Origin: Thermoproteota archaeon
GTDB lineage: Archaea > Korarchaeota > JAOZGF01 > JAOZFZ01
Length of the DNA stretch: 64,000 bases
Reading direction: 5' to 3'
NCBI GenBank assembly: GCA_027492035.1
Contig: JAOZFT010000035.1
Span: 64,001 to 128,000, forward strand
Shown here one piece after another: positions 1 to 64,000 of this stretch (positions are counted from its first letter, which is position 1; each line of letters opens with the position of its first letter). The translations under genes were made by a program, and so were the position numbers. Below the pieces are notes generated by a model that did not search any database, was not told the DNA's origin, and worked only from the letters and a program-made list of their open reading frames with translations.

Positions 1-742
1 TTTTAATTTTTCCTTTATTTACTAGTTCGATTAAGAAGGAAGTTATGTGTTTAATTCTCTTTTTTATTTTTAAACCGTATTTGGGATATATTTCTTTGAA
101 CGTGTAAGTACAGCTTGGACATAAAGTAATTATTTCCTTAACTTCTAAATTGTTTATTTCTTCAGCATTCACTTTCCCTATCTCTATAAACTCTTTTTTG
201 AACCCTGCTTGAAGTAAAGGTAAACCGCAACATTTCTCATGGACAGGTGAAGTCATGAACCCTGTTTTTGTTTTTCTTAAAAAATTGATTACAGCTTCCA
301 CTGTCTTGCCTCTAAATCTTGAGGCTGAACAACCTATATAGAGAAGTACTTCAGGTTTTCCTTCTTTCTCGCCTGCATACTTTTCAGAGTACTCCATTCC
401 GAAAAGGTTCATTTTTTCCGTTATTTCTTTTACTTGTTTCAAATAGAAGGGCACTAAATTATTTTCTCCAAGTTCCTCCTTTATTTTTCTCAACTCTTCC
501 CCCAAAGAAATGTTTAACGGACAAATTATTTGACAGGCTGAACATTCAGTGCAAAGGTAGAAAAGATTAACTGAGTTTGTGACGTCCAAAATCTTCTTTT
601 TAAGATATAAGTAAGCTACTCTAGCTTTTCCTGAAGGTGAAACTGTTTCTGTGTTTTTTGCAAGAAAAACTGGGCAATTTGCTCCGCAAATGTTTGGACA
701 GACTGAACAAATTAAAATGTTTCTGTATTTTCCTCTCCACAT
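1..742 (-). CDS. (Fe-S)-binding CCG-domain oxidoreductase (GlpC/GlcF/HdrD-like); runs off the window edge
   Basis: Absent from the ORF track. Manual translation from ATG at 742: MWRGKYRNILICSVCPNICGANCP...CTECSACQIICP...YIGC...EKCCG...CPSC, giving two 4Fe-4S motifs plus a CCG domain. The frame stays open to the window start. Confidence 0.88.
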   Translation of the reverse strand, partial: MWRGKYRNILICSVCPNICGANCPVFLAKNTETVSPSGKARVAYLYLKKKILDVTNSVNLFYLCTECSACQIICPLNISLGEELRKIKEELGENNLVPFYLKQVKEITEKMNLFGMEYSEKYAGEKEGKPEVLLYIGCSASRFRGKTVEAVINFLRKTKTGFMTSPVHEKCCGLPLLQAGFKKEFIEIGKVNAEEINNLEVKEIITLCPSCTYTFKEIYPKYGLKIKKRIKHITSFLIELVNKGKIK

Positions 743-777
743 ATTAATAATCCTTCTTTCAAATGTTTTCCAAAAAT

Positions 778-2229
778 TTAGATGAGTTTACCTGGATTCA
801 TTATTTCTGAGGAATCGAAAACTTCCTTTATTTTCTTTAGTAACCTATATGTTGATTCACCTATTTCTTCTTTTAACCACTTCTTTCTAAGTAGCCCTAT
901 TCCATGGTGGTGACTTATTGTTCCACCTGACTCTAAACATGCTTTCATGGCTTTGCTCCAGAAGTTAAAGTAGAAATCTTCAAGTTTAACGTCTTCCGGA
1001 GGTATCCCCCCTATTGTAAAGTAAAGACATGCTCCGTTAAGGTAGAAATGAGAAGCATGAGCTGAAGATAATAGTACCCCCTCTATGGAAGATATTTCTT
1101 TTTTCATTTTTCTATAAAGAGTAGGTATTTTGCTCCAAGTTGCAGCTACTTCAACTGTGTCAAAAACAACTTTCATTGGTAAATATTGGGAAATATCTGT
1201 TATGACATCGAATCTTTCATTCAGCCATTTTTTCACGGGTTCTTCGCCGCAATTTTTAGCTCCTTCATTTTTGCAGATTCTTTCGATTGCTTTCTTCTCC
1301 TGTCCAGTTATTTCCTTCATTCCCTCAACAATGAAAATACCTAACGACTCCCTATCCTCAGTAAAATCTTGAAATTTCAGCTCTGTCTCGTCTTCATCAT
1401 ATAAACGTATAACTGCAGGGTAAATCCCCTTTCTTAAAATCTTTCTTGCCGCTTCCAAACTTTCGGTGAAGCTTTTAAATTTAAAGGATAAAAGCTTTTT
1501 TTCCTCTGGTAAAGGCCAAATTTTAAGTGTTGCTTTAGTTATTACTCCTATTGTTCCTTCAGAGCCTAGAAATAATTTTTCAATTTCTGGGCCTGTGGAG
1601 GAAGCTGGTTTAATTTTGGAATTAATTATTTCGCCATTAGGTAAAACTGCTTCTAAACCTAAAACTAAATTTTCTATTTTCCCATATTTTGTTGAAAACT
1701 GTCCTGCAGCTTTAGTAGCTATCCATCCGCCTAATGTAGAAGCTGGGAGAGATTGAGGAATATGCCTGGAAGTGTATCCTCTAGAATTAAGTTTCTCTTC
1801 CAGTATTTTTCCGTTTATTCCAGCTTCAGCAGTGACTGTTAAGTCTAAATCATTTATTTCAATTATTTTGTTCATTTTTTTTAAATCTATAACTATTCCC
1901 CCTTTTAAAGGAACTACTCCCCCTGTAACGCTTGTTCCTCCTCCATAGGGGATCACAGGCACTTTTTCTTCCTTTGCTAACTTAAGGATTTCTGAAACTT
2001 GCTCAGTGTTAATGGGCCATGTGACGAAGTTAGGAAGTGAAGGCAAGTACCCCTTAAGAAACCATTGAAGAGAAATTGGCCAATAACCTCTTGAGTAAGA
2101 AATAAGGTCTATTTCTTTTTCAGAGAAGTTTTTTTCATCTAATATCTTAACAAGTTTTTTCTTGATTCTCCTCTTCTTTTCTTCTGGAAACTTGATTTTA
2201 CCTGTGTAAATTTCCTTGTAGTTATTCAT
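778..2229 (-). CDS. FAD-binding oxidoreductase, alkyl-dihydroxyacetonephosphate synthase-like (VAO/PCMH family)
   Basis: PYGGGTSVTGG and GSEGTIGVIT FAD motifs; PAVIRLYD, GACLYF and C-terminal ISHHHGIG as in ADHAPS. Confidence 0.85.
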   Translation of the reverse strand: MNNYKEIYTGKIKFPEEKKRRIKKKLVKILDEKNFSEKEIDLISYSRGYWPISLQWFLKGYLPSLPNFVTWPINTEQVSEILKLAKEEKVPVIPYGGGTSVTGGVVPLKGGIVIDLKKMNKIIEINDLDLTVTAEAGINGKILEEKLNSRGYTSRHIPQSLPASTLGGWIATKAAGQFSTKYGKIENLVLGLEAVLPNGEIINSKIKPASSTGPEIEKLFLGSEGTIGVITKATLKIWPLPEEKKLLSFKFKSFTESLEAARKILRKGIYPAVIRLYDEDETELKFQDFTEDRESLGIFIVEGMKEITGQEKKAIERICKNEGAKNCGEEPVKKWLNERFDVITDISQYLPMKVVFDTVEVAATWSKIPTLYRKMKKEISSIEGVLLSSAHASHFYLNGACLYFTIGGIPPEDVKLEDFYFNFWSKAMKACLESGGTISHHHGIGLLRKKWLKEEIGESTYRLLKKIKEVFDSSEIMNPGKLI

Positions 2230-3718
2230 TTTTGCTTAACCATTCCCTAGATCTTTCAACTGCCCTTTTCCAGTTTAAGTAAAGTGTTTCTATTTTTTTC
2301 TCTTCAATTCCTGGTTTAAACACCTTATCAACTTCTCTTCTTTCCGTTATTTCTTTAAGAGAATTGTAGATACCTGCTCCTAAACAGGCAAGATAAGCTG
2401 CACCCAAACTTGTAGCTTCCGAAACTTTAGTTCTCTCAACTTCCAAGTTTAAACAATCAGCCATAAATTGGGCAACAAAATTATTCTTGGAAACTCCCCC
2501 GTCCAGCCTTAACTTTTCAATTTTAAGTTTTAAATCCTTTTCCATAACTTCCACGATATCCTTTACTCTGTAAACTATTGACTCCAGAACAGCTCTAACT
2601 ATATTTTCTCTGCTTATTTCTCTAGTTAAACCTATCAGTAACCCGCGTGCGTAAGAATCCCAGTAAGGGGAAGATAAACCTGTGAAAGCAGGTACAAAAT
2701 AAACTCCTTTGTTGCTTCCAGCTTTAAAAGCCAGTTTTTCTGATTCATCAACTTCCTTAATGATTTTCAAGTTATCTTTTAACCAAAGAACAGCTTCACC
2801 TGCCACATATGAGTAACCTTCAACCATAAAAAATGTTTTGCCGTTTATTTTCCAAGCCACTAAAGGAACTAGGCCGTGGCCGGGGATTTTAAACTTTCTT
2901 CCTATGTTGACATCTACAAACCCTCCTGAGCCTAAAGTGCATTTTGTGTCTCCCTTACTGAAACATGCTTCACCGAAAAGGGCTGATTGCTGATCCCCTG
3001 TAGCAGAAATTATCTCTAAAGGTTCTCCAAAAAATGATTTATCTACGTAGCCAAATCCTCCATTGGTTTCCCTTATTTCAGGAAGTATTTCTGAAGGAAT
3101 TCCAAACATTTCAAGTAAATCTTCCCACCAAGTAAGTTCAAAATAATCAAACATTCCTGTAGAGCTTGCGTTTGAAAAATCTGTAGCGTGAATTTTCCCT
3201 TTAGTTAATCTCCAAATAATGTATGTGTCTATTGTGCCGAAAATTATTTTTCCATTTTTGATTTTCTCTCTTATATCATTAACGTTTTCAATTAACCACT
3301 TAATGTACATTGAGGAAAGGGAAGGGTTAAATATTCTCTGAAGCTCTTCAGGCATTTCTTCACCGTATTCCCTCTTCATTTCAGCACTTAACTGAGAAGT
3401 TCTTGTATCCATCCAAGTTAAAGCGTTATATACAGGTAATCCCTTATCCTTATCCCAAAGTATCGTAGTTAATCTCTGGTTAGTAACAGCTAAACCTTTA
3501 ACTTCACTTACTTCAACTTTGCTCTTAACCAAAACCTTCTTTAAAACTTTTAAACTTTTTTTAAAAATTGTTTCAGGGTCTTGTTCGACCCAGCCGGGTT
3601 TAGGGTGTTTCAAAGGAAGTTTCTCAGAAACTGAAGCTAGAAAACCTTTCTCTTCATCGTAAACGAATGCCTTTACGTTTCTTGTCCCTTCATCTAAAAT
3701 TAAAATATATTTTTCCAA
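2222..3718 (-). CDS. glpK: FGGY-family glycerol kinase (atypical substrate site)
   Basis: PKPGWVEQDP, TNQR, FGTIDTY, TDFSNASSTG, GDQQSALFG, VYFVPAFTGL and DGG motifs. Confidence 0.85.
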   Translation of the reverse strand: MEKYILILDEGTRNVKAFVYDEEKGFLASVSEKLPLKHPKPGWVEQDPETIFKKSLKVLKKVLVKSKVEVSEVKGLAVTNQRLTTILWDKDKGLPVYNALTWMDTRTSQLSAEMKREYGEEMPEELQRIFNPSLSSMYIKWLIENVNDIREKIKNGKIIFGTIDTYIIWRLTKGKIHATDFSNASSTGMFDYFELTWWEDLLEMFGIPSEILPEIRETNGGFGYVDKSFFGEPLEIISATGDQQSALFGEACFSKGDTKCTLGSGGFVDVNIGRKFKIPGHGLVPLVAWKINGKTFFMVEGYSYVAGEAVLWLKDNLKIIKEVDESEKLAFKAGSNKGVYFVPAFTGLSSPYWDSYARGLLIGLTREISRENIVRAVLESIVYRVKDIVEVMEKDLKLKIEKLRLDGGVSKNNFVAQFMADCLNLEVERTKVSEATSLGAAYLACLGAGIYNSLKEITERREVDKVFKPGIEEKKIETLYLNWKRAVERSREWLSKNE

Positions 3719-3728
3719 TTTATTTTCC

Positions 3729-4088
3729 TCAAACCCTTTTAACTCTCCGTGAAGCTACAACTTTAACATTTTCAACTAAAAAATCCTTAATTATTACTTG
3801 TCCAGTTTTTACAGGTGCTTCAACTTCTACGTAAGCCAGCTTTTTCATTGCTTCCATCAAAACTTTTCTAGGCAGAGGTTTACTTGTTTTTATAGGTAAA
3901 AACTTTATTTCTCCATTCTTTACAGGTACAGTAGTAGTTAATATCCTAACAGGATTCAAAGCTTCTGTTTTTGCAAACTTTAAGCCTTTCTCACATTTAT
4001 TACCTTTAACTGACACTTCCCCCTTTTCAACTGTGATAACTACTTCACAGCCTACAGGACAAACTATACAAATGATTTTTTTCTTCAA
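3729..4088 (-). CDS. DUF1667 CxxC protein, small subunit of G3PDH-like complex
   Basis: CIVCPVGC...GNKCEKG...NPVRILTTTV; typical third gene of this trio. Confidence 0.85.
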   Translation of the reverse strand: MKKKIICIVCPVGCEVVITVEKGEVSVKGNKCEKGLKFAKTEALNPVRILTTTVPVKNGEIKFLPIKTSKPLPRKVLMEAMKKLAYVEVEAPVKTGQVIIKDFLVENVKVVASRRVKRV

Positions 4089-5332
4089 CTTTTCCTCACT
4101 AATTTAAAAGTTATTTTCTCACCTTTTATTTTTAGCAATTCCTCCCTTTTCAAATTTACTTTAACCATTTCATTTGGTTTAATTTTTTGGAAGTATTTTC
4201 TCCAATTTATTTCTTTAATTGAAAGAAAAACTTTTTCTTCAGGTTTCTTCACTCTTAAATAAAACGAAACGTCCTTTAAGCAAGTCACTCTTTGAGGAAC
4301 AACAAATTTTATTTTTTTGTTAAAAGAAACCTTTCTTTCTTCTGCTTTTTTCATTCCTTTTTTTAAGTAAAAATTCACTCCCTCAGCTGCGGTTTCAGCG
4401 TTTTCTACAACATAATCAACTAAATCAAATATTACTAAACTGTTTCCGCAAGAGAACAGAAAGGGAGCTGTTGTTTGGAAGTAGTCATTAACTACTGGCC
4501 CTAAAGTATTACTGTCCATTTCAATACCTATTTCACTAACTAATTCGTTTTCAGGTACTAATCCAACGGAAAAAATTACTGTGTCACATTTTATTTCTTT
4601 CTCGGTTCCTTTTAAAGGATTTAAGTTTTCATCCACTTTAACTATCTTAATTCTTTCCACTCTTTCCCTTCCTCTTATTTCTGTAGCTGCATGGCTTAAA
4701 TAAAGTGGTATGTTGAAGTCCTGAAGGCATTGAACAATGTTTCTTTGTAACCCTCCAGGGTAAGGCATTATTTCAATCACTCCTTTCACCTTAACTCCTT
4801 CCAATGTTAATCTTCTGGCCATAATTAACCCTACATCTCCTGAACCTATAATTACTGCTTCTTTCCCTGGAAGATAGCCTTCAATATTGATAAGTTTCTG
4901 AACTAAACCTGCTGTAAAAACTCCTGCTGGTCTGTCACCCGGAATTTTAACATCCCATCTTGTCTTCTCTCTAGCTCCAGTGGCTAAAATTACAGCTTTA
5001 GATTTTATTTTCATTACTCCCAATTTCTTGTTTACAGCTATAACTTCTCCTTTTCTACTTATTTTTAGGGCTGTTGTGTCAGTGAATGTTCCTATACCAA
5101 TTTCTTCAACTTTATCTATAAATCTTTGAATGAATTCAGGCCCTGTTAATTCTTCTTTGAAATATTTTAAACCGAAACCTGGATGTATACATTGAGGAAG
5201 TACACCCCCTAAATATTTCTCTCTTTCAATCACCACCTGGTTAGTTAAACCTAGTTTGTAAGCCTTAATTGAAGCAGCTAAACCTGCAGGACCTGAACCT
5301 ATAACCACTAAATCAACTTTCCTCTCAATCAT
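4085..5332 (-). CDS. NAD(P)/FAD-dependent oxidoreductase, partner subunit of G3PDH-like complex
   Basis: GSGPAG, LGGVLPQCIHPGFG, ELTGPEF, GSGDVGLIMARR. Confidence 0.88.
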   Translation of the reverse strand: MIERKVDLVVIGSGPAGLAASIKAYKLGLTNQVVIEREKYLGGVLPQCIHPGFGLKYFKEELTGPEFIQRFIDKVEEIGIGTFTDTTALKISRKGEVIAVNKKLGVMKIKSKAVILATGAREKTRWDVKIPGDRPAGVFTAGLVQKLINIEGYLPGKEAVIIGSGDVGLIMARRLTLEGVKVKGVIEIMPYPGGLQRNIVQCLQDFNIPLYLSHAATEIRGRERVERIKIVKVDENLNPLKGTEKEIKCDTVIFSVGLVPENELVSEIGIEMDSNTLGPVVNDYFQTTAPFLFSCGNSLVIFDLVDYVVENAETAAEGVNFYLKKGMKKAEERKVSFNKKIKFVVPQRVTCLKDVSFYLRVKKPEEKVFLSIKEINWRKYFQKIKPNEMVKVNLKREELLKIKGEKITFKLVRKS

Positions 5333-6805
5333 TCAGGCACCTTTCAAAAGCTCCTTTATTTTATATAGAAGAATCAATGATTTTCCTCCCTTTTTAGTTA
5401 TTTTCTTAACTGGGATTTTCAGTTCCCTGCTCAGTATCTCCAAAATTTTTGGTGTGCAGAAGCTTCCTTGGCACCTTCCCATCCCTGCCCTTGTTCTAAA
5501 TTTCACACCGTCCAAAGTTTTTGCTCCTCTTTTAATTGCTTCAACAACTTCAGCTTCAGTTACTTGTTCACATCTGCAAATTATTCTTCCGTAACCAGGG
5601 TTTTCCTTTATCATTTTATCTTGTTCTTCAGGAGGGTAATCAGTAAGTTTGTTTATTCTTTTTCTGTAAGGGTTAAAACTTCCCTTCCTTTCAAGTTTTA
5701 ATCCTTCCTTTCTCAGCAGCTCTGTAACCATTTTAGCTATTGCAGGTGCAGCTGTCAAGCCAGGAGACTGTATACCTGCAACGTTTATGAAACCTTTAAC
5801 TTTTGTTCTTTCAATTACGAAGTCTCCCTTTTCAGAAGCAGCTCTTACTCCTGCGAAGCAAGTTATTATTTTTAGGGGAAAGTCAGGAAACAAAACATTG
5901 TAAGTGTTAATTATCTCCTCTATATCCTTTCTAGACACTGAAGTATCTTCTTTACTTCCTGTTTCCTTTAGATTAGGTCCCCATAAGGGGTTCCCTTCAA
6001 CTGTTAATAAAGCCCCTCCTCCCTTTGTTCTTGGATCCTGCTTAATTTTAGCTTCTGCAACATAGTGTCTGTAATATCCTCTAAGTTTCTTATCAAAAAC
6101 AATCATGCACCCTTTCCTAGGAACTATTTTAAAGTTTCTTACACCGGCTGTTTCAGCTACTTCATCTGAATAAAGACCTGCAGCATTAACAACGTAACTT
6201 GTTTCAATTACTCCCTTATTTGTTTTTACTCCCTTAACTTCTCCATTCTCAACTAACACCTCCTCAACTTTTGTTCCGAGTAATGTTTTCACTCCGTTCT
6301 TTTGTGCATTTTCAATCAAGGCGAAAGTTAATTCATAAGGGGAAATAACTCCACCTGAAGGGAAAAGGAGTGCACACTTAGCTTTATTTGTTAAATTAGG
6401 TTCAACTTTCCTTAGCTCCCTTTTATTAAGAAACTTAACCTGTATCCCTCTCCATTTCATCACTAAATAAACCAAGAAAAGAAAAAATGTTTCTTTCCTG
6501 TTTAAAGAAACGAAAAGTAAACCACAACGATTAAAAGGAACATCTAGCTCCTCAGTTAACTTGTCCATTAATTTATTACCTTCAACACAAAGTTTTCCCT
6601 TCAAAGAATTAAAAGGGGTAACGAAAGGGTGGATAATGCCTGAACAACCCTTACTGGCGCCTTGGCAGAAATCAACTTCTTTTTCAACAACAACTACGTC
6701 CACTTTGTATTTAGAAAGCTCCCTAGCTATACTGCACCCTACAACTCCACCTCCAACTATTACAACATCTGTTTTTAAAGAAGGTTTCAAAAAAAATTTA
6801 GACAA
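5333..6805 (-). CDS. Glycerol-3-phosphate dehydrogenase-like FAD oxidoreductase with C-terminal BFD-like [2Fe-2S] domain
   Basis: GGGVVG, GIQSPGLTAAPAIA, CRCEQVT...RAGMGRCQGSFC; adjacent to the glycerol kinase. Confidence 0.87.
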   Translation of the reverse strand: MSKFFLKPSLKTDVVIVGGGVVGCSIARELSKYKVDVVVVEKEVDFCQGASKGCSGIIHPFVTPFNSLKGKLCVEGNKLMDKLTEELDVPFNRCGLLFVSLNRKETFFLFLVYLVMKWRGIQVKFLNKRELRKVEPNLTNKAKCALLFPSGGVISPYELTFALIENAQKNGVKTLLGTKVEEVLVENGEVKGVKTNKGVIETSYVVNAAGLYSDEVAETAGVRNFKIVPRKGCMIVFDKKLRGYYRHYVAEAKIKQDPRTKGGGALLTVEGNPLWGPNLKETGSKEDTSVSRKDIEEIINTYNVLFPDFPLKIITCFAGVRAASEKGDFVIERTKVKGFINVAGIQSPGLTAAPAIAKMVTELLRKEGLKLERKGSFNPYRKRINKLTDYPPEEQDKMIKENPGYGRIICRCEQVTEAEVVEAIKRGAKTLDGVKFRTRAGMGRCQGSFCTPKILEILSRELKIPVKKITKKGGKSLILLYKIKELLKGA

Positions 6806-6853
6806 AAAATCCCCCCTTAAAAAATTTTACGCTAACATTTCTCGCCAAGACCC

Positions 6854-6887
6854 AGTTTACACAGGTTTTGGTAAGCCTATGTAAACT
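6854..6887. promoter_or_regulatory. Imperfect 14-bp inverted repeat upstream of the glycerol operon (operator or leader hairpin candidate)
   Basis: AGTTTACACAGGTT-ttggta-AGCCTATGTAAACT, 12/14 complementary, about 50-80 nt upstream of the start at 6805. Confidence 0.4.
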
Positions 6888-8062
6888 TTGGTGTGCATCA
6901 GCCTCTTCTCCCTCCATTTCATTGGGAGTAAGTCATAGGTTCCGCACCCTTTCATGAAGCCTTTTCAGAGTTCTTATAGATGTGCCTTTCCGTCTTTCCA
7001 TAAACCTCACCAGTGGTCTCGAAACTAAATGGCAAAAGATGCTTGGACTCTAGGAGCCTACATCCCCTAAAATATATACCTACTACTCTAAATAACTGTC
7101 TATCGAGTGTAGCCTACATCTGGAGGTGCTTAACCACCTATCCCTTTTCGAAGCTTCATTAACATGTATCTACACACATATTTTTTAATGTAAGGTTAAA
7201 TTATTTCTAAAAAGGTTTTACATGGCTTATTTTCCTCAATAAGGATTTTAGAAGAGATTTTCAGTTCCTTTTCTCTGTCTCAGATTGCTTTTAATATTAA
7301 AATAGTTTTTTATAACGTTTTTACTATGTTCTAAAACTCCTAATTTATGTTTTACAGTCCTTATACGTAAATGCTTATGCGATTTCTTTCTTAAATCTAA
7401 TGCTTTCTGGTTGGTAAAAACCCTGCAGAAGATCTATTTAGTGTCTTTTCACAATTTTTTTGGCTTTCTTAAGAATGAACAAAGTATTTTATGGTTAACA
7501 AGCTTTACCCTGGATTCGTAGCTCATGAACTGGGCTATTGCCTTTCAGTTCTGTTTAGCAATGCCCTTATTATGTTTCTTTCCTTTGGTGTACCTTCCTA
7601 CTTCTCTAAATTCTTAAAACCGTGTCCAATATCAGAAATAATCTAAACATTAACCACATAATTTAATGTAGAAAGTCTCTAACCCTCGCCTCTTTCCCTT
7701 CCTACCTGCTTCTGAATAATCTTAATATCTTTCCATCTTTTTACTTACTAAGTATTACATTCGCTTAATAAATATTCGCAGTTTCATCTAATTTGTTTTC
7801 TGAACAGGTTAAAAGTAAAAAACCAGGTTAAAAAAGGAATTTATAGAAAAAGAAACGTTGCTGATGCTTTTCTTAAAAAAATTGAAAAATTTCCTGATCT
7901 GAAAATGTAAAAAAGCCAATAAAGACAACTCTGTCACTCTTCAGTTAAACAATTTAAAAAGAGAAACCGCAAAGATTTCTTGTTCAGAGGAACTGTTCAG
8001 GTAGAAAAGGAGGAATTCCTGGGTAGGAATTAAAAATAGTTTTAGGTTAAAAAAAGAAAAAA

Positions 8063-8776
8063 TTACCTCATGTATGAAGCAATCGTTTTTATCCCATGTT
8101 TATTGGCTTCCTTCTCAGCTGAAGGGTGAATAAGAAATCCAAACATGAATTTGTATACTTCTTTACCTTCAAACAGCCTACTTATTTTATTTAACTTCAA
8201 CAAGAACTCCCTTACATCTCTTCCATAAATCCTAGACTTAATTTCGCCCAATATGTAAATGTTTCTTTGTCTCCTCATCCCCTCACCGTAAAGGTTCACC
8301 TCTACAATTTCACCATCCACTTCAAAAAACTTTCTTACGAGACCCTTCACATAAATTTTTTCATGTCTCTCAAGCCAACCTGGAACAACAACTCTTGCAA
8401 TGTCTTCAAGGCCGAAACCTATAACATCACTCAATCTACCCACACTTAATGATAAATTATTCATTTGAATAGCTAATTTTGCAACAGCTTCTTCTGTTTT
8501 CTTTTGTGCTTCTGCTAATTCATTTACTCTTTCAGTTAATTTATCTACTCTTTCAGTTAATTTTGCAACAGCTTCTTCTGTTTTCTTTTGTGCTTCTGCT
8601 AATTCATTTACTCTTGTTGCTAGCCTGTCCAGATTTTCTGCGATTTTCGTTACTTCATTTGATAACTTATCAAACTCTTCTCTCCTAACTTTTATATCTT
8701 TCACTTCGTCTTTTACTATTTTAACAATCAGGCTGTAAAGCTCAGGTGACAAAGACATGTTCATCAACTGAAACAA
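8063..8776 (-). CDS. Coiled-coil protein with C-terminal PD-(D/E)xK-type nuclease-like domain (DUF1626/DUF3782-like)
   Basis: Heptad repeats RVNELAEAQKKTEEAVAKL x2, then GFGLED and EVNLYG...LGEIKSRI. Confidence 0.75.
   Translation of the reverse strand: MFQLMNMSLSPELYSLIVKIVKDEVKDIKVRREEFDKLSNEVTKIAENLDRLATRVNELAEAQKKTEEAVAKLTERVDKLTERVNELAEAQKKTEEAVAKLAIQMNNLSLSVGRLSDVIGFGLEDIARVVVPGWLERHEKIYVKGLVRKFFEVDGEIVEVNLYGEGMRRQRNIYILGEIKSRIYGRDVREFLLKLNKISRLFEGKEVYKFMFGFLIHPSAEKEANKHGIKTIASYMR
8474..8615. repeat. Intragenic exact direct repeat, 58 nt x2, period 84 nt (four heptads)
   Basis: taattttgcaacagc...tttactctt occurs at 8474-8531 and 8558-8615. Confidence 0.9.
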
Positions 8777-9145
8777 GTGCTTCCTATTACTTTAAAGGGT
8801 TTTGATCTTCATAAATATTACTTAAAATAATTTGCTATAAAGAAAATTAAATAAAAATAAACTTTTTTAAATATGAACAAAGCAACTAGGTAACTATGTA
8901 ACCCTTCAGCTGCAACATTTTTCCTTTTTAATTATCTACAACGAAACTAACTCACCTACTTTAAGAAGGATGTATGTAAGAGAAATCTGAATCCCCGGAA
9001 GAAACCACTACCCTTTATTAAAGTCAAAACTACGCCCTATTCAGGATATCTACTCACTTTTTCTTCTCCATCTCCTAAAAGCTTTTGTTCAAGACCATAA
9101 CTTTGCCAATTATGAAACAGTAAAAGGTTTAATTGTTACCTTTTT

Positions 9146-9544
9146 CTAATCCCTGTATATAATAAGAGGTAATTTTTTCCCTTCACGGGTGTAGCAAGCC
9201 ACTGAAGAGAAACTATAGGGCGGAATAACTATGATATTTGCTTTTCCGAAAAAGAAAATGTTTAAGTCCTCAATTGTTGGTTTTATTTCTCCATCAGGAT
9301 GGCTATGGACACAACCTTTGATAGAAGGGTCTATAGGGTTCATATGGAAGAAGATAGAGGAAGTGTTGAATTTGTACCTGATGTTGGGTTCAAAAATAAC
9401 TTCAGTTATTTCATTCCCTCTAATTCTAAGTTTTCCGATGAACTCTTTAGGGTGCAAGTTTTTTGAAGCGACAAGTATTAATTCCAAAGTTTCTCGTGAA
9501 ATTCTCAAAATGTATCCCCTGTTTTTCAAGATACTTAATGGCAA
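9146..9544 (-). CDS. JAMM/MPN+ metalloprotease (desampylase-like)
   Basis: HPKEF...HSHPDGEIKPTIEDL matches E...HxHx7(S/T)x2D. Confidence 0.82.
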   Translation of the reverse strand: MPLSILKNRGYILRISRETLELILVASKNLHPKEFIGKLRIRGNEITEVIFEPNIRYKFNTSSIFFHMNPIDPSIKGCVHSHPDGEIKPTIEDLNIFFFGKANIIVIPPYSFSSVACYTREGKKLPLIIYRD

Positions 9545-9559
9545 TTTACCTTTATTAAA

Positions 9560-10438
9560 TTATTTTTTCACGAGTTTAATTACATGTTTCAAGATTTCTT
9601 CAGCTATGTTCTTTTCTGTAACTGTTTGAAGTCCTCTCCATGCAGGGATACTGTTTACTTCAATAAAATAATACTTTCCGTCTTCTGACTTCAAAATATC
9701 TACTCCAGCATATTCACAACCAAGAAATTGAGTAATTTTCAAACTTTTCTCTTTCAACTCCTTTGCTGGCTTTATTTTTTCAGCAACTGCTCCTTGGCTA
9801 ATGTTTGTTTTCCATGTTTCACCCTTTCTTTTCATTGCCGAGACGACTTTGTCACCCACGATAAAAACCCTTATGTCCTCCTTGTTGTGGGGAATAAACT
9901 CCTGTAAGTAAAAAGTATTTCTTGATAGTTGCAGAAACCTAAAATATCTGTGCGCAACGTCTCTGTTATCTACCCTAAATGTCCCTTTACCTTGAGCCCC
10001 AAATAAAGGCTTAACCACTACATCTTCACCCAATTCCTTAAAGGCATCCATTGCCTCCCAAAAATCTTCAGTAACTACTGTTTTAGGTGTAGGTAAACCT
10101 AAATCCTCAAATAAATAAGAAGTGTAATATTTATCGCATGTTTTTTCTATGCAGGAGGGTGAATTAATCACTTTCACCCCCAAATCCTCTAATCTATGCA
10201 AAACATCCATTCTAAAAATTAAATGCTCTAAAGAAGCTATAGGTGCCTCTCTAACAATTACAGCGTCCATATCTTCCAAAACATTTCCTTCGCTTGCCAC
10301 CTTGGGTTTCAAACCTATTTTTGCCATAAATTTCTTTATTGAGAAAAGGTAAGGCGTCAAATTGTAGCGATTAAAAACTTCAACAAGTTTCCTTACATGC
10401 CACTCTCCAGGTGTAGAAGTCAGAATACCTATTTTCAT
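9560..10438 (-). CDS. RimK-family ATP-grasp alpha-L-glutamate ligase (MptN/Orf5-like, C1 cofactor glutamylation)
   Basis: VVKPLFGAQGKG, QEFIP, DIRVFIVG, WKTNISQG, GVDIL, IEVNS; lies within the H4MPT cluster. Confidence 0.85.
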   Translation of the reverse strand: MKIGILTSTPGEWHVRKLVEVFNRYNLTPYLFSIKKFMAKIGLKPKVASEGNVLEDMDAVIVREAPIASLEHLIFRMDVLHRLEDLGVKVINSPSCIEKTCDKYYTSYLFEDLGLPTPKTVVTEDFWEAMDAFKELGEDVVVKPLFGAQGKGTFRVDNRDVAHRYFRFLQLSRNTFYLQEFIPHNKEDIRVFIVGDKVVSAMKRKGETWKTNISQGAVAEKIKPAKELKEKSLKITQFLGCEYAGVDILKSEDGKYYFIEVNSIPAWRGLQTVTEKNIAEEILKHVIKLVKK

Positions 10439-10660
10439 TTCCGAAATCCTAAGAGTATTTCAAGAATAACTTTTTTCTTTAAAAAGAGCCTTGAAAGTAA
10501 ATTAAAGAAGGGGGAAGAACCTATAAAATTTTTTCTGTTAAGGGATTTACTAAGTAAGGAGTGTCTACTTCTCAGGTGCTTTAGAGAAAGGAAATTTAAT
10601 ATTAATTAGTTTATATAGCTTCTAAGCCCTTAAAAAGTTGGGAAAGGAGAATAGAGACAG

Positions 10661-11491
10661 TTATCCTTTATAAATGAATATTTCTCCTTTACCTAACTCT
10701 GAAACATCACCATGGTAACGTTCATAAAGGCCTTCAACTTTAACAGGGACTCTAATATTTAGTTTCTCTCTCAACTCCTTGAAATAGTACCTTATAAACA
10801 GAGGGGAATATGTGTTGTCGTAAATAAATGTAGGAAGCATTTCCTGTATTTTACCGAAACAAATTATTGTTCCTCTTTTCATCAGCATTCCTGGCCTGTT
10901 TCCAATATTCCCTAAACTTATAACTGTGCCTGCTATCATCTGGGCTGCCAGGTTATCTCCTACACTGTCATAAACAATTATTGTTCCTCTTCTCATTTTC
11001 CTAGCTAAACTGTTTCCAGCTTTACCTTCAATCACTATTATTCCGCCTCTCATCCCTCTAGGGTTTCCAGGGTAGGCTGAAGCAAACATGTTCCCAACGT
11101 TGCCCTTAATCCGTAATATGCCATTCCTAAACTCTGTTGCAGACCAATCTGACACGTTTCCCTCTACAACTATTTCTCCTCCTCTCATCTCATCGGCTAA
11201 GTGCATGCCTGCGTTTCCTTTAACCGTAATTTTTCCAGTAGCCATTTGTTTCCCAATATACTTAACCTTGGATAAATCCCCTTTCAAAATTATGTGGGTT
11301 TCTGAAACTTCTTCAGATTTTTCACCTTCAACCTTAAAGTAATCCCCTAATTCCTCTTTTCTCTTCCCTCTCCAAACTATTAATTTCTTGATTTCGTCCA
11401 GGGTCCTGCCTGCAAAATTTTCAGGTGTAATTGTTTCGGCTTCAATAGGTAGTGCAGGTTCCTTCTTAAGGGTTAAAATTATTTTCTTCAT
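10661..11491 (-). CDS. fwdC: Formylmethanofuran dehydrogenase subunit C
   Basis: GXGXG beta-helix repeats, GMRGG, GDVSELGKGEI. Confidence 0.93.
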   Translation of the reverse strand: MKKIILTLKKEPALPIEAETITPENFAGRTLDEIKKLIVWRGKRKEELGDYFKVEGEKSEEVSETHIILKGDLSKVKYIGKQMATGKITVKGNAGMHLADEMRGGEIVVEGNVSDWSATEFRNGILRIKGNVGNMFASAYPGNPRGMRGGIIVIEGKAGNSLARKMRRGTIIVYDSVGDNLAAQMIAGTVISLGNIGNRPGMLMKRGTIICFGKIQEMLPTFIYDNTYSPLFIRYYFKELREKLNIRVPVKVEGLYERYHGDVSELGKGEIFIYKG

Positions 11492-11510
11492 TTCTCACTC
11501 CCTCCAAGAA

Positions 11511-12425
11511 TCAAAAACAATCCTTTAATTTTATACTGTACTGTCCCAGTTTCCCTCCGTAATTGGCAGCAGTAATCATTTTCACTCCTTCAACCTGTGT
11601 AGCAGCTTCAATTCCAACTTTCATGGCCTCCTTAACAGCTTCGAGCGATAAACCGTCAATAACAATTTCAAATATTGAAGCAACCCCTTCAGGCACTCTT
11701 GTTCCTTCCACCATCCCCTTTATTGATGGGCAAAAGGCTGTATTGGTTGAAGCGTGTAAAAACTTATACTTGGAGCCCACTTTGCTTCCGCTTCTGCAAA
11801 CCCCGCCAGGGAATGGGGTAACTGCATCCTCGACTCCAGCAATTGCTTCAACAGCTTTCTCTGAGGCCTTAAGAGCTGACTCAACCGTTTCACCAAGTAT
11901 TAAAAAGTTTCCTCCACCAACACTCTTTTTAGCCTTGAATTTTTCTTCTAAGAAGAACTCCCCCTCCATTACAGGGATCCTCCAAAGTCTCCTACCAAAA
12001 ATTTTCTTACTTATCTGGTAACCATCACCAAAAAACCTTAACTGAGCACCAATTTTAAACTCGGTATCTCCCACACCTAACCAATCATAGGCTGCAGTAG
12101 TAGGACACGTTAAAACAGTCTGTCCAATTCTTCTCATCAATTGATCCTTCAACTGTTTCTTGGTGTTTGCAAACACTAAAACACTGACACCAGGCCTTCC
12201 GTCAGGTGTTTCACTTGGCGGAACAACTTTTTCGATTGCAACTTCACCTCCGCACATAATTACTGACGTTCCAAAACCACTCATGGACCGTGCTGAATTC
12301 ATAGCCCATCTCTCGTTTATTGCAGTAATTAATACTTTGCTTCCCCACATTTTAAAGGCTTCAGCAAACGTATCCTTAACCTTTACTCCATTTACTTCAA
12401 AAAAAGAGTCTGCAGGCATCGTCAC
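11511..12425 (-). CDS. ftr: Formylmethanofuran:tetrahydromethanopterin formyltransferase
   Basis: DTFAEAF, TPDGRPG, RIGQTVLTCPTT, SGSKVGSKY, NYGGKLG. Confidence 0.95.
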   Translation of the reverse strand: MTMPADSFFEVNGVKVKDTFAEAFKMWGSKVLITAINERWAMNSARSMSGFGTSVIMCGGEVAIEKVVPPSETPDGRPGVSVLVFANTKKQLKDQLMRRIGQTVLTCPTTAAYDWLGVGDTEFKIGAQLRFFGDGYQISKKIFGRRLWRIPVMEGEFFLEEKFKAKKSVGGGNFLILGETVESALKASEKAVEAIAGVEDAVTPFPGGVCRSGSKVGSKYKFLHASTNTAFCPSIKGMVEGTRVPEGVASIFEIVIDGLSLEAVKEAMKVGIEAATQVEGVKMITAANYGGKLGQYSIKLKDCF

Positions 12426-12619
12426 TTCCTCCTCATACCTTTTTTAAAGTCAGGAAACCACCTTGCTTTTATATATATATTTGTGTTTTTGTTTACACAT
12501 CCCACTTATATTTTTTTCTTTATATTTAGTTCATAACCCGAATGTTTCTAACCCTTACCTTAACTCCCCTTCAAGCATTACCCTCTTTAAAGATAGTCCA
12601 ATGTTTTCACCGTCTTTTT

Positions 12620-12775
12620 CCACTTTTTTGGAAGGGTTGCGAGTGGCTTTTTTTAGAGGACACTGTGAAGCATCTACGTGGAAGATTTTAAAAACATGTT
12701 CCAGCAGCAACCAAGTATCCACCTGCCACAAAACCGCATTCTTTACAACAACATAAACTTCTGTTCGGTTATTTA
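12620..12775 (-). mobile_element. Probable degenerate IS200/IS605 tnpB 3' remnant
   Basis: Minus strand reads PNRSLCCCKECGFVAGGYLVAA, then after a frameshift WNMFLK. This resembles the TnpB C-terminal CxxCG..DRD..AAxNI motif. Boundaries are approximate. Confidence 0.4.
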
Positions 12776-12870
12776 GTTTCTAAAAAGAAAAGAAGAAGTT
12801 CATTAATTTTCCCAGTATTTTTAAGGCTGTTGTTAACCCTTTCTGTAACTTTGTTTATCCACTAGAGTCT

Positions 12871-14565
12871 TCACTTTACTTCTATTTTTATTGGTTTGTT
12901 GTTTGGTAAATAAGTTAAGGGCACTTCAAAATTACTTAAACTCACTGTGTAGTAGTCCCGAAAAACTTTTTCCAAATCTTCCCTTAACTCTTCATCTTCA
13001 GTGTACTGGAAATTTGTCCAATAAGTTTTGCCATAAACTTCTTTAACCACTTCCCCATCCTTTACAACCACTTCTCCATCCTTTATAGTGTAAGCGGCCC
13101 TTGAAAAAGCTTTAATGATTTCATTGTAATTACCCCTATCCAGTTTTTCAGGGTTCAAATTGTAAATTGCAACGTCAGCGTCTGCTCCAACCCCTAAGTG
13201 GCCTTTCTCACTTAAACCTAGAGCCTTAGCTGTCCCAGCCCTTGTGCAAACAGCAACTTCGAACAGGCTATACTCTCTATCTATACTTGCTAACTGGGTC
13301 CTTGAATGCACAACTTTATGCACCTTCTGAATCATCTCTTCTCGGGCTTTCCTGCTCATCAACCAAGCTATAATTAAGGGGTAAAAAGTGAAAGGCCCTC
13401 CATTTGGGTGATCGGTTCCAATAAAGACTTTCCATGGTTCTTTAGTTAAAAGCATCAACTCCAGCCCTATAGCCCACTGAATGGTATTTACCGGGTTCTT
13501 CTTTTTGAAAATGTAAGGCACTATACCGCCGCTTGTTTCTAGCTCTGTATCTGCACCCGCCCATTTATTCTTTGTTAACAAATATAACCTGTATTGCCAT
13601 GGTCCGTCGCTTGTTATTGTTGTAGTGTTTGTGAATATAACTTGACCTATGCAAGTTGTAATGTGGCCATGTTTATTTAAGTATTCAGCTATTTCTGCTG
13701 CTCCTGAGCTGAAGTTGCCCCAGTTTTCTCCTGCGTAACTGTTGAATTGTGAATGAGCTATATGGAGTACATTCTTTCTTCCCTTTTTAGGTTTTATCCC
13801 TTCAACTGCTTTCATTGTTTCCAATGTTACTTCATAGTTTCCTGGTGAACCTAAGTTGTTACAGTGCACATGGTTTGTGTGAGGAAAATTTAGTTCTTCA
13901 TTCACTTTAGTTAGGTTTGTAACTATATCTCGGGGGGTTATGTCATACCCCTTTACTTTATCATCTAAGTTGTTTACATTCTTACCCCATTTCCATGTCT
14001 CTTGTCCCCCAGGGTTTACTACCTTTAATGAGTACCCTTTCACTGTTTTTAAAAGCCAGGCTATGAAATGTTTCAATTTCTCGTATTCTCCTTCCTTTAT
14101 GTATTTCAGTACAAAGTAGTTGTTTCCTACGCAAACGAATATTCCTTTATCTATCATTGGTGTATCTATTAGTTCCTCGTGTGCATGTTTTGCTTCTAAA
14201 GGTGTAACTGCTGGTTCGAAAACTGTCGTATAACCCATGGCTGAGTATCTATATCCTGTAACAAATGTTGACGGTAAAGAGTACCCTACTCCGCTTCTTG
14301 TGACGCTTGTTTTAGGTACAGGATCTGTTCTGTGGTCTTCTGGTCTAAACACTCTAGCTGAATTTAGTTTCCCTGCTATATGGCTATGGATATCTACTCC
14401 TCCAGGCATCACTGTTTTCCCTTCTGCATTTATTATTTCTGTACTGTTTCCAGTGAATTCTTCAACTATTTTGCCGTTTTCAATGTATATGTCCATTTTT
14501 TCTCCGTTGATTTTGTTTATGGGGTCGTAAACATATCCGTTCTTTATTATCATCCTACTTTTCAT
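12871..14565 (-). CDS. fwdA: Formylmethanofuran dehydrogenase subunit A (amidohydrolase)
   Basis: PGGVDIHSHIAG, KVVNPGG, HVHCNNLG, TDHPNGGPF. Confidence 0.96.
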   Translation of the reverse strand: MKSRMIIKNGYVYDPINKINGEKMDIYIENGKIVEEFTGNSTEIINAEGKTVMPGGVDIHSHIAGKLNSARVFRPEDHRTDPVPKTSVTRSGVGYSLPSTFVTGYRYSAMGYTTVFEPAVTPLEAKHAHEELIDTPMIDKGIFVCVGNNYFVLKYIKEGEYEKLKHFIAWLLKTVKGYSLKVVNPGGQETWKWGKNVNNLDDKVKGYDITPRDIVTNLTKVNEELNFPHTNHVHCNNLGSPGNYEVTLETMKAVEGIKPKKGRKNVLHIAHSQFNSYAGENWGNFSSGAAEIAEYLNKHGHITTCIGQVIFTNTTTITSDGPWQYRLYLLTKNKWAGADTELETSGGIVPYIFKKKNPVNTIQWAIGLELMLLTKEPWKVFIGTDHPNGGPFTFYPLIIAWLMSRKAREEMIQKVHKVVHSRTQLASIDREYSLFEVAVCTRAGTAKALGLSEKGHLGVGADADVAIYNLNPEKLDRGNYNEIIKAFSRAAYTIKDGEVVVKDGEVVKEVYGKTYWTNFQYTEDEELREDLEKVFRDYYTVSLSNFEVPLTYLPNNKPIKIEVK

Positions 14566-14589
14566 TTTTCTCTTCTCCTCCCCTTCATC

Positions 14590-15882
14590 TTAAATTCTTT
14601 TCAATATCTTTTCCATTATTTCTTCATCTGGCAGTACTCCTTCTTTCGGCTCTATTAGTTTTTTCAGCCTTATCGGTACCCCATCCATTCTATAAGCTGT
14701 TCCTTCTGTTTCTATCCCTGCTAAAGCGCAAGGTATAACTACGTCAGCTGTTAAAGAGGTCATACTTATTTTCGGGTCAACAACTATTGTGGGTATCTGT
14801 GTTAAATACTTGGCTGCTGGTGAAGGGAACGTTGCAACAGGATCTGACGCCACTATCAACGCTGCATCTACCTCTCTGTTTACTAGTAAATTTACTGCCG
14901 CGTATTCTCCCGGGTTATATCTTGGGTACCCTCTTGTAAAGTCTACGGCGTATGGATACCCTGTTTGCCAAGCTAAAACCATCCCTGCCCCTTTAACATT
15001 GAAATGTCCCCTCATAGGTATTACAACAAATCTTGTGTATTTATGTAAGTCTCTTACAAGGTTAAGCGTCGCTATTATGTTATAGTGTTTTCCTCTACTC
15101 ATTGTTAACCCAAGTCCGAAAAATATTACTCCATACCTACAGTTCTTCATTTTCTCCACAAGTTCCTTTATTTTATTCATTGAGACTCCTGCAACTTCTT
15201 CTGCATTTATTTTAGCTCCATTTACCAATGCCCTGATTACTGATAGAAGTTCAAAGTCTTTTCCTGGAGTTATTTTTAGGAACATGTCCGCTAATTTAGT
15301 TGTTCTCGTCTCCCTTACATCAACCGCTACAATGTATCTTTCTTTTCTCCCCTTTTCTGTGTACATTCCTTTCGGAAAAACCGAATACCTTACAAAATGG
15401 TTTAAGTGAGCTTGTAAGGGGTTGCATCCCCAGAAAATAACTAAGTCTGACCTGTTTTTTATCTCTCCAAGGGTTGCATGGATTTCGCCGGTTTCTTGGA
15501 AAGCTACAACTGTAGGGGCATGGCAGACAGTGGCTGTTTGGTCAATTATTCCCCCCGTTTTTTCAGCTATTTCCACGCATTTTCTTTGTGTTTCACAAGT
15601 TGTTGAACTTAAACCATAAATTAAGGGTCTGTCAGCATTCCTTAATATTTCAGCAGCTTTCTTTATGCTTTCTTCTAAGCTCACCCTTTCATGTTTCCCG
15701 TTAATTTTCATCATTGGGTAAGGTACTCTGTCTCTGTTATAATTTACAAACCTGCTTCTTGAAACTGTACAAGCTTTACTTAACGGCCTTATTTCTCCGT
15801 TTTCAACTTCGATTTCCAAGTTGTCGCACAGGCAGCCGCAAAATGAACAAACTACATCTTTAAACACTTGCTTCATTTTCAT
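14590..15882 (-). CDS. fwdB: Formylmethanofuran dehydrogenase subunit B (Mo/W-bisPGD)
   Basis: CSFCGCLCD 4Fe-4S motif, TVCH metal-ligand Cys, MRGHFNV, GTAYRMD. Confidence 0.95.
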   Translation of the reverse strand: MKMKQVFKDVVCSFCGCLCDNLEIEVENGEIRPLSKACTVSRSRFVNYNRDRVPYPMMKINGKHERVSLEESIKKAAEILRNADRPLIYGLSSTTCETQRKCVEIAEKTGGIIDQTATVCHAPTVVAFQETGEIHATLGEIKNRSDLVIFWGCNPLQAHLNHFVRYSVFPKGMYTEKGRKERYIVAVDVRETRTTKLADMFLKITPGKDFELLSVIRALVNGAKINAEEVAGVSMNKIKELVEKMKNCRYGVIFFGLGLTMSRGKHYNIIATLNLVRDLHKYTRFVVIPMRGHFNVKGAGMVLAWQTGYPYAVDFTRGYPRYNPGEYAAVNLLVNREVDAALIVASDPVATFPSPAAKYLTQIPTIVVDPKISMTSLTADVVIPCALAGIETEGTAYRMDGVPIRLKKLIEPKEGVLPDEEIMEKILKRI

Positions 15883-15897
15883 TAAACACCTTCCTCT

Positions 15898-16296
15898 TTA
15901 TTCATAGCCCTCAACTATTTCCTGAATAGTGAGAATTCTTTCACCTGATGCTTTATACACTTTAGCCTTTATTCCTTTAAAGGAAGGCATACTTATTCCT
16001 TCCGTATCCACGGGTGAAATTAAACTTGTCCAGGGACCGTAAGGCATGAAGATGATTCCGCGATCTATTTCCCTTGAAGCTTTACATTTCACAGCCACGG
16101 AACCGTACTCTGTTTCAACTTTCACAGTGTCTCCTTCCTTTACATTTATCTCACTCATGTCCTGTTGATTCATTTGGACAGTTGACAAGTGTTCAAAGTA
16201 TTCCTTTGAAGTTTTACCTATCTCTAAGGTTTCTCCTTGTTTATCTGTCCTCCCAGTTATCAAAACAGCTTCTAACTTCTTCATTTGATTCACCAT
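15898..16296 (-). CDS. fwdD: Formylmethanofuran dehydrogenase subunit D
   Basis: LITGRT..QG, FMPYGPW, MPSFKGI. Confidence 0.92.
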   Translation of the reverse strand: MVNQMKKLEAVLITGRTDKQGETLEIGKTSKEYFEHLSTVQMNQQDMSEINVKEGDTVKVETEYGSVAVKCKASREIDRGIIFMPYGPWTSLISPVDTEGISMPSFKGIKAKVYKASGERILTIQEIVEGYE

Positions 16297-16314
16297 CCAG
16301 ATCTTAGAGGAAAA

Positions 16315-16331
16315 AAGGTTTTACAAACCTT
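16315..16331. promoter_or_regulatory. Perfect palindrome just upstream of fwdD (operator candidate)
   Basis: AAGGTTT-TAC-AAACCTT, 19-35 nt upstream of the fwdD start. Confidence 0.35.
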
Positions 16332-16547
16332 CTCCTTAACGCGATTCCATTTTCAGCAGCTTATTCCCTAAACAAACTAAAATTTAAGTTAGATCTACTT
16401 TGCATGGGAACTTAAAAGCTTAAAAAATTTTACTTAATTTTCTTAACTCAGTCTTTCTTAATGGAATTTTTCCCAAACTTGTTCTTTGCTGGTATGTACT
16501 GGTAGATTAAGGTATTTCACCACAAATTACGTCTTGAAAGGTAATGA

Positions 16548-17531
16548 TTAAAGGAAGCTTATTGATTTCTTTATTGCTTCAGGATTTATTTTTCCTGCCC
16601 TGTAAACTTTGCCGTTCGCTTTGTTGAAAACTGTAATGGATGCTGGAGCGAAGAGGCTGACGTCCAGTTTGTAAAAATCGAAACCTGCTGCCTTATATGC
16701 TTCATAAAACAGTTTGCCATAGTCCTTTGATGTTGATGAGGGAGCTTTCTCCATTATGTCCCTCAACTTATCTTCATCAGAATAGTTTAGGATGTATTGG
16801 GTTTCTCCGCCATAGGAGAGTGAATCATTCCCCCTACTCATTGATTTTGTCGGGTCAGGATGGGTAGGCATTACAGGAGCTGAACCTGTCCCATGTAAAA
16901 CAGTTAAGGGGTCTAAACCCAAGAAATCAAGCCTGTAAAGGCCCGTTTCAACTATTCTCCCAGCTATCTGGGTTAAACCTGTTATACTTTTGTTTGAAAC
17001 AAGCACAAAATAAATGTTTTCGGGTTTAACATCACATTTCTCCTTAATAAGTTCAACAACTTGTTCATCAGGTTTCTTCTCAGTTTCAAGTACAAGTATT
17101 GCCACATCTGCTTCATCTTGATAGCCCAGTTTCTTAAAAAGCTTTTTCGGTTTCAAGGAAAGAGCTCGGGCAGGACCGGATCCTACGGCTGAAAAATTCT
17201 CTGTTTTAATGTTCCAGCCTGCAAGTTGGGAGGCAAGTAAAGCAATTGCTGGGTAATCAGTTAAAACATGAACAGTTGGAAGAGTTAATCCTCCGAAGTT
17301 TTTCTCGAAAAGTGAAGCCTTCCCAAGTCCACCTAAACATATTTCAGTCACTTTCAACCCTGTTAAATAACCCCCTTTTGCTTCAACACCGGCATCAATA
17401 ATTGTTGCTCCACTTCCAAGTTTCTCAACATACACATTAAAAAGGGAAGGGTTGTTAAGTATTTCTCTAACTATTTTAAGAGCTTCTTGGTTAACACTCA
17501 CTTTCTCCATCCTTTTCACCTTTAGAGCCAA
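16548..17531 (-). CDS. mch: Methenyltetrahydromethanopterin cyclohydrolase
   Basis: SQLAGW, GSGPARAL, GRIVETG, YGG, FYKLDVSLFAPA. Confidence 0.95.
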   Translation of the reverse strand: MALKVKRMEKVSVNQEALKIVREILNNPSLFNVYVEKLGSGATIIDAGVEAKGGYLTGLKVTEICLGGLGKASLFEKNFGGLTLPTVHVLTDYPAIALLASQLAGWNIKTENFSAVGSGPARALSLKPKKLFKKLGYQDEADVAILVLETEKKPDEQVVELIKEKCDVKPENIYFVLVSNKSITGLTQIAGRIVETGLYRLDFLGLDPLTVLHGTGSAPVMPTHPDPTKSMSRGNDSLSYGGETQYILNYSDEDKLRDIMEKAPSSTSKDYGKLFYEAYKAAGFDFYKLDVSLFAPASITVFNKANGKVYRAGKINPEAIKKSISFL

Positions 17532-17551
17532 GGAAAAGAGAAAAGGTTTTT

Positions 17552-18391
17552 TTAGGTTTTTTCAGCCCTAGGCTTCTCAATTAATTTCCTTTTCATCAAA
17601 ATTGTTCCGTCATCATAATGGGGTCTTCTCTGTACACTATCACCATACTTCTCTATCTCCCTTGCTTCATCAGCTAACTTCCCAGCAAACCTCATCAATT
17701 CATGAGCTGCTGAAACAATTAAAGTATACTTTTTCCAATCCTTTTCAATAAAGCACCCCTTAACAGTTAAGTCAGCAACTTTTTCAGCCATAATGTAGGC
17801 TGCGTAAGCCTTTGATTCGGCATAGGGATTTATGAAACCTGCCTTCTTCAATGCTTTGTTAACCCTAACCTTTATTTTTGGCGGCTCAGGTTTCTTCCCT
17901 TGCTTAACTTCATCAATCATTCTATCTATTTCCTCATAGATTAAGTTAAGAACTCCTGTAATAGCTAAAACCTTGATTAAGTCGGTGTTGTAAAGACTCA
18001 TTTCCACAGGGTCTAGAAACTCCCTCCTAGCCCCTATCATCGAATCAGCTGAAACAAAAACATACCCTGCACCCATATCCTCGAATTCCTCAATAGCTTT
18101 CTCAGCTGGTTTATCAGAAACAACAACTACAGGAATCCCTGAATCAATAAGTTTCTTAACAGCCCCTTTAGGCCCTTTTAAAGCTGCGTTAGGTGAGGTT
18201 AGTATACAGAAGTCAGGTTTAGCTTCAATCATTAGAGGAACGTTTGCATCCACCCAATCCTTGGTGATTTTCGAACCTGTACCTATAGTCACTGTCTGAA
18301 TATCTTGCCTTTCAGCCCGTTCGTCAAGTAAAAACTCAATCAAAGCTGCTGAACCCAAACTGCCCAGTTTCATAAAACCGACTTTAACCAT
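17552..18391 (-). CDS. mtd: F420-dependent methylenetetrahydromethanopterin dehydrogenase
   Basis: LDERAERQDI, SPNAALKGP, DSMIGARREFLDPVEM, AAHELMR. Start moved to ATG 18391 (MVKVGFMKLG); the ORF-track N-terminal extension looks non-coding. Confidence 0.94.
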   Translation of the reverse strand: MVKVGFMKLGSLGSAALIEFLLDERAERQDIQTVTIGTGSKITKDWVDANVPLMIEAKPDFCILTSPNAALKGPKGAVKKLIDSGIPVVVVSDKPAEKAIEEFEDMGAGYVFVSADSMIGARREFLDPVEMSLYNTDLIKVLAITGVLNLIYEEIDRMIDEVKQGKKPEPPKIKVRVNKALKKAGFINPYAESKAYAAYIMAEKVADLTVKGCFIEKDWKKYTLIVSAAHELMRFAGKLADEAREIEKYGDSVQRRPHYDDGTILMKRKLIEKPRAEKT

Positions 18392-18516
18392 TTCAAAACA
18401 CCTATTGTTTGAGGGGGAAGAATTGAAAATAAAAATCCTTTCCCTTTTTAAATTTTTTATTTGTTCAATTAAGAATGAAAGAAAAAAAGTCATTCCGTTG
18501 GTAAATTTAAAAGGGA

Positions 18517-18543
18517 AAGCCTTTTCTACAAAAGAAAAGGCTT
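18517..18543. promoter_or_regulatory. Perfect 11-bp inverted repeat between pmbA and mtd (operator or hairpin)
   Basis: AAGCCTTTTCT-acaaa-AGAAAAGGCTT, about 125 nt upstream of the mtd start. Confidence 0.45.
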
Positions 18544-18816
18544 CATTGTCCTTCAATGTCATTTAAGAAATGAAAATGGTAAAAATATTGAAAGGAAGCT
18601 GGCGAAACAGTGACCTTTTACTTTAATTAAAAAAGTGCAATTAATATGCAGCAATATTAAAATATTTTTACATAATCTTTGCTAACGGTTTTAAACATGT
18701 TTTTGCTTCTTTTGTTTTTTAGACTGTAGCGGCTTCTTTCAATTTTTGCGAAGCAAAGTTTTCTCAGCTTGTTTAAGTGCTAAAAATGGAGGAAGGGTGA
18801 GTTTGGGATTTTCCCT

Positions 18817-20205
18817 TTATTTTGTGGGTTTTGTAAAATGTAGATTTTTTGCATAAATGATTGGGGTTAAAATTGGGGTTTGCATCTCCATCCACCAATG
18901 TAATGTTTGTTCTCTATCTTTTGTTAATCCTTCAATGTTCTCCATGAGATTTATCATGTTTTCACTTAACCTTAACCCCTTTACTGCATGTTTTATTTCT
19001 CCTTTCTCGACGTAATAAACTCCGTCTCTTGGGATGCTTGAGAAATCTCCTTGAGCATAGTTTTGGAAGCGTGTGTAGGTTGTATTTTTAATTATTAAAC
19101 CTCTCTTTATTTCTTCTATTAATTCGTTGTATTCCCTCTTTCCTGGTTCAATGACTAGGTTCCAGCTTCTTGGAATTATCCAACCTGCATTTGCAGTTGA
19201 TTCAGTGTTGAATTTTTTCGCTGTGATTCTGTTATGTAGGAAAGTGTTCAGTTTACCTTCTTTAATGATAGTGGTTTTTCTTGTTGGGTAGCCTTCGTAG
19301 TCAAATTTTATCGAGTTTAACCCTCCAGGCAGATTCCCTATGTCATGAATTGTAAGTTTTTTCGATGCTACCTTCTTCCCTATTTTGTTTGCGAAAAAGG
19401 AGTATCCCGCATCTACATAAAACGCTGATGAAGCCAAAGTTAAGTAATCAAGAAGTGTTCCTACTGCCGCTCTTCCCAGCACCGTATCATATTTTCCTTC
19501 CTTCAAAGTTTTAGAGTTTAAACTTAACACTGCATCCCTCCCTGCTTCTGAACCGGCTTTTTCAGGCTTGAAATCGTTTAAGTTTGTTGCGCATGTGTTT
19601 CCATGGCCTGCAGCATCTTTGTTAGCTAAAGCCCTCAAATCCAAAATTATTGCTGTAGATTTATATTCTGCTTCAACTTCGCTTGTAGTGGCTAAGTAAA
19701 TGTTCCTTGCTTCTATTTTTAAAGTTCCTGCTGTTCTTTCTGCGCCTTCATTTAAAGATGCATTTATTGCCTTTTCAACAATGTCTCCTGCTTCACTGGC
19801 CAAATTAGCTATTTTACTGTCGTAGCAATTCCTAACTTGTTTGTAACTTGAAGGAGGAGGCAGTTTAACATATTTTTCAACAGGATCTATAAGTTTCATC
19901 ATTTTCAATGAATCTTCCAATGTTCTCTCGATATTTCCTTTAGAAAATTCGCTGACCGCACAAATTACTTGTTTCTTTTCTTTAACTATTAAAACAGAGG
20001 CTTCTAAAGAATCCCATGTTTTAGAAATAGTTATTTTATTGTTTGCAAACCTTACTTGTCTACTTAAACTGGAGTTAATAACTACTGCCACTTCTTCAAC
20101 TCCCAACTTTAAGGCTTCCTTAATTATTTGTTCACAAATAGAAGCGTTGTCCAAACTTAAGGGTTTTTTCTTCATAATCTTCCACTTACCAACAAAAAAA
20201 AACAA
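18817..20205 (-). CDS. TldD/PmbA family protein (PmbA/TldE-like, no HExxxH)
   Basis: RFANNKIT, FDYEGYPT, STANAG, GDFS, GLRLSEN; true start is probably MKKK about 10 codons in. Confidence 0.88.
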   Translation of the reverse strand: MFFFVGKWKIMKKKPLSLDNASICEQIIKEALKLGVEEVAVVINSSLSRQVRFANNKITISKTWDSLEASVLIVKEKKQVICAVSEFSKGNIERTLEDSLKMMKLIDPVEKYVKLPPPSSYKQVRNCYDSKIANLASEAGDIVEKAINASLNEGAERTAGTLKIEARNIYLATTSEVEAEYKSTAIILDLRALANKDAAGHGNTCATNLNDFKPEKAGSEAGRDAVLSLNSKTLKEGKYDTVLGRAAVGTLLDYLTLASSAFYVDAGYSFFANKIGKKVASKKLTIHDIGNLPGGLNSIKFDYEGYPTRKTTIIKEGKLNTFLHNRITAKKFNTESTANAGWIIPRSWNLVIEPGKREYNELIEEIKRGLIIKNTTYTRFQNYAQGDFSSIPRDGVYYVEKGEIKHAVKGLRLSENMINLMENIEGLTKDREQTLHWWMEMQTPILTPIIYAKNLHFTKPTK

Positions 20206-20326
20206 GAAATGTGGATTAACTTAAGAATTTAAAATTTTTTTACCTATAAAAACACTTGACTCAAGCCAAAAACATTAGATATTTCCTAGATCAATTGAGG
20301 TTTTTCTGGTCAAGTTTTTAAATTGT

Positions 20327-22015
20327 TTAAGTTGCCCCTAAGAGAGAAAGGAGTTCTTTATTTTCAACGTAAACATATTTCAGTGTTGTCATTTCGAGAG
20401 GGAAATATTTTGCACCTGTTATTCCTGACCATTTCACTCCTCCCAGATTCGGAAGCTTAACATCTAAATACATATGGTCTTCACTGTTGATAAGCACTCC
20501 CCCAGATTCTATCATTGTAGCGAAAATTTTTTGCACCTCTTCATTTGAAGAAAGAAGCGAGGCTCTTAAACCATATTTTGAACGATTTGCAAGTTCAATT
20601 GCTTCCTTTATTTTTCTAGCCTTTTGTACTGTTAGAATCGGGTAAAATGGTTCTGTTTCAGGCTTTGCAAGAATCATTTCTGGTTTGATTTCAGTAATTA
20701 CTGTAGGCGCCAAGAACATTCCTGCTTCATCTCTCTCTCCTAAGTAATTTATTCTGTACCCTCCTGTAAGGATTTTTGCTCCTTTACCTACTGCATCCCT
20801 TATTGCTTTTTCAGCTCTTTGCATTACTGTTGGAGGCAATACAGCTAAATCTGTCTCTGGATTAGAAGGTAAACCTGGCTTATATTTACTTGCTTCCTCA
20901 ACCAACTTCTCAATAAATTCCTCAGCTATGTATTCATCAAGAATTAATCTTTTTATTGACATGCAAAATTGGCCAGAACCTAAAAATCTGTATTTAGCCA
21001 CGTACTTGACTGCTTTTTCAATATCTACATCTCTCCAGACAATGCATGGGTCGCTGCCTGCAAGTTCAGGCAGGAACTTCTTACCTCTCTTAACGGTTTC
21101 AGCCATAAGTTGTAAACCTATCTGGCTTCTGCCGTAAAAAACTATCCCTCCAACTCTTTCATCCTTTATCAACAAATCAATAATTTTTTGTCCAGGAACA
21201 GTTACTACACTGAAAGTTTCCCCCACTCCCCATTCCTCCATCACCTCAGCGAACAATGTTCCTAAATGAATAGTGGAACATGGGTTTTGACTTGGTGGTT
21301 TAACTATTGTGGAGTTACCGGAAAGCATTGAGGAAATTGTTGCGAACAAACCTAAACCTATCGCTGCATTGTAAGGGGAGAAAATAGTTAGAACACCGTA
21401 TGGCTGCCTTAAAAGAAATATCATTCCTTTTCCCGTCTCGGTAGATAACCCTTTCTCCTCGATTAATGAACCAAACCATTCAAGCAAGTTTGTTTCAAAG
21501 GATTTCTTTATGGCTGAAAACTCCCAATCGAAAACTTTCAAAGGTTTCCCTTCAGCTATTGAAATTTCTTTAAAGAGGTTCTTATCCTTAATTATCTTCT
21601 TACCCACTTCACGCAGCAAATCAATCCTTTCTTGAATAGTTAAACCTTCTGCTGGTTCACCGAATTTTTCAGACCTGTAAAGCTTGTTCTTATGGATATA
21701 GGCACTTGATAAGGCTTCGTTTAAATCTTTTAGTGAAGCTAAAGAATATTTCGCGTAAATTGTTTCCTCCAACCTGTTTTCTTCAATTCTTGGTTTACCA
21801 TGCACCTTCATGTACTTCTTTATGTAAAGTAGGTTTGCGTTACTGTTCCTAATTAACGTAATAAGTTTAGTTGGTACTTTGCTGAGAAAAGTTTTTTTTA
21901 GGGCGTAAGCAATCATTAAACCTGGTTCCTTAATGACCTTTTCCAAGTTTAACTGGTAACCGTAAACTCCAGTATCTATGCTTTTCGACCCTACAATCAA
22001 AGGGAAATTTTTCAT
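20327..22015 (-). CDS. Aldehyde dehydrogenase family protein with N-terminal insertion
   Basis: RQPYGV..FSPYN, VKPP, ELAGSDP (Glu), GQFCMS (Cys), ANRSKYGL, GGVKWSG. Confidence 0.87.
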   Translation of the reverse strand: MKNFPLIVGSKSIDTGVYGYQLNLEKVIKEPGLMIAYALKKTFLSKVPTKLITLIRNSNANLLYIKKYMKVHGKPRIEENRLEETIYAKYSLASLKDLNEALSSAYIHKNKLYRSEKFGEPAEGLTIQERIDLLREVGKKIIKDKNLFKEISIAEGKPLKVFDWEFSAIKKSFETNLLEWFGSLIEEKGLSTETGKGMIFLLRQPYGVLTIFSPYNAAIGLGLFATISSMLSGNSTIVKPPSQNPCSTIHLGTLFAEVMEEWGVGETFSVVTVPGQKIIDLLIKDERVGGIVFYGRSQIGLQLMAETVKRGKKFLPELAGSDPCIVWRDVDIEKAVKYVAKYRFLGSGQFCMSIKRLILDEYIAEEFIEKLVEEASKYKPGLPSNPETDLAVLPPTVMQRAEKAIRDAVGKGAKILTGGYRINYLGERDEAGMFLAPTVITEIKPEMILAKPETEPFYPILTVQKARKIKEAIELANRSKYGLRASLLSSNEEVQKIFATMIESGGVLINSEDHMYLDVKLPNLGGVKWSGITGAKYFPLEMTTLKYVYVENKELLSLLGAT

Positions 22016-23745
22016 TTTAAGCCCTCTCCACCTCTCATTTTTCGGGCAGCTTCTTCCCTAAGTACTCTACGTAAAATTTTTCCAACCATGTTTTTCTTAA
22101 GCTGCTTCCTAAATTCCACTTTCTTCGGTACTTTGAAAGGGGCCAATCTCACTTTGCACCAGTCGATAATATCTTTCTCGGTTGCTTTCGCTCCCTCCTT
22201 CAAAACAACATAAGCCTTAATTATTTGGCCTACAGTTTCAGTAGGCACTCCTACTACGCAGGCTTCTTTAACTGAAGGGTGACTATAAATAACGTTTTCG
22301 ATTTCCTTTGGAAAAACAGAGTATCCCTTATATTTTATCATGTCTTTCTTTCTTTCCATTATATAAAGGAAACCTTCATCATCGAGTTTACCTATGTCTC
22401 CTGTTCTTAACCAAATTTTTCCGTTTATCTCAACCAATGCTTCATTGTTTCTTTCAGGGTCGTTCAAGTACCCTTTCATTACTTGCGGCCCGTGTACAAG
22501 AATTTCACCTACTTCACCAAGTTCAAGGAACTTGTTTTCTTCAGGATCCGCTATGGCCACAGTGGTTCCAGGTAAAGGAACGCCTGCAGTGCTTGGTTTC
22601 CTTAATTCTTTCCAGGGAGGATTAATACATACTGCAGGCCCTGCCTCTGTTAAACCGTAACCTTCAACAATAATTGAACCTGTCATTTCTTCAAATTTTC
22701 TTTGTACTTCACTCGGTAAAACATCTGCAGCACAAATGCATACTTTCAACTTCTTTAAGTTGTACTTTTGAACTTTTCCGTAGTTAGCTAATAAATTATA
22801 AATGGTGGGTACCCCTGCAAACAAGGCTGCTTTATATTTACTTAATTTTTCTAAAACTTCTTTTGTTTCAAATTTTGGAAGCAGCACTACACTTATTCCA
22901 CTGTACAAGGCTGTTAACAACTGTATACAGCCAAAACTGTGAAAAATAGGTAAAACCAAGACTGTGGATTCTTTTTTCTCGATTAAAGGCGGTAAAACCC
23001 ATTTGTTGATCTGGATAACATTGGCTAAGACGTTGTAATGGGTAAGTAAAACCCCTTTAGGCGTACCTGTAGTTCCTCCAGTGAATAAAAGCAGTGCAAC
23101 ATCTTCTTTGGGATTATTTTTTAAAAAAACAGGTGTAGGTTTATTTTTAAGTAATTCATTGAAGAAATAAATGTTCCTTCCATGTTTAACTTTTCTAGTG
23201 GGTACTTTCCTAAACAGTTTACCTAGGAAACCTTTAAATGGAGGAAGAAATTCTGTTAGACACGTATATATAACGCTGAGCTTCTGCTCCTTTTCTGAAA
23301 TCTCTCTTTCCAAATTTTCCACTTTATCTTCGAAAATATCCAGCGAAACCAAAAACTTTGCTTTAGATGCTTTAACTATATATTTAATTTCTCTTACTGT
23401 GTAAAGGGGGTTAATGGGTAAAACTGCTCCTCCTGCCTTCAATACCCCAAACAAAGCTATAACAAATTGGGGACAGTTGGGAAGTAAAACGCCTACAACA
23501 TCCCCTTTTTCCATGCCAAGTTTATCTTTTAAACCTGAAGCAAGCCTCCAAGCTAAGTCCTTTATCTCCAAATAAGAAATTTTCTTTCCAAAGAAATACA
23601 CTGCAGGGAAATCTTTGTATTTTTCAGCTCCCTCCTCCAAAACGCTAAAAAGCGGTTTGTTTGGTACTTTAACGTCAGGAGTTGCGTTTCCTCCATACTT
23701 TGTCAACCAAGGTTTTGATTTAATGTAGTCGGGAACTTTACTCAT
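22012..23745 (-). CDS. Long-chain fatty acid-CoA ligase
   Basis: FTGGTTGTPKG, EGYGLTE, RTGDIG, GKILRR. Confidence 0.92.
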   Translation of the reverse strand: MSKVPDYIKSKPWLTKYGGNATPDVKVPNKPLFSVLEEGAEKYKDFPAVYFFGKKISYLEIKDLAWRLASGLKDKLGMEKGDVVGVLLPNCPQFVIALFGVLKAGGAVLPINPLYTVREIKYIVKASKAKFLVSLDIFEDKVENLEREISEKEQKLSVIYTCLTEFLPPFKGFLGKLFRKVPTRKVKHGRNIYFFNELLKNKPTPVFLKNNPKEDVALLLFTGGTTGTPKGVLLTHYNVLANVIQINKWVLPPLIEKKESTVLVLPIFHSFGCIQLLTALYSGISVVLLPKFETKEVLEKLSKYKAALFAGVPTIYNLLANYGKVQKYNLKKLKVCICAADVLPSEVQRKFEEMTGSIIVEGYGLTEAGPAVCINPPWKELRKPSTAGVPLPGTTVAIADPEENKFLELGEVGEILVHGPQVMKGYLNDPERNNEALVEINGKIWLRTGDIGKLDDEGFLYIMERKKDMIKYKGYSVFPKEIENVIYSHPSVKEACVVGVPTETVGQIIKAYVVLKEGAKATEKDIIDWCKVRLAPFKVPKKVEFRKQLKKNMVGKILRRVLREEAARKMRGGEGLK

Positions 23746-23781
23746 TTACAACCTCTCCCTTTTTTCTTTTTTGAATTTCTT

Positions 23782-24939
23782 CTAAATGAAAATTTTACCA
23801 AGCAAGCTTTTCATCAAAATATACCTCTGCACTTCATTTGTTCCTTCCCCTATCTCCACTAACTTGGCGTCTCTGTAATATCTCTCTAGGTTGTTCTCTC
23901 TGCTGTAGCCGTAACCACCGAAAATTTGGATGGCGTTTCTAGTTATTTCAACAGTTTTCATAGCTGAATAAAGTTTAGCCATTGAAGCAAGTTTCACATA
24001 TTCAAGGTCTCCTTTATCCTTTAACCAGGCTGCTTTATAAGTTAACAGTCTCATTATTTCGATATCCATAGCCATGTCTGTTAACATCCTTTGGATAGCC
24101 TGTCTTTTGATTAATGGTTTACCGAAAGCTACTCTTTGTTTAGCGTACTTTAAAGATTCTTCATAGGCTGCTTGACTTAACCCTATACCAGCGGATGAAG
24201 CATAAATTCTGCTTTCGTCCAGTGAAAACATTGCTACACTGAATCCTTCATTTTTCTCCCCTATCAAGTTTTCTTTTGGTACGTGACAGCCTTTAAAAGT
24301 CACTTCAGCTGTTCCCGTTCCCCTGAAACCCATAACAGGTACTTTACGTGTTTCAACGTTTTCATCTCTCTCAACGATAAATGCTGAAATGCCCCTATGT
24401 TTATCCTCAACCTTACCTGTCCTGGCAAAAACTACAAAGAAATCAGCCACTAAACCAGCTGAAATAAATGTTTTAGTTCCTTCAATGACATATTCATCCC
24501 CCTGTTCCACAGCCTTTGTTTGTATTGAACCTGCATCACTTCCACAGCAAGGTTCGGTTAAAGCGAAAGCCCCAATAAATTTACCTTTAGCTATCCCGGT
24601 TAAATACTTCTCTTTCTGTTCTTCACTGCCAAATAAGGTTATAGGTAAAGACGTTAATGCTTCTATTCCTGATAACAGTCCCACTGAGCAACTCACTCTA
24701 GCCATTTCTTCACCCACGATCACTGTGTCAAGTACGTTGAAACCTAGGCCTCCATATTTTTCAGGAATCCTTACTGCTGGATAACCCATTTTAACAAGTT
24801 TTTTATAAATTTCTAACGGGTACTCATCTCTTTCATCTATTTCCCTAGCGTAAGGCTTAATTTCTTCCTCAGCAAACTCTCTAACAGCTTTTCTCAAAAC
24901 TTTATGTTTAGTTTCAAATTCGAAATTCAATTTAAGCAA
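23782..24939 (-). CDS. Acyl-CoA dehydrogenase
   Basis: FALTEPCCGSD, GTKTFIS, QIFGGYGY, IGEGTNEVQR. Confidence 0.94.
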   Translation of the reverse strand: MLKLNFEFETKHKVLRKAVREFAEEEIKPYAREIDERDEYPLEIYKKLVKMGYPAVRIPEKYGGLGFNVLDTVIVGEEMARVSCSVGLLSGIEALTSLPITLFGSEEQKEKYLTGIAKGKFIGAFALTEPCCGSDAGSIQTKAVEQGDEYVIEGTKTFISAGLVADFFVVFARTGKVEDKHRGISAFIVERDENVETRKVPVMGFRGTGTAEVTFKGCHVPKENLIGEKNEGFSVAMFSLDESRIYASSAGIGLSQAAYEESLKYAKQRVAFGKPLIKRQAIQRMLTDMAMDIEIMRLLTYKAAWLKDKGDLEYVKLASMAKLYSAMKTVEITRNAIQIFGGYGYSRENNLERYYRDAKLVEIGEGTNEVQRYILMKSLLGKIFI

Positions 24940-25155
24940 CCTCAGCCTTGAATAAGTTTTTAAGCAATCAGGAATTTCTATTTTTTAAAAAACTTAATAC
25001 AATATCCCCCTAAAGAAAAAGGTAAAGGAAAGAGTTTTTTATTCATTTCTTCCTCTATAACTTCATGGAACAGGGGGAGATGAATTAATGAACTTTAGAA
25101 AAGTTCTTTCCTTCATTAATCCCTAAAAACCTTTTTCTTCCAGTTTCAATTTTAG

Positions 25156-25950
25156 GTGGTGTTCTTTTTGGTTGCAGAAACGGCTTGGCGGGAATGGGTA
25201 ATTACAGAAATTGACTTCACTAAGTTTTCCTGTGAAAAAAAGAAGGTTAGACTTGCAGTTGAGAAACCTTTAACTCTTTACATTAACGGTAAACATTACG
25301 CAACCTTTCTAGTTACTCCAAATTTTGTAAAGGAACTGGTAATTGGCCACTTATTCTCTACAGGCGTAATTTCTTCTCTGCAAGACATTTCCTCTTTTCA
25401 ACAAATTTCTTCAAAAGTAATGGTTGAACTGAAAAGAGGTAACCTGGCTGAAACCAAAAGAATTTACAAGTTGATATCTACTGCTTGTGGCGCAATAGGG
25501 AAGGAGTCACTAATAAACGAAATTAAACTCCGTAAAATAAAATGCGAAAACTCTATAACTGTAGGAACAATTGTTGAAGTATACAAAGATGCAAACAAAA
25601 GGGCTGAAACACATAAATTAACAGCAGGTACACATATAGCAGGTGCTTACACCCTTCAAGGCAAAAATGTTTTCTTTGTGGAAGACATAGGGAGACATAA
25701 CGCCATAGATAAATTAATAGGGTTGACCATTACAAGGAAAAGGGAAGAAACTCCAATAATTGTCACTTCAGGCAGACCAACCATAGACCTGGTTTCAAAA
25801 ATAGTAAGAACTAAAACTCCCTTCTTGATCTCTTTTTCTAGACCAACTCACAGAGCTTCAAAACTGGCTGAAGAAAAAAACTTAACCTTAATCACAATTA
25901 AAAAGAAAATTTATTTATTCAGCGGCAAAGAAAGGGTGGAAACAAACTAG
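25156..25950 (+). CDS. fdhD: Formate dehydrogenase accessory sulfurtransferase FdhD
   Basis: EKPLTLYING, EDIGRHNAIDKLIG, TSGR; a single Cys (TACGAIG) in place of CGxCG. Confidence 0.9.
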   Translation: MVFFLVAETAWREWVITEIDFTKFSCEKKKVRLAVEKPLTLYINGKHYATFLVTPNFVKELVIGHLFSTGVISSLQDISSFQQISSKVMVELKRGNLAETKRIYKLISTACGAIGKESLINEIKLRKIKCENSITVGTIVEVYKDANKRAETHKLTAGTHIAGAYTLQGKNVFFVEDIGRHNAIDKLIGLTITRKREETPIIVTSGRPTIDLVSKIVRTKTPFLISFSRPTHRASKLAEEKNLTLITIKKKIYLFSGKERVETN

Positions 25951-26192
25951 AAATCTTTATAAAACCGTCACTTTAATCCATAAACTTTATCCATTATTTA
26001 TTGGGAAAATTTTGGAGAAAGAGGAGCTGGATCTTTCTAAATCATTTCAAATGTTCCTTTAAAGTTTCTACCCTCTTCTGTTGTTTGAAACAACTTTCTC
26101 TCTTAAAAAAGGAAATAATTTTATAAAAAATAAAGGGACATTTCTCTCTTTACTTCCTTTACAAAACAACACTTCTGTAGAGGTGTCTCTTT

Positions 26193-27203
26193 TTGAAATT
26201 TTATAAAAACATGCTTGAACTTGTTGGTAATACTCCTATCATTAAGCTTCAAAAGATAACTAAAAAAGTAGACGCTAATATTTATGTTAAATGTGAATAT
26301 TTCAACCCTAGTGGAAGCATAAAGGACAGGATAGCACTTAAAATGGTTGAAGAAGCTGAAAAAGAAGGTGAATTGAAAAAGGGAGGCGTAATTGTTGAAG
26401 TAACAAGCGGAAACACAGGGCCAGCACTGGCTTTTGTAGGGGCCGTTAAAGGATATAAAGTCCATATTTTCATCCCTTCACAATGGACAGGAACCTACAA
26501 CCCGGAAGACAGAGTAAAAACGATGAAAATATATGGTGCAAAAGTAACCCCTTTCCTAACTGAAAAATATGAAGAAATCTTCCAAGGCTTATCTGAAAAC
26601 GAAGCAGCAGCAGCAACAATAGCTGTAGGATTGAAGGAATGCTATGAATTCGAAAAAAGAAATAATTTGGTGTGGTGGCCGAATCAACTCTGTAACAGAA
26701 ACAATGTTTTAGCTCATAAAGAATCAACAGGTAAAGAAATAATTGAACAACTTAACGGAGAAATTGATGCTTGGGTTGCTTCTGTAGGCACAGGCGGAAC
26801 CTTACTTGGGGTGGCTGAGGCATTAAAGGAAGAAATAGGAAACGTAAAAACAGTGGCTGTTGAACCTGAAGATGCAAGAGTTACAGAATGGGCTGAGAAA
26901 AAATTAATGAGTAAATTCATGAAACAACTTAATCTTCCACAAAGGAAATCAATAATGGAAATAGCTTTAGAAAAGGGGGTACCTGACAAGGTAATAAGAG
27001 TCAGTCATGAAGAAGCAAGAAAAATGGCTAACAAACTATGTAAAGAAGAAGGATTATTCTGTGGCATATCTTCCGGAGCAAATGTTTATGCAGCCTTGAA
27101 AGCAGCTAAGGAAATAGGTGAAGGAGCAAATATTGTAACTGTTCTAGTGGACAGCAGAGACAGGTACTTTCCTGAGTACCCAAACGAACAGTACACCATC
27201 TAA
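26193..27203 (+). CDS. PLP-dependent cysteine synthase family protein (divergent)
   Basis: GNTP, NPSGSIKDR, TSGNTG, GTGGT, GISSGAN. Confidence 0.85.
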   Translation: MKFYKNMLELVGNTPIIKLQKITKKVDANIYVKCEYFNPSGSIKDRIALKMVEEAEKEGELKKGGVIVEVTSGNTGPALAFVGAVKGYKVHIFIPSQWTGTYNPEDRVKTMKIYGAKVTPFLTEKYEEIFQGLSENEAAAATIAVGLKECYEFEKRNNLVWWPNQLCNRNNVLAHKESTGKEIIEQLNGEIDAWVASVGTGGTLLGVAEALKEEIGNVKTVAVEPEDARVTEWAEKKLMSKFMKQLNLPQRKSIMEIALEKGVPDKVIRVSHEEARKMANKLCKEEGLFCGISSGANVYAALKAAKEIGEGANIVTVLVDSRDRYFPEYPNEQYTI

Positions 27204-27535
27204 AACCTTATCCTTACAAAGTAATGCTCCAGATTTCTTTTCAGCAATTACTTCCTAAAAGAAATAAATCTAACCCTCTCCATTACTGAACTTGAAGGAT
27301 AGAAGTCAATTCAAGCTACGACTGAAAATCTTTACTATGCGCATTTTTAAAAAATAAAGCTGTCTTTCAGAAACTTAACAGGTTCCCATACTCAATATAC
27401 TTAATGAATAATTGACAGGTAATAGAGTCTGAAACAAAGAAAAGCAAAATTAAAAAATTTATCCCCCTTAATCTTTACGTAGAAAAAGTGAAAAATTCCT
27501 TTCTTTAAAGATTTATTAAAGGTTAAGGAAAAAGG

Positions 27536-28936
27536 TTGAAAACGGAGAAAGTAGAAATGAGTTTAGACCAAGAAATTATTTCTTCCTTTAAAAAACTTGG
27601 TTTAACAGAGTATGAAGCCAAGACTTACTTAACTTTAGTTAAGAAAGCAGAAGCTTCTCCTTTAGAGATAACATTAGCTTCTAAAGTTCCTCAACCTAAA
27701 GTTTATACTTCCCTCAACTCTTTAGCAGCAAAAGGGTTAGTTGAAGTGGTTAGTGAGAGACCTAGAAAATGTAAAGCTGTAAACATAAGAGAAGCTGTCA
27801 GGAGGCTTTTTGAAAAAAAAATAACTGAACTAGGTGAAAACGCCAAAAAAATAATTGAGAAAACAATTAAGGAGGAGTTAGAGGGAAAAATTCAGCCTCA
27901 TGAAATATATAACTTAATAGGGGAGGCTGAAACAAAAAAGAAATTGATAGATATGCTATCCCTTGCAGAAAAAGAAGTTTTATTAGCAACTAAAAACTTA
28001 GAAATTCTTAGGTTTAAGAAAATAAAGGATGTGCTTTCCAAGTTAGCAATGAAAGGGGTGGAATTTAAGGTTTTGGTTGAGTTCGACTCTTTAGATACAG
28101 AAACCCTTCTTTTTCTAAAAAATTTTGGGACAAGAGTGGTTGATGTGTTGGAGGAACAGTCCCTTGTCACAGTTGATGGAAAGATAGCAATTACTACTTC
28201 GGTAATCGAAACTGGAATAGGGCCTTCGGTTTGGTTCTCAACCTTTACAACCTGTACTGAATGCGTAAAGGCTTATGTGCAGAAACTCAACTCTGCATGG
28301 CTTAAAGGTTCTAAACTTCCTCAAGAAACAAGGAATAAAGGAGTAAAAATAGCAGCTATAGTGCTTGCAGCAGGGAAACCAAGTTCAGAAAACAAAAACG
28401 TACTTCTTTATCCTTGGAGGAACAAACCAGTAATTTGTCACGTAATAGAAGCATTAATGTTTTCTGATGTCGACGAAATAGTGGTAGTAACAGGTTATCA
28501 ATCCAAAAAAATACAGAAGGTAATAAATGAAAGATTTAGCAATGTTTCATTTGTTCATAATAAAAACTACGGTGAAGGGATGCTTTCCTCTTTTAAGAAG
28601 GGACTTGAAAAAGTTAAAGAGTCAGATGCTGTTCTTCTAATGCTTGGAGACCAACCCTTCATTGAACCATCAATAATAAACGAAATGATAAAGGAATTTA
28701 AACGAAATAAAGAAAAGAAAAAAGTCATAAACCCAGTGTTCAAAGGAAAAAGAGGACATCCTGTGCTTATCTCTTCCCATTTATATAAAGAAATACTGGG
28801 CACAAACAATAAGAAAACTGTAAGGGAAGTTTTAAACCAATACAAGGAGTCCACAGTACTAATTGAAGGGAAAGATTGGGTTTTAATGGATGTAAACACA
28901 ATTAAAGACTTAGAAAAAGCCGAAAAAATAATTTAA
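27536..28936 (+). CDS. TrmB-family regulator fused to a MocA-like nucleotidyltransferase domain
   Basis: N-terminal LGLTEYEAKTY...VPQPKVY..L..L..KGLV; C-terminal IVLAAG, GMLSSFKKG, LGDQP, GKRGHPV, DVNTIKD. Confidence 0.85.
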   Translation: MKTEKVEMSLDQEIISSFKKLGLTEYEAKTYLTLVKKAEASPLEITLASKVPQPKVYTSLNSLAAKGLVEVVSERPRKCKAVNIREAVRRLFEKKITELGENAKKIIEKTIKEELEGKIQPHEIYNLIGEAETKKKLIDMLSLAEKEVLLATKNLEILRFKKIKDVLSKLAMKGVEFKVLVEFDSLDTETLLFLKNFGTRVVDVLEEQSLVTVDGKIAITTSVIETGIGPSVWFSTFTTCTECVKAYVQKLNSAWLKGSKLPQETRNKGVKIAAIVLAAGKPSSENKNVLLYPWRNKPVICHVIEALMFSDVDEIVVVTGYQSKKIQKVINERFSNVSFVHNKNYGEGMLSSFKKGLEKVKESDAVLLMLGDQPFIEPSIINEMIKEFKRNKEKKKVINPVFKGKRGHPVLISSHLYKEILGTNNKKTVREVLNQYKESTVLIEGKDWVLMDVNTIKDLEKAEKII

Positions 28937-28939
28937 CCA

Positions 28940-29860
28940 TTAAAAAGCCTTCAATATAAATCCTTCATCGGTGATTTCGCACCTAATTCTTTCCTTGTTT
29001 TCCAGATAACTCACCATAGCTTTAACAGGTACTATTGTCAAATAAAACTGTAAAATACTCTTCTTCACCCCGTAACAGTTTAAAAGGTAAACAGTTAAGG
29101 AATCAACTCTGTTTACTCCTTTCTTAACTGCTGAAACAATTAATCTCTCCACTTCAAACACTCTAGAAACATTTAATTTAACCAAATTTTCTGCTTCATT
29201 TGCTTTAAGGGGGTAGCCGTGACTGGGAACCACGATCTTAACTTTTTCGCCATTTAAATAATCCAAAATCTTTTTTAAACTGTTTAAATATTCTTCAGTG
29301 TTACTGTGGAAAGGTACACCATACTTAGAAAGAATGCTTTTTGAAAAGAAAGAGTCAGCAGCTAGAAAAACCTTTTTCGGAGTTAAAATCCCCACCTGGC
29401 CCAAAGAATGACCGGGAATAGACACAACTTTCAATTTACTCCCTGAAAAATCCACATCTAATTCCTCAGCTTCATCAAGAAATAATTTGTTAGTAACCAA
29501 GGAAGGTTTAGCCAGTAATTCTCTTCCCTTTAACTCAACCAAAGGGTCAGCTAAACCATAAATGGCAAAGGGTTCAAAATATGGGTTCTCAATAAAGCAA
29601 GCCTCTTTGGCCTCAGAATAAATTGAAGCATTAAATTTCCCCTGAAGATAACTATTCCCACCGATGTGGTCGCTGTGGTGGTGAGTGTTAAAAATAGAAA
29701 CTTCAGAAAGGCCTAAATGATTTAGAACCTTAAATATCTTCCGTCCTCTCTCCTTGCCGCTGCCAGTATCTACAATAAGAGCTTTGGTCCCAGTTAAAGG
29801 AAAAACAAAGACATTAATAGCTCCTGGAAGCATTAAAACGTCTCTAATTTTTATGTACAA
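28940..29860 (-). CDS. MBL-fold metallo-hydrolase
   Basis: THHHSDHIGG, PGHS, PSHG. Confidence 0.9.
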   Translation of the reverse strand: MYIKIRDVLMLPGAINVFVFPLTGTKALIVDTGSGKERGRKIFKVLNHLGLSEVSIFNTHHHSDHIGGNSYLQGKFNASIYSEAKEACFIENPYFEPFAIYGLADPLVELKGRELLAKPSLVTNKLFLDEAEELDVDFSGSKLKVVSIPGHSLGQVGILTPKKVFLAADSFFSKSILSKYGVPFHSNTEEYLNSLKKILDYLNGEKVKIVVPSHGYPLKANEAENLVKLNVSRVFEVERLIVSAVKKGVNRVDSLTVYLLNCYGVKKSILQFYLTIVPVKAMVSYLENKERIRCEITDEGFILKAF

Positions 29861-30000
29861 AATAACCCACCATTAAACTTGTGAAAACAATTCTTTTAAC
29901 ACAGGCCAAAAATAAAAATATTTTTTAAAGGAAGTTCTGTAAAAGAGTTATGAATCAGTTTAAAAAGATTTAGAAAGAAAGGAAGGGTAAGGAGGAATCA

Positions 30001-30471
30001 ATGAAGAAAATTTATACCATTGGACACAGTAATAGAAGCCAAGAAGAATTCGTTCTCCTCTTGAAAACGTATAAAATAAAAAAAGTTGTAGATGTTAGAA
30101 GATTCCCAACAAGCAAAATTCAGTACTTTAATAAAGAAAATCTGCAAAAAATTCTTAAACGGGAAGGGATAAAGTATACTTACTTAGGTAACCAGCTAGG
30201 GGGATATAGGAAAGAAGGGTACAGAGACTACATGGAAACTTCCATGTTCAAGGAAGGACTAAAAAAACTTGAAGAAACAGCTGAGAAAAGTGAAACAGCC
30301 ATAATGTGCACTGAAAAGCTTCCATGGAAGTGCCACCGAAAACACATAAGCATGATGCTGCAGAAAAAGGGATGGGTAGTAACTCATATTATAGACAGGC
30401 AAAAAACATGGACACCTAAAAAGCCTGAAAATAAAAACTTAAATGATGAAACTCTAACAAACTTTCTTTAA
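30001..30471 (+). CDS. DUF488 domain protein
   Basis: IYTIGHS, DVRRFP, LGG, MCTE..PWKCHR. Confidence 0.9.
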   Translation: MKKIYTIGHSNRSQEEFVLLLKTYKIKKVVDVRRFPTSKIQYFNKENLQKILKREGIKYTYLGNQLGGYRKEGYRDYMETSMFKEGLKKLEETAEKSETAIMCTEKLPWKCHRKHISMMLQKKGWVVTHIIDRQKTWTPKKPENKNLNDETLTNFL

Positions 30472-30486
30472 ACCTCCTGGGCGCCT

Positions 30487-30936
30487 CTATTTCTCTTCAA
30501 GAATATACTTTTCGTTGTTTCGATGTTCTCTCATTATACATTTACCCATTATTACAGTTAGTCCAGCTGAAACTGCCTTTTCAGCTGCTTTATCATCTCT
30601 TATTCCAAGCTGCATCCATATAACATAAGGAGTCCCGTATTTCCTCCTCAACTTTATAGCTTGATTCACTATCGACATAACTTCTTCCGATGGCCTAAAA
30701 ATATTTATAACCTCCAATCTTTTTTTCTTATTTTCTGGTAGGTCCAATATACTTCCATAACATTTCTCGCCTAATACTTCATCAGCAAAAGGATTAATTG
30801 GTATTACTTCATATCCCTTTGATTTAAGGTAGGACGCAACTTGGAAACTGTCCTTTTCAGGGTTTCTAGATACACCTACAACTGCTATTGTCCTGTACTT
30901 TCTAAGCACATTCAAAATTGTTTCCCTTAAACTCAC
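30487..30936 (-). CDS. CoA-binding protein (YccU-like)
   Basis: IAVVGVS, PINP, IFRPSE, WMQLGI, C-terminal CI. Confidence 0.9.
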   Translation of the reverse strand: MSLRETILNVLRKYRTIAVVGVSRNPEKDSFQVASYLKSKGYEVIPINPFADEVLGEKCYGSILDLPENKKKRLEVINIFRPSEEVMSIVNQAIKLRRKYGTPYVIWMQLGIRDDKAAEKAVSAGLTVIMGKCIMREHRNNEKYILEEK

Positions 30937-31043
30937 ATTCCTCCCCTACTTAACTATAAAATTTAAGTTATGTATGTGAAAAGGAACACCTGAAAGGAAC
31001 CCTTTTTAAAATTTCCTTCATGAAGCATCTCCCTAACTTATTT

Positions 31044-31667
31044 TTACAATGTTTCTTGGACGAACGAGTTCTCTTTCGGCAAAATCTCTTTTTTATAAAG
31101 GGTTAAGCAAGAATTGCAGCAGAAGTATAGTTCTCTGTCATCAACAACCAATTTAAGAGGTTCTTCCTTTATTTCCTTCCCGCAATATGTACATGAAACT
31201 TTAACTCCGAATCCTGGCCTTAATTTCGGCCCGTAATCCTCTTTAAGTGTTTTAACAACCACAAATGTGTTAACAGTCTCAATTCCTTCTATTTTACTCA
31301 ATTTATTCCTCAAAAACTCTTGGTAACCGGAGAAACTAGGTGTTGAAACTTTGAGGATTAAATCGAAAGATCCACTAGTCATATATAAACCGGTAACGTC
31401 CTCTATTCTGAGAATATCCTTAATAGCTTTGTTCATTAATGACACCTTTGTTTTTAACCCTATAAAGAAAGTTAATCCACCAATAAGTTTTTCAGGGTCT
31501 ATTTCTACCGTGAAACCTTTAATTACACCGAGAGATCTCAATTTTCTAACCCTATTCTTTACAGTAGGTAAGCTGACACCTGTCTTTTCAGCGATTTTTG
31601 AGAAACTCATCCTGGCATCTTTCTGTAAGAGAATCATTATCTCTATATCTAAATTATCAAGTATCAA
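31044..31667 (-). CDS. Lrp/AsnC regulator with C-terminal TRASH domain (CopR/CopT-like copper regulator)
   Basis: LQKDARMSF HTH, AsnC domain, CTYCG...YFCCNSC; divergent from copA. Confidence 0.88.
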   Translation of the reverse strand: MILDNLDIEIMILLQKDARMSFSKIAEKTGVSLPTVKNRVRKLRSLGVIKGFTVEIDPEKLIGGLTFFIGLKTKVSLMNKAIKDILRIEDVTGLYMTSGSFDLILKVSTPSFSGYQEFLRNKLSKIEGIETVNTFVVVKTLKEDYGPKLRPGFGVKVSCTYCGKEIKEEPLKLVVDDRELYFCCNSCLTLYKKEILPKENSFVQETL

Positions 31668-31916
31668 AACGGCTTCAACTCCTCATGAGGGAAAAGCTGG
31701 AAAAGACAAAATAAGTTCCTTATATATCTCTCTTTCGTTATTGAAAAAAAGTTCCCCTTTTTTTTCAAAAAAATAAATTTTTCTACTTCGGAAAATTATA
31801 TAAAAAAGGTTTTTTTCTCCTTTATTCTTCAGAAACTGAAAAGGAAGATTTTTAATCAGTAAAACACCTGTAGTAACTGGCGTAAAAGTAAACAAGGAAT
31901 ACTTAGAGGTAAAAAG

Positions 31917-34532
31917 ATGACAGAAAATCGTAAGAAAAATTTTGAACTCAAAATATCTGACATGTTTTCTGAAGCTCATGCTTTAGAAATTAAGAATACC
32001 TTACTCAGCCTAAATGGGGTTATCGACGCAAAAGTTAGTTTCAAAAATGGGACTGTTAAGGTGAAATATGACCCTACAAAATTAAAAATTGCTGACATAG
32101 AAAAAGCAGTAAAAAATGCTGGTTATAAAGTAATCAAAGAAGTTACTTTGAAAATTGGAGGAATGACTTGTGCCAGTTGTGTGAGGACAATTGAGAACTC
32201 CCTTAAAAAATTAGATGGCACCTTAAGTGTTAATGTTAACCTTAACGCTGAAGAAGCACATGTTGTTTATAACCCGGAAAAAACCACAGTAAAAAATATG
32301 AAGAAAGCTGTTGAGGAGACAGGTTACCACTACCTAGGGGTTAAGGGAGAAATAGAAAATTTAGAGGGAAAAGTAAAGAAAAGAAACTTAAGAGATAAAC
32401 GCAGCAAATTTCTTGTAGGTTTTGTTGTAGGCATTCCCTTAATGCTTCTCAAATATGTTCCAATTAACACTTCCTCTCTACTATCCTACTCAACATTAGC
32501 TGTTTCATTTCCAGCCTTTATTTATATAAGTTACCCCATTTTCGCTGCTGCATATCGTTCCATTAAGAATATGAACCTTAACATGGATGTTATGTACTCC
32601 ATGGGGATAGGCGTAGCCTTTACCTCCAGTATCTTAAGCACCTTTAACATACTTTCTAAAGAATTTTCATTTTACGATACAGCAATTCTTCTCGCTGCAT
32701 TCCTTACAGTTGGGCGATATTTGGAAGAAAAGGCAAAGGGGAAAACTTCAGATGCAATAAAGAAACTAATTAATTTGCAGCCACAGAAAGCCATTGTACT
32801 ACGTAACAGTAACGAAATCGAAATACCTGTAAAAAATGTTCAAATAAACGACATAATTCTAGTGAAACCGGGAGGAAAAATACCTGTAGACGGTGAAGTT
32901 ATTGAAGGCGAAAGCTATGTAGATGAATCAATGATTACAGGGGAACCTGTCCCTGTTTTGAAAAGGGAAGGGGACGAAGTTATTGGTGGAACCATCAACA
33001 AGAACAGCACAATTAAATTTAAAGCGACAAAAGTAGGGAGGGAGACTTTACTCTCACAAATCATAAAACTAGTTGAAGAAGCCCAAAGTTCGAAACCACC
33101 TATTCAAAGGATTGCGGATAAAGCAGTAAGGTATTTTATCCCTGTAGTGTTAACAGTTGCAATTTCTTCCTTCATTGGCTGGTACTTAATTTTACATAGC
33201 ACCTTGCTTTTTGCTTTGACCTGTATGATTTCAATACTTGTAGTGGCATGTCCTTGCGCTCTTGGACTTGCTACACCTACAGCTGTCACTGTAGGTATTG
33301 GACGTGGAGCAGAGCTGGGTGTCCTTATTAAACAGGGTGAAGCTCTTGAAAGATGCGAGAAACTGACAACTGTGGTATTTGACAAAACCGGAACCCTCAC
33401 AAAAGGTAAACCTGAAGTTACAGATTTAGTGAGTGTAGGAATTAATGAAAAGAAACTATTGAAGTTAGTGGCTAGTGTTGAAAAAAGTTCTCAGCACCCG
33501 TTAGCTGAAGCTATTGTGAAAAAAGCTCAGGAAGAAGGTTTAAAGCTTGAAGAAAGTGAAAACTTTGACACATTTGAAGGAAAAGGGGTAACAGCAAAAA
33601 TAAATGGGAAAGAAGTCCTTGTGGGAAGTAAAAAGTTCTTAAAGGAAAGGAATATCCCCTGCCCTGAAGAAATTGAAGAAAAATTGTTTCAACTTGAAAA
33701 TGAAGGAAAAACAGTGATTTTAGTTTCGTTAAGTGGCAAAATCTGCGGTGCAATAGCTGTTACTGACAGATTAAGAGAAAAAGCCAAGGAGGCAATAAAA
33801 GAACTTAAGAAAATGAAACTTGATGTTGTTATGATTACGGGTGACAACGCCAGAACTGCCTACACCATTGCTAAACAAATAGGGATCAAAAAGGTATTAG
33901 CAGAGGTCCTGCCGCAAGATAAAGTCAAGGAAATAAAGAAACTTCAAGAAAAAGGGGAAGTAGTGGCTTTTGTAGGTGACGGAATAAATGATGCCCCTGC
34001 ACTTGCAAGTGCAGATGTAGGTATTGCAATAGGTAGTGGTACAGACGTAGCAATTGAAACAGGTGAAATAATACTTGTAAAGGATAACCTTTTAGATGTT
34101 GTTGCAGCGCTGCAGCTAAGTAAGAAAGTAATGTCAAGGATAAAACAAAACCTGTTCTGGGCTTTCGCGTACAACGCTGCCTTGATTCCTATGGCAGCCG
34201 GGATACTACATCCCCTCTTAAAAGTTGATTTTAGGCCTGAATTCGCAGGACTTGCAATGGCAATGAGCTCTGTAACAGTTGTAACACTTTCTCTTCTGCT
34301 ACGGAAATATGTACCACCTATAAAGAAAAATTTTGGAACCGTGAAAAAACATGTGAAGGAGGCGAGAAAAATGGTTGTGGACCCTGTTTGTAAAATGGTT
34401 GTAGATGAAGAAACAGCAAGATTTAGAAGTGAATATAGAGGTAAGACGTACTACTTCTGCAGCTTAAGTTGTAAGGAAGCATTTGATGAAAACCCTGAAA
34501 AATATGTTGGCAAGGTTCTTTCGCACAAGTGA
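31917..34532 (+). CDS. copA: Cu(I)-translocating P1B-type ATPase with C-terminal YHS/TRASH domain
   Basis: GMTCASC HMA, TGE, CPC, DKTGT, HP, GDGIND, YN and MAMSS transmembrane ligands; DPVC...YYFCS..C tail. Confidence 0.95.
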
Positions 34533-34828
34533 TGTAGAAAAGGAAATTAACAGCAGTAAATAACCTTTAACTCTTAAATTTTTTAGAATCGTTAAAATAT
34601 TAACCCAGCGACTGGTATCTCTAGCTCCCAGCTTTATACACATTAAATACTTTTTATCTCCTCCTTAAGCATCATCCGTTTCATGTCCACTGAATTAACA
34701 AAATGGATGGTTGAAGGTTTAGGGAAAGAATAGATGATTCATTCATAACCTTTTTAGATAATGCAGTAAAGAAACTTAAGTTGTTAAAGACCAGTTAAAA
34801 CTTGTTAAGGGAAGGAGGTGGAAATTAA

Positions 34829-34978
34829 ATGATGGCTATTCGTGCAGGCTTGGTTATACTGAATTTAATTGTTAAAGGTGTACTTGGAGCAATAATGGTT
34901 GTAGCTGCTGTGTTTTTCCTTTGGAAATTGAGTAAACTTGTTGATGCATACACAGCAAAACTTAAAGAGAAACCTTAA
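34829..34978 (+). CDS. Small single-pass membrane protein (49 aa)
   Basis: Below the ORF-track cutoff. GGAGGTG RBS 8 nt before ATG; MMAIRAGLVILNLIVKGVLGAIMVVAAVFFLWKLSKLVDAYTAKLKEKP. Confidence 0.7.
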   Translation: MMAIRAGLVILNLIVKGVLGAIMVVAAVFFLWKLSKLVDAYTAKLKEKP

Positions 34979-35086
34979 CAGAATTATTTAACAATCTCAG
35001 GGAAAAATTCCTCTAAACTCAGAGAAAAAAGGACCTTTACCACACCTTTTTTCGGAGACTTAAAAAGTCCTTGTTAAAGCAAAGGG

Positions 35087-36817
35087 TTAACCCCCATGTT
35101 TATTTTTCATTTCAGGTTCGACTTTAAAATTCACTTTAAATTCTTTTATGCCATGTTTCTCTAGAAGCCCTCTAAACTCCTCTAAACTTTTGAAAGGTCT
35201 CATTTTCATTATTTCAAGTACTATGGTCTTGTTAAAACCTGGTATAAGTTTTAAAACAGACTTATCAGCACTATTTACTTCTATTTCATAAGGTACAGCT
35301 TTCACTGACCTATGCCTATGTTTTGAAACAACTACATCCAGAAAAATCCTAAGTTTTAAAGGGATTGGGACCTTAACCAAGAGAGGATACGTTCCAAACT
35401 GTCTCGCCCATGTATAATGATCAACAATTTTTTCAGTAAAAACATTTCTAAGCCGAGTTCCCTCCGGTACAACTTTTTTAAGCATAGGAATATCTATTTC
35501 AGTCCTGATTCTGCCTCTCCAATACCGAAAAAGTCTCTTATGTCTGTATACATTTTTTAAACCGAATTTCTCCATTCTAGTACCTTTAAAAACCATAACC
35601 TGCCTAATATTTATCCTCCTTAAAAGAAGCCCTTCATCAAGTATTCTTTTCAGGTAGGTGTAATTCTCCCTGAAAGTTTTCTTTGTTTCCCCCATAAGGC
35701 CATGTAAAATATTTACTCCAGGAAGAAGGGAAGGGAGGCCATTCCACCCCCTCCTTTTCCCAATATTGTTCACCACTTTAATAGCTTCCAAAGCTTCATC
35801 AGGAAAAACTTTGAGGTTATTCCTTTTAACCACGTCCTCGTCAAAACTTTCAACACCAAATGCAGCTACATCTCCAGATGTTCCGTACTCCACGATTATT
35901 TTCAAAATTTCAATGCTTTCCTTTCTCCAATGCACTATTGTTCCTGGGTTTACGTTATCCATGTGAAGCACTTCAAGTGTAGGTGCTACTTTCTTCACCC
36001 CACTATAAAGTTTTTTTATGGCTTCAACGTTGGGTTTGGGAAACTCTTCATCTCCAACTTTGTCAGCTTTATAAGTTAACAAGTCAGCCTGGCATCCTAT
36101 CCTGAAAAATTTCACTCCACAATTATGCAGTGTCTCAATTTCCTTGATTATACTGTCCAAGCTTCTAAACTGCGGTTTGCCATATAAAGGCGTTGTACAG
36201 AAAGAGCATCCTCCAACAACATATCTTGGACATCCTCTATAGGTTTCTATCTCAACCATTATGAAAGGGTAAAGTGGATGTTGCTTGACTATCTGGGCTC
36301 CTGCTGCAGGAATTCCCCCAAGATTTTCCCTGTTTATCTTTGCGTTAGAATCTGCGTTTTCTAAGCCTTCCTTCAAAAGTTGAGGAATATATGCTTCAAG
36401 ATCCCCCTCAACCACTGCATCAAAACTTCCAGCATAATCCTCCACTCTTACCCCAACCTTTCCTCCTTCACTTGCTGTACCGAACTTCACTGCAGGTCCA
36501 CCTATGACTTTCAAAGGTTTATCTAACAAATTTGCGATGGAAACAAGTTCCTCCAGTGTCGCAGGTGACCCTGCTAAATATTTCCCGGGTACAACAGTCC
36601 CCCCAATGAACACAACAAGGTCTGCTTTGGAAGCTAGTTTCAGAAACTTATCCCTCTTTTTCCTAATTTCGTCAATAGTGAAATAAGAAACTTCTCTCTC
36701 CCCACAGCTATAAAGAGCTCCTGCAACATATCTGGGATAGGGTGAAATATAAGGCGGAACCCCTAAACATGAGGGTTCATCCACGTATCCATCCAGTATT
36801 ATGGTTTTCAACTCCAA
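35087..36817 (-). CDS. Radical SAM protein with C-terminal helix-hairpin-helix (COG1031-like archaeal family)
   Basis: LDGYVDEPSCLGVPPYISPYPRY, ETYRGCPRYVVGGCSFC, LLRRINIRQV, HhH-like LIPG tail. Confidence 0.85.
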   Translation of the reverse strand: MELKTIILDGYVDEPSCLGVPPYISPYPRYVAGALYSCGEREVSYFTIDEIRKKRDKFLKLASKADLVVFIGGTVVPGKYLAGSPATLEELVSIANLLDKPLKVIGGPAVKFGTASEGGKVGVRVEDYAGSFDAVVEGDLEAYIPQLLKEGLENADSNAKINRENLGGIPAAGAQIVKQHPLYPFIMVEIETYRGCPRYVVGGCSFCTTPLYGKPQFRSLDSIIKEIETLHNCGVKFFRIGCQADLLTYKADKVGDEEFPKPNVEAIKKLYSGVKKVAPTLEVLHMDNVNPGTIVHWRKESIEILKIIVEYGTSGDVAAFGVESFDEDVVKRNNLKVFPDEALEAIKVVNNIGKRRGWNGLPSLLPGVNILHGLMGETKKTFRENYTYLKRILDEGLLLRRINIRQVMVFKGTRMEKFGLKNVYRHKRLFRYWRGRIRTEIDIPMLKKVVPEGTRLRNVFTEKIVDHYTWARQFGTYPLLVKVPIPLKLRIFLDVVVSKHRHRSVKAVPYEIEVNSADKSVLKLIPGFNKTIVLEIMKMRPFKSLEEFRGLLEKHGIKEFKVNFKVEPEMKNKHGG

Positions 36818-37077
36818 GTCCTTACTCCAAAGATTTCAGAGAAGCAACTTACTTTTACTCCTAAAGAACTAGACTTTGTTAAAAAATATAATACTTCTAC
36901 TGTGTAATCAAGGAAAGGAGTGCGCTATCCTCAATCTGTCATGTATTTCTCCATTTCTTTTCCAGGTTTTCAGAAATAAAAAGTTTCACCTTCAATTTTT
37001 TGAGGTAAGTAAAAAGGAGTTAACCAGTGACGTCCCTAACTCTTCTCCCTCTTCTTTCGCTAACGCAACGATTTTCA

Positions 37078-37941
37078 TTACAAAGTTTTCTCTTTAATTA
37101 CCCTAATCTGTTTCACTATACATTTGCATTTTCTTCTTTTTGTTGAGAAAATGTAAGAAAGAAAGTATGTAAATACTGCTATTATTCCTGTTATGGCGCT
37201 TGCTGAAACATTTAAATAAATAGAGGCAATTAAACCTGTTAATCCAGAAGTTAAGGCGAAAAGCTCAGCTAAAATTACAGCTTTTTCGAAACTGTGGGAG
37301 AACTCATAAGCTGAAGCTGCAGGTGCTACAAGTAAAATAATTGTCAATATTGACCCTACAACTTTCAAAGAAATAACTGTTACAATAGCTACAATCATAG
37401 TTAACGTGTAACGTAACAGGTCTGTTCTTAAACCCATAGCTTCGGCTGTTTCTTCATCGAAAACTATGAATTTAAACCCTTTAAAGAGAAGAGTTATTAA
37501 GAGAAGCGTAGTAAAGGTTAAAGTCAACAAAATATTTATTTCATCAATTGTTACACTTAAAACATCCCCTATAATGTACTGCCAAGCTGAAACTGAGTAA
37601 GTTGAGGTTAAGGAAAGAAATAAAACAGCTAATGCAGTAGATAAACCAAAAACTAAACCAAGCATAACATCCATTCTTCCCTCCTCCTTCTTCCCAATAT
37701 ATGATATCAGGAAAGAGAAAAGTATACTCAAAATAAAAGCTCCTAACAATGGGTTTATCTTTAAAAGTAAAGCTAAAATGGCTCCTGCTAAAGATGAGTG
37801 GGCGACAGCTGCTCCCATTGTTGACATTTTCTTCTGAACCACAAAAACCCCAACTGCTGAAGTTGTTAAGCTTGTAAGTAAAGTAGCAATCAAGGCATTA
37901 ATTAAAAAAGAATAAAGGAAAAAATTAAACGTGCCCATCAC
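37078..37941 (-). CDS. Mn/Zn ABC transporter permease
   Basis: AHSSLAG, FDEETAEAMG, multiple TM helices. Confidence 0.9.
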   Translation of the reverse strand: MMGTFNFFLYSFLINALIATLLTSLTTSAVGVFVVQKKMSTMGAAVAHSSLAGAILALLLKINPLLGAFILSILFSFLISYIGKKEEGRMDVMLGLVFGLSTALAVLFLSLTSTYSVSAWQYIIGDVLSVTIDEINILLTLTFTTLLLITLLFKGFKFIVFDEETAEAMGLRTDLLRYTLTMIVAIVTVISLKVVGSILTIILLVAPAASAYEFSHSFEKAVILAELFALTSGLTGLIASIYLNVSASAITGIIAVFTYFLSYIFSTKRRKCKCIVKQIRVIKEKTL

Positions 37942-38702
37942 CCTTCAACAATTACTTTCTCCTTTTCCAAACGTAAAATTTTCATTTCCCTCATAAATGT
38001 TTTAGTTAATGTTTCTTCATTCAGTACCTTCTGAGGAGGACCAGCTGCAACCACTTTCCTGTTTAATAAAATAACTTCGTCTGAAAGTTTAAGAGATGGG
38101 TTTAAATTATGAGTCACTATAACTACAGTTACTCCTTCACTAACTAAATTTTTTAGAGCCTGCAGTATTCTTCCCTCAGATGCTATATCCACTCCCGCTA
38201 AGGGTTCATCCAGCAAAAGAATTTCAGGTTGAGAAGCTATCGCTCTAGCTATTAAAACTCTTTGCTGCTGCCCACCTGACAAGTGAGAAAATGGTTTATC
38301 CCAGAAATTATCCATATCAACAAGTTTTAAAGCCTCCCTTGCTTTCTCAACATCCTCCTTAGTAAAGAAGGCTATCGGTTTCTTTTTCGGAAGCCTACCC
38401 ATTAACACTACATCTTTAACCAGCACCAGCGCTGCAGGATCTATTCTTTCCCTTTGAGGGACGTAACCTATTCTTCTGCGAAGTTTTAAAGCCTTCTTGG
38501 AAGGATCCAAACCTAAAACCTCCACTTTGCCAACAAAAGGCTTAATTAAACCCAATAAAACCCTGAGAAGTGTTGTTTTTCCTGCTCCATTAGGGCCTAT
38601 CACGGAAAGGAACAAAGGCTTCTTAATACTCCATGTAACATCTTCTAACGCTATAAAAGGCCCATATGCCACATAAACGTTTTCAACTTTAACTATGTTC
38701 AT
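37938..38702 (-). CDS. Mn/Zn ABC transporter ATP-binding protein
   Basis: GPNGAGKT, GYVPQ, LSGGQQQR, LLLDEP. Confidence 0.93.
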   Translation of the reverse strand: MNIVKVENVYVAYGPFIALEDVTWSIKKPLFLSVIGPNGAGKTTLLRVLLGLIKPFVGKVEVLGLDPSKKALKLRRRIGYVPQRERIDPAALVLVKDVVLMGRLPKKKPIAFFTKEDVEKAREALKLVDMDNFWDKPFSHLSGGQQQRVLIARAIASQPEILLLDEPLAGVDIASEGRILQALKNLVSEGVTVVIVTHNLNPSLKLSDEVILLNRKVVAAGPPQKVLNEETLTKTFMREMKILRLEKEKVIVEG

Positions 38703-39145
38703 TTATTCCCTCTCCTTAAAGGAGGAATAGGTTTCCCATGGGGGCAACAAACCGGGTTGCCTAATACGTAATTAATTAACTCCACCACCCTAAAAGAAAC
38801 ATATGAATCAAATTTTTTTGTTTCGCAACACGCTGTGTCAACATCTAACCCCAGTTTTTCCACAAGTAAAGTTTCAATTAATCTATGCCTTCTAATAATC
38901 TTTTCTGCTGAAACAACTCCTTTTTTAGTCAATTTAACCCCCTTTCTGCCTAAATACTTAACTAAACCCTTACTTTCAAGTTTTTTCAACATTTCAATTG
39001 CTGTGGGAGACTTCACATTAAGCTGTTTAGCTAGTGACGAAAGCGAAACACTACATCTGTTAATTGACGTTTCATATAGTGCCACTAAATAGTCTGCTTC
39101 TCTTTCAGTTATTTTTTCAAGTTGAGCAGTATCTACCTCCATCAT
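38699..39145 (-). CDS. DtxR/MntR-family metal-dependent regulator
   Basis: DYLVALY, wHTH, RRHRLIE, CPHGKPIP. Confidence 0.9.
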   Translation of the reverse strand: MMEVDTAQLEKITEREADYLVALYETSINRCSVSLSSLAKQLNVKSPTAIEMLKKLESKGLVKYLGRKGVKLTKKGVVSAEKIIRRHRLIETLLVEKLGLDVDTACCETKKFDSYVSFRVVELINYVLGNPVCCPHGKPIPPLRRGNK

Positions 39146-39234
39146 TTCTTTACTAACTCCTCAGTTTCCGTTTTTCAGTATATTCTCTCCCTCTAAAAGG
39201 TTTTAAAAGTGGAAGTAATTATATTAAATATAAA

Positions 39235-39249
39235 TTAGGTATAACCTAA
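39235..39249. promoter_or_regulatory. Probable DtxR-family operator
   Basis: TTAGGT-ATA-ACCTAA palindrome directly after TATA-like TTAAATATAAA, between the divergent dtxR operon and the binding-protein gene. Confidence 0.65.
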
Positions 39250-39262
39250 AAATAAAAATTTA

Positions 39263-40312
39263 ATGTTCCCAAAAACAAGAAGAGGTGTTTCCGGTTACAT
39301 GAACAAGATTTTTCACTTGTTTCTCGCTTTAACTTTCTCTTTCCTTTTCTGCCTAAATTTACCCTTTTCACCAGTTCAGGGAATTAGTCAACATAAACCC
39401 TTAATTGTTACAACGATTCCTCCCCTTAAAGCAATAACAAAAGAAATTGTTGATGACCACTTCCAAGTTATAGCTCTTGTTTCCGCAGAAACAGATCCAC
39501 ACCAATACTCGCCAAAACCTTCAGATATTGAAATCGTTAGGAAAGCTGATGTTTTCATAAGTGTGGGTAAAGAGGAGTTTCTGGGTCAACTTCCCAAAGA
39601 AGGTAAACCTGGACAAGTTAGGCTTTCCTGGAAAGACTGGATAAAGTCAGGTGTTTACATTAAAAATGAAAACCCTCATTACATATGGCTCTACCCTAAA
39701 AACGCTGAAAAAATAGCTGAGAAAATAAAGGATACTTTATCTGAAAAATACCCAAACCTAACAAAAGAGATGGAGATAAATTTTGAGAAGTTTGTCTCTA
39801 AACTAAATCAATTAAAGATTCAAATCAAGGAACTGATTGAAAAAGCAAATGTTGGGAAAGAGCAAGTGGTTTTAGCAGCTCCTCATTTCGAGCCGTTAAT
39901 GGAATTTATGGGAATTAAAGTTTTAGACATTGTTATGAAAGGGGAAGGAAAAACTCCAAGTGTGAATGACATCGCTTCAATAGAGAAGGAAATGCTGAAA
40001 AAAAACGTTAAATCAATAATTGCCCTGTACACAATGAAAGAGGGAATTGAAGGAAAAATAAGTCAAAAAATAGCTAAAGATGTAAACGCGACAGTTATTT
40101 ACCTCTACGGTTTACCCATAAACCAAAATGACAGCTACACAGATTTCATCCTCTATGATGCCTCAATCTTAATAGGGAATCTTCAACAAGGACACTGCGT
40201 AAAAACAAGTCAGGGACCACCGGAGTACACCACAACTCTTCTAATTACAATTGTTTTCTTGGTTGTTTCGCTTCTGATTGAAACTTTTGTTCTGTTGAAA
40301 TTCAGAACCTAA
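39263..40312 (+). CDS. Mn/Zn ABC transporter substrate-binding protein with C-terminal TM anchor
   Basis: DPHQYSPKPSD, NPHYIWL, signal-like N-terminus, hydrophobic C-terminus; true start is possibly ATG 39299. Confidence 0.88.
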   Translation: MFPKTRRGVSGYMNKIFHLFLALTFSFLFCLNLPFSPVQGISQHKPLIVTTIPPLKAITKEIVDDHFQVIALVSAETDPHQYSPKPSDIEIVRKADVFISVGKEEFLGQLPKEGKPGQVRLSWKDWIKSGVYIKNENPHYIWLYPKNAEKIAEKIKDTLSEKYPNLTKEMEINFEKFVSKLNQLKIQIKELIEKANVGKEQVVLAAPHFEPLMEFMGIKVLDIVMKGEGKTPSVNDIASIEKEMLKKNVKSIIALYTMKEGIEGKISQKIAKDVNATVIYLYGLPINQNDSYTDFILYDASILIGNLQQGHCVKTSQGPPEYTTTLLITIVFLVVSLLIETFVLLKFRT

Positions 40313-40471
40313 ATTACCTACTTCTCCTCATTAAATCTTTCTATACTCCCTTTTTTAGCTAAGTATAAACCATATCTTTAAGAGTATATTTTTTTAAATA
40401 AATTAAACGTATGTTTTGGGAAAATAAATCTATCCTAAATAGGTTTCTTCTATTCTTTTGGTGAATTTCCC

Positions 40472-41476
40472 TTGATAGGGATGATTCTTTGTGGAGGTTT
40501 CGGTAAAAGATTCGGTTCAGTCACTAAAGAAACTCCAAAATCATTGTTGGAAATAAAAAAGGGTTACACCATTCTAGATAGGCAAATTTTCGATTTCTCC
40601 AGAGCAGATGTAAAAAAGGTTTACCTTTTAACAGGTTATTTAAGCAAGAAAATAGAGAAAAGATATGGAGACGGGTTTTTAGATGTTGAAATAAAATACA
40701 TAAAAGAGGATGAACCCCTAGGAACTCTTCATGCAATTAATTTAGGAATTAAAAATGTAAAAGAGGATGCAATAATAAGAAATGGAGATGTGATTGCTGA
40801 TTTTAACCTTAAAAGAATGATTCAGCAGAGCAGAAAATCTAATTTTCCTTTAACAATGTACATAACTAAAATGCCAAGCCCCTACGGCGTAATTGAGCTA
40901 GAAGGGGATAGAATTAAGTCTTTCAGGGAAAAACCATTACTTAACTACTACATAAACGCTGGAGTTTACTATGTTAAAAAAGAAGTTTTTCCCTTTTTCA
41001 GTAAATATAAGGAAGGAGACGTGGAAAAAACAATTTTTCCTTTATTAGCTGAAGAAGGGAAAATTGGTTTCTATGTAGAAAACAGTGTTTTTTGGAGAAG
41101 TATTGACACGTTTAAGGATTTAAACTTTGTAAGGGAAGAGTACAGGAACAGAACAGATAAACCTTGGGGTTACGAGAAATTACTCATTAAAACAGAACAT
41201 TACTTAATGAAGAAACTCTATATTATGGAAAATTATCAAACTTCTTTCCATTACCACAGGGAAAAGGATGAAGCAATGTTTGTACAGTCAGGAAAAGGCA
41301 CAGTAGTTTTTGAAAACAAAAAGAAAGAATTTAAAACAGGAGATGTAATAAGAATTAAACCCAACACTCCCCACTCAATCAACGCAAGTGAAAACACGAT
41401 TATTTTTGAGGTTTCAACTCCACATTTAGGGGACACAGTTAGAATAAAGGATTTTTACACTAGATTAAAACTTTAA
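40472..41476 (+). CDS. Sugar-phosphate nucleotidyltransferase with C-terminal cupin domain
   Basis: LCGGFGKRF..PK, EPLGT, NGD, INAGVY; KPWGYE..SFHYH..KDE..PH cupin. Confidence 0.88.
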   Translation: MIGMILCGGFGKRFGSVTKETPKSLLEIKKGYTILDRQIFDFSRADVKKVYLLTGYLSKKIEKRYGDGFLDVEIKYIKEDEPLGTLHAINLGIKNVKEDAIIRNGDVIADFNLKRMIQQSRKSNFPLTMYITKMPSPYGVIELEGDRIKSFREKPLLNYYINAGVYYVKKEVFPFFSKYKEGDVEKTIFPLLAEEGKIGFYVENSVFWRSIDTFKDLNFVREEYRNRTDKPWGYEKLLIKTEHYLMKKLYIMENYQTSFHYHREKDEAMFVQSGKGTVVFENKKKEFKTGDVIRIKPNTPHSINASENTIIFEVSTPHLGDTVRIKDFYTRLKL

Positions 41477-41524
41477 AATTACTCAAAAACTCCATATACA
41501 ATTAAAAAAACTTCCAGACATTTT

Positions 41525-41923
41525 ATGGTTTTAGGAGGGGGTAAACCATTGTGTGAAGACAAAGAACTTGAAATTTTAAAACAGAGAAAACTGCTTGAAC
41601 TTAAAAGGAAACTAGCTGGAAAAAACAGAGAAACAGAAAAGGGCAAGGCTGACCCTAAAAAAATACTTTATCGTTTCTTAACTCCAAAAGCTGCTGAAGT
41701 GCTTGAAGCTGCTGAAAAACAGTACCCTCAAGTAACTCCTCAAATCATTAATGCGCTTGCTGAAGCAGTCCTCACCGGAAGAATCAGAAAAGAAATAACG
41801 GGAGGTGAACTCCTCTGGTTCCTCAGGTATATAGGGTTAAATGTCAAAATAGAAACCAAAATAGCTTTCTTAGAAAGGGGGAAATTAAAAACAATAGGTG
41901 ATAAACTGAAGGAAAAAATGTGA
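41525..41923 (+). CDS. PDCD5-like double-stranded DNA-binding protein
   Basis: DKELEILKQRKLLEL, QYPQ, ITGGELL; probable start at TTG 41549 after GGAGG. Confidence 0.7.
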   Translation: MVLGGGKPLCEDKELEILKQRKLLELKRKLAGKNRETEKGKADPKKILYRFLTPKAAEVLEAAEKQYPQVTPQIINALAEAVLTGRIRKEITGGELLWFLRYIGLNVKIETKIAFLERGKLKTIGDKLKEKM

Positions 41924-42316
41924 ATAAACTCCTTTTTAGAAAGTTTCATTTAATTTTTCTTAAAAAAGTTTCAGCAATAAACTTCGTTCATTTTCCTTTT
42001 TCGGTGAAAAACTCTTCACTCTTCTGTTCGAGAAACATTTTCTAAGTTAAGCATTAAAAATTCCAAGGTTTCATCATTTTTTACGTACAGCCTTTATAAC
42101 TTTAAAAACACTAACTTCGCAGCTTCAATATTATACAAAGACATATTTAAAGAGGAAATAATAAACTAAAAAAAAGTAGTAGAGAATGGAAAAACAATCT
42201 TATGCGGGCCTATACAGGCTAAAACTTAACTTTTTGCATTTTAAAAAGCGGAAATATTTTTTAAAGATAATAAGAAGCACTTCGTTTTTAATAAATCAGG
42301 AAAGGAGGTGTACGTA

Positions 42317-43027
42317 ATGAAGTACAAAATAATTGGGGATAATTTGCAAGTTGTTATTTTAGAACTGAACCCAGGTGAGAGAGTAGTTGCAGAGGCTGGA
42401 GCATTAAATCATATGAGCGGTAACATCAAGCTTGATACAAAAGCTATTGGGGGAATAAAAACAGGTTTAAAAAGACTTTTTGTGCGTGAATCATTTTTTA
42501 TGACCGTTTTTGAAAGCATAGGAGGAACAGGTTTAGTTTCTTTTTGTGGGAACGTACCGGGAAAAATAATTCCTTTACAGTTAACTCTTGGTAAGGAATT
42601 TATTGTTCAGAAAGATGCTTTCCTTGTTTCACAAGATACAGTTAACTTAGACATCACCTTTATTAAGAAGTTAGGAGCTGCCTTTTTCGGCGGCGAAGGA
42701 CTAATACTGGAGAAATTATCAGGTAACGGATTAGTCTTTCTTCATGCTTGTGGAGACATGGTGGAGTATAACTTGAGGCCTGGAGAAATTTTGAAAGTTG
42801 AAACAGGGCACGTTGTAGGTTTTGATTCAACAGTGGATTATGACATTTCAAGAGTTGGAGGGTTGAAGTCTATGCTCTTTGCCGGTGAAGGGTTGTTCTT
42901 AACTACTTTAAAAGGGCCTGGAAGAGTTATTTTACAATCTCTCAATGTAGCTGATTTAGCTGCTGCTCTAAAGCCATTTCTTCCACGTGAAACCTCAGGT
43001 AAAGGGTTTTCAATAAACATAGGGTGA
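42317..43027 (+). CDS. TIGR00266/AIM24 family protein
   Basis: AEAGAL, QKDAFL, FGGEG, GEGLF, GPGRVILQS; GGAGGTG RBS precedes ATG 42317. Confidence 0.9.
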   Translation: MKYKIIGDNLQVVILELNPGERVVAEAGALNHMSGNIKLDTKAIGGIKTGLKRLFVRESFFMTVFESIGGTGLVSFCGNVPGKIIPLQLTLGKEFIVQKDAFLVSQDTVNLDITFIKKLGAAFFGGEGLILEKLSGNGLVFLHACGDMVEYNLRPGEILKVETGHVVGFDSTVDYDISRVGGLKSMLFAGEGLFLTTLKGPGRVILQSLNVADLAAALKPFLPRETSGKGFSINIG

Positions 43028-43302
43028 TTTTCCTGGGACTGAAAACTGTAATTTATCTCTTTTTAGCTGCTGCTTTAGCCATTGTTTTCATTACCTTCTT
43101 CAGAGAAATAATTCTTTTACTCGGTTTTGGCTTGATCACTTACTTTGCTGCAGTTATTCTAGTAACTATATTCATAGTATTTATTAAATTACTTATACTT
43201 CCTTTTTTCATTGCGAGAAAAAAGGACATGAAACCTAAACCTGGACTGTACAGTTTAGACATGGTTAAGGAACCCGGCAGAAAGAAAAAAGAAGAAAAAT
43301 AA
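43024..43302 (+). CDS. Small membrane protein (2 TM, basic tail)
   Basis: Hydrophobic segments; GTGA overlap with the upstream gene. Confidence 0.7.
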   Translation: MIFLGLKTVIYLFLAAALAIVFITFFREIILLLGFGLITYFAAVILVTIFIVFIKLLILPFFIARKKDMKPKPGLYSLDMVKEPGRKKKEEK

Positions 43303-43312
43303 AAAGTTCTTT

Positions 43313-44173
43313 CTATTCCCTTACCTTTTTCACTTCGGCCACGAATTCCTTAACCCGGTTTAAATCCACTTGATTTTCTGCAACTCCTCCCTTCTTTAAA
43401 TACGTTCCAACAATAACTCCGTCTATTCCTGCTTTAAAAAAATCTTTAATGTTTTCCTTTGTTGCACCGCTTCCCAATAACAAAGGAGTTTCTCCAGCGT
43501 ATTTCTTTGCTTCTTTAACCTTTGAAATGTCAGGAGCTTTACCTGTCATTTTTCCAGACACTATTAAAGCATCAGCCAAATAAAACTTGGTCCATTCTAT
43601 ATGCGTAGCTAAATCTATGCCTGGAAACATAACTGCATGTTTTTTTTGGACGTCTGCAAAAATTTTTATGTGTTCCGCCCCTAACTGCTTCCTCACCCTT
43701 AAAAGTTCAGCTGCACAGCCATGGTCGAATTCACCAGTATCCCATACTTGAGCCCCTGTTAAAAGACACACCCTTATAAACTGTGCACCTGCCGCTACAG
43801 CTATAGCTAAGCAGACTCTTCCTCCATTATGGACGACATTTATTCCAACTGGTACATCAGCGGTTTTGACAATTTCTCTTGCCGCTACAGCTTGTGCAGT
43901 CATCTCTTCAGGTGGTACATTTCTTCCAACAAAGTAAGGTAAGTCCCACATGTTCTCCACAATTAATCCATCAACACCTCCCTCTAAAAGGGTTTCAGCA
44001 TCTTTCAAGGCTGCATCAATTATTTTATCCATGCCATAGAAGTCGTATCCAGGTGAACCAGGTAAAGGTAGAAGATGAACCATGCCTATAACCGGCTTAG
44101 GTGTTTTGAAAAGCTCCTCTAAACTTTTCAGTTTCTTCTGGTTTAACTTAACTCTCCATTCTGGAAGAGACAT
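43313..44173 (-). CDS. BtpA/SgcQ family protein
   Basis: IGMVHLLPLPGSP, VENMWDLP, GINV, ADVQKKHA, IVGT. Confidence 0.92.
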   Translation of the reverse strand: MSLPEWRVKLNQKKLKSLEELFKTPKPVIGMVHLLPLPGSPGYDFYGMDKIIDAALKDAETLLEGGVDGLIVENMWDLPYFVGRNVPPEEMTAQAVAAREIVKTADVPVGINVVHNGGRVCLAIAVAAGAQFIRVCLLTGAQVWDTGEFDHGCAAELLRVRKQLGAEHIKIFADVQKKHAVMFPGIDLATHIEWTKFYLADALIVSGKMTGKAPDISKVKEAKKYAGETPLLLGSGATKENIKDFFKAGIDGVIVGTYLKKGGVAENQVDLNRVKEFVAEVKKVRE

Positions 44174-44426
44174 AAGGGAAACACCTCCATATCTCTTCTA
44201 TCTTCCAAACTACCTTATTATTTAAAACTTCCCTTTCAATCTAGAAAAGGAAAACGAGTTGGCAAAAATGTTTAACCACACCAAAAAATAAATGGAAATC
44301 ACTCGATGAATATCTATAAATTTTACACGCTGTTTCACTTACTTAGGTAGCAACACTTGTAAAAATTTCCCTTTACAATACCCTCCAGAAATGCAGAGAC
44401 CTAAAGTATTTCTTCAAAATATCTTT

Positions 44427-45191
44427 TTATTTAAAACCTTCAAGAAAAGCTTTAACGTTTTTACCTAGTACTGACTTGTTATACCCACCCTCTAAAGCTG
44501 CGTACCTCCTCCCTTTACCTTTGCTCTCTGAAAACTCCTTTATTAATTCTCCAATAACTTTATAATCCTCTGTTTTAAGTACGCCTCCCCAGTCCTTCTC
44601 ATGCCTGTCAAAACCTGCAGAAACAGCTACAATGTCTACTTTCCTCATTTCTTCTAAAAACCTAGTTAACTTCCTTATTGTTTCTTCACGGTCTTTATCA
44701 GGGACATGAAAATACTTAACTTCCGGTACTTGCTTAAAAATTGAATCTGTACCGTCTCCAAAATGTAAATCAAAATCTACTATTAAAGCATTTTTTATTT
44801 TGTTTTCTTTTCTAAGTTTCTCTATTGAAACTGCTATGTTGTTAAAGAAACAGAAACCCCAATTATAATTGGCACTTGCATGATGGCCAGGAGGCCTCAC
44901 TAAGGCAAAAACAGTTTCTCCATTTAAAGCCATGGTTGAAGCTTTAACTGTTCCACCTGCAGCTAAAACAGCTACTTCATAAAGTACTTCATCCTTTTTA
45001 ACTGAAGCTATGAGTTCCTTGGTGTGGACAAATTCAAGAAATTTTTCAGGTAGAGGTTCAGGTTCAACAAATTCAAACTCATCCTTCAAAACATTGTAAA
45101 TAGACTCCATTCTTCCAGGTTCAGCGGCAGGATCTGAAGCATATACAGTAAAAAATTTCTTGGAAAAAATAATTTTCAATTTATTCATCAC
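44427..45191 (-). CDS. Histone deacetylase family protein
   Basis: RPPGHHA, GFCFFNN, DFDLHFGDGT, SAGFD, LEGGY. Confidence 0.93.
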   Translation of the reverse strand: MMNKLKIIFSKKFFTVYASDPAAEPGRMESIYNVLKDEFEFVEPEPLPEKFLEFVHTKELIASVKKDEVLYEVAVLAAGGTVKASTMALNGETVFALVRPPGHHASANYNWGFCFFNNIAVSIEKLRKENKIKNALIVDFDLHFGDGTDSIFKQVPEVKYFHVPDKDREETIRKLTRFLEEMRKVDIVAVSAGFDRHEKDWGGVLKTEDYKVIGELIKEFSESKGKGRRYAALEGGYNKSVLGKNVKAFLEGFK

Positions 45192-45355
45192 CTTTCAATG
45201 AATCTTAGCATGTTATCTCCTTGACAGGTTTTTAAAGGCTATCAAGGAACCTGAAACTCTTTTATCTACTTGCTCACTGAAAATTTTAAAATATCTGTCA
45301 TAGGTTAAACTTTCCATATTAAACTTTTCAAAAACTACTGGGAGGTGTTTTTGTT

Positions 45356-45925
45356 ATGACTGTTATTTCAGGTAGCCAAGCTGAACTCGAAAACATTTTA
45401 CAAGTTGCTAAAGCAATGTGTGTAGCTGCTAGAACAGCTCCTAAAGCGAAAGGTGTAGACACCGTAATTACAGCCATAGTTTACGGTAATGATTTAACAA
45501 AGTTAGCAGACGAAATGGAAAAATACAGTGGAAAATGGAGTTTTTTCTCCAGGGATGCTAAGAATGTACGAAGCTCAGCAGCTGTAGTTCTCATAGGTAT
45601 TAAATCTAAAGGTCCCTCAGGCTTAGACTGTGGAGGCTGCGGCTGCAGTTCTTGTCAAGAGTTCAGTGACATGGAAAAGAATGAAGGATTAGCTTACACA
45701 GGTCCAAACTGTGTGTTTGACTTACTTAATCTCGGAATAGCTATTGGATCCTCCGTTAAAATAGCCAGTGACCACTGTGTAGATAACAGGGTAATGTTCT
45801 CTGTAGGTGCGGCTGCGAAAAAGGCAGGTTTAATTGAAGCAGATGTGGTTTTAGGAATTCCCCTGTCAGCCACAGGAAAAAGTATTTACTTCGACAGGGG
45901 AAGGGTAACAGCTCCCTCTCTTTAA
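45356..45925 (+). CDS. DUF2148 ferredoxin-like domain protein
   Basis: AARTAPKAKG, DCGGCGCSSC, LGIAIGS, VDNRVMFSVG, KSIYFDR. Confidence 0.88.
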   Translation: MTVISGSQAELENILQVAKAMCVAARTAPKAKGVDTVITAIVYGNDLTKLADEMEKYSGKWSFFSRDAKNVRSSAAVVLIGIKSKGPSGLDCGGCGCSSCQEFSDMEKNEGLAYTGPNCVFDLLNLGIAIGSSVKIASDHCVDNRVMFSVGAAAKKAGLIEADVVLGIPLSATGKSIYFDRGRVTAPSL

Positions 45926-45970
45926 AAACTCCTTTTTTAAACAGATTTCGATCTCCTTCAGCAAAAGAGG

Positions 45971-47044
45971 GTGCTACCTTTCAACAGTTTAAAAAATTTA
46001 AAGGAAGTAGGAATGACCACCCTTATTCTACTTGCAGGTGGTGAAAGCAAAAGGTTCCATGAACCTAATAAACCTAAAATTGACAAAGCCCTGCTTAAAG
46101 TAGGAAATAAAAGGTTTTTAGAGAGAATAATTGAAAATGTAGGCCGGGAAGTTGAAGAGATTATTGTGACGGTTAATACTGAAGAGAGGAAGAGACTATA
46201 TGAAAAGGTTTTATGGCACTTAAGCAGCAAATTTGAAATCAAAATTTTGAAAGATGCGAAATCTCAAATTAAAGGCCCGTTAAACGGAATAAGGACAGGT
46301 CTAGAGTATTCTGAAGGGTCGCTATGTTTAACTCTGCCTGTTGATGTACCCTTTATTAAACCTGAAGTTGTGAGGGAAATCTTAAAGGAAGCTGTTAAAT
46401 GGGAAACCACAACACTAATTTGGCCAAATGGGGGCATTGAACCCTTAATAGCGACTTATAAAAGGGAATATGCTGTGAAAGCATCTAAAATACTTTTATC
46501 TTTCAAAAGGTCAAGACCTGACGACTTAGTAAGGGCTGCGTCTGACACCTTCTTTTTAAACGTAAATGCTTTGAGGAAGTTTGATCCAGAACTAGAAAGT
46601 TTCAGAAACATAAATTCACTTAAAGACTTGATTAAGAAGGATGGAAGGAAATGGCAGGAAGGGGAACTAAAGAATTCGGTACTTATAAAAGCTGAAGAAA
46701 AAATTTTCCATGGGAGCCACTTGTTTAACAAGGAGGAACTAATTCTTTTAAACAACACTTTCTTCCCAGGTGAGAGAAAAAGAAACTTTTTCTGGGTTGG
46801 TTTAATTTCAAACTTTTTTGGTGAAAAAACCAAAAAGAGGGAAGTTGCAGAAGAATTTTTAAAAGAAGCTTATGAAGCATTTACTAAAGAAAGAATGCTC
46901 TATATAAATAAAAAAGTGTATTTTCTAGCTTTCCACTCAGGAATTGATGCGTCAAAGTGCTACATGAAAATTTTTCGGGGAGAAAAGAATAAAGAATTAG
47001 AGAGGGAAATAAGTTTTTTTGCAAGCAAATTCAAAAACATTTGA
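45971..47044 (+). CDS. mobA: Molybdenum cofactor guanylyltransferase with C-terminal extension
   Basis: LAGGESKRF..DKALL, GPLNGI, VDVPF, EPLIATY, FRNINS; true start is probably ATG 46013. Confidence 0.85.
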   Translation: MLPFNSLKNLKEVGMTTLILLAGGESKRFHEPNKPKIDKALLKVGNKRFLERIIENVGREVEEIIVTVNTEERKRLYEKVLWHLSSKFEIKILKDAKSQIKGPLNGIRTGLEYSEGSLCLTLPVDVPFIKPEVVREILKEAVKWETTTLIWPNGGIEPLIATYKREYAVKASKILLSFKRSRPDDLVRAASDTFFLNVNALRKFDPELESFRNINSLKDLIKKDGRKWQEGELKNSVLIKAEEKIFHGSHLFNKEELILLNNTFFPGERKRNFFWVGLISNFFGEKTKKREVAEEFLKEAYEAFTKERMLYINKKVYFLAFHSGIDASKCYMKIFRGEKNKELEREISFFASKFKNI

Positions 47045-47113
47045 GCCTTTTTCTTTACTTTGTCTAAAAAATTAACCTTAAAAACTAAAATTGTTTTTTT
47101 CGGTAACTAAAAA

Positions 47114-47419
47114 TTATCCCTCTGAATCCTTTAAAGTTAACTCCTTTATTTTTATTTTCCCCCCTTCCTCGTAGGCAAAAATGGGTTTACCATCTATTTC
47201 CGCTGCTTTTTTAACTAAAGAATTAATTTCGTTTCCTGATAAATAATTTCTTTTCTTGCAAGTCACTAACAATTTTTCATTTTTACTTAAAGCGACTAAG
47301 TCAGCCACTCCTTTACTGCCTGCACTTCTAACAACGAAATACCCCCTTTTTTCAAGAAAAGATTTAACTCTCCTTTCAAAATCTGCACCCTTCCTTTTAA
47401 GGTTCCTCCTACCATTCAT
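47114..47419 (-). CDS. hjc: Holliday junction resolvase Hjc-like
   Basis: KGADFER, GYFVVRSAGSKGVADLVA; VTCK in place of the usual E-x-K. Confidence 0.78.
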   Translation of the reverse strand: MNGRRNLKRKGADFERRVKSFLEKRGYFVVRSAGSKGVADLVALSKNEKLLVTCKKRNYLSGNEINSLVKKAAEIDGKPIFAYEEGGKIKIKELTLKDSEG

Positions 47420-47593
47420 TTCTACTCAACATTCTCCCCACAAACTTCATTATTCCTTTTTCTCAATAAAAATTTTTCAACGTCATTCTTTAAAAATTTT
47501 AAAACAAAGAAAAAAAATAAGGTAATGATGTAAAGGTTTAACAAATCAAAAATAAGCTTCTTTTCCAAAACCTTATCTAGGGGTAGCAATTCC

Positions 47594-48379
47594 ATGCTAA
47601 GGAATTTAATAATTTTTAAGATAGGTGGTTCAGTTATAACCTTTAAAGACAGTTTAAAACCTAAACCAAACCTAAAAAACATTAGATTATTGGCTGAAGA
47701 GATTTCCAGAGTTAAGGAAGGTTTAAATCTGGTGCTAGTTCACGGAGCAGGTTCATATGGACACCCAATAGTGCAGAAAACAGGGATACATAAAGGAATA
47801 AAGAATAAAGCTCAGCTTCTAGCTTTTGCTGAAACCCAAAAACTGCAGAATGAACTAAACCTTCTAGTGACAAAAAACCTAATAAAAAAGGGGTTGCCTG
47901 CCACCCCTTTTCAAGCTAATACTTGTGCAATACTTGAGAAGGGAAGGGTGAAAAGTTTCTTTTTGGAAACAATTAAGGGATTTCTGAAAATGCATTTAAT
48001 TCCGGTTCTTTACGGTGTACCAGCCTACGATGTCAATCAAGGATGCAGCATTCTCTCTGGTGACCAAATAGTTTCTTTTCTAGCACGAAAACTTGAACCT
48101 AAACTCCTTCTTTTCGGTGTAAACGTTGATGGGTTAATTGGAGAAAATTCACAAGTAATAAAGAAGGTAACTGATATTAAGCAAGTAATACATTACATAA
48201 GAAAAACCTCCTATCTAGACGTAACTGGTGGAATGGAAGGTAAATTGAAGGAAATTATTGATTTAAAAATAGAAACCAGAATTTTCAATGCAACAATTCC
48301 AGGAAACATAGAAAAGGCTTTGAAAGGGGAAGAAATAGGGACAACAATAAATCCATGTTCTACATTAATCAATAGTTGA
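47594..48379 (+). CDS. ipk: Isopentenyl phosphate kinase
   Basis: KIGGSVIT, HGAGSYGH (IPK His), ILSGD, DVTGGMEGK. Confidence 0.88.
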   Translation: MLRNLIIFKIGGSVITFKDSLKPKPNLKNIRLLAEEISRVKEGLNLVLVHGAGSYGHPIVQKTGIHKGIKNKAQLLAFAETQKLQNELNLLVTKNLIKKGLPATPFQANTCAILEKGRVKSFFLETIKGFLKMHLIPVLYGVPAYDVNQGCSILSGDQIVSFLARKLEPKLLLFGVNVDGLIGENSQVIKKVTDIKQVIHYIRKTSYLDVTGGMEGKLKEIIDLKIETRIFNATIPGNIEKALKGEEIGTTINPCSTLINS

Positions 48380-48695
48380 AAATTTTAACTTTCGGGAATT
48401 TATATTAATTGGTTGTATAGTCCATGGAAAAATATAAGAAAGGAAGAAGTGAACAATGAGACTTGGATGAAAGAGTAAAGGAAATATATAAAAAAAGTAA
48501 GGAAGTAATATTACATTACAGTACGCTTCTTCGTCCTTATTTGTCAAAGAAGACATGAATAAATCCATGTTGGGGGGACTAAAAAACGTACAGCAACTAC
48601 TATAAGTTCGGGAAAGATGATGGAGGTTTTAGAAAAAGGTCTAGAAATAGCTCTCAATTTTTTAGGAAAATTACCCTACTTTTGAGGTTTTTCCC

Positions 48696-50072
48696 ATGGA
48701 TTTTGATGAAGTTTTAAAGTTCTACTCAAACCCTTTGGTTCAAAAAGAAATTGTAGATTACAGTAATAAACGCTGGGTAGCTGTTGAATGCGAACCTAAG
48801 GAAGGAAGAAGAATATTTCTAAGGTATTGGGGACGCCAAGGCCCGCCTCTACATATTTCTAAAACTGAAGACTTAACAAGTTTAATTAATAGATTTAAAG
48901 GGTTGAGGCCAAGGACATTCTATGCTTCAGTTAATCTCTACTCAAGGCTTAAATCGGTTGAGGACACTGAAAACTTGGACAACATCCTCTATTCTTCCCC
49001 CATATGGGACATTGATGGTTCACCTGACTACTACAAAGAAACTTTAGAGATAGCAGAGTTGATTACTAATTTCCTAAAGGAAGAAGGAGTCCATAAATCA
49101 GTTTTCCTAAAATGGTCAGGTAGAGGGGTACATGTCCACATCCACGAAAAAGCCTTCTCGAAAGAAACAATTTCTTCGCATAATCCTTTAGATATAGCTT
49201 ACTCCGTTGTTGAGTACGTTAACAGAGTACTTTATGACGAACTAAAGGAGAAAATAACTAAATTTGAAGCTGAAAACCATCCAATAAATGTTGAAAACAA
49301 AATAGATCTAAAAAGGGTTTTTACGTCTCCCCTATCCTTACATCGTGAAGTTGGCTTTTGCTGCGTCTGTTTTAAACCTGAAAAAATTCATAAATTTAAA
49401 ATTGACTGGGCTAAACCGCAAACTTTCAAGCATGACCAAAACTGGAGAACATACGAGGAAGGAGAAGCTGATGAATTAGCTGTTAAAGCTTTAAAGGAGA
49501 TAGGGGGCTACAACTGGCCTGGTTCCAAGAGGAAAACCGGATTAACAGCCACTGTTTTCCCTACAAGGAAAAAAACAGAAACTGTTAAAACACATAAACT
49601 TGGCAGGTTTCAAGTAATGGCCCTGCTTCAGGCTGCAAGATACTACCTCCTAACTAAAGACTTAGAAAAAGCTAAATCCTTCGGCCTAAACAGGGCAATT
49701 TTTTACGCTTGGGCTAAAAGGAAGGGCATTGGTCGTGTCCCTTCAAGGAAAAAGAAAGAAATAGTGGAAAAAGGGGAAGTAACTAAAGAAGTGAGGGAAG
49801 GTAAAACCCTTGTCTACCTAGGAAATGAAGGTGCCTTTGTTTCCAAGGAAGGCTGGTTCACCATAGGAAACACGTTACAAACCCCTAATGATTACAGTAG
49901 AGAAATAGAACATAAAATAAGTTTAGTTATCCCCTACAGTACAGCTTGGGAAGCAGCTATCAATTATCTTAAAAAATTCCCGAAAGAAGTTTTACTCAGT
50001 CAATCAAAATTCTTCAGCAAAGCTTATAAACCAATAAGAGACAGTTTCCTTGAACTAGTTCAAACATCATGA
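48696..50072 (+). CDS. Archaeo-eukaryotic primase (AEP)-superfamily protein fused to an uncharacterised C-terminal domain
   Basis: WDID (motif I), KWSGRGVHVH (motif II), NKIDLKRVF (motif III); basic linker then GRFQVMALLQAAR...AKSFGLNRAIFYAWAK. Confidence 0.75.
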   Translation: MDFDEVLKFYSNPLVQKEIVDYSNKRWVAVECEPKEGRRIFLRYWGRQGPPLHISKTEDLTSLINRFKGLRPRTFYASVNLYSRLKSVEDTENLDNILYSSPIWDIDGSPDYYKETLEIAELITNFLKEEGVHKSVFLKWSGRGVHVHIHEKAFSKETISSHNPLDIAYSVVEYVNRVLYDELKEKITKFEAENHPINVENKIDLKRVFTSPLSLHREVGFCCVCFKPEKIHKFKIDWAKPQTFKHDQNWRTYEEGEADELAVKALKEIGGYNWPGSKRKTGLTATVFPTRKKTETVKTHKLGRFQVMALLQAARYYLLTKDLEKAKSFGLNRAIFYAWAKRKGIGRVPSRKKKEIVEKGEVTKEVREGKTLVYLGNEGAFVSKEGWFTIGNTLQTPNDYSREIEHKISLVIPYSTAWEAAINYLKKFPKEVLLSQSKFFSKAYKPIRDSFLELVQTS

Positions 50073-50260
50073 AGTTTAAATCCTTCCAAGTCTTCACTTC
50101 TAAAAAACTCTTTCACCCAAACTTTTTATTTTAAACATATAGAGACACTAACTCTTTAAAAAAAGGTAAAAGGTACATCCTGATGAGAAGTAAATCATGT
50201 TTGAAAAGCTCCTCCCCTAAAATAAATTAGTGGAGGAACCTGTAGAGGCACTGAAGAAAA

Positions 50261-52012
50261 TTGAAGAGCCAAAAAAAACTTTTAAATCATTTACATTTCT
50301 TTAAAATATCACGGAACTACTTAAAAAGATTTGAAGTAAGTCTACTGATCCTAGCGGCTTTAACAGGTATTGGAGGAGGATTTGGAGCAGTTATTTTCCG
50401 TTTACTCATTACAGGCTTTACAACCCTTTCATTTCAACATGGCAGTAAAATACTGAACTTTCTAGGAAATTATTACATCATCTTTATTCCTGCAATAGGT
50501 GGTATGGTTGTAGGATTCCTTGTAAATCGTTTCGCAAGAGAAACTAAAGGACATGGGGTACCAGAAGTAATGGAATCCATCATGTTGAAAGGTGGAAAAA
50601 TAAGGCCAAGGGTTGCAATAATAAAGTCCCTTGCCTCCTCTATTTGTATAGGTTCTGGTGGTTCCGTAGGCAGGGAAGGGCCAATTGTACAAATAGGTTC
50701 AGCGATAGGTTCAACGCTGGGTCAAATATTTAAGTTAGGTGAGGAGCAAGTGAGGAACCTAGTTGCCTGTGGGGCTGCTGCTGGAATTGCAGCAACTTTT
50801 AATGCACCAATTGGGGGTGTGCTTTTCGCCTCAGAGGTAATACTTGGTGAATTTGCTACTACAACCTTTATAACTATCGTGATTTCCTCAGTAAGTGCAA
50901 CCATTATTTCAAGGATATTTCTAGGAAACAAAGTTTCTTTCCTTATTCCAGCTTATTCTTTTGTAAACCCTATTGAAATACTTTTTTATGTGATATTAGG
51001 TGTTTTAGCAGCTTTTATAGGTCTGTTATTCACTAAATTACTATATAAAGTTGAAGATGGTTTTAATTTGTTGAAAATATCGGACTACCTGAAACCAGTC
51101 ATTGGTGGGTTAACAATCGGTATCATAGGTTTCTTCTTTCCACAAATTTTCGGTGTAGGTTATGAAACAATAGAACTTGCCCTTGCAGAAAAACTTGCTT
51201 TAGGCACAGTAATCTCACTCATGTTTCTCAAATTATTAGCTACTTCAATCACTCTTGGATCAGGTGGTTCAGGCGGAATATTTGCACCCTCTTTGGTTAT
51301 AGGTTCAATGCTTGGCAACTTCTTCGGCACCTTCATCCACTCTGCATTTCCGGAAATAACTGCGTCTCCAGGGGCGTATGCACTGGTTAGTATGGCTGCT
51401 CTTTTTTCAGCAGCTGCTCATGCCCCCATAACAGCTATAATAATTCTGTTTGAAATGACAGGGGATTACAAAATTATTTTGCCTTTGATGGCAACCTGTG
51501 TAATTGCAACCCTAATAACTAGAAGAATGTCAGAAGGAAACATTTACACTTTGAAACTTATAAGGAGAGGAATCCATATATTAGATGGAATGAGTCTTAA
51601 AGTGAGGAAAACTTTAACAGCTTTCAAAATAAAAGATATAATGACAAAAGATGTGGTCTCAGTAACACCCAACTTATCTCTTGAAAGAATTTACAGCTTA
51701 ATCTTGAAAACCGACCACCATGGTTTCCCAGTTATTGAAAATGGTAAATTAGTTGGCCTAATTACAGTTCATGACCTTGTAAAGGTTCCTAAGGAGAAAT
51801 GGGGAAAAATGAAAGTAAAGGACGCTATGGTTAAACATGTTGAAACAATCTCAACTGAAAATTCACTTTATGACGCAATACGTTTAACGACGAAGAAAGG
51901 GGTTGGTAGATTAATTGTTGTTTCTAAGGATGACCCTAACAAAGTGGTAGGCATAATAACTAAAACAGACTTGGTGAAGGCTTATAATACAGCTCTTCTA
52001 GTTACATACTGA
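50261..52012 (+). CDS. ClC-family chloride channel/transporter with CBS pair (paralogue 1)
   Basis: GHGVP, GREGP, FNAPIGG, GIFAP, two CBS domains. Confidence 0.93.
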   Translation: MKSQKKLLNHLHFFKISRNYLKRFEVSLLILAALTGIGGGFGAVIFRLLITGFTTLSFQHGSKILNFLGNYYIIFIPAIGGMVVGFLVNRFARETKGHGVPEVMESIMLKGGKIRPRVAIIKSLASSICIGSGGSVGREGPIVQIGSAIGSTLGQIFKLGEEQVRNLVACGAAAGIAATFNAPIGGVLFASEVILGEFATTTFITIVISSVSATIISRIFLGNKVSFLIPAYSFVNPIEILFYVILGVLAAFIGLLFTKLLYKVEDGFNLLKISDYLKPVIGGLTIGIIGFFFPQIFGVGYETIELALAEKLALGTVISLMFLKLLATSITLGSGGSGGIFAPSLVIGSMLGNFFGTFIHSAFPEITASPGAYALVSMAALFSAAAHAPITAIIILFEMTGDYKIILPLMATCVIATLITRRMSEGNIYTLKLIRRGIHILDGMSLKVRKTLTAFKIKDIMTKDVVSVTPNLSLERIYSLILKTDHHGFPVIENGKLVGLITVHDLVKVPKEKWGKMKVKDAMVKHVETISTENSLYDAIRLTTKKGVGRLIVVSKDDPNKVVGIITKTDLVKAYNTALLVTY

Positions 52013-54008
52013 AAAAGAATTTTTTACATGAATCTCGTCTGAAATACAACAAACGGTTCCTCCTTTTTTAATTTATTTTCAAAAATAGGTTTGAAATATA
52101 TAATTTTTTTACATATAAAATTAAAAAAAGAAATTTTCTTAAATATCTTTGGTCCTTCACATGTTTTTTCATAAATTTTTCAAAGGTAGCAAGGAGGAAA
52201 AGTGAAGCCTTTCTTCTGACTTTCCTAAAAACTAAGTAAAAAGGGTGTAGCAAAACGTTCATCTATAAAAAAGTGAAGAAGGTTCTCTCAACAAATAAAC
52301 TTTTGGTTTTAAGTATTTTAACAGGTTTAGTGTCAGGATTGGGGGCACTTCTTTTCTTTTATATGCTTCATTTTTTTTCAAGCTACTTTATAGGTTACCT
52401 GGCAGGTTTTAAAGTTCCAAGTCCAGGTGGTGAAACTTCACCCTTTCACATCAATGGTGAAACAACCTATAAACCCTGGCTTCTTGTTATTTTACCAGCA
52501 ATTGGTGGACTACTTTCTGGGGTAATAGTTTACTCCTTTGCACCTGAAGCTGAGGGACATGGAACCGACGCAGTTATTGAATCCTTCCATAAATTCTCTG
52601 GTTACATTAGGAGTAGAGTACCTGTAATTAAATTGATTGCTTCTGCGTTGACTATAGGTACAGGTGGAAGTGCAGGCAGGGAAGGACCTATTGCCCAAAT
52701 AGGAGCTGGTTTTGCTTCATTTATCTCAAACTTTTTGAAATTAACAGCTAGAGAAAGGGAAATCCTAGTTGTTTGTGGAGCTGCTTCCGGAATAGGTAGT
52801 ATATTTAGAGCTCCCTTCGGCGGGTCCATTTTCGGCATAGAAGTGCTCTACAAAAGAGACTACGAGGTTGATGCCTTTATCTACTCAGTTATTTCTTGTT
52901 TTGCAGGTTATGGCGTGTTTGCTTCGGTTGTAGGTTGGAAACCTATTTTTATAACCCCCTTCTACACTTTCTCACCTAAAGAATTACCTCTTTTCGCTTT
53001 GTTGGGGATAATAAGTGGTGTAATAGCAATTATTTATGTCTCAGTTTTTTACGGGCTTAGGGATAAATTCTTTAGAAAAATGAAGATCCCGAATCATTTT
53101 AAACCAGCTATAGGTGGTATAATGCTTGGTTTACTCGGGTTCTTCTTCCCTCAAGCAATAGGGACAGGCTATGGATGGATGCAGCTTGCAATTAACGGTG
53201 AATTAGGGCTAAGTCTTATGCTAGGGCTTATTTTCGCTAAAATTTTCGCTACTTCCTTCACCATTAGTTCAGGTGGAAGCGGTGGGGTTTACGCTCCTTC
53301 TCTTACAATAGGCGCCATGGTTGGTGGCTCTATCGGAATGCTCCTTAAACAGGCATTTCCAGCCATTATAACTAACCCAGGAGTTTTTACATTAATAGGT
53401 ATGGCTTCATTCTTTTCAGCAGCAGCTAAATGTCCAATTTCACCAATCATTATGGTTTCTGAAATGACTGGAGACTACAATGTTTTAGTTCCAGCTATTT
53501 TAGCTTCAACAATCTCTTACTTCTCTTCAGGTGAATACACCATATACGAAAAACAAGTAATTTCCAAGACACACTCCCCTGCCCACACAGACAGGATCAT
53601 AAGTGAACTTGGGAGAAGAGCATATAAAGTAACTGACAAAATAAAAAAGGCATTGATAGCTTTCAAAGTTAAAGATGTAATGACTAAGAAAGTATTTTCT
53701 GTGAACCCTGACTCCACAGTGGAAGAATTATATGACTTAATTTTAAAAACTGATCATCACGGTTTCCCTGTGATTAAAAACAATAAACTTATAGGTTTAG
53801 TTACTATTCATGAACTCAGATCATTTCCAAAAGAGAAATGGAAAGAATTGAAAGTGGAAAATGTTATGGTTAAACATGTTAAAACTATTTCGGCTGAAGA
53901 ACCAATTTACGATGCAATAGTGAAAATGGCAAGGGAAGGGGTTGGTAGATTAATTGTTGTTTCTAAGGATGACCCTAAAAAAGTGGTAGGCATAATAACC
54001 AAAACAGA
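51897..54008 (+). repeat. Near-identical 73-nt segment shared by the two ClC genes (51897-51969 and 53936-54008)
   Basis: Manual alignment gives 71/73 identical nt, offset 2039. Confidence 0.88.
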
Positions 54009-54051
54009 TTTAATGAAAGCATACAATACAGCTCTTCTTGTTTCCATTTAA
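52273..54051 (+). CDS. ClC-family chloride channel/transporter with CBS pair (paralogue 2)
   Basis: GHGTD, GREGP, FRAPFGG, GVYAP, two CBS domains. Confidence 0.93.
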   Translation: MKKVLSTNKLLVLSILTGLVSGLGALLFFYMLHFFSSYFIGYLAGFKVPSPGGETSPFHINGETTYKPWLLVILPAIGGLLSGVIVYSFAPEAEGHGTDAVIESFHKFSGYIRSRVPVIKLIASALTIGTGGSAGREGPIAQIGAGFASFISNFLKLTAREREILVVCGAASGIGSIFRAPFGGSIFGIEVLYKRDYEVDAFIYSVISCFAGYGVFASVVGWKPIFITPFYTFSPKELPLFALLGIISGVIAIIYVSVFYGLRDKFFRKMKIPNHFKPAIGGIMLGLLGFFFPQAIGTGYGWMQLAINGELGLSLMLGLIFAKIFATSFTISSGGSGGVYAPSLTIGAMVGGSIGMLLKQAFPAIITNPGVFTLIGMASFFSAAAKCPISPIIMVSEMTGDYNVLVPAILASTISYFSSGEYTIYEKQVISKTHSPAHTDRIISELGRRAYKVTDKIKKALIAFKVKDVMTKKVFSVNPDSTVEELYDLILKTDHHGFPVIKNNKLIGLVTIHELRSFPKEKWKELKVENVMVKHVKTISAEEPIYDAIVKMAREGVGRLIVVSKDDPKKVVGIITKTDLMKAYNTALLVSI

Positions 54052-54138
54052 GAAAACAAAAAGGCATTAAATTTATTGTGTTAGTAAAAAAGTTTTACCG
54101 TAAATAAAATAGTGAGTCAACCAATGCCTTCTTTTATG

Positions 54139-55254
54139 TTACAACCCGAGTGGAGAAGGAAGCTGTTTTCCGAATTTAAACCATATGTAACAAGTTCCCT
54201 CCGTTGAAACCATGCATGGACCCACTGGGTTCCTTGGTGTGCATTTACGTTTGAAAAGATGGCATTGTGTAGGATAAGCCTTCCCAAGCACCACTTTATC
54301 ACATATACATCCTTTAGGCATAGAAGTCTTTTTTATTTCTTTTTTGATCGAGTATTTTACCCTCGCATCCCTGTAACTGTACCTCTCCTTAATCTTGAAC
54401 CCTGAAGAAGGAATTCTTCCTATACCCCTCCATATAGTTTCTGTTACTTCAAAAGCGTTCTTAATTATTTCTTTAGCTTTAATGTTTCCCTCTCTCTCCA
54501 CACTTCTCTTGTACTCATTTTCAAGTTTAGCTTCTCCTTCACTTACTTGATTAACAATCATAAGAATCGCTAATAAAACATCTACCGGTTCAAAACCGGC
54601 AACCACAACAGATACACCGTATTCGCTGACGAAATTCCAAGGTTCAAACCCTATTACAGTTGACACATGGCCTGGAGCTATTATTCCTCTTATTTCAACG
54701 TCTCCGCTTTCCAACAAATACTTCATCACCGGGGGAGTTAAACGTAAAGAAGTGAGGATGCTGAAGTTCTCCTCTTTGGCTTTAATTATTTCATATGCAA
54801 CAGCTGGAGCTGTGGTTTCAAACCCCACAGCAAAGAAGACCACTTCCTTATCTGGGTTTTTCTCAGCTAGTTTCAAAGCGTCGTGTGGACTATAAACTAC
54901 TTTCACATCAAAACCTTCACTTTTAACTTCCCATAAACTTTTATTTAATGCAGGAACCCTAACCATGTCGCCGAAAGTAGTTAAAATAATGTTTTCGTTT
55001 TCGGCTAACTGAATTGCTTCTTCAACATCTTCAATAGCTGCTACGCAAACTGGACACCCTGGACCTGCTACAAGTTCAATGTTTTCAGGCATAAGAGACC
55101 TTAAACCAAAATAACTAATCGTGTATTCATGGGTACCGCAGAAATGCATTATTTTTGTTTTTTCAAGGGTTTGAGCTTTAGCAGTGATCATTTTCGCTAT
55201 CCTTAATGCTAAGGCTCTGTTCCTGTATCCCTGTAAGAAATTGTTCCACAACAA
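54139..55254 (-). CDS. hypD: Hydrogenase maturation protein HypD
   Basis: MHFCGTH, GPGCPVC, GFETT, PGHVS, GPCMVSTEGTC. Confidence 0.96.
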   Translation of the reverse strand: MLWNNFLQGYRNRALALRIAKMITAKAQTLEKTKIMHFCGTHEYTISYFGLRSLMPENIELVAGPGCPVCVAAIEDVEEAIQLAENENIILTTFGDMVRVPALNKSLWEVKSEGFDVKVVYSPHDALKLAEKNPDKEVVFFAVGFETTAPAVAYEIIKAKEENFSILTSLRLTPPVMKYLLESGDVEIRGIIAPGHVSTVIGFEPWNFVSEYGVSVVVAGFEPVDVLLAILMIVNQVSEGEAKLENEYKRSVEREGNIKAKEIIKNAFEVTETIWRGIGRIPSSGFKIKERYSYRDARVKYSIKKEIKKTSMPKGCICDKVVLGKAYPTQCHLFKRKCTPRNPVGPCMVSTEGTCYIWFKFGKQLPSPLGL

Positions 55255-55330
55255 AAACTACCTTCACCCTTCTAATTTTGAAACCTTCAATTAAAGAAAG
55301 GGTAATTTTTTCAAAACGTTTACCTTTTTT

Positions 55331-55362
55331 AAAAGGGGAAAGTTAAATAAACTTCCCTTTAA
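55331..55362. promoter_or_regulatory. Overlapping back-to-back BRE-TATA promoters for hypE (+) and hypD (-)
   Basis: Plus strand AAGGGGAAAG-TTAAATAA; minus strand AAAGGGAAG-TTTATTTAA over the same AT core. A similar AAAGGGAAG-TTTTAAATA precedes the BtpA gene. Confidence 0.5.
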
Positions 55363-55384
55363 AATTTTATCTTTGATTTTCTAG

Positions 55385-56416
55385 GTGCCAAGTATGGATG
55401 GAAAAGTTACACTTTCCCATGGAGCAGGTGGCGAATTAACTTTTGAAGTGGTAAAAAGATTTTTCTTGGAAAAGTTCCTCCACCGCTCAGCCATGGATGG
55501 TGTAGGTTTAGATGCTCTTGATGATGGTGCCTCAATTAAAACAAAAAATTTAGAAATAGTTTTTTCAATAGATAACTACACTGTCAACCCTATCTTCTTT
55601 CCAGGTGGGGACATTGGCAGGTTAGCTGTTTCAGGAACAATAAATGATGTTTCAATGCTGGGAGCTAAACCTGTAGCTATTCTTGATGCGGTAACAGTTG
55701 AGGAAGGTTTTTCATTTAATGATTTAGAATTAATTGTTAACTCTATGAAAGAAGCAGCTGAAGAAGTGGATGTAGCAATAGTTTCAGGCGACTTTAAAGT
55801 TATGCCTAAAGGCAAACTTGACAAAATAGTTATTGCAGCCTGCGGTGTAGGAGTCACTGAAAAGGGAAAAATTATTCTAGACAGTGGCGCCAAACCAGGT
55901 GACAAAGTTTTAGTTACAGGTACAATAGGCGACCACGGAGTGGCTTTAATTTCGAAAAGAGAAGGAATAGAGTTCGAAACTGAAATTATGTCCGATACAG
56001 CCCCTATCTGGTGTGTTGTTGAAGCAGCTTTAAAGGTTGGTGGGGTTCATGCTATGAAAGATCCTACAAGAGGGGGATTAGCTGGTGCATTAAACGAAAT
56101 AGCTGAAAAATCAAAAGTAACTATTTATGTAAATGAAGAAAAAATTCCCTTTAAGGAACCAGTTATAGCTGCTGCTGAAATGTTGGGTTTAAGTCCTTAT
56201 GAACTCTTAAGTGAAGGAAAGGCTGTAATAGTTGTGGATAGGGAGTTGGCTGAAGAAACTTTAAATGAAATAAAGAAAACAAAGTATGGAAAAGAAGCTG
56301 AAATCATCGGTGAAGTAAGAAGGGAAAAACCTGGCTATGTACTCATAAATACATTAGCAGGAGGAACAAGGATACTTGAAAAACCAATAGGAGAACCTAT
56401 ACCTAGGATTTGTTAA
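55385..56416 (+). CDS. hypE: Hydrogenase maturation protein HypE
   Basis: HGAGG, FFPGGDIG, DPTRGG, C-terminal PRIC. Confidence 0.96.
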   Translation: MPSMDGKVTLSHGAGGELTFEVVKRFFLEKFLHRSAMDGVGLDALDDGASIKTKNLEIVFSIDNYTVNPIFFPGGDIGRLAVSGTINDVSMLGAKPVAILDAVTVEEGFSFNDLELIVNSMKEAAEEVDVAIVSGDFKVMPKGKLDKIVIAACGVGVTEKGKIILDSGAKPGDKVLVTGTIGDHGVALISKREGIEFETEIMSDTAPIWCVVEAALKVGGVHAMKDPTRGGLAGALNEIAEKSKVTIYVNEEKIPFKEPVIAAAEMLGLSPYELLSEGKAVIVVDRELAEETLNEIKKTKYGKEAEIIGEVRREKPGYVLINTLAGGTRILEKPIGEPIPRIC

Positions 56417-56449
56417 GAACTGAAAAAAGTTCCGTGGCCACAAGAAAAA

Positions 56450-58789
56450 TTAATATTCTCCATGTTTAATGGCTAAAAACTTTGTTTTGGCCAGTAAAGC
56501 TTGGCCGGTGGAGACTCCTCCATCTCCTAAAGGAAGCTTCTGGTTCAGAAAAATTTCAACTCCCTCCTGCATTAAAACCTCTTTTATCCCTTTTATTATG
56601 TAATTGTTAACAGCTGCTCCTCCCGATACAACCACTTTATTAATGTTTCTTTTTAAACATTTAAACGCTACACGTCCAAAAGCTCTACCTACTTCTTTCA
56701 AAATACTGTAAGCAAGTGTCGAAACTTCGTAAACATCTAATAACTCAATTACTGATTTAAACATTTCGCTTGTATCTATCACGTATACTCCATCAATTTT
56801 CCTTATGGGGATTTTTAAGAGGTTAAGGTCTCTCCCCCCTACTGCTTCTTCCTCAAGTTTAATTGCCGGTTCACCTTCATAATTTCTGTGTAAACATATG
56901 TTTAAAAGAGCTGAAAAAGCATCTAATAACCTCCCTGTACTGGACGTCATGATAGAATACTTTCTATGCCTCAAAATTGTTTCAAAAGCTTTTAAACCAT
57001 GCCTAAACCCTCTTTCCAACCTCCTTTTCAAAATTATTTCCTTTATTTCTTGAGGTTCAAGGAATGTGGACAGTATCCCAACAAGCATTCTTACTGGGTA
57101 TTTAGTTGCTAAGTCGCCACCCAGCATAGGTTGATACTTCAACTGCCCCCTTCTTCTGTAATTGCTGCAGGAACCAACTAAAACCTCTCCCCCCCAAATC
57201 ATACCGTCATCTCCATAACCTACCCCGTCCATGGTTACTGCTACAACCTCCTCCAAGGGGTTAATCTTTTGTTCAGCAATAACTGAAGCCATGTGTGCGT
57301 GGTGGTGTTGAACCTTTAACAATGGACAACCATATTTTTCAGCCCATTCAAAGGCAAGTCTTGAAGAGAAGTAACTTGGGTGTTTATCACAAACAATGAT
57401 GCTGTCCCTAACTTTTATGTTATATGTTTTTAAGAGGAAAGTAAGGGCTTCTTCTAAGTAAATAAGGTTGTCGTATTCGTCCATGTCTCCTAAGTACTGG
57501 GTTGGAACAATGTGGTTCCTAAAGGCTAAGGCTGCAGTGTTAGATAAATCAGCTCCAAAAGCTATAACTGGTTTCTCAAAAAACAGGTCCACATTTACCC
57601 AAGTTGGGGCATAACCCCTACTTCTTCTCAAAAAAACAGGGGAGCCGTCTGTAAACCTAACTACACTATCATCACATCTGTTTATAATCCTTCTATTATG
57701 CATTAAAAAATAATCCACGAACCCCTTTAAGTGGTTAAGGGCTTCCTTGTTCGATTTACAGATGGGTTTATTCCTTAAGTTGCCGCTTGTCATGATCAAA
57801 AATTTATCTCTTGACTGCTTCAGTAAAAGGTAATGTAGCCCTGTGTAGGGGAGCATGACCCCTAATGTTTTAAGTTGTGGGGCAACATACTTTGAAACAA
57901 GTGCATTATCTCTTTTTAAAGCCACTACAATTGGCTTTTCATGGCTTAAAAGCAAATTTTTCTGCTTTTTATTTAGAGATAGAATTTTTTCAGCTGTTTC
58001 AAGGTTTAAAGCCATCAAGGCAAAGGGTTTTTGAGGCCTATCCTTCCTTTTCCTGAGTTTCAGAACTACTTCATCCTGAGTTGCTGAAGCCGCTATATGG
58101 AACCCCCCTAACCCTTTTACTGCAATTATCTCCCCTTCATCAATCAACTTCGCTGCTTCCCTGATGACATTCATAGACTCTATCCCTTCTCCCTCCCTAT
58201 TTAAAAGAAAAACAATTGGCCCGCACTGTTTACAACTTATTCCTTGACCATGAAACCTTCTTACATTTTCAGGGTCTCTATACTCTTTTTCACAGTCTTT
58301 ACATAGAGGAAAATCCCTCATGGTAGTGTTCTCTCTATCATAGGGCGTCCTCTCCATCATTGTAAATCTGGGGCCACACCAAACGCAGGAATTAAAAGGA
58401 TATAAATACCACCTTGAGTCAGGGTCATCAATTTCTTTTATGCAGTCCTCGCAAATCCCTATATCTGGAGGAACCATGGAGTAAAAAGAAACATCTCTAC
58501 TGCTTTTCAAAATCACAAAATCTCTATATTGCTTAGGTTCAACCTCTTCAATCTTCACTTCCTCAATTACTGCAACAGACGGCTTCTCTACATCTAACTG
58601 CCAAAGAAATTTTCTTAGAGAAAACTTATCCCCTTCAATCCAAACCTCTACTTCAGACCCTCCTGTATTCTTTACATAGCCCCTTAACTTATTCTTGGTA
58701 GCGATTCGGTAAATGAAAGGTCTGAAACCAACACCTTGCACAATCCCTGTAATTCTCACCCTGTAAGCTACCAAGCCCTTACTAGGCAT
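56450..58789 (-). CDS. hypF: Carbamoyltransferase HypF
   Basis: GIVQGVGFRP acylphosphatase domain, Zn fingers, KGLGGFH, QHHHAH, GDGGVSTGQ. Confidence 0.96.
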   Translation of the reverse strand: MPSKGLVAYRVRITGIVQGVGFRPFIYRIATKNKLRGYVKNTGGSEVEVWIEGDKFSLRKFLWQLDVEKPSVAVIEEVKIEEVEPKQYRDFVILKSSRDVSFYSMVPPDIGICEDCIKEIDDPDSRWYLYPFNSCVWCGPRFTMMERTPYDRENTTMRDFPLCKDCEKEYRDPENVRRFHGQGISCKQCGPIVFLLNREGEGIESMNVIREAAKLIDEGEIIAVKGLGGFHIAASATQDEVVLKLRKRKDRPQKPFALMALNLETAEKILSLNKKQKNLLLSHEKPIVVALKRDNALVSKYVAPQLKTLGVMLPYTGLHYLLLKQSRDKFLIMTSGNLRNKPICKSNKEALNHLKGFVDYFLMHNRRIINRCDDSVVRFTDGSPVFLRRSRGYAPTWVNVDLFFEKPVIAFGADLSNTAALAFRNHIVPTQYLGDMDEYDNLIYLEEALTFLLKTYNIKVRDSIIVCDKHPSYFSSRLAFEWAEKYGCPLLKVQHHHAHMASVIAEQKINPLEEVVAVTMDGVGYGDDGMIWGGEVLVGSCSNYRRRGQLKYQPMLGGDLATKYPVRMLVGILSTFLEPQEIKEIILKRRLERGFRHGLKAFETILRHRKYSIMTSSTGRLLDAFSALLNICLHRNYEGEPAIKLEEEAVGGRDLNLLKIPIRKIDGVYVIDTSEMFKSVIELLDVYEVSTLAYSILKEVGRAFGRVAFKCLKRNINKVVVSGGAAVNNYIIKGIKEVLMQEGVEIFLNQKLPLGDGGVSTGQALLAKTKFLAIKHGEY

Positions 58790-58837
58790 TTAAAACCAAC
58801 TTGTAACACATTCTACCTCTAGATTACCTTTAAAAAC

Positions 58838-59059
58838 TTAGGTAGTTTCTTTCAGTATACTCACCCAAAGTTTCAATGTTTCCTTAGCTTCTTCAATGTC
58901 TAGTTTCTGAATAGCAAAACCTACATGAATCAAAACATAATCCCCAACTTTCACGTCATCTAGCATAGAAATAATAGCCTCTCTCCTTACTCCACCAAAA
59001 TCAACCACCGCCCTTTCTCCCTTAATTTCCAAAACCTTCCCTGGAACCGCTAAACACAT
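58838..59059 (-). CDS. hypC: Hydrogenase chaperone HypC
   Basis: MCLAVP, GDYVLIHVGFAI. Confidence 0.96.
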   Translation of the reverse strand: MCLAVPGKVLEIKGERAVVDFGGVRREAIISMLDDVKVGDYVLIHVGFAIQKLDIEEAKETLKLWVSILKETT

Positions 59060-59332
59060 CTTTTACGCCTCCTTAACAAACCCAGAGCCATAAATTGGGC
59101 CTTAAGTAAATACCTTAAAACAATATTTATAAATCGTTACCACCCCCAAAAAGTTCATAAGGAACCGAAAAATATAAGGTAAACCTAAAGAAAACTTTTT
59201 CCAAAGTAAGTAGCTAACTAGTTAATAAAAAATCAACCAGTCAAAAACCTTTTTAAGCAACATGTTTATAAACATAAATCAGCAGCAAATGGGAATCTAC
59301 CACCAGTTTCTCAGCAGTTACTTTTTTTAGGT

Positions 59333-60019
59333 GTGGCCTCTTTGCAAAAAAATAAAATATTGAAGGTTGATGAGGGAGAAATACTTGACATTGAAATTGA
59401 AGAAGATTTACTGAAAGCTAACAAAGAACTTGCATCTGTTAACAGAAAAACCTTTGACTTAAATAACATTAAATCAGTAAACGTTATGGGGGCAATAGGC
59501 TCAGGGAAAACAAGCATCATCCAATGGCTCATAAAAGAACTGAAAAACAAGTATAAAATAGCAGTAATAGCAGGTGACGTAACAACAGGTATAGATGCTG
59601 AAAGAATTAAAGAAGCAGGAGCGGAATCTATACAAATCAACACAGGAAGAGGTTGCCACCTAGACGCCTTAATGATTAGGAAAGCAATCAAAAAATTAAA
59701 CCTCAAAGAAATAAACCTCCTCTTTATAGAAAACGTTGGAAACCTAATCTGCCCCGCCGACTTCCCACTAGGAACCCACCTAAACATGGTGGTTGTAAGC
59801 GTCACAGAAGGGCCTTATATGATCATCAAACACCCCTTCATAATCAAGGAAGCCGATATAGTTGTAATAAATAAAATAGACTTAGCTGACCAAATGGAAG
59901 TAAATGTGAACAAACTAGTTAAGGATGTGGGAAGAATTAACTCTTCAGCTAAAGTAGTTACAACTTCTGTAAAGGAAGGAATTGGTTTAAATGGTTTAAT
60001 TGAAGCTTTAAAACTCTAA
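59333..60019 (+). CDS. hypB: Hydrogenase nickel incorporation GTPase HypB
   Basis: GAIGSGKT, CHLDA, ENVGNLICPADF, NKID. Confidence 0.95.
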   Translation: MASLQKNKILKVDEGEILDIEIEEDLLKANKELASVNRKTFDLNNIKSVNVMGAIGSGKTSIIQWLIKELKNKYKIAVIAGDVTTGIDAERIKEAGAESIQINTGRGCHLDALMIRKAIKKLNLKEINLLFIENVGNLICPADFPLGTHLNMVVVSVTEGPYMIIKHPFIIKEADIVVINKIDLADQMEVNVNKLVKDVGRINSSAKVVTTSVKEGIGLNGLIEALKL

Positions 60020-60032
60020 AAAAGCGATTAAA

Positions 60033-60422
60033 TTGCATGAGTTCTCAATAGCCAATGCAATACTGCAAAAGATTCTAAACGTAGCTGAAAAAAGCGCTGC
60101 AGAAGAAATAAAGGAAGCAAACATTTCAATAGGGGAACTAACCTTTCTTAACAAAGAACAGCTAATTTTCGCCTTAAAAGTCCTGTCTAAAGAAACAAAG
60201 GCTGAGAAATGTAAATTCAACATATGTGTCATAAAAACAAAAATTAAATGCCTTAACTGCGGCTACAAAGGAAAAGCTGTTTATGAGGGACCCGAATACC
60301 ACATTCTAAACTTTAAGATACCACTTAACTGCCCAAAATGCAAAAGTAAAAAAATAAAGATAGTGGAAGGGAAAGAAGTACTTCTTAAAAACCTGAAAAT
60401 AAAAATTAAGATTCCTAAATAA
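60033..60422 (+). CDS. hypA: Hydrogenase nickel metallochaperone HypA
   Basis: MHE, CLNC, CPKC. Confidence 0.95.
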   Translation: MHEFSIANAILQKILNVAEKSAAEEIKEANISIGELTFLNKEQLIFALKVLSKETKAEKCKFNICVIKTKIKCLNCGYKGKAVYEGPEYHILNFKIPLNCPKCKSKKIKIVEGKEVLLKNLKIKIKIPK

Positions 60423-60607
60423 TTCTGGGAAGTGTTTTCGCAAAAGGTTTTACTTTCCTATTGTTTCCAACCTAAATAAACTTCCTAATTCTCCTCTTAG
60501 AACATAGCGCAGATGTTGAAGCCTCTTTATACACAGTTAAATACAGATGCACTTTAAAGGTTTTATTTTTGAATTTTTTTTAGAAAAAAAGTTTCTAAAT
60601 GGTAATG

Positions 60608-60624
60608 AATGAATAATATTCATT
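60608..60624. promoter_or_regulatory. Palindrome upstream of the hydrogenase structural genes (operator candidate)
   Basis: AATGAATA-A-TATTCATT, about 65-80 nt upstream of the small-subunit start; AT-rich, so a chance occurrence is possible. Confidence 0.3.
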
Positions 60625-60688
60625 TTTTTATTGTAACATTAAACTTAAAAAAGGGAAGTAAGTTTCTTTTAGCTAAAAACAGAAGGAA

Positions 60689-61672
60689 GTGAAGCTGGGA
60701 ATGAGCGAAATAAAAATCGAGAAAATTAATGCTATTTGGTTGCAGGGACAGGGGTGTACCGGCTGTACAGTTTCTTTAACTGGTGCTACACATCCAAGTC
60801 TACCTGATCTATTGACAGGGTTTCTTCCGCAGGCAGCAGGTGTCGCTTTAGTTTTTCACCCAACCATTATGCTTCCCCATGGTGAAGAAGCCATAAATGT
60901 GTTAGAATCCGGATTAAAGGGGAAATTAGACCCTTTCGTCTTAATACTTGAGGGAGCAATACCGAATGAAGAATTAGCTGAGAAAACAGGTGGTTACTGG
61001 TGTATGGTGGGAGAAAATGGTGAAGGGAAACCTTTAACTCTCAATTACTGGGTGGACAAACTGTCTGAAAGGGCAGCTGCGGTTGTGGCAGTGGGTACCT
61101 GTGCCTGCTATGGAGGAATCCCTCATGGAAAACCTAACCCAACAGGTTCAAAGGGTCTTTTAAGTTACTTAGGCAGAAACTGGCGAAGCAAATTGAACCT
61201 TCCAGTGATCTGTATCCCCGGGTGTCCAGCTCAAGGAGAACATGTAGCTGAGGTGTTAGCTCATCTTGTCCTTACAGCTAGAGGATTTCTTCCAATTCCT
61301 GAACTTGATGAATTCCACAGGCCCAAATTCATATTTAAGGCAACTGCTCATGAAAACTGTCCTAGGGCTGGGTTCTTTGCTGAAGGAAAGTATTCTGAGG
61401 AATTTGGCGAACCTTATTGCATGGGACTACTAGGATGTAAAGGACCCATAGTTCACTGTGACGTGCCTAAGAGAGGTTTCGTTGAAGGTGTGGGTGGATG
61501 TACAACTGTGGGATCCATATGTATTGGATGTACTGAGCCTGAATTTCCAGATGAACCATTGTCCCCGTTCTTTAAAAAAGCTCCTCCTGGAGTTTTTGTC
61601 TCTGAAACATTTGGAGATATCAAGGGTAAACTTTATGCTTTACTTCACAGATTAAAGTCGAGGAAGATATAA
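60689..61672 (+). CDS. [NiFe]-hydrogenase small subunit, group 1h/1l-like, no Tat signal
   Basis: GCTGC, GTCACYGG, PGCP, HENCPR..C..LGCKGP..C..GGCTTVGSICIGC. Confidence 0.92.
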   Translation: MKLGMSEIKIEKINAIWLQGQGCTGCTVSLTGATHPSLPDLLTGFLPQAAGVALVFHPTIMLPHGEEAINVLESGLKGKLDPFVLILEGAIPNEELAEKTGGYWCMVGENGEGKPLTLNYWVDKLSERAAAVVAVGTCACYGGIPHGKPNPTGSKGLLSYLGRNWRSKLNLPVICIPGCPAQGEHVAEVLAHLVLTARGFLPIPELDEFHRPKFIFKATAHENCPRAGFFAEGKYSEEFGEPYCMGLLGCKGPIVHCDVPKRGFVEGVGGCTTVGSICIGCTEPEFPDEPLSPFFKKAPPGVFVSETFGDIKGKLYALLHRLKSRKI

Positions 61673-61687
61673 AAGGAGGATATAGAA

Positions 61688-63436
61688 ATGGTTGAGGAAA
61701 AAATGAAAAATGAAGTACTTATCGAGCCCCTTACAAGGATAGAGGGACACTTAGCTATACATGCTGTTCCTGATCTAGAAACGAAAAAATACAAAAATGC
61801 TCACAGTTACGCGGTAATGTTTAGGGGGTTCGAGATAATTTTGAAGAATAGAGAACCTGCCGACGCTATATGGATAACTCAAAGGATTTGTGGGGTTTGC
61901 CCTGTCCCGCACGCTGTAGCATCTGTAGAAACTGTAGATATGACGTACAAAGCCCCCCCAACTCCTTTCAGCATCGCTGTGAGGAACTTTGTCCATTTGT
62001 CTGAACAGCTTTATGACTCGCCATTGGGATGCGGAATACTTGAGGGCCCGGATTACTCCGAACCAGTAGTTAAAAGGTTTAATCCTGAATGGTGGAGTTC
62101 TGCACAAGAAACAAAAGCTGAACATTCAGATTTACATGGATACTCCACAATTGCAGACATAATGACTGCTCTAACTCCATTATCAGGCTCTTTATGGCTA
62201 AAATGTTTACAGATATCAAAACTAGGTAGGAAAATGGCTTCCCTTTTCGGGGCTAAGCATCCTCATGTAGGCACTTTTGTTCCTGGCGGTGTAGGGAAAA
62301 CTATCACAGCTACAGACCTAGAAATGTTTGCAGGTATGCTTTCCCAACACATAGCCTTTTCTAAAGAATTTGTTCCAGCCTTTGACGACCTACTAAATTT
62401 CCTAATAGGTATTGGTTACGAAGAAGCAGGTGCGAGGGCAGCTAACTTAATAAGCTACGGAAGCTATGAAGACCCTCATTCTTACAACGCCAAATATGAA
62501 GACATGTCTAAATGGGGAGAAAAGAGGAAAGTGACACCTGGTGTAGTAGTAAACAGAAACTTAATAACTACAGACTTGGTTGAAATAAACGTAGGCATAA
62601 GAGAATTCATCACTCATTCTTACTACAATGAATGGGATGGAAGAGAAGTAGAGAGAGATCCCTTAGGCAATGAAATAGCTGCAGAGCATCCTTGGAACAA
62701 AGAAACAATACCTAGGCCAGAGCCCTCTAAACAATGGAACGGGAAGTACTCTTGGGGTACAGCCCCCAGGTGGCATGATTGGAAAAAACATATTGATGGA
62801 GGAATATATACTTTGGAAGCAGGGCCTATAGCAAGGATGTGGACAACTGCCCAAGCTAGGAAAGTTCCTGAATCTACAGGGAACAGTTTAAAATTTACTC
62901 TCCCCAAAGTCACTGTTGTAACTGGTAAAGTTGCTGAAGAAATGACTTTCGAATGGAAAATTCCTGAGAAGGTGAATGCCATAGAAAGAATAAGAGCTAG
63001 AGCATATTATCATGCCTACAGTGCATACGTGGCTTACAACATGTTAATTGAAGCTTTGGAAATGGTTAAAAAGGGAGAAATTGAGATGTGGAATAAGTAC
63101 AGGAGACCAAGGGAAGGAATAGGTGTAGGAATGATAGAAGCCATGAGAGGAGGTGTAGCCCACTGGTGCATAATGAAAAACGGAAGAATTCACAGGTATC
63201 AAATCATAACTCCAACAGCTTGGAATGAATCTCCTAGGGGACCAAACAATGAGCCTGGACCTTATGAAGAAGCAATTATAGGTACTCCAATAACAGAAGC
63301 TATAAGTTCAAGCCTTAACGGCATAGATGCGGCAAGAGTTGTAAGAAGCTTCGATCCATGTCTAGCCTGCACAGTCCATGTTTACAATGGGAAAAAGAAA
63401 ACAGTAAATGAAATTTCTCCATACTTCAACCTCTAA
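61688..63436 (+). CDS. [NiFe]-hydrogenase large subunit, group 1h/1l-like
   Basis: TRIEGH, RGFE, L1 QRICGVCPVPH, L2 SFDPCLACTVH followed by a cleavable C-terminal tail. Confidence 0.94.
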   Translation: MVEEKMKNEVLIEPLTRIEGHLAIHAVPDLETKKYKNAHSYAVMFRGFEIILKNREPADAIWITQRICGVCPVPHAVASVETVDMTYKAPPTPFSIAVRNFVHLSEQLYDSPLGCGILEGPDYSEPVVKRFNPEWWSSAQETKAEHSDLHGYSTIADIMTALTPLSGSLWLKCLQISKLGRKMASLFGAKHPHVGTFVPGGVGKTITATDLEMFAGMLSQHIAFSKEFVPAFDDLLNFLIGIGYEEAGARAANLISYGSYEDPHSYNAKYEDMSKWGEKRKVTPGVVVNRNLITTDLVEINVGIREFITHSYYNEWDGREVERDPLGNEIAAEHPWNKETIPRPEPSKQWNGKYSWGTAPRWHDWKKHIDGGIYTLEAGPIARMWTTAQARKVPESTGNSLKFTLPKVTVVTGKVAEEMTFEWKIPEKVNAIERIRARAYYHAYSAYVAYNMLIEALEMVKKGEIEMWNKYRRPREGIGVGMIEAMRGGVAHWCIMKNGRIHRYQIITPTAWNESPRGPNNEPGPYEEAIIGTPITEAISSSLNGIDAARVVRSFDPCLACTVHVYNGKKKTVNEISPYFNL

Positions 63437-63906
63437 AACTCCCTTCTTACTTTTTCCGATATAATCCCTACAACTTTATTAACTGCTTCTCTAACTTTTG
63501 AGGAAAGCCCTACCCCAAACGATAAGTCACCAGGTTGGCATCCTATCAAAAAAACTTTTTTAGGAGATTTCTCTAACGCTTTACTAAGCCTTAAAATTTC
63601 TTTCGGCCTAAGTTCATGGAAGCTCACAGTGATCATTTCAAAAAGGTCAGACTGACTAGCTTTCTCAGGTTTTACTTCTGAAATAAATATTTCACCTGGG
63701 GTTCCACCAAAATCCACAGCGTCAACAATTACTACTTCATCGAAATCCCCTATGTCATACAAAAGATCTAAACTGCTTGTTCCATATTCCCTAATTACTA
63801 CATGTTTCGGAAACTCAATTTTAGATAATTGGTTCACTACTTCGCATCCGAAACCGTCATCTCTCCTTAGTTTATCTCCTACTCCAGCTATTAATACTCT
63901 CTCCAT
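63433..63906 (-). CDS. Hydrogenase maturation protease (HyaD/HybD-like)
   Basis: GVGDKLRRDDGFG, VDAV, SFHE, IGCQP; start moved to ATG 63906 (MERVLIAG). Confidence 0.92.
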   Translation of the reverse strand: MERVLIAGVGDKLRRDDGFGCEVVNQLSKIEFPKHVVIREYGTSSLDLLYDIGDFDEVVIVDAVDFGGTPGEIFISEVKPEKASQSDLFEMITVSFHELRPKEILRLSKALEKSPKKVFLIGCQPGDLSFGVGLSSKVREAVNKVVGIISEKVRREF

Positions 63907-64000
63907 GATTTTTCCTCGCTCCAAATTTCTCTTCAAAATAAGCTTTGAGTATAGAAAAAGGAAAATCAAAGAATTCAAAAACTTTCTTAAAACCTTTTTG

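Follow-up and report, generated by a model that had tools for sequence, protein, structure and literature searches.

A three-gene type of G3P dehydrogenase, GlpTk–NOX–MOX, has been described (PMC11962113, citing Koga 2019), and the specificity of the glycerol kinase GlpK is set by five residues, R83, E84, Y135, D245 and F270 (PMC3245297). Two of these, E84 and Y135, bind those hydroxyls of glycerol that do not receive the phosphoryl group (sources for these assignments include PMC3245297). In alkyl-DHAP synthase (AGPS), a second catalytic arginine (R447 in Dictyostelium) lies in the motif PY[LIF]RD, and an extra domain found only in AGPS carries a gate-keeping helix (PMC3509576). In databases, ‘alkyl-DHAP synthase’ is the label of thousands of proteins from prokaryotes (JGI names, for example), and a reconstruction of LUCA counts this activity among the ether-lipid enzymes (PMC11383801). 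A literature search over the full text of articles returned no work on the function of AGPS-like proteins from archaea, of Escherichia coli YgcU or of the ygc cluster; the matches to ‘ygcU’ mostly concern an RNA motif.

We analysed a window of 64,000 nucleotides, the whole stretch of archaeal DNA under study. At its start, six tightly packed minus-strand ORFs make up one operon (Table 1); an earlier note on this DNA had described six co-directional genes of these kinds, and the ORF list and Pfam domains bear it out. Counted from the 5333–6805 side, neighbouring genes are spaced by 0, −4, +10, −8 and +35 bases, the NOX gene abutting the GlpA-like gene directly and the DUF1667 gene overlapping the NOX gene by 4 bases. 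The last gene crosses the window edge, its full product of 373 amino acids ending outside the window (G000:C38:63621), and the operon ends there because the next gene on the genome contig is convergent. The 2.5 kb that lie upstream gave no match in Rfam. With a probability of roughly 0.5, we read the six genes as one catabolic operon built around a kinase-coupled flavin/Fe–S dehydrogenase for a glycerol-like polyol phosphate.

Table 1. Genes of the operon, in window coordinates
Feature	Coordinates	Strand	Evidence
GlpA-like FAD dehydrogenase with C-terminal BFD [2Fe-2S] domain, 490 aa	5333..6805	-	Pfam DAO 230 bits + Fer2_BFD 59 bits
NOX-like pyridine-nucleotide-disulfide oxidoreductase, 415 aa, middle gene of the trio	4085..5332	-	Pfam Pyr_redox_2 107 bits
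DUF1667 protein, 119 aa, ‘MOX’ subunit of the trio	3729..4088	-	Pfam DUF1667 92 bits
GlpK-related FGGY kinase, 498 aa	2222..3718	-	Pfam FGGY_N + FGGY_C
YgcU-type, AGPS-like FAD-linked flavoprotein, 483 aa (P0001)	778..2229	-	Pfam FAD_binding_4 + FAD-oxidase_C
GlcF/GlpC-like Fe–S subunit (CCG protein), N-terminal 247 codons	1..742	-	Pfam Fer4_8 + CCG

Among NCBIfam models, the GlpA-like protein comes closest to type 2 G3P oxidase (229 bits), followed by GlpA (168 bits), without reaching either cut-off. Its gene, with DAO and BFD domains, is adjacent to the genes with Pyr_redox_2 and DUF1667 domains and, judging from sequence, it encodes the catalytic subunit of a G3P dehydrogenase of the Thermococcus (‘GlpTk’) type. 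The host is an uncultured archaeon with an H4MPT C1 pathway and a genome that is 93% complete; McrA was not detected in that genome, and a methanogenic host was rejected on this ground. Vertical inheritance within the class is unsupported: among its three genomes, only this one has a close copy, and one relative has a match of 34% identity. Genes for an aldehyde dehydrogenase, an acyl-CoA ligase and an acyl-CoA dehydrogenase lie in the window 14–18 kb from the operon. Elsewhere in the genome, a GGGP synthase gene and a G1P-dehydrogenase-like gene stand side by side, and a role of the operon in ether synthesis is therefore unnecessary. Matches to PF07993 (fatty acyl-CoA reductase) are unspecific, as all 14 control genomes match too.

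The kinase is related to GlpK and departs from it in its substrate pocket. It scores above the cut-off of the GlpK subfamily model NF000756 (552.9 versus 498) and below that of the GlpK equivalog TIGR01311 (536.4 versus 590.35), and its best solved relative is the glycerol kinase of Thermococcus kodakarensis (2zf5, 478 bits). At the five specificity positions it reads R-L-S-D-F in place of R-E-Y-D-F. Both E84 and Y135 are absent from all 28 GlpK-like kinases linked to the flavoprotein (that of the window, that of Microbacterium and 26 from archaeal loci), and all 28 fall outside the canonical GlpK clade; the canonical signature occurs in 98 of the 119 database homologues and in E. coli GlpK. 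Plain glycerol is doubtful as a substrate because the kinase lacks two of the five residues, and its substrate is probably something else.

These data bear directly on a plainer account, ordinary glycerol catabolism, in which the kinase would be a true glycerol kinase and the flavoprotein–CCG pair would either add another dehydrogenase for G3P (or sn-G1P) or drain electrons from the trio. The NF000756 score favours it, as does the fact that the genome encodes one GlpK-like kinase, that of the window, beside one further FGGY protein that is XylB-like, and a GDPD gene is present. The same score and the nearest solved relative, a true glycerol kinase, count against our preferred reading to the extent that glycerol is possible. 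A Microbacterium locus combines the flavoprotein with GlpK and GlpD, and in two archaeal loci (L018 and L029) the module would replace the GlpA-like gene. However, the changed signature and clade position of every linked kinase, the TIGR01311 score, the failure to find an MIP glycerol facilitator in the genome and the presence, in most Asgard loci, of an FGGY kinase outside the assigned subfamilies instead of a GlpK-like one leave us regarding ordinary glycerol catabolism as unlikely.

The flavoprotein resembles AGPS in fold and in several catalytic residues and lacks other AGPS features. It has a PCMH-type FAD-binding domain and a cap domain (Pfam), and its predicted model (pLDDT 83.4) matches AGPS with a Foldseek TMq of 0.85–0.88; the ESM Atlas labels it only ‘FAD-binding oxidoreductase family protein’. 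By sequence it scores 229 bits to AGPS versus 156 bits to D-lactate dehydrogenase, and by fold the Foldseek E values are 1e-40 and 3e-34, respectively. The motifs PAVIRLYD, GACLYF and SHHHGIG of its translation stand opposite PASIRLMD, GACIYF and SHHHGVG of guinea-pig AGPS, such that the catalytic arginine (R275; R419 in the guinea-pig enzyme, R352 in that of Dictyostelium), tyrosine (Y403; Y578 and Y508) and HHH loop (H440–442) are all kept. Archaeal homologues share this set without change (20 of 20), and 136 of 151 family sequences have it. However, I346 aligns to Dictyostelium R447, so the second catalytic arginine is not conserved. The AGPS alignment begins only at residue 175 (guinea pig) or 132 (Dictyostelium), corresponding to residues 35 and 60 of the flavoprotein; its FAD domain is preceded by 59 residues, compared with 95–104 in representatives of true AGPS; and both the N-terminal gating domain and an internal AGPS insertion of about 26 residues are missing.

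AGPS is redox-neutral and works without an electron-transfer partner; the flavoprotein has one. The full CCG protein combines a Fer4_8 (4Fe–4S dicluster) domain with two CCG stretches, as in GlpC, GlcF and HdrD, and its cysteine columns are invariant in 18 of 18 sequences. Of 80 related archaeal loci, 79 have a CCG gene after that of the flavoprotein, and the two are fused in a Bacillota protein of 894 amino acids (P0128). ETF genes stand in for the CCG gene in E. coli, Enterococcus raffinosus and Ilyobacter; in Mesorhizobium and Microbacterium the protein after the flavoprotein homologue matches no Pfam family, and no CCG partner was identified there. The two window proteins are predicted to bind each other, with an ipSAE of 0.90 versus 0.01 for the best control (of solved complexes, 58 of 80 attain that mark; of mismatched pairs, 2 of 110). 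Three predictions share at least 95% of their contacts, with a partner pLDDT of at least 87, and place the Cys-rich N-terminal domain of the CCG protein against the FAD domain, although the score may reflect resemblance to solved relatives. Because the Fe–S partner is obligate, net redox chemistry is indicated rather than an AGPS-like redox-neutral exchange. A dehydrogenase is the likelier identity of the flavoprotein.

A partner of this kind would also suit a GlcD/GlcF-like dehydrogenase of 2-hydroxy acids, which might remove D-lactate made from DHAP via methylglyoxal. The fold and size are those of mouse LDHD (TM 0.82/0.87), and glcD (TIGR00387) is the best NCBIfam match of the flavoprotein, yet its score of 238.8 falls below the cut-off of 567.9. 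The protein has HHHG instead of GEHG, and G400 at the position of LDHD H405; we take the GEHG-motif and H405 residues to be the metal ligands of LDHD. Another flavoprotein of the genome is LctD/D-LDH-like and comes with a separate CCG protein, and oxidation of 2-hydroxy acids would leave the linkage and fusions to kinases unexplained. We consider this function very improbable.

In a tree of the flavoprotein family, a true-AGPS clade of four tips (support 1.0; its member P0218 scores 354 bits to 2uuu) lies apart from the 26-tip clade of the window protein (support 0.98). In place of named eukaryotic AGPS, GlcD and D-LDH sequences, the tree relied on motif, N-terminal extension and PDB score to recognize true AGPS, and its backbone is weak, with a support of 0.0 at the node connecting the window clade to the rest. 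The family comprises 2,263 representatives at E ≤ 1e-30, E. coli YgcU included; among the best 150 of these, only 4 are true AGPS, and the PY[LIF]RD motif likewise occurs in 4. By clade position, the missing domain and insertion and the lost arginine, the flavoprotein is not a true AGPS. We place it instead in a large, functionally uncharacterized YgcU-type family, whose marks it bears: a length of about 460–500 amino acids, the R-Y-HHH set, and an adjoining FGGY kinase and electron carrier.

The earlier note had proposed anaerobic processing of alkylglycerols by an AGPS-type enzyme, and its proposal survives in part. The nearness to AGPS rather than to GlcD and D-lactate dehydrogenases, the counterparts of Arg, Tyr and HHH (now aligned to the guinea-pig enzyme) and the doubt about plain glycerol all stand; identity as a true AGPS and AGPS-type exchange chemistry are not supported. 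A tree, which it had suggested as a check, puts the protein outside the true-AGPS clade; bits and fold draw it nearer to AGPS than to D-LDH. Conservation of the neighbourhood, a further check that it had named, held.

An FGGY kinase gene occurs in 48 of the 48 archaeal loci with at least 6.5 kb of sequence after the CCG gene (63 of 80 overall), and in all seven bacterial contexts examined, which were chosen from plasmid matches plus one E. coli locus and are not a random sample. The association of flavoprotein, CCG protein and kinase is far beyond chance. Family members are also fused to a PfkB kinase (P0191) and to a HAD phosphatase (P0210). In L018 and L029, NOX comes directly after the CCG gene and the GlpA-like gene was not found (the L018 contig ends inside NOX), an arrangement that supports the dehydrogenase reading. 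The bacterial flavoprotein–kinase pairs lie in sugar/polyol-type operons with ETF, SDR and sugar transporter genes; the modules of E. coli, Enterococcus, Bacillus and Paracoccus are found among sugar transporters, SDRs and LacI/RpiR regulators.

An ether-lipid route is a rival reading. In this scheme the kinase acts on glycerol that bears an alkyl, acyl or glycosyl group at its 1-O position, the trio or the flavoprotein oxidizes the phosphorylated product to a substituted DHAP, and AGPS-type enolization with a flavin-N5 adduct breaks the C–O bond, freeing the alcohol and DHAP while the CCG protein re-oxidizes the flavin. AGPS is the closest solved relative by both sequence and fold, its Arg/Tyr/HHH set is invariant among the archaeal homologues, and the linked kinases carry small residues at the E84 and Y135 positions, which could leave room for a substituent on glycerol because these hydroxyl-binding residues are lost. 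An alpha/beta-hydrolase gene follows the kinase gene in 37 Asgard-type loci, and the aldehyde dehydrogenase and acyl-CoA genes 14–18 kb away would fit as well. However, the gating domain and the second arginine are gone, the protein lies outside the true-AGPS clade, the company of the bacterial modules suggests polar substrates, PF01553 (PlsC/GNPAT-type acyltransferase) has no match in the 93%-complete genome, and a soluble FGGY kinase would be an unlikely enzyme for long-chain lipids. We judge the route improbable, and slightly more so its more specific form, an O2-independent use of O-substituted glycerols in which loss of E84 and Y135 widens the kinase and the flavin/Fe–S enzyme itself performs both the oxidation to substituted DHAP and the C–O cleavage. 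If it were true, the pathway would be the prokaryotic ancestor of the eukaryotic ether-lipid synthase run in reverse, and sediment archaea would use it to recycle the glycerol of lipids and glycosides.

Returning to the polyol-phosphate dehydrogenase that we prefer, we infer its substrate, site of oxidation, electron path and direction as follows. The kinase, with its altered sugar pocket, would phosphorylate a glycerol-like polyol, probably not plain glycerol. The flavoprotein would oxidize the product beside the phosphate-bearing carbon to a DHAP-like ketone, with the AGPS-like Arg/Tyr/HHH site binding the DHAP moiety. FAD would hand its two electrons to the ferredoxin-like domain of the CCG subunit, and a further acceptor, perhaps NOX with DUF1667, would take them up. 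For its part, the GlpA-like trio would oxidize G3P or the same class of substrate, and carbon would enter glycolysis as DHAP. The presence of two dehydrogenase modules in one operon is unexplained if both act on G3P. The retention of Arg/Tyr/HHH across most of the family exceeds the needs of a simple hydride-transfer dehydrogenase, and AGPS-like carbanion/N5 chemistry may be involved.

Our analysis sets a small true-AGPS clade apart from a very large set of short, Fe–S- or ETF-coupled, kinase-linked forms. If the short forms are polyol-phosphate dehydrogenases, ether-lipid synthesis inferred from this annotation is unsafe in Archaea, in the Asgard relatives of eukaryotes and in LUCA, and AGPS itself would have branched off from a family of dehydrogenases as a derived form. 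A testable handle on a catabolic pathway common to sediment archaea and the ygc genes of E. coli comes from the co-varying signature of the kinase.

The locus can be compared with several known systems. The Thermococcus GlpTk–NOX–MOX complex has the same adjacent gene trio beside a GlpK-family kinase, but here the AGPS-like/CCG pair comes in addition, and E84 and Y135 are missing from the kinase, whereas T. kodakarensis GlpK is canonical at these positions. Glycolate oxidase GlcDEF, D-lactate dehydrogenase with a CCG subunit, and GlpABC with its GlpC share the combination of a flavoprotein with a 4Fe–4S/CCG electron-transfer subunit; in contrast to GlcDEF and D-LDH, the window flavoprotein has the HHHG motif, falls short of the family cut-offs and shows linkage to kinases. 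AGPS/ADHAPS (EC 2.5.1.26; PDB 4bby and 2uuu) is the best solved match, with a common FAD_binding_4 plus FAD-oxidase_C fold at 29–32% identity, and is set apart by its gating domain, insertion, second arginine and freedom from an Fe–S partner. E. coli K-12 YgcU (b4463; 484 amino acids) is 32% identical over 457 residues, keeps R/Y/HHH and shares its cluster with the FGGY kinase YgcE; this kinase, at 21% identity, is of a different FGGY subfamily, ETF (YgcQR) and FixCX-like proteins serve instead of a CCG subunit, and the cluster is without the GlpA-like trio.

Six minus-strand genes are packed into the first 6.8 kb of the window, at spacings of 0, −4, +10, −8 and +35 bases, and their ORF positions and Pfam and NCBIfam matches bear out the packed, co-directional operon described in an earlier note. 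The best-supported reading is that the operon encodes a kinase-coupled flavin/Fe–S dehydrogenase acting on a glycerol-like polyol phosphate, alongside a G3P dehydrogenase trio; we infer the substrate, and likewise the carbon that would be oxidised and the final electron acceptor. The adjacent DAO + BFD, Pyr_redox_2 and DUF1667 genes correspond to those of a G3P dehydrogenase of the Thermococcus type, in which 'GlpTk' is accompanied by NOX and MOX; PMC11962113 describes this three-gene enzyme and credits its complex formation to Koga 2019.

Genes of the operon in transcription order, identified with Pfam and NCBIfam
Feature	Position in window	Strand	Source
GlpA-like DAO flavoprotein with BFD [2Fe-2S] domain	5333-6805	-	Pfam/NCBIfam
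NOX-like Pyr_redox_2 protein	4085-5332	-	Pfam/NCBIfam
DUF1667 protein	3729-4088	-	Pfam/NCBIfam
FGGY kinase, closest to GlpK	2222-3718	-	Pfam/NCBIfam
FAD_binding_4/FAD-oxidase_C flavoprotein (P0001)	778-2229	-	Pfam/NCBIfam
Fer4_8+CCG protein, cut by window edge	2-742	-	Pfam/NCBIfam

In the genome, where the window spans 64001–128000 of contig C38, the CCG protein is complete (373 amino acids, two CCG stretches) and the next gene is convergent. Most of its orthologues, among them those of loci L007, L012 and L025, have 40–50 additional residues at the N terminus (consensus ..KKY.W....L.K..) that the window's protein lacks. Upstream of the operon lie about 1.25 kb of approximately 32% G+C (6806–8062), with no ORF of at least 60 amino acids and no Rfam match at E ≤ 0.1, and then the gene of a 237-amino-acid protein (8063–8776) in which a coiled-coil stretch of about 25 residues occurs twice in nearly identical form; its Pfam matches are weak coiled-coil ones only.

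The flavoprotein P0001 has its closest solved relatives in AGPS: the guinea-pig enzyme scores 229 bits (E = 8e-67) and that of Dictyostelium 211 bits, against 156 bits for mouse D-lactate dehydrogenase. The counterparts of the catalytic Arg, Tyr and HHH loop that had been noticed earlier do align to AGPS R419, Y578 and H615–617; all 20 archaeal homologues compared keep them unchanged, and 136 of 151 sequences (the query and its 150 best 50%-identity representatives) have them. The resemblance extends to the fold: AGPS is the best match (E = 1e-40, TMq 0.85–0.88) to an AlphaFold model built from 20 sequences (pLDDT 83.4), followed by LDHD (E = 3e-34, TMq 0.82, TMt 0.87). The genome encodes one other FAD_binding_4 protein, which is LctD/D-LDH-like (143 versus 95 bits, the former to 7qh2_C) and lacks these residues. 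It belongs to a second, divergently transcribed flavoprotein/CCG pair on contig C24 (L005:8298–9695 (−) and L005:9773–10990 (+)) and is probably the real D-lactate or glycolate dehydrogenase of the genome.

P0001 is nevertheless not a true AGPS. A review (PMC3509576) describes an extra domain with a gate-keeping helix 'found only in ADPS', and names R352, Y508 and R447 as three AGPS residues shown by mutagenesis. In P0001, 59 residues come ahead of the FAD domain, the alignment to AGPS starts at residue 175 of the guinea-pig enzyme or 132 of that of Dictyostelium, and I346 occupies the position of Dictyostelium R447. A PY[LIF]RD motif, an N-terminal extension of at least 95 residues and an insertion come together in only 4 of the 150 representatives; one of them, P0218, reaches 354 bits to Dictyostelium AGPS from residue 74 onwards. 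A FastTree phylogeny (LG+gamma, 488 profile columns) was built from 168 tips: the query with its paralogue, 14 homologues from archaea, 4 proteins from bacteria, and the representatives except for two of less than 440 amino acids, which left 148. The tree sets the Arg-Tyr-HHH sequences off from three GlcD-like outgroups as one clade (support 0.96). P0001 lies outside the true-AGPS clade: the four true AGPS group together with support 1.0, surrounded by short forms, and P0001 falls in a separate 26-tip clade (0.98) with a CCG-fused Bacillota protein. The node uniting these groups has support 0.0. A large subgroup of family representatives of 800–1,000 amino acids (P0126, P0130, P0165 and others) has an insertion of 35–90 residues together with a tandem second FAD_binding_4 domain that is degenerate. 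The earlier proposal of an ether-lipid scavenging operon, in which O-substituted glycerols are phosphorylated and the ether is cleaved, is chemically coherent, but loses support because P0001 lacks the AGPS-specific parts.

That proposal is weakened further by an obligate redox partner. Of 239 related loci, the best 80 are all archaeal (Thermoplasmatota, Theionarchaea, Methanolliviera, Bathyarchaeota and Asgard groups); in 79 of these the flavoprotein gene is immediately followed by the CCG gene, and the contig ends in the 80th. The two are fused in P0128 (894 amino acids; cluster name 'FAD-binding and (Fe-S)-binding domain-containing protein [Bacillota bacterium]'), and in E. coli K-12, Enterococcus raffinosus and Ilyobacter polytropus ETF genes stand beside the homologue instead. 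The predicted flavoprotein–CCG complex scored 0.90 against 0.01 for the best control (the mark for this score was reached in 58 of 80 cases for solved complexes and in 2 of 110 for mismatched pairs), although likeness to solved relatives may account for part of the score. Runs share at least 95% of contacts, partner pLDDT is at least 87, and Cys-rich residues 10–76 of the CCG protein face the FAD domain and flavoprotein residues 338–351; the model thus supports binding. Because the AGPS reaction involves zero net redox change (PMC3509576) and the flavoprotein has a dedicated electron carrier, a dehydrogenase is favoured. In 37–38 Asgard-type loci from closely related genomes, a 498-amino-acid protein without a Pfam family (P0284; L021:8334–9827) precedes the flavoprotein gene.

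Of the 80 loci, 63 have an FGGY kinase. Where 2 kb or more lie past the CCG gene, 60 of 61 loci have one (the exception stops right at the expected kinase position), and where 6.5 kb or more do, all 48 have one. The kinase is GlpK-like in 26 loci; 37 have solely an FGGY kinase not assigned to a subfamily, scored at about 245 bits by the XylB, LsrK and GntK models, short of every cut-off. All five partners occur in 15 loci, in the order flavoprotein–CCG–GlpA-like–NOX–DUF1667–kinase, unlike that of the window. At L018 and L029, NOX comes straight after the CCG gene and a GlpA-like gene was not found (the L018 contig stops inside NOX), which hints that the AGPS-like pair can replace the GlpA-like subunit. 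An alpha/beta-hydrolase gene follows the kinase at L021:14280–15122 and recurs in 37–38 Asgard-type loci of closely related genomes. In seven of seven hand-picked, non-random bacterial contexts (Paracoccus, Microbacterium, E. raffinosus, B. thuringiensis, Ilyobacter, Mesorhizobium and E. coli K-12), an FGGY kinase lies within a few genes, often near regulators, SDRs and sugar-type transporters, a sugar-type setting that speaks against ether cleavage. Further fusions join a PfkB kinase (P0191) or a HAD phosphatase (P0210).

Some support for ether cleavage comes from the widened signature of the kinase. The specificity-determining residues of GlpK are R83, E84, Y135, D245 and F270, four of which hydrogen-bond glycerol hydroxyls (PMC3245297); PMC2680290 concurs and gives the phosphoryl-acceptor hydroxyl to Asp. 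In the window kinase these positions are occupied by R, L, S, D and F. E84 and Y135 are both absent from all 28 flavoprotein-linked GlpK-like kinases (that of the window, that of Microbacterium and those of 26 archaeal loci), which have S/A/L and A/V/S/E/D, respectively. By sequence, the 119 best database homologues comprise 98 canonical and 21 variant forms. After midpoint rooting, a tree of 148 tips places the 99 canonical sequences in a single clade, with all 49 variants outside it; the window kinase is a long branch adjoining that clade. It passes the GlpK subfamily model and fails the equivalog model; judged by these residues, it is not a canonical GlpK. It is the sole GlpK-like gene in the genome, in which no MIP facilitator was found.

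The host, an archaeon, combines the H4MPT pathway with the customary route to ether lipids built on G1P. An H4MPT C1 cluster in the window, at 10661–18562 (−), encodes Fwd subunits (FwdC-like, FwdA-like and FwdB-like) along with Ftr, Mch and F420-dependent Mtd, and on contig C9 (226303–228051) an Fe-ADH_2 (G1P-dehydrogenase-like) gene adjoins a PcrB/GGGP-synthase gene. A search of the genome, which is 93% complete, found no McrA, and the host is apparently not a methanogen. Consecutive genes for an aldehyde dehydrogenase, a long-chain-type acyl-CoA ligase (under cut-offs) and an acyl-CoA dehydrogenase (20327–24939) suggest fatty-acid or fatty-alcohol oxidation 14–18 kb from the operon. The distribution of the flavoprotein is patchy: among the three representative genomes of the class, only this one has a close copy (one relative has a 34%-identity match), and 8 of 43 genomes of the phylum have a copy at E ≤ 1e-100, with 44–49% identity, lower than the best metagenome and Thermoplasmatota homologues (53–56%).

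In the main texts of the papers searched, we found no description of the flavoprotein–CCG–kinase triad or the kinase signature. The flavoproteins already carry the JGI label 'alkyldihydroxyacetonephosphate synthase', and Agps matches in archaeal MAGs are remarked on as a surprise in PMC11868695. A study of plasmalogen origins retained only AGPS of 500–700 amino acids and reported no pathway evidence in Archaea; a LUCA reconstruction (PMC11383801) lists the AGPS enzyme among lipid enzymes. Among bacterial homologues, E. coli YgcU shares 32% identity with P0001 and retains the Arg, Tyr and HHH residues.

Follow-up and report, generated by a model that had tools for sequence, protein, structure and literature searches.

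A putatively cytoplasmic, probably H2-oxidising [NiFe]-hydrogenase of an H4MPT archaeon and its relationship to group 1h

What would a [NiFe]-hydrogenase most similar to the group 1h enzymes of aerobic bacteria be doing in an archaeon that seems to live without oxygen? The question is raised by genes close to the end of a 64,000-nucleotide stretch of Thermoproteota DNA (hereafter the window), in which FwdABCD-like, Ftr, Mch and Mtd genes and archaeal TrmB and TRASH regulators are also encoded and no oxidase genes were found. This gene content suggests that the host is anaerobic; the nearest named homologue of its Mch is from Bathyarchaeota (61%), with the nearest of any kind at 67%.

ORF calls over positions 60689-63978 give a [NiFe]-hydrogenase small subunit, a large subunit and a convergently transcribed maturation protease, and hypA-F directly adjoin the structural genes upstream (Table 1). 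Apart from two ClC channels, the region from 50 kb onwards encodes nothing but the genes listed in the table, our view of the neighbourhood stopping with the window 22 nt past the protease ORF. The two structural genes are separated by 15 nt and are preceded by an intergenic region that matched no Rfam family and is presumed to be their promoter. Two start sites probably lie inside the called ORFs. The true small-subunit start is likely to be ATG 60701, giving 323 aa, because a database protein identical to it throughout (P0270, 100%) has that length, and the protease probably begins at Met25 (63906, where the preliminary description ended the locus), since the family match begins only at residue 26-29. 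In textbook [NiFe] maturation the products of hypABCDEF build the metal centre and an endopeptidase then cuts off the C-terminal extension of the large subunit. The related-locus comparison covered one locus, L001 of a Bathyarchaeota genome, where the layout of small subunit, large subunit, convergent protease and hyp genes is identical, the convergence of large-subunit and protease genes included, and where the gene adjoining hypF has the same AIRS/AIRS_C domain pair as hypE. The locus encodes a complete, apparently functional and cytoplasmic [NiFe]-hydrogenase.

Table 1. Features of the hydrogenase locus, in window coordinates.
Feature	Position	Strand	Evidence
hypD (371 aa)	54139..55254	-	PF01924 HypD, E 2e-143
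hypE (343 aa)	55385..56416	+	AIRS + AIRS_C domains
hypF carbamoyltransferase (779 aa)	56450..58789	-	Acylphosphatase, zf-HYPF, Sua5/YrdC, HypF_C, HypF_C_2
hypC (73 aa)	58838..59059	-	PF01455 HupF_HypC, E 2.4e-30
hypB nickel GTPase (228 aa)	59333..60019	+	PF02492 CobW/HypB/UreG, E 3.8e-23
hypA nickel metallochaperone (129 aa)	60033..60422	+	PF01155 HypA, E 7.6e-25
Intergenic region, A+T-rich, 5' of structural genes	60423..60688	.	Sequence read
Small subunit (327 aa)	60689..61672	+	PF01058 (9e-22), PF14720 (2.9e-23)
Large subunit (582 aa)	61688..63436	+	PF00374, E 5.8e-74
Hydrogenase maturation endopeptidase	63433..63978	-	PF01750 1.3e-20; TIGR00072 122.6 bits vs cut-off 47.45

The large subunit belongs to the NiFeSe_Hases family and has the general group 1 pair of motifs, RxCGxC towards the N terminus and DPCxxC towards the C terminus. 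Both CxxC nickel-iron motifs are intact (L1, QRICGVCPVPH; L2, DPCLACTVH), the second is followed by an 18-residue C-terminal extension, and the CGVCP of L1 recurs in 118 of 120 large-subunit homologues. The small subunit joins a NuoB-like domain to a long C-terminal domain with the medial and distal clusters (PF01058, PF14720), as in group 1 generally. Every motif by which the preliminary description recognised the enzyme is present in the translations: HGYSTIADIM, TTDLVEINVG, DPLGN..HPWN and KYSW..APRW for the large subunit, and VPKRG..GVGGC..VGSICIGC for the small.

A Tat signal peptide and a membrane or periplasmic location are typical of groups 1a-1g and 1i-1k, and the small subunit shows neither. 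The RRxF motif is absent from it, and a Tat peptide is impossible, since 60689 is the first start codon downstream of the preceding stop and lies only 16 residues before a conserved W (12 from ATG 60701). RRxF is visible in the 1d, Alteromonas and Natrarchaeobaculum small subunits of the same alignment, and none of 120 small-subunit homologues has RRx[FLIV] within its first 60 residues. The Kyte-Doolittle mean over 19-residue windows does not exceed 1.41 in either subunit, and the small subunit has no transmembrane segment. The enzyme was therefore correctly described as Tat-less; this is a trait shared with 1h, however, and not a departure from it, and PMC7174314 describes a bacterial 1h enzyme as likewise without signal peptide or transmembrane anchor.

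All 12 cluster-ligand positions of the small subunit are filled: C23, C26, C138 and C179 in the proximal-cluster columns, C257, C271, C278 and C281 in the medial and H221, C224, C244 and C250 in the distal. With cluster type read from the ligands alone, three [4Fe-4S] clusters are predicted, the medial one held by four cysteines as in 1h, which agrees with the cysteine first noticed at that position. A relay composed entirely of [4Fe-4S] clusters with normal cysteine ligation fits a bidirectional or H2-evolving enzyme too. Across 121 small subunits of the clade to which the enzyme belongs, C23 is kept in 119 (two gaps) and C138, C179 and all the medial and distal ligands in every one; the four medial cysteines also stand in all four 1h references. 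The fourth proximal position is less constant, being Cys in 79 and Asp in 40 of the 121, with at least 6-9 switches on the tree. In 1h the second Cys of the proximal CxxC has given way to Asp (PMC7174314), and CDGD is found in all four 1h reference loci. The CTGC of the query, which had been singled out as a difference from 1h, does differ in this way, but in view of the repeated switches it is not a character of the clade.

Judged by sequence similarity, the nearest characterised group is 1h. The best match of the large subunit among solved structures is 5AA5_C (4.4e-132 over residues 12-564), whose E-value is some 80 orders of magnitude ahead of the next (5.5e-50), and that of the small subunit is 5AA5_A (7.9e-82), the second-best matches being [NiFeSe] enzymes (PDB 4KL8, 8.4e-53; NF045520, 214 bits). 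The large subunit is 37.7-42.3% identical to five 1h references, as against 24-28% to 1c/1d references and to the Alteromonas, Clostridium, Natrarchaeobaculum and Mesorhizobium enzymes, and the small subunit is 41-44% identical to four 1h references. Homologues are numerous: of 8000 sequences scored, 2311 are homologues of the large subunit at E<=1e-10, the best 120 being 58-100% identical, and of 4529 scored, 1974 are homologues of the small subunit. The nearest named large subunit is P0009, from a Korarchaeota/Thermoproteota MAG (71% identity).

Kinship is not membership, however. In a maximum-likelihood tree of 53 rows (IQ-TREE, LG+C20; without the HydDB reference set or labelled 1l or 1m sequences), the query is not nested in canonical 1h. 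A supergroup uniting its clade with canonical 1h has support of 100/99; within it canonical 1h, represented by six rows, is a clade of its own (100/100, stem 0.87) from which the query is excluded, and the query falls in a clade of 24 rows (100/99, changing to 95/88 when P0121 is added) in which P0009 and the query group together at 94/83. FastTree on 105 rows recovered the same groups. Two intermediate lineages of the supergroup, the P0122 and P0128 groups, carry no subgroup label; the split that puts the query clade outside 1h plus these two lineages reaches only 88/82, and a tree constrained to join the clade with canonical 1h passes the AU test (p 0.099). The named members of the clade, MAGs of Korarchaeota/Thermoproteota, Bathyarchaeia, Altiarchaeales, Heimdallarchaeota, Thermoplasmata, Planctomycetota and Dehalococcoidia, belong for the most part to anaerobic lineages. 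By its sequences, then, the enzyme is a member of a large, unnamed and mostly anaerobic-archaeal branch distinct from canonical 1h.

Motifs and neighbouring genes separate the query from 1h as well. The clade has QRxCGVCPxPH at L1 and the query DPCLAC at L2, whereas 1h has SRICGICGDNH and DPCLPCGVH, which we take to be signatures of that group and which are seen in 5AA5 and P0123; together with CDGD they appear in the 5AA5 alignments and the four 1h reference loci. In all four annotated 1h loci DUF5947, DUF6084 and a protein of ~410-480 aa are encoded between large subunit and protease, and in two of the four the first gene past the large subunit is annotated as NifU-like. When 16 of these accessory proteins were compared by tblastn with the window and L001, no match was better than E 0.03, whereas a control 1h locus (L006) was matched by 11 of the 16. 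The suggestion of a sister subgroup to 1h holds, because the enzyme sits in a separate clade and the 1h accessory genes are missing. The suggestion that it might be new does not, as Korarchaeal members have already been published under the label 'group 1h' and those from Altiarchaea under 'group 1' (PMC10667645, PMC10469681, PMC8755723).

We consider it probable that the locus encodes a complete cytoplasmic hydrogenase, most likely of the uptake type, in an anoxic H4MPT/Wood-Ljungdahl archaeon. The enzyme would be a cytoplasmic SL heterodimer, perhaps paired into an (SL)2 dimer by analogy with 5AA5, and would oxidise H2 at the Ni-Fe site, from which electrons would travel along the three [4Fe-4S] clusters as far as the distal one, exposed at the surface. 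They would leave for a separately encoded, putative cytoplasmic or membrane-associated acceptor that may feed CO2 reduction or energy conservation. In line with the first description, a membrane anchor, a cytochrome b and a flavoprotein partner are all missing from the window, and no FrhB-like, ferredoxin, cytochrome or other electron-acceptor gene was seen adjoining the enzyme. Because no acceptor-type gene adjoins it, both the uptake role and the link to Wood-Ljungdahl metabolism are putative.

Several other roles were weighed. We think it unlikely, though deserving of attention, that this cytoplasmic enzyme works in both directions or mainly evolves H2, as a redox valve through which excess reductant is shed in fermentation. 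Three predicted [4Fe-4S] clusters with ordinary cysteine ligation would suit it, as would the rank of the [NiFeSe] enzymes, which are good H2 producers, directly after 1h among the small-subunit matches. Fermentation is ascribed to many of the clade's named hosts (Bathyarchaeia, Korarchaeia) in PMC10667645, but the characterised supergroup relatives, those of 1h, are all uptake enzymes (PMC7174314), no ferredoxin- or NAD(P)H-linked module was found alongside, and Korarchaeia already possess [FeFe] and group 4g enzymes to which H2 evolution is assigned (PMC10667645). Reduction of coenzyme F420 for the H4MPT pathway, with the enzyme as a functional stand-in for Frh, has been proposed for the Korarchaeal '1h' enzyme from its similarity to TIGR03295 (PMC10667645). 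Our large subunit does match this model and the window encodes the F420-dependent Mtd, but the match, at 77.9 bits, falls short of the cut-off of 392.5 and is limited to N-terminal residues 7-122, residues 9-123 also match the F420-non-reducing VhuA model, no FrhB-type F420-binding subunit is present among the 52 window ORFs scanned, and the small subunit has the long group 1 C-terminal domain PF14720; we therefore hold this role to be improbable.

The L001 locus brings in a different partner. There a nuoA-B-C-D-H-I..L/M operon, whose NuoD-like subunit lacks the CxxC nickel motif, lies divergently to the hydrogenase genes, no NuoEFG or FpoF is encoded in the 9 kb upstream of the hydrogenase, and the contig ends inside antiporter-type genes; the enzyme might accordingly be the H2-input module of a 'headless' complex-I-like (Nuo/Fpo/Fqo-type) complex, an energy-conserving H2:quinone or H2:methanophenazine-like oxidoreductase. 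The Korarchaeal lineage Kg_8, a carrier of the '1h' enzyme, is reported with Fqo membrane components (PMC10667645), and bacterial 1h enzymes are membrane-associated via an unknown partner (PMC7174314). Nevertheless this concerns one locus only, with a gap of ~790 bp and opposite orientation, the window has no Nuo-like genes within 60 kb upstream of the enzyme, and adjacency by itself is weak evidence, so that we give such a complex little credence. That an ordinary aerobic high-affinity Hhy/AH-type 1h enzyme was acquired laterally for O2-linked scavenging of trace H2 seems to us very improbable indeed. It would explain 5AA5 as best solved relative, the 1h label that HydDB-type classifiers give to Korarchaeal relatives (PMC10667645, PMC10469681) and the Tat-less small subunit, four-cysteine medial cluster and VPKRG..GVGGC insertion held in common; it is opposed by the position of the query outside the 100/100 canonical 1h clade, the differing L1 and L2, the lack of a proximal Asp and of the 1h accessory genes, the presence of Fwd and further H4MPT genes in a window without an oxidase, and published Kor-8 hosts described as without antioxidant genes (PMC10469681).

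A broader proposition, which we regard as unlikely taken whole, is that the clade is a functionally distinct, unnamed group 1 subgroup, which in the cytoplasm of anoxic cells would correspond to 1h, 1l and 1m, the aerobic scavengers of atmospheric H2, and may even be the stock from which these arose. It would then supply the missing entry of H2 into the Wood-Ljungdahl metabolism of uncultured Bathyarchaeia, Korarchaeia, Altiarchaea and their relatives and would imply a new kind of acceptor, perhaps docking to a headless complex-I-like membrane complex as L001 hints, and the proximal Cys/Asp switching might record repeated adaptation to O2 exposure.

Among known systems, [NiFeSe]/1a-type enzymes (PDB 4KL8, 1CC1) resemble the query in the ordinary CxxC of the proximal cluster and in the Cys that occupies the fourth medial position, but their match to the small subunit is far weaker than that of 5AA5, the query has no selenocysteine (L2, DPCLAC), and these enzymes are periplasmic, whereas the query cannot be exported by Tat. 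Group 3a Frh was considered and rejected on the sub-threshold TIGR03295 match described above and the absence of an FrhB domain from the window. The aerobic high-affinity enzymes of 1l (Hyl) and 1m (Hhm) are close kin of 1h (PMC9561532), and the query is set apart from both by their published descriptions: in 1l five small transmembrane genes stand between those of the two subunits, in place of the short gap found here, and 1m is reported only from Actinobacteriota and is accompanied by CooC-type ATPase, TPR, BirA-like and DUF1059 genes (PMC9561532), domains that occur in none of the 52 scanned window ORFs.

In Korarchaeia with the Wood-Ljungdahl pathway (Kg_8/genus QMVU01, PMC10667645; Kor-8, PMC10469681) a 'group 1h' or '1h/5' enzyme has been assigned by HydDB or phylogeny, and the paradox of its presence in anaerobes has been remarked on in both papers. 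These hosts resemble ours in being archaea with the H4MPT Wood-Ljungdahl pathway; their enzyme is filed under 1h in print whereas the query falls outside canonical 1h, and P0009 is a candidate for the published protein. 'Candidatus Altiarchaea' carry a 'group 1' [NiFe]-hydrogenase that has been explained by adaptation to H2-rich fluids, in other words by uptake (PMC8755723). Two proteins of Altiarchaeales, P0068 and P0094 (IMC4), share 61% identity with the query large subunit and form a separate sub-branch within the same 100/99 clade, and on the basis of organism names alone the published Altiarchaeal enzyme would belong to the query family. With 1h/5 itself (Cupriavidus necator HofKG, 5AA5, and its Mycobacterium, Streptomyces and Methylocystis homologues) the query has in common adjacent small- and large-subunit genes, a Tat-less small subunit with an amphipathic C-terminal helix (aligned to 5AA5 residue 327), and a large-subunit C-terminal extension with a dedicated protease, whereas the small-subunit tail EPKWRH..TTGY of 1h is absent from it.

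The [NiFe]-hydrogenase of the window is real and intact: a catalytic pair of small (SSU) and large (LSU) subunits carries all metal ligands and lacks an export signal, and a maturation protease and the complete Hyp proteins are encoded alongside. The pairing of one small with one large subunit is textbook, as are the fold, cofactors and maturation of this enzyme. The locus is compact and lies at the far end of the window, which stops 22 nt past the protease open reading frame (ORF), and every motif string quoted in the preliminary description was recovered from the ORF translations. Two of the gene models are probably too long. The SSU likely starts at 60701, since an ATG is present there and a 100%-identical homologue (P0270) has 323 aa, and the protease likely starts at Met25 (63906, the end coordinate chosen in the preliminary description), because its family match opens at residue 26-29.

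Features of the hydrogenase locus and of the rest of the window
Feature	Position	Strand	Basis
HdrD/GlpC-like CCG iron-sulfur protein, GlcD-like FAD oxidase, FGGY sugar (glycerol-type) kinase, in cluster	2-6805	-	
DUF1667, pyridine-nucleotide disulfide oxidoreductase, DAO/BFD flavoprotein, in same cluster	2-6805	-	
H4MPT C1 module: FwdC-like (GXGXG), Ftr, FwdA-like amidohydrolase, FwdB-like molybdopterin subunit, FwdD-like, Mch, Mtd	10661-18562	-	
Lrp/AsnC regulator (C-terminal TRASH metal-binding domain), divergent from P-type heavy-metal ATPase (two HMA, one YHS)	31044-34532		
Two ClC-type channel paralogues in tandem, both having paired CBS domains, directly upstream of hyp genes	50261-54051	+	
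hypD	54139-55254	-	Pfam/NCBIfam
hypE	55385-56416	+	Pfam/NCBIfam
hypF	56450-58789	-	Pfam/NCBIfam
hypC	58838-59059	-	Pfam/NCBIfam
hypB	59333-60019	+	Pfam/NCBIfam
hypA	60033-60422	+	Pfam/NCBIfam
A+T-rich spacer, 266 bp	between hypA and SSU		
SSU, 327 aa	60689-61672	+	Pfam/NCBIfam
LSU, 582 aa	61688-63436	+	Pfam/NCBIfam
Maturation protease, convergent with LSU	63433-63978	-	Pfam/NCBIfam

The window can fairly be read as belonging to an archaeon with an H4MPT C1 pathway, and we infer that this host is anaerobic. The nearest named match to Mch is from Bathyarchaeota (61%) and the nearest of any kind is at 67%; the family match of Mtd opens at residue 59, which points to either an extended N-terminus or a wrongly set start. 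The cluster at the beginning of the window looks like a module for anaerobic oxidation of glycerol-3-phosphate or lactate, and the divergent regulator and ATPase probably serve copper homeostasis. TrmB- and TRASH-type regulators are also encoded. GC content varies little along the window (0.33-0.40), scans of it returned no Rfam families and no tRNAs, and no Pfam family was matched at E<=1e-5 by the ORFs at 8063-8776 (-; 237 aa) and 48696-50072 (+; 458 aa).

Cofactor ligands were assigned from an alignment of the SSU with four 1h, two 1d and four other small subunits, and the ligand columns were scored over 121 rows (the query, the related Bathyarchaeota locus L001 and 119 homologues). The proximal cluster is ligated by C23, C26, C138 and C179 and the distal cluster by H221, C224, C244 and C250. 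The proximal motif reads CTGC in the query, against CDGD in each of the four 1h references and CTCC in the 1d enzymes. The medial cluster has four cysteines (C257, C271, C278 and C281), the 1d enzymes having Pro at the C271 position, and three [4Fe-4S] clusters are therefore predicted, in agreement with the preliminary description. The SSU has an additional cysteine in the sequence GYWC at residue 105 (window 61001-61003), which is kept in 120 of 121 clade SSUs; the four 1h references have A, C or S at this position.

A Tat peptide on the SSU is impossible, because 60689 is the earliest start codon past the upstream stop and lies 16 residues before the conserved W. The Tat motif RRx[FLIV] was found in the first 60 residues of none of the 120 SSU homologues, and in both subunits no 19-residue window scores above 1.41 for hydrophobicity. 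The absence of a Tat peptide and membrane anchor claimed earlier is thus upheld by the sequence, but not as a departure from 1h, for which the lack of both is normal, as judged from the alignment and from passages of PMC7174314 on a bacterial 1h enzyme. At its C-terminus the LSU has DPCLACTVH followed by 18 residues. In the maturation of [NiFe]-hydrogenases an endopeptidase acts on a C-terminal extension of the LSU, and by this textbook route the 18 residues would be the substrate of the adjacent endopeptidase. The His at the end of DPCxxCxxH, where the protease usually cleaves, is present in the window enzyme (63377-63379) and in at least 64 of 120 close LSUs, and is Gln in 49 of the 120, including that of L001 (DPCLACSIQ).

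The kinship to group 1h proposed in the preliminary description was confirmed. When compared with all PDB chains, 5AA5, the actinobacterial-type (group 1h) hydrogenase of Cupriavidus necator, stands alone for both the LSU (E 4.4e-132 over residues 12-564; runner-up 5.5e-50) and the SSU (E 7.9e-82, followed by [NiFeSe] enzymes at 8.4e-53), with Huc (group 2a), Frh, Mvh and NAD-linked enzymes scoring far lower. With 1h references from annotated plasmids the LSU shares 37.7-42.3% and the SSU 41-44% identity, whereas the LSU is 24-28% identical to 1c/1d references and to the enzymes of Alteromonas, Clostridium, Natrarchaeobaculum and Mesorhizobium. No NCBIfam equivalog exceeded its own cut-off for the window hydrogenase. 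A regulatory (2b-type) hydrogenase was ruled out, because the query has an LSU extension and a dedicated protease, whereas regulatory hydrogenases are not known to have a cleaved LSU extension, and because its LSU is only 25% identical to the group-2-like Mesorhizobium reference. The novel archaeal group-1 clade of Hydrothermarchaeota (PMC6759336) was set aside because it has cytochrome b genes.

Homologues are numerous. Of 8000 LSU candidates that were scored, 2311 are homologous at E<=1e-10, with 58-100% identity for the best 120, and for the SSU the same threshold gives 1974 of 4529. The few named sources are archaeal MAGs of Korarchaeota/Thermoproteota, Bathyarchaeota/Bathyarchaeia, Altiarchaeales, ‘Nitrososphaerales’, Heimdallarchaeota and Thermoplasmata, and bacterial MAGs of Planctomycetota and Dehalococcoidia; the nearest named LSU is from Korarchaeota (71%). 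In a library of 50%-identity representatives the query falls in the cluster of P0039 (61%), after which come the single proteins P0121 (52%), P0122 (44%) and P0123 (40%), the last of which has classic 1h motifs. Three further proteins of 590-616 aa (P0124, P0130 and P0140) are 33-36% identical to the LSU over nearly its whole length, lack the cysteine pair of nickel-iron motif L1 and stop at RSFD[PVS], just short of the L2 position; each may be a hydrogenase-like paralogue without these cysteines, or its gene may be interrupted by an in-frame stop. Public annotation misnames SSUs (1h-type L002-L005; clade members P0291 and P0358) as ‘hydrogenase expression protein HypE’ and some LSUs, such as P0009 of Korarchaeota/Thermoproteota, as ‘cytochrome C’, and the enzyme is consequently hidden from annotation-based surveys.

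LSU trees were built with FastTree from 105 full-length rows, comprising 26 clade proteins that remained after thinning at 72% identity, a further 8 named ones, 57 library representatives, the query, L001 and 12 labelled plasmid sequences as references, and with IQ-TREE (LG+C20+F+G4, UFBoot/SH-aLRT) from a 53-row subset; representatives that lacked L1 or L2 or had fewer than 430 aa were left out, except for four that were added back. Both methods give the same groups. In the IQ-TREE analysis a supergroup of the query clade, canonical 1h and relatives has support of 100/99. Within it, canonical 1h (Cupriavidus, Methylocystis, Mycobacterium, Streptomyces, Streptantibioticus and P0123) is recovered at 100/100 on a long stem (0.87), and the query clade, of 24 rows, at 100/99, with P0121 joined at 95/88. 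Reciprocal monophyly thus firmly places the enzyme as related to 1h and outside canonical 1h. The branching order inside the supergroup is softer: with other group-1 and group-2-like rows as outgroup, the query clade parts first from 1h and two unlabelled lineages, at 88/82, and a tree constrained to unite the query clade with canonical 1h is worse by 11.2 lnL units but is not rejected (AU p 0.099). In an Atlas search P0121, which is the nearest outlier to the clade, gave only generic NiFeSe_Hases clusters of mixed taxa, and all matches of P0122 and P0128, which represent the two unlabelled lineages, in tblastn searches of plasmids are canonical 1h (33-41% identity).

The proximal motif had been taken as a mark distinguishing this enzyme (CTGC) from 1h (CDGD), but it is not a trait of the clade. 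Position 26 of the SSU (window 60764-60766) is Cys in 79 of 121 clade rows and Asp, the group 1h state, in 40, and on a 123-row SSU tree its state changes at least nine times, at least six of these changes being forced by well-supported branches. Two Asp-type proteins lie inside the query's nearest seven-row group, and one sub-branch of 27 rows, with a Dehalococcoidia protein within it, is all-Asp. These natural variants fall on a ligand thought to give 1h enzymes their O2 tolerance and so offer a ready-made test set; our literature search found no paper on a ‘group 1h’ aspartate at the proximal 4Fe-4S cluster.

The suggestion that the subgroup might be new is weakened in that members of the clade are apparently already in print. 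Passages of PMC10667645 report that Kg_8, a Korarchaeal lineage encoding the WLP, has one enzyme that HydDB places in ‘group 1h’, passages of PMC10469681 assign Kor-8 enzymes to ‘1h/5’ and argue that the same archaea are strict anaerobes, and passages of PMC8755723 describe a ‘group 1’ enzyme across Ca. Altiarchaea; the HydDB paper itself cautions that distantly related 1h members could have other functions. We found no paper naming the anaerobe clade as a subgroup of its own, a search in which the spelling ‘1 h’ can escape phrase queries, and none joining a ‘group 1h’ hydrogenase with Bathyarchaeia or with Altiarchaeota; supplementary trees of the three papers may bear on the placement. The lineage is widespread, occurs mostly in anaerobes and, though related to canonical 1h, is distinct from it; classifiers at present lump it into 1h. 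The family is widespread in Bathyarchaeia, Korarchaeia and Altiarchaea, abundant subsurface archaea for which H2-dependent acetogenesis or CO2 fixation has been proposed without an identified route for electrons from H2, and the automated label ‘group 1h’ imports a role in aerobic scavenging of atmospheric H2 that does not fit these hosts. Recognition of a separate lineage would correct metabolic reconstructions of subsurface archaea, an incremental gain.

The most economical reading is that H2 uptake, the presumed catalytic direction, feeds H4MPT-dependent CO2 reduction. A cytoplasmic SL unit, possibly (SL)2, would oxidise H2 and pass the electrons along three [4Fe-4S] clusters to the His-ligated distal cluster, and from there to a partner encoded elsewhere. 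PMC10667645, in the passage concerned, speculates that the Korarchaeal ‘group 1h’ enzyme reduces F420; the match behind this proposal is confined to LSU residues 7-122 and scores 77.9 bits, against a cut-off of 392.5, and a scan of the window found no FrhB gene. L001 offers a hint of docking on a complex-I-like membrane complex, in that its hydrogenase is divergent from, and ~790 bp away from, an operon (L001 2-8205, -) encoding nuoA, B, C, D, H and I and two antiporter-type subunits (L/M). The NuoD-like subunit of this operon has no CxxC motif or nickel-binding cysteines, and the visible part of L001 has no genes for NuoEFG or FpoF. Kg_8 Korarchaeia are reported to have Fqo membrane parts (in passages of PMC10667645); the arrangement in L001 is, however, that of one locus only.

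Compared with 5AA5 and other 1h enzymes, the SSU retains the helix aligned to 5AA5 residue 327 and is missing the terminal EPKWRH..TTGY tail of 1h. The gene neighbourhood also differs. A search for related loci with the LSU alone gave one confirmed locus, L001, among 18 pattern matches. All four annotated 1h loci have, in this order, the SSU, the LSU, a short gene (annotated as NifU-like in two and hypothetical in two), DUF5947, DUF6084, a protein of ~410-480 aa and a protease. In tblastn searches with 16 accessory proteins of 1h, no match better than E 0.03 was obtained in the window or L001, and 11 of the 16 matched an unannotated 1h locus used as positive control (L006). As described in passages of PMC9561532, 1l (Hyl) has five transmembrane genes between its subunit genes and 1m (Hhm) an accessory set; both hallmarks are absent here. 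In the window and in L001, in contrast to the 1h loci, the LSU gene is followed directly by a convergent protease gene.
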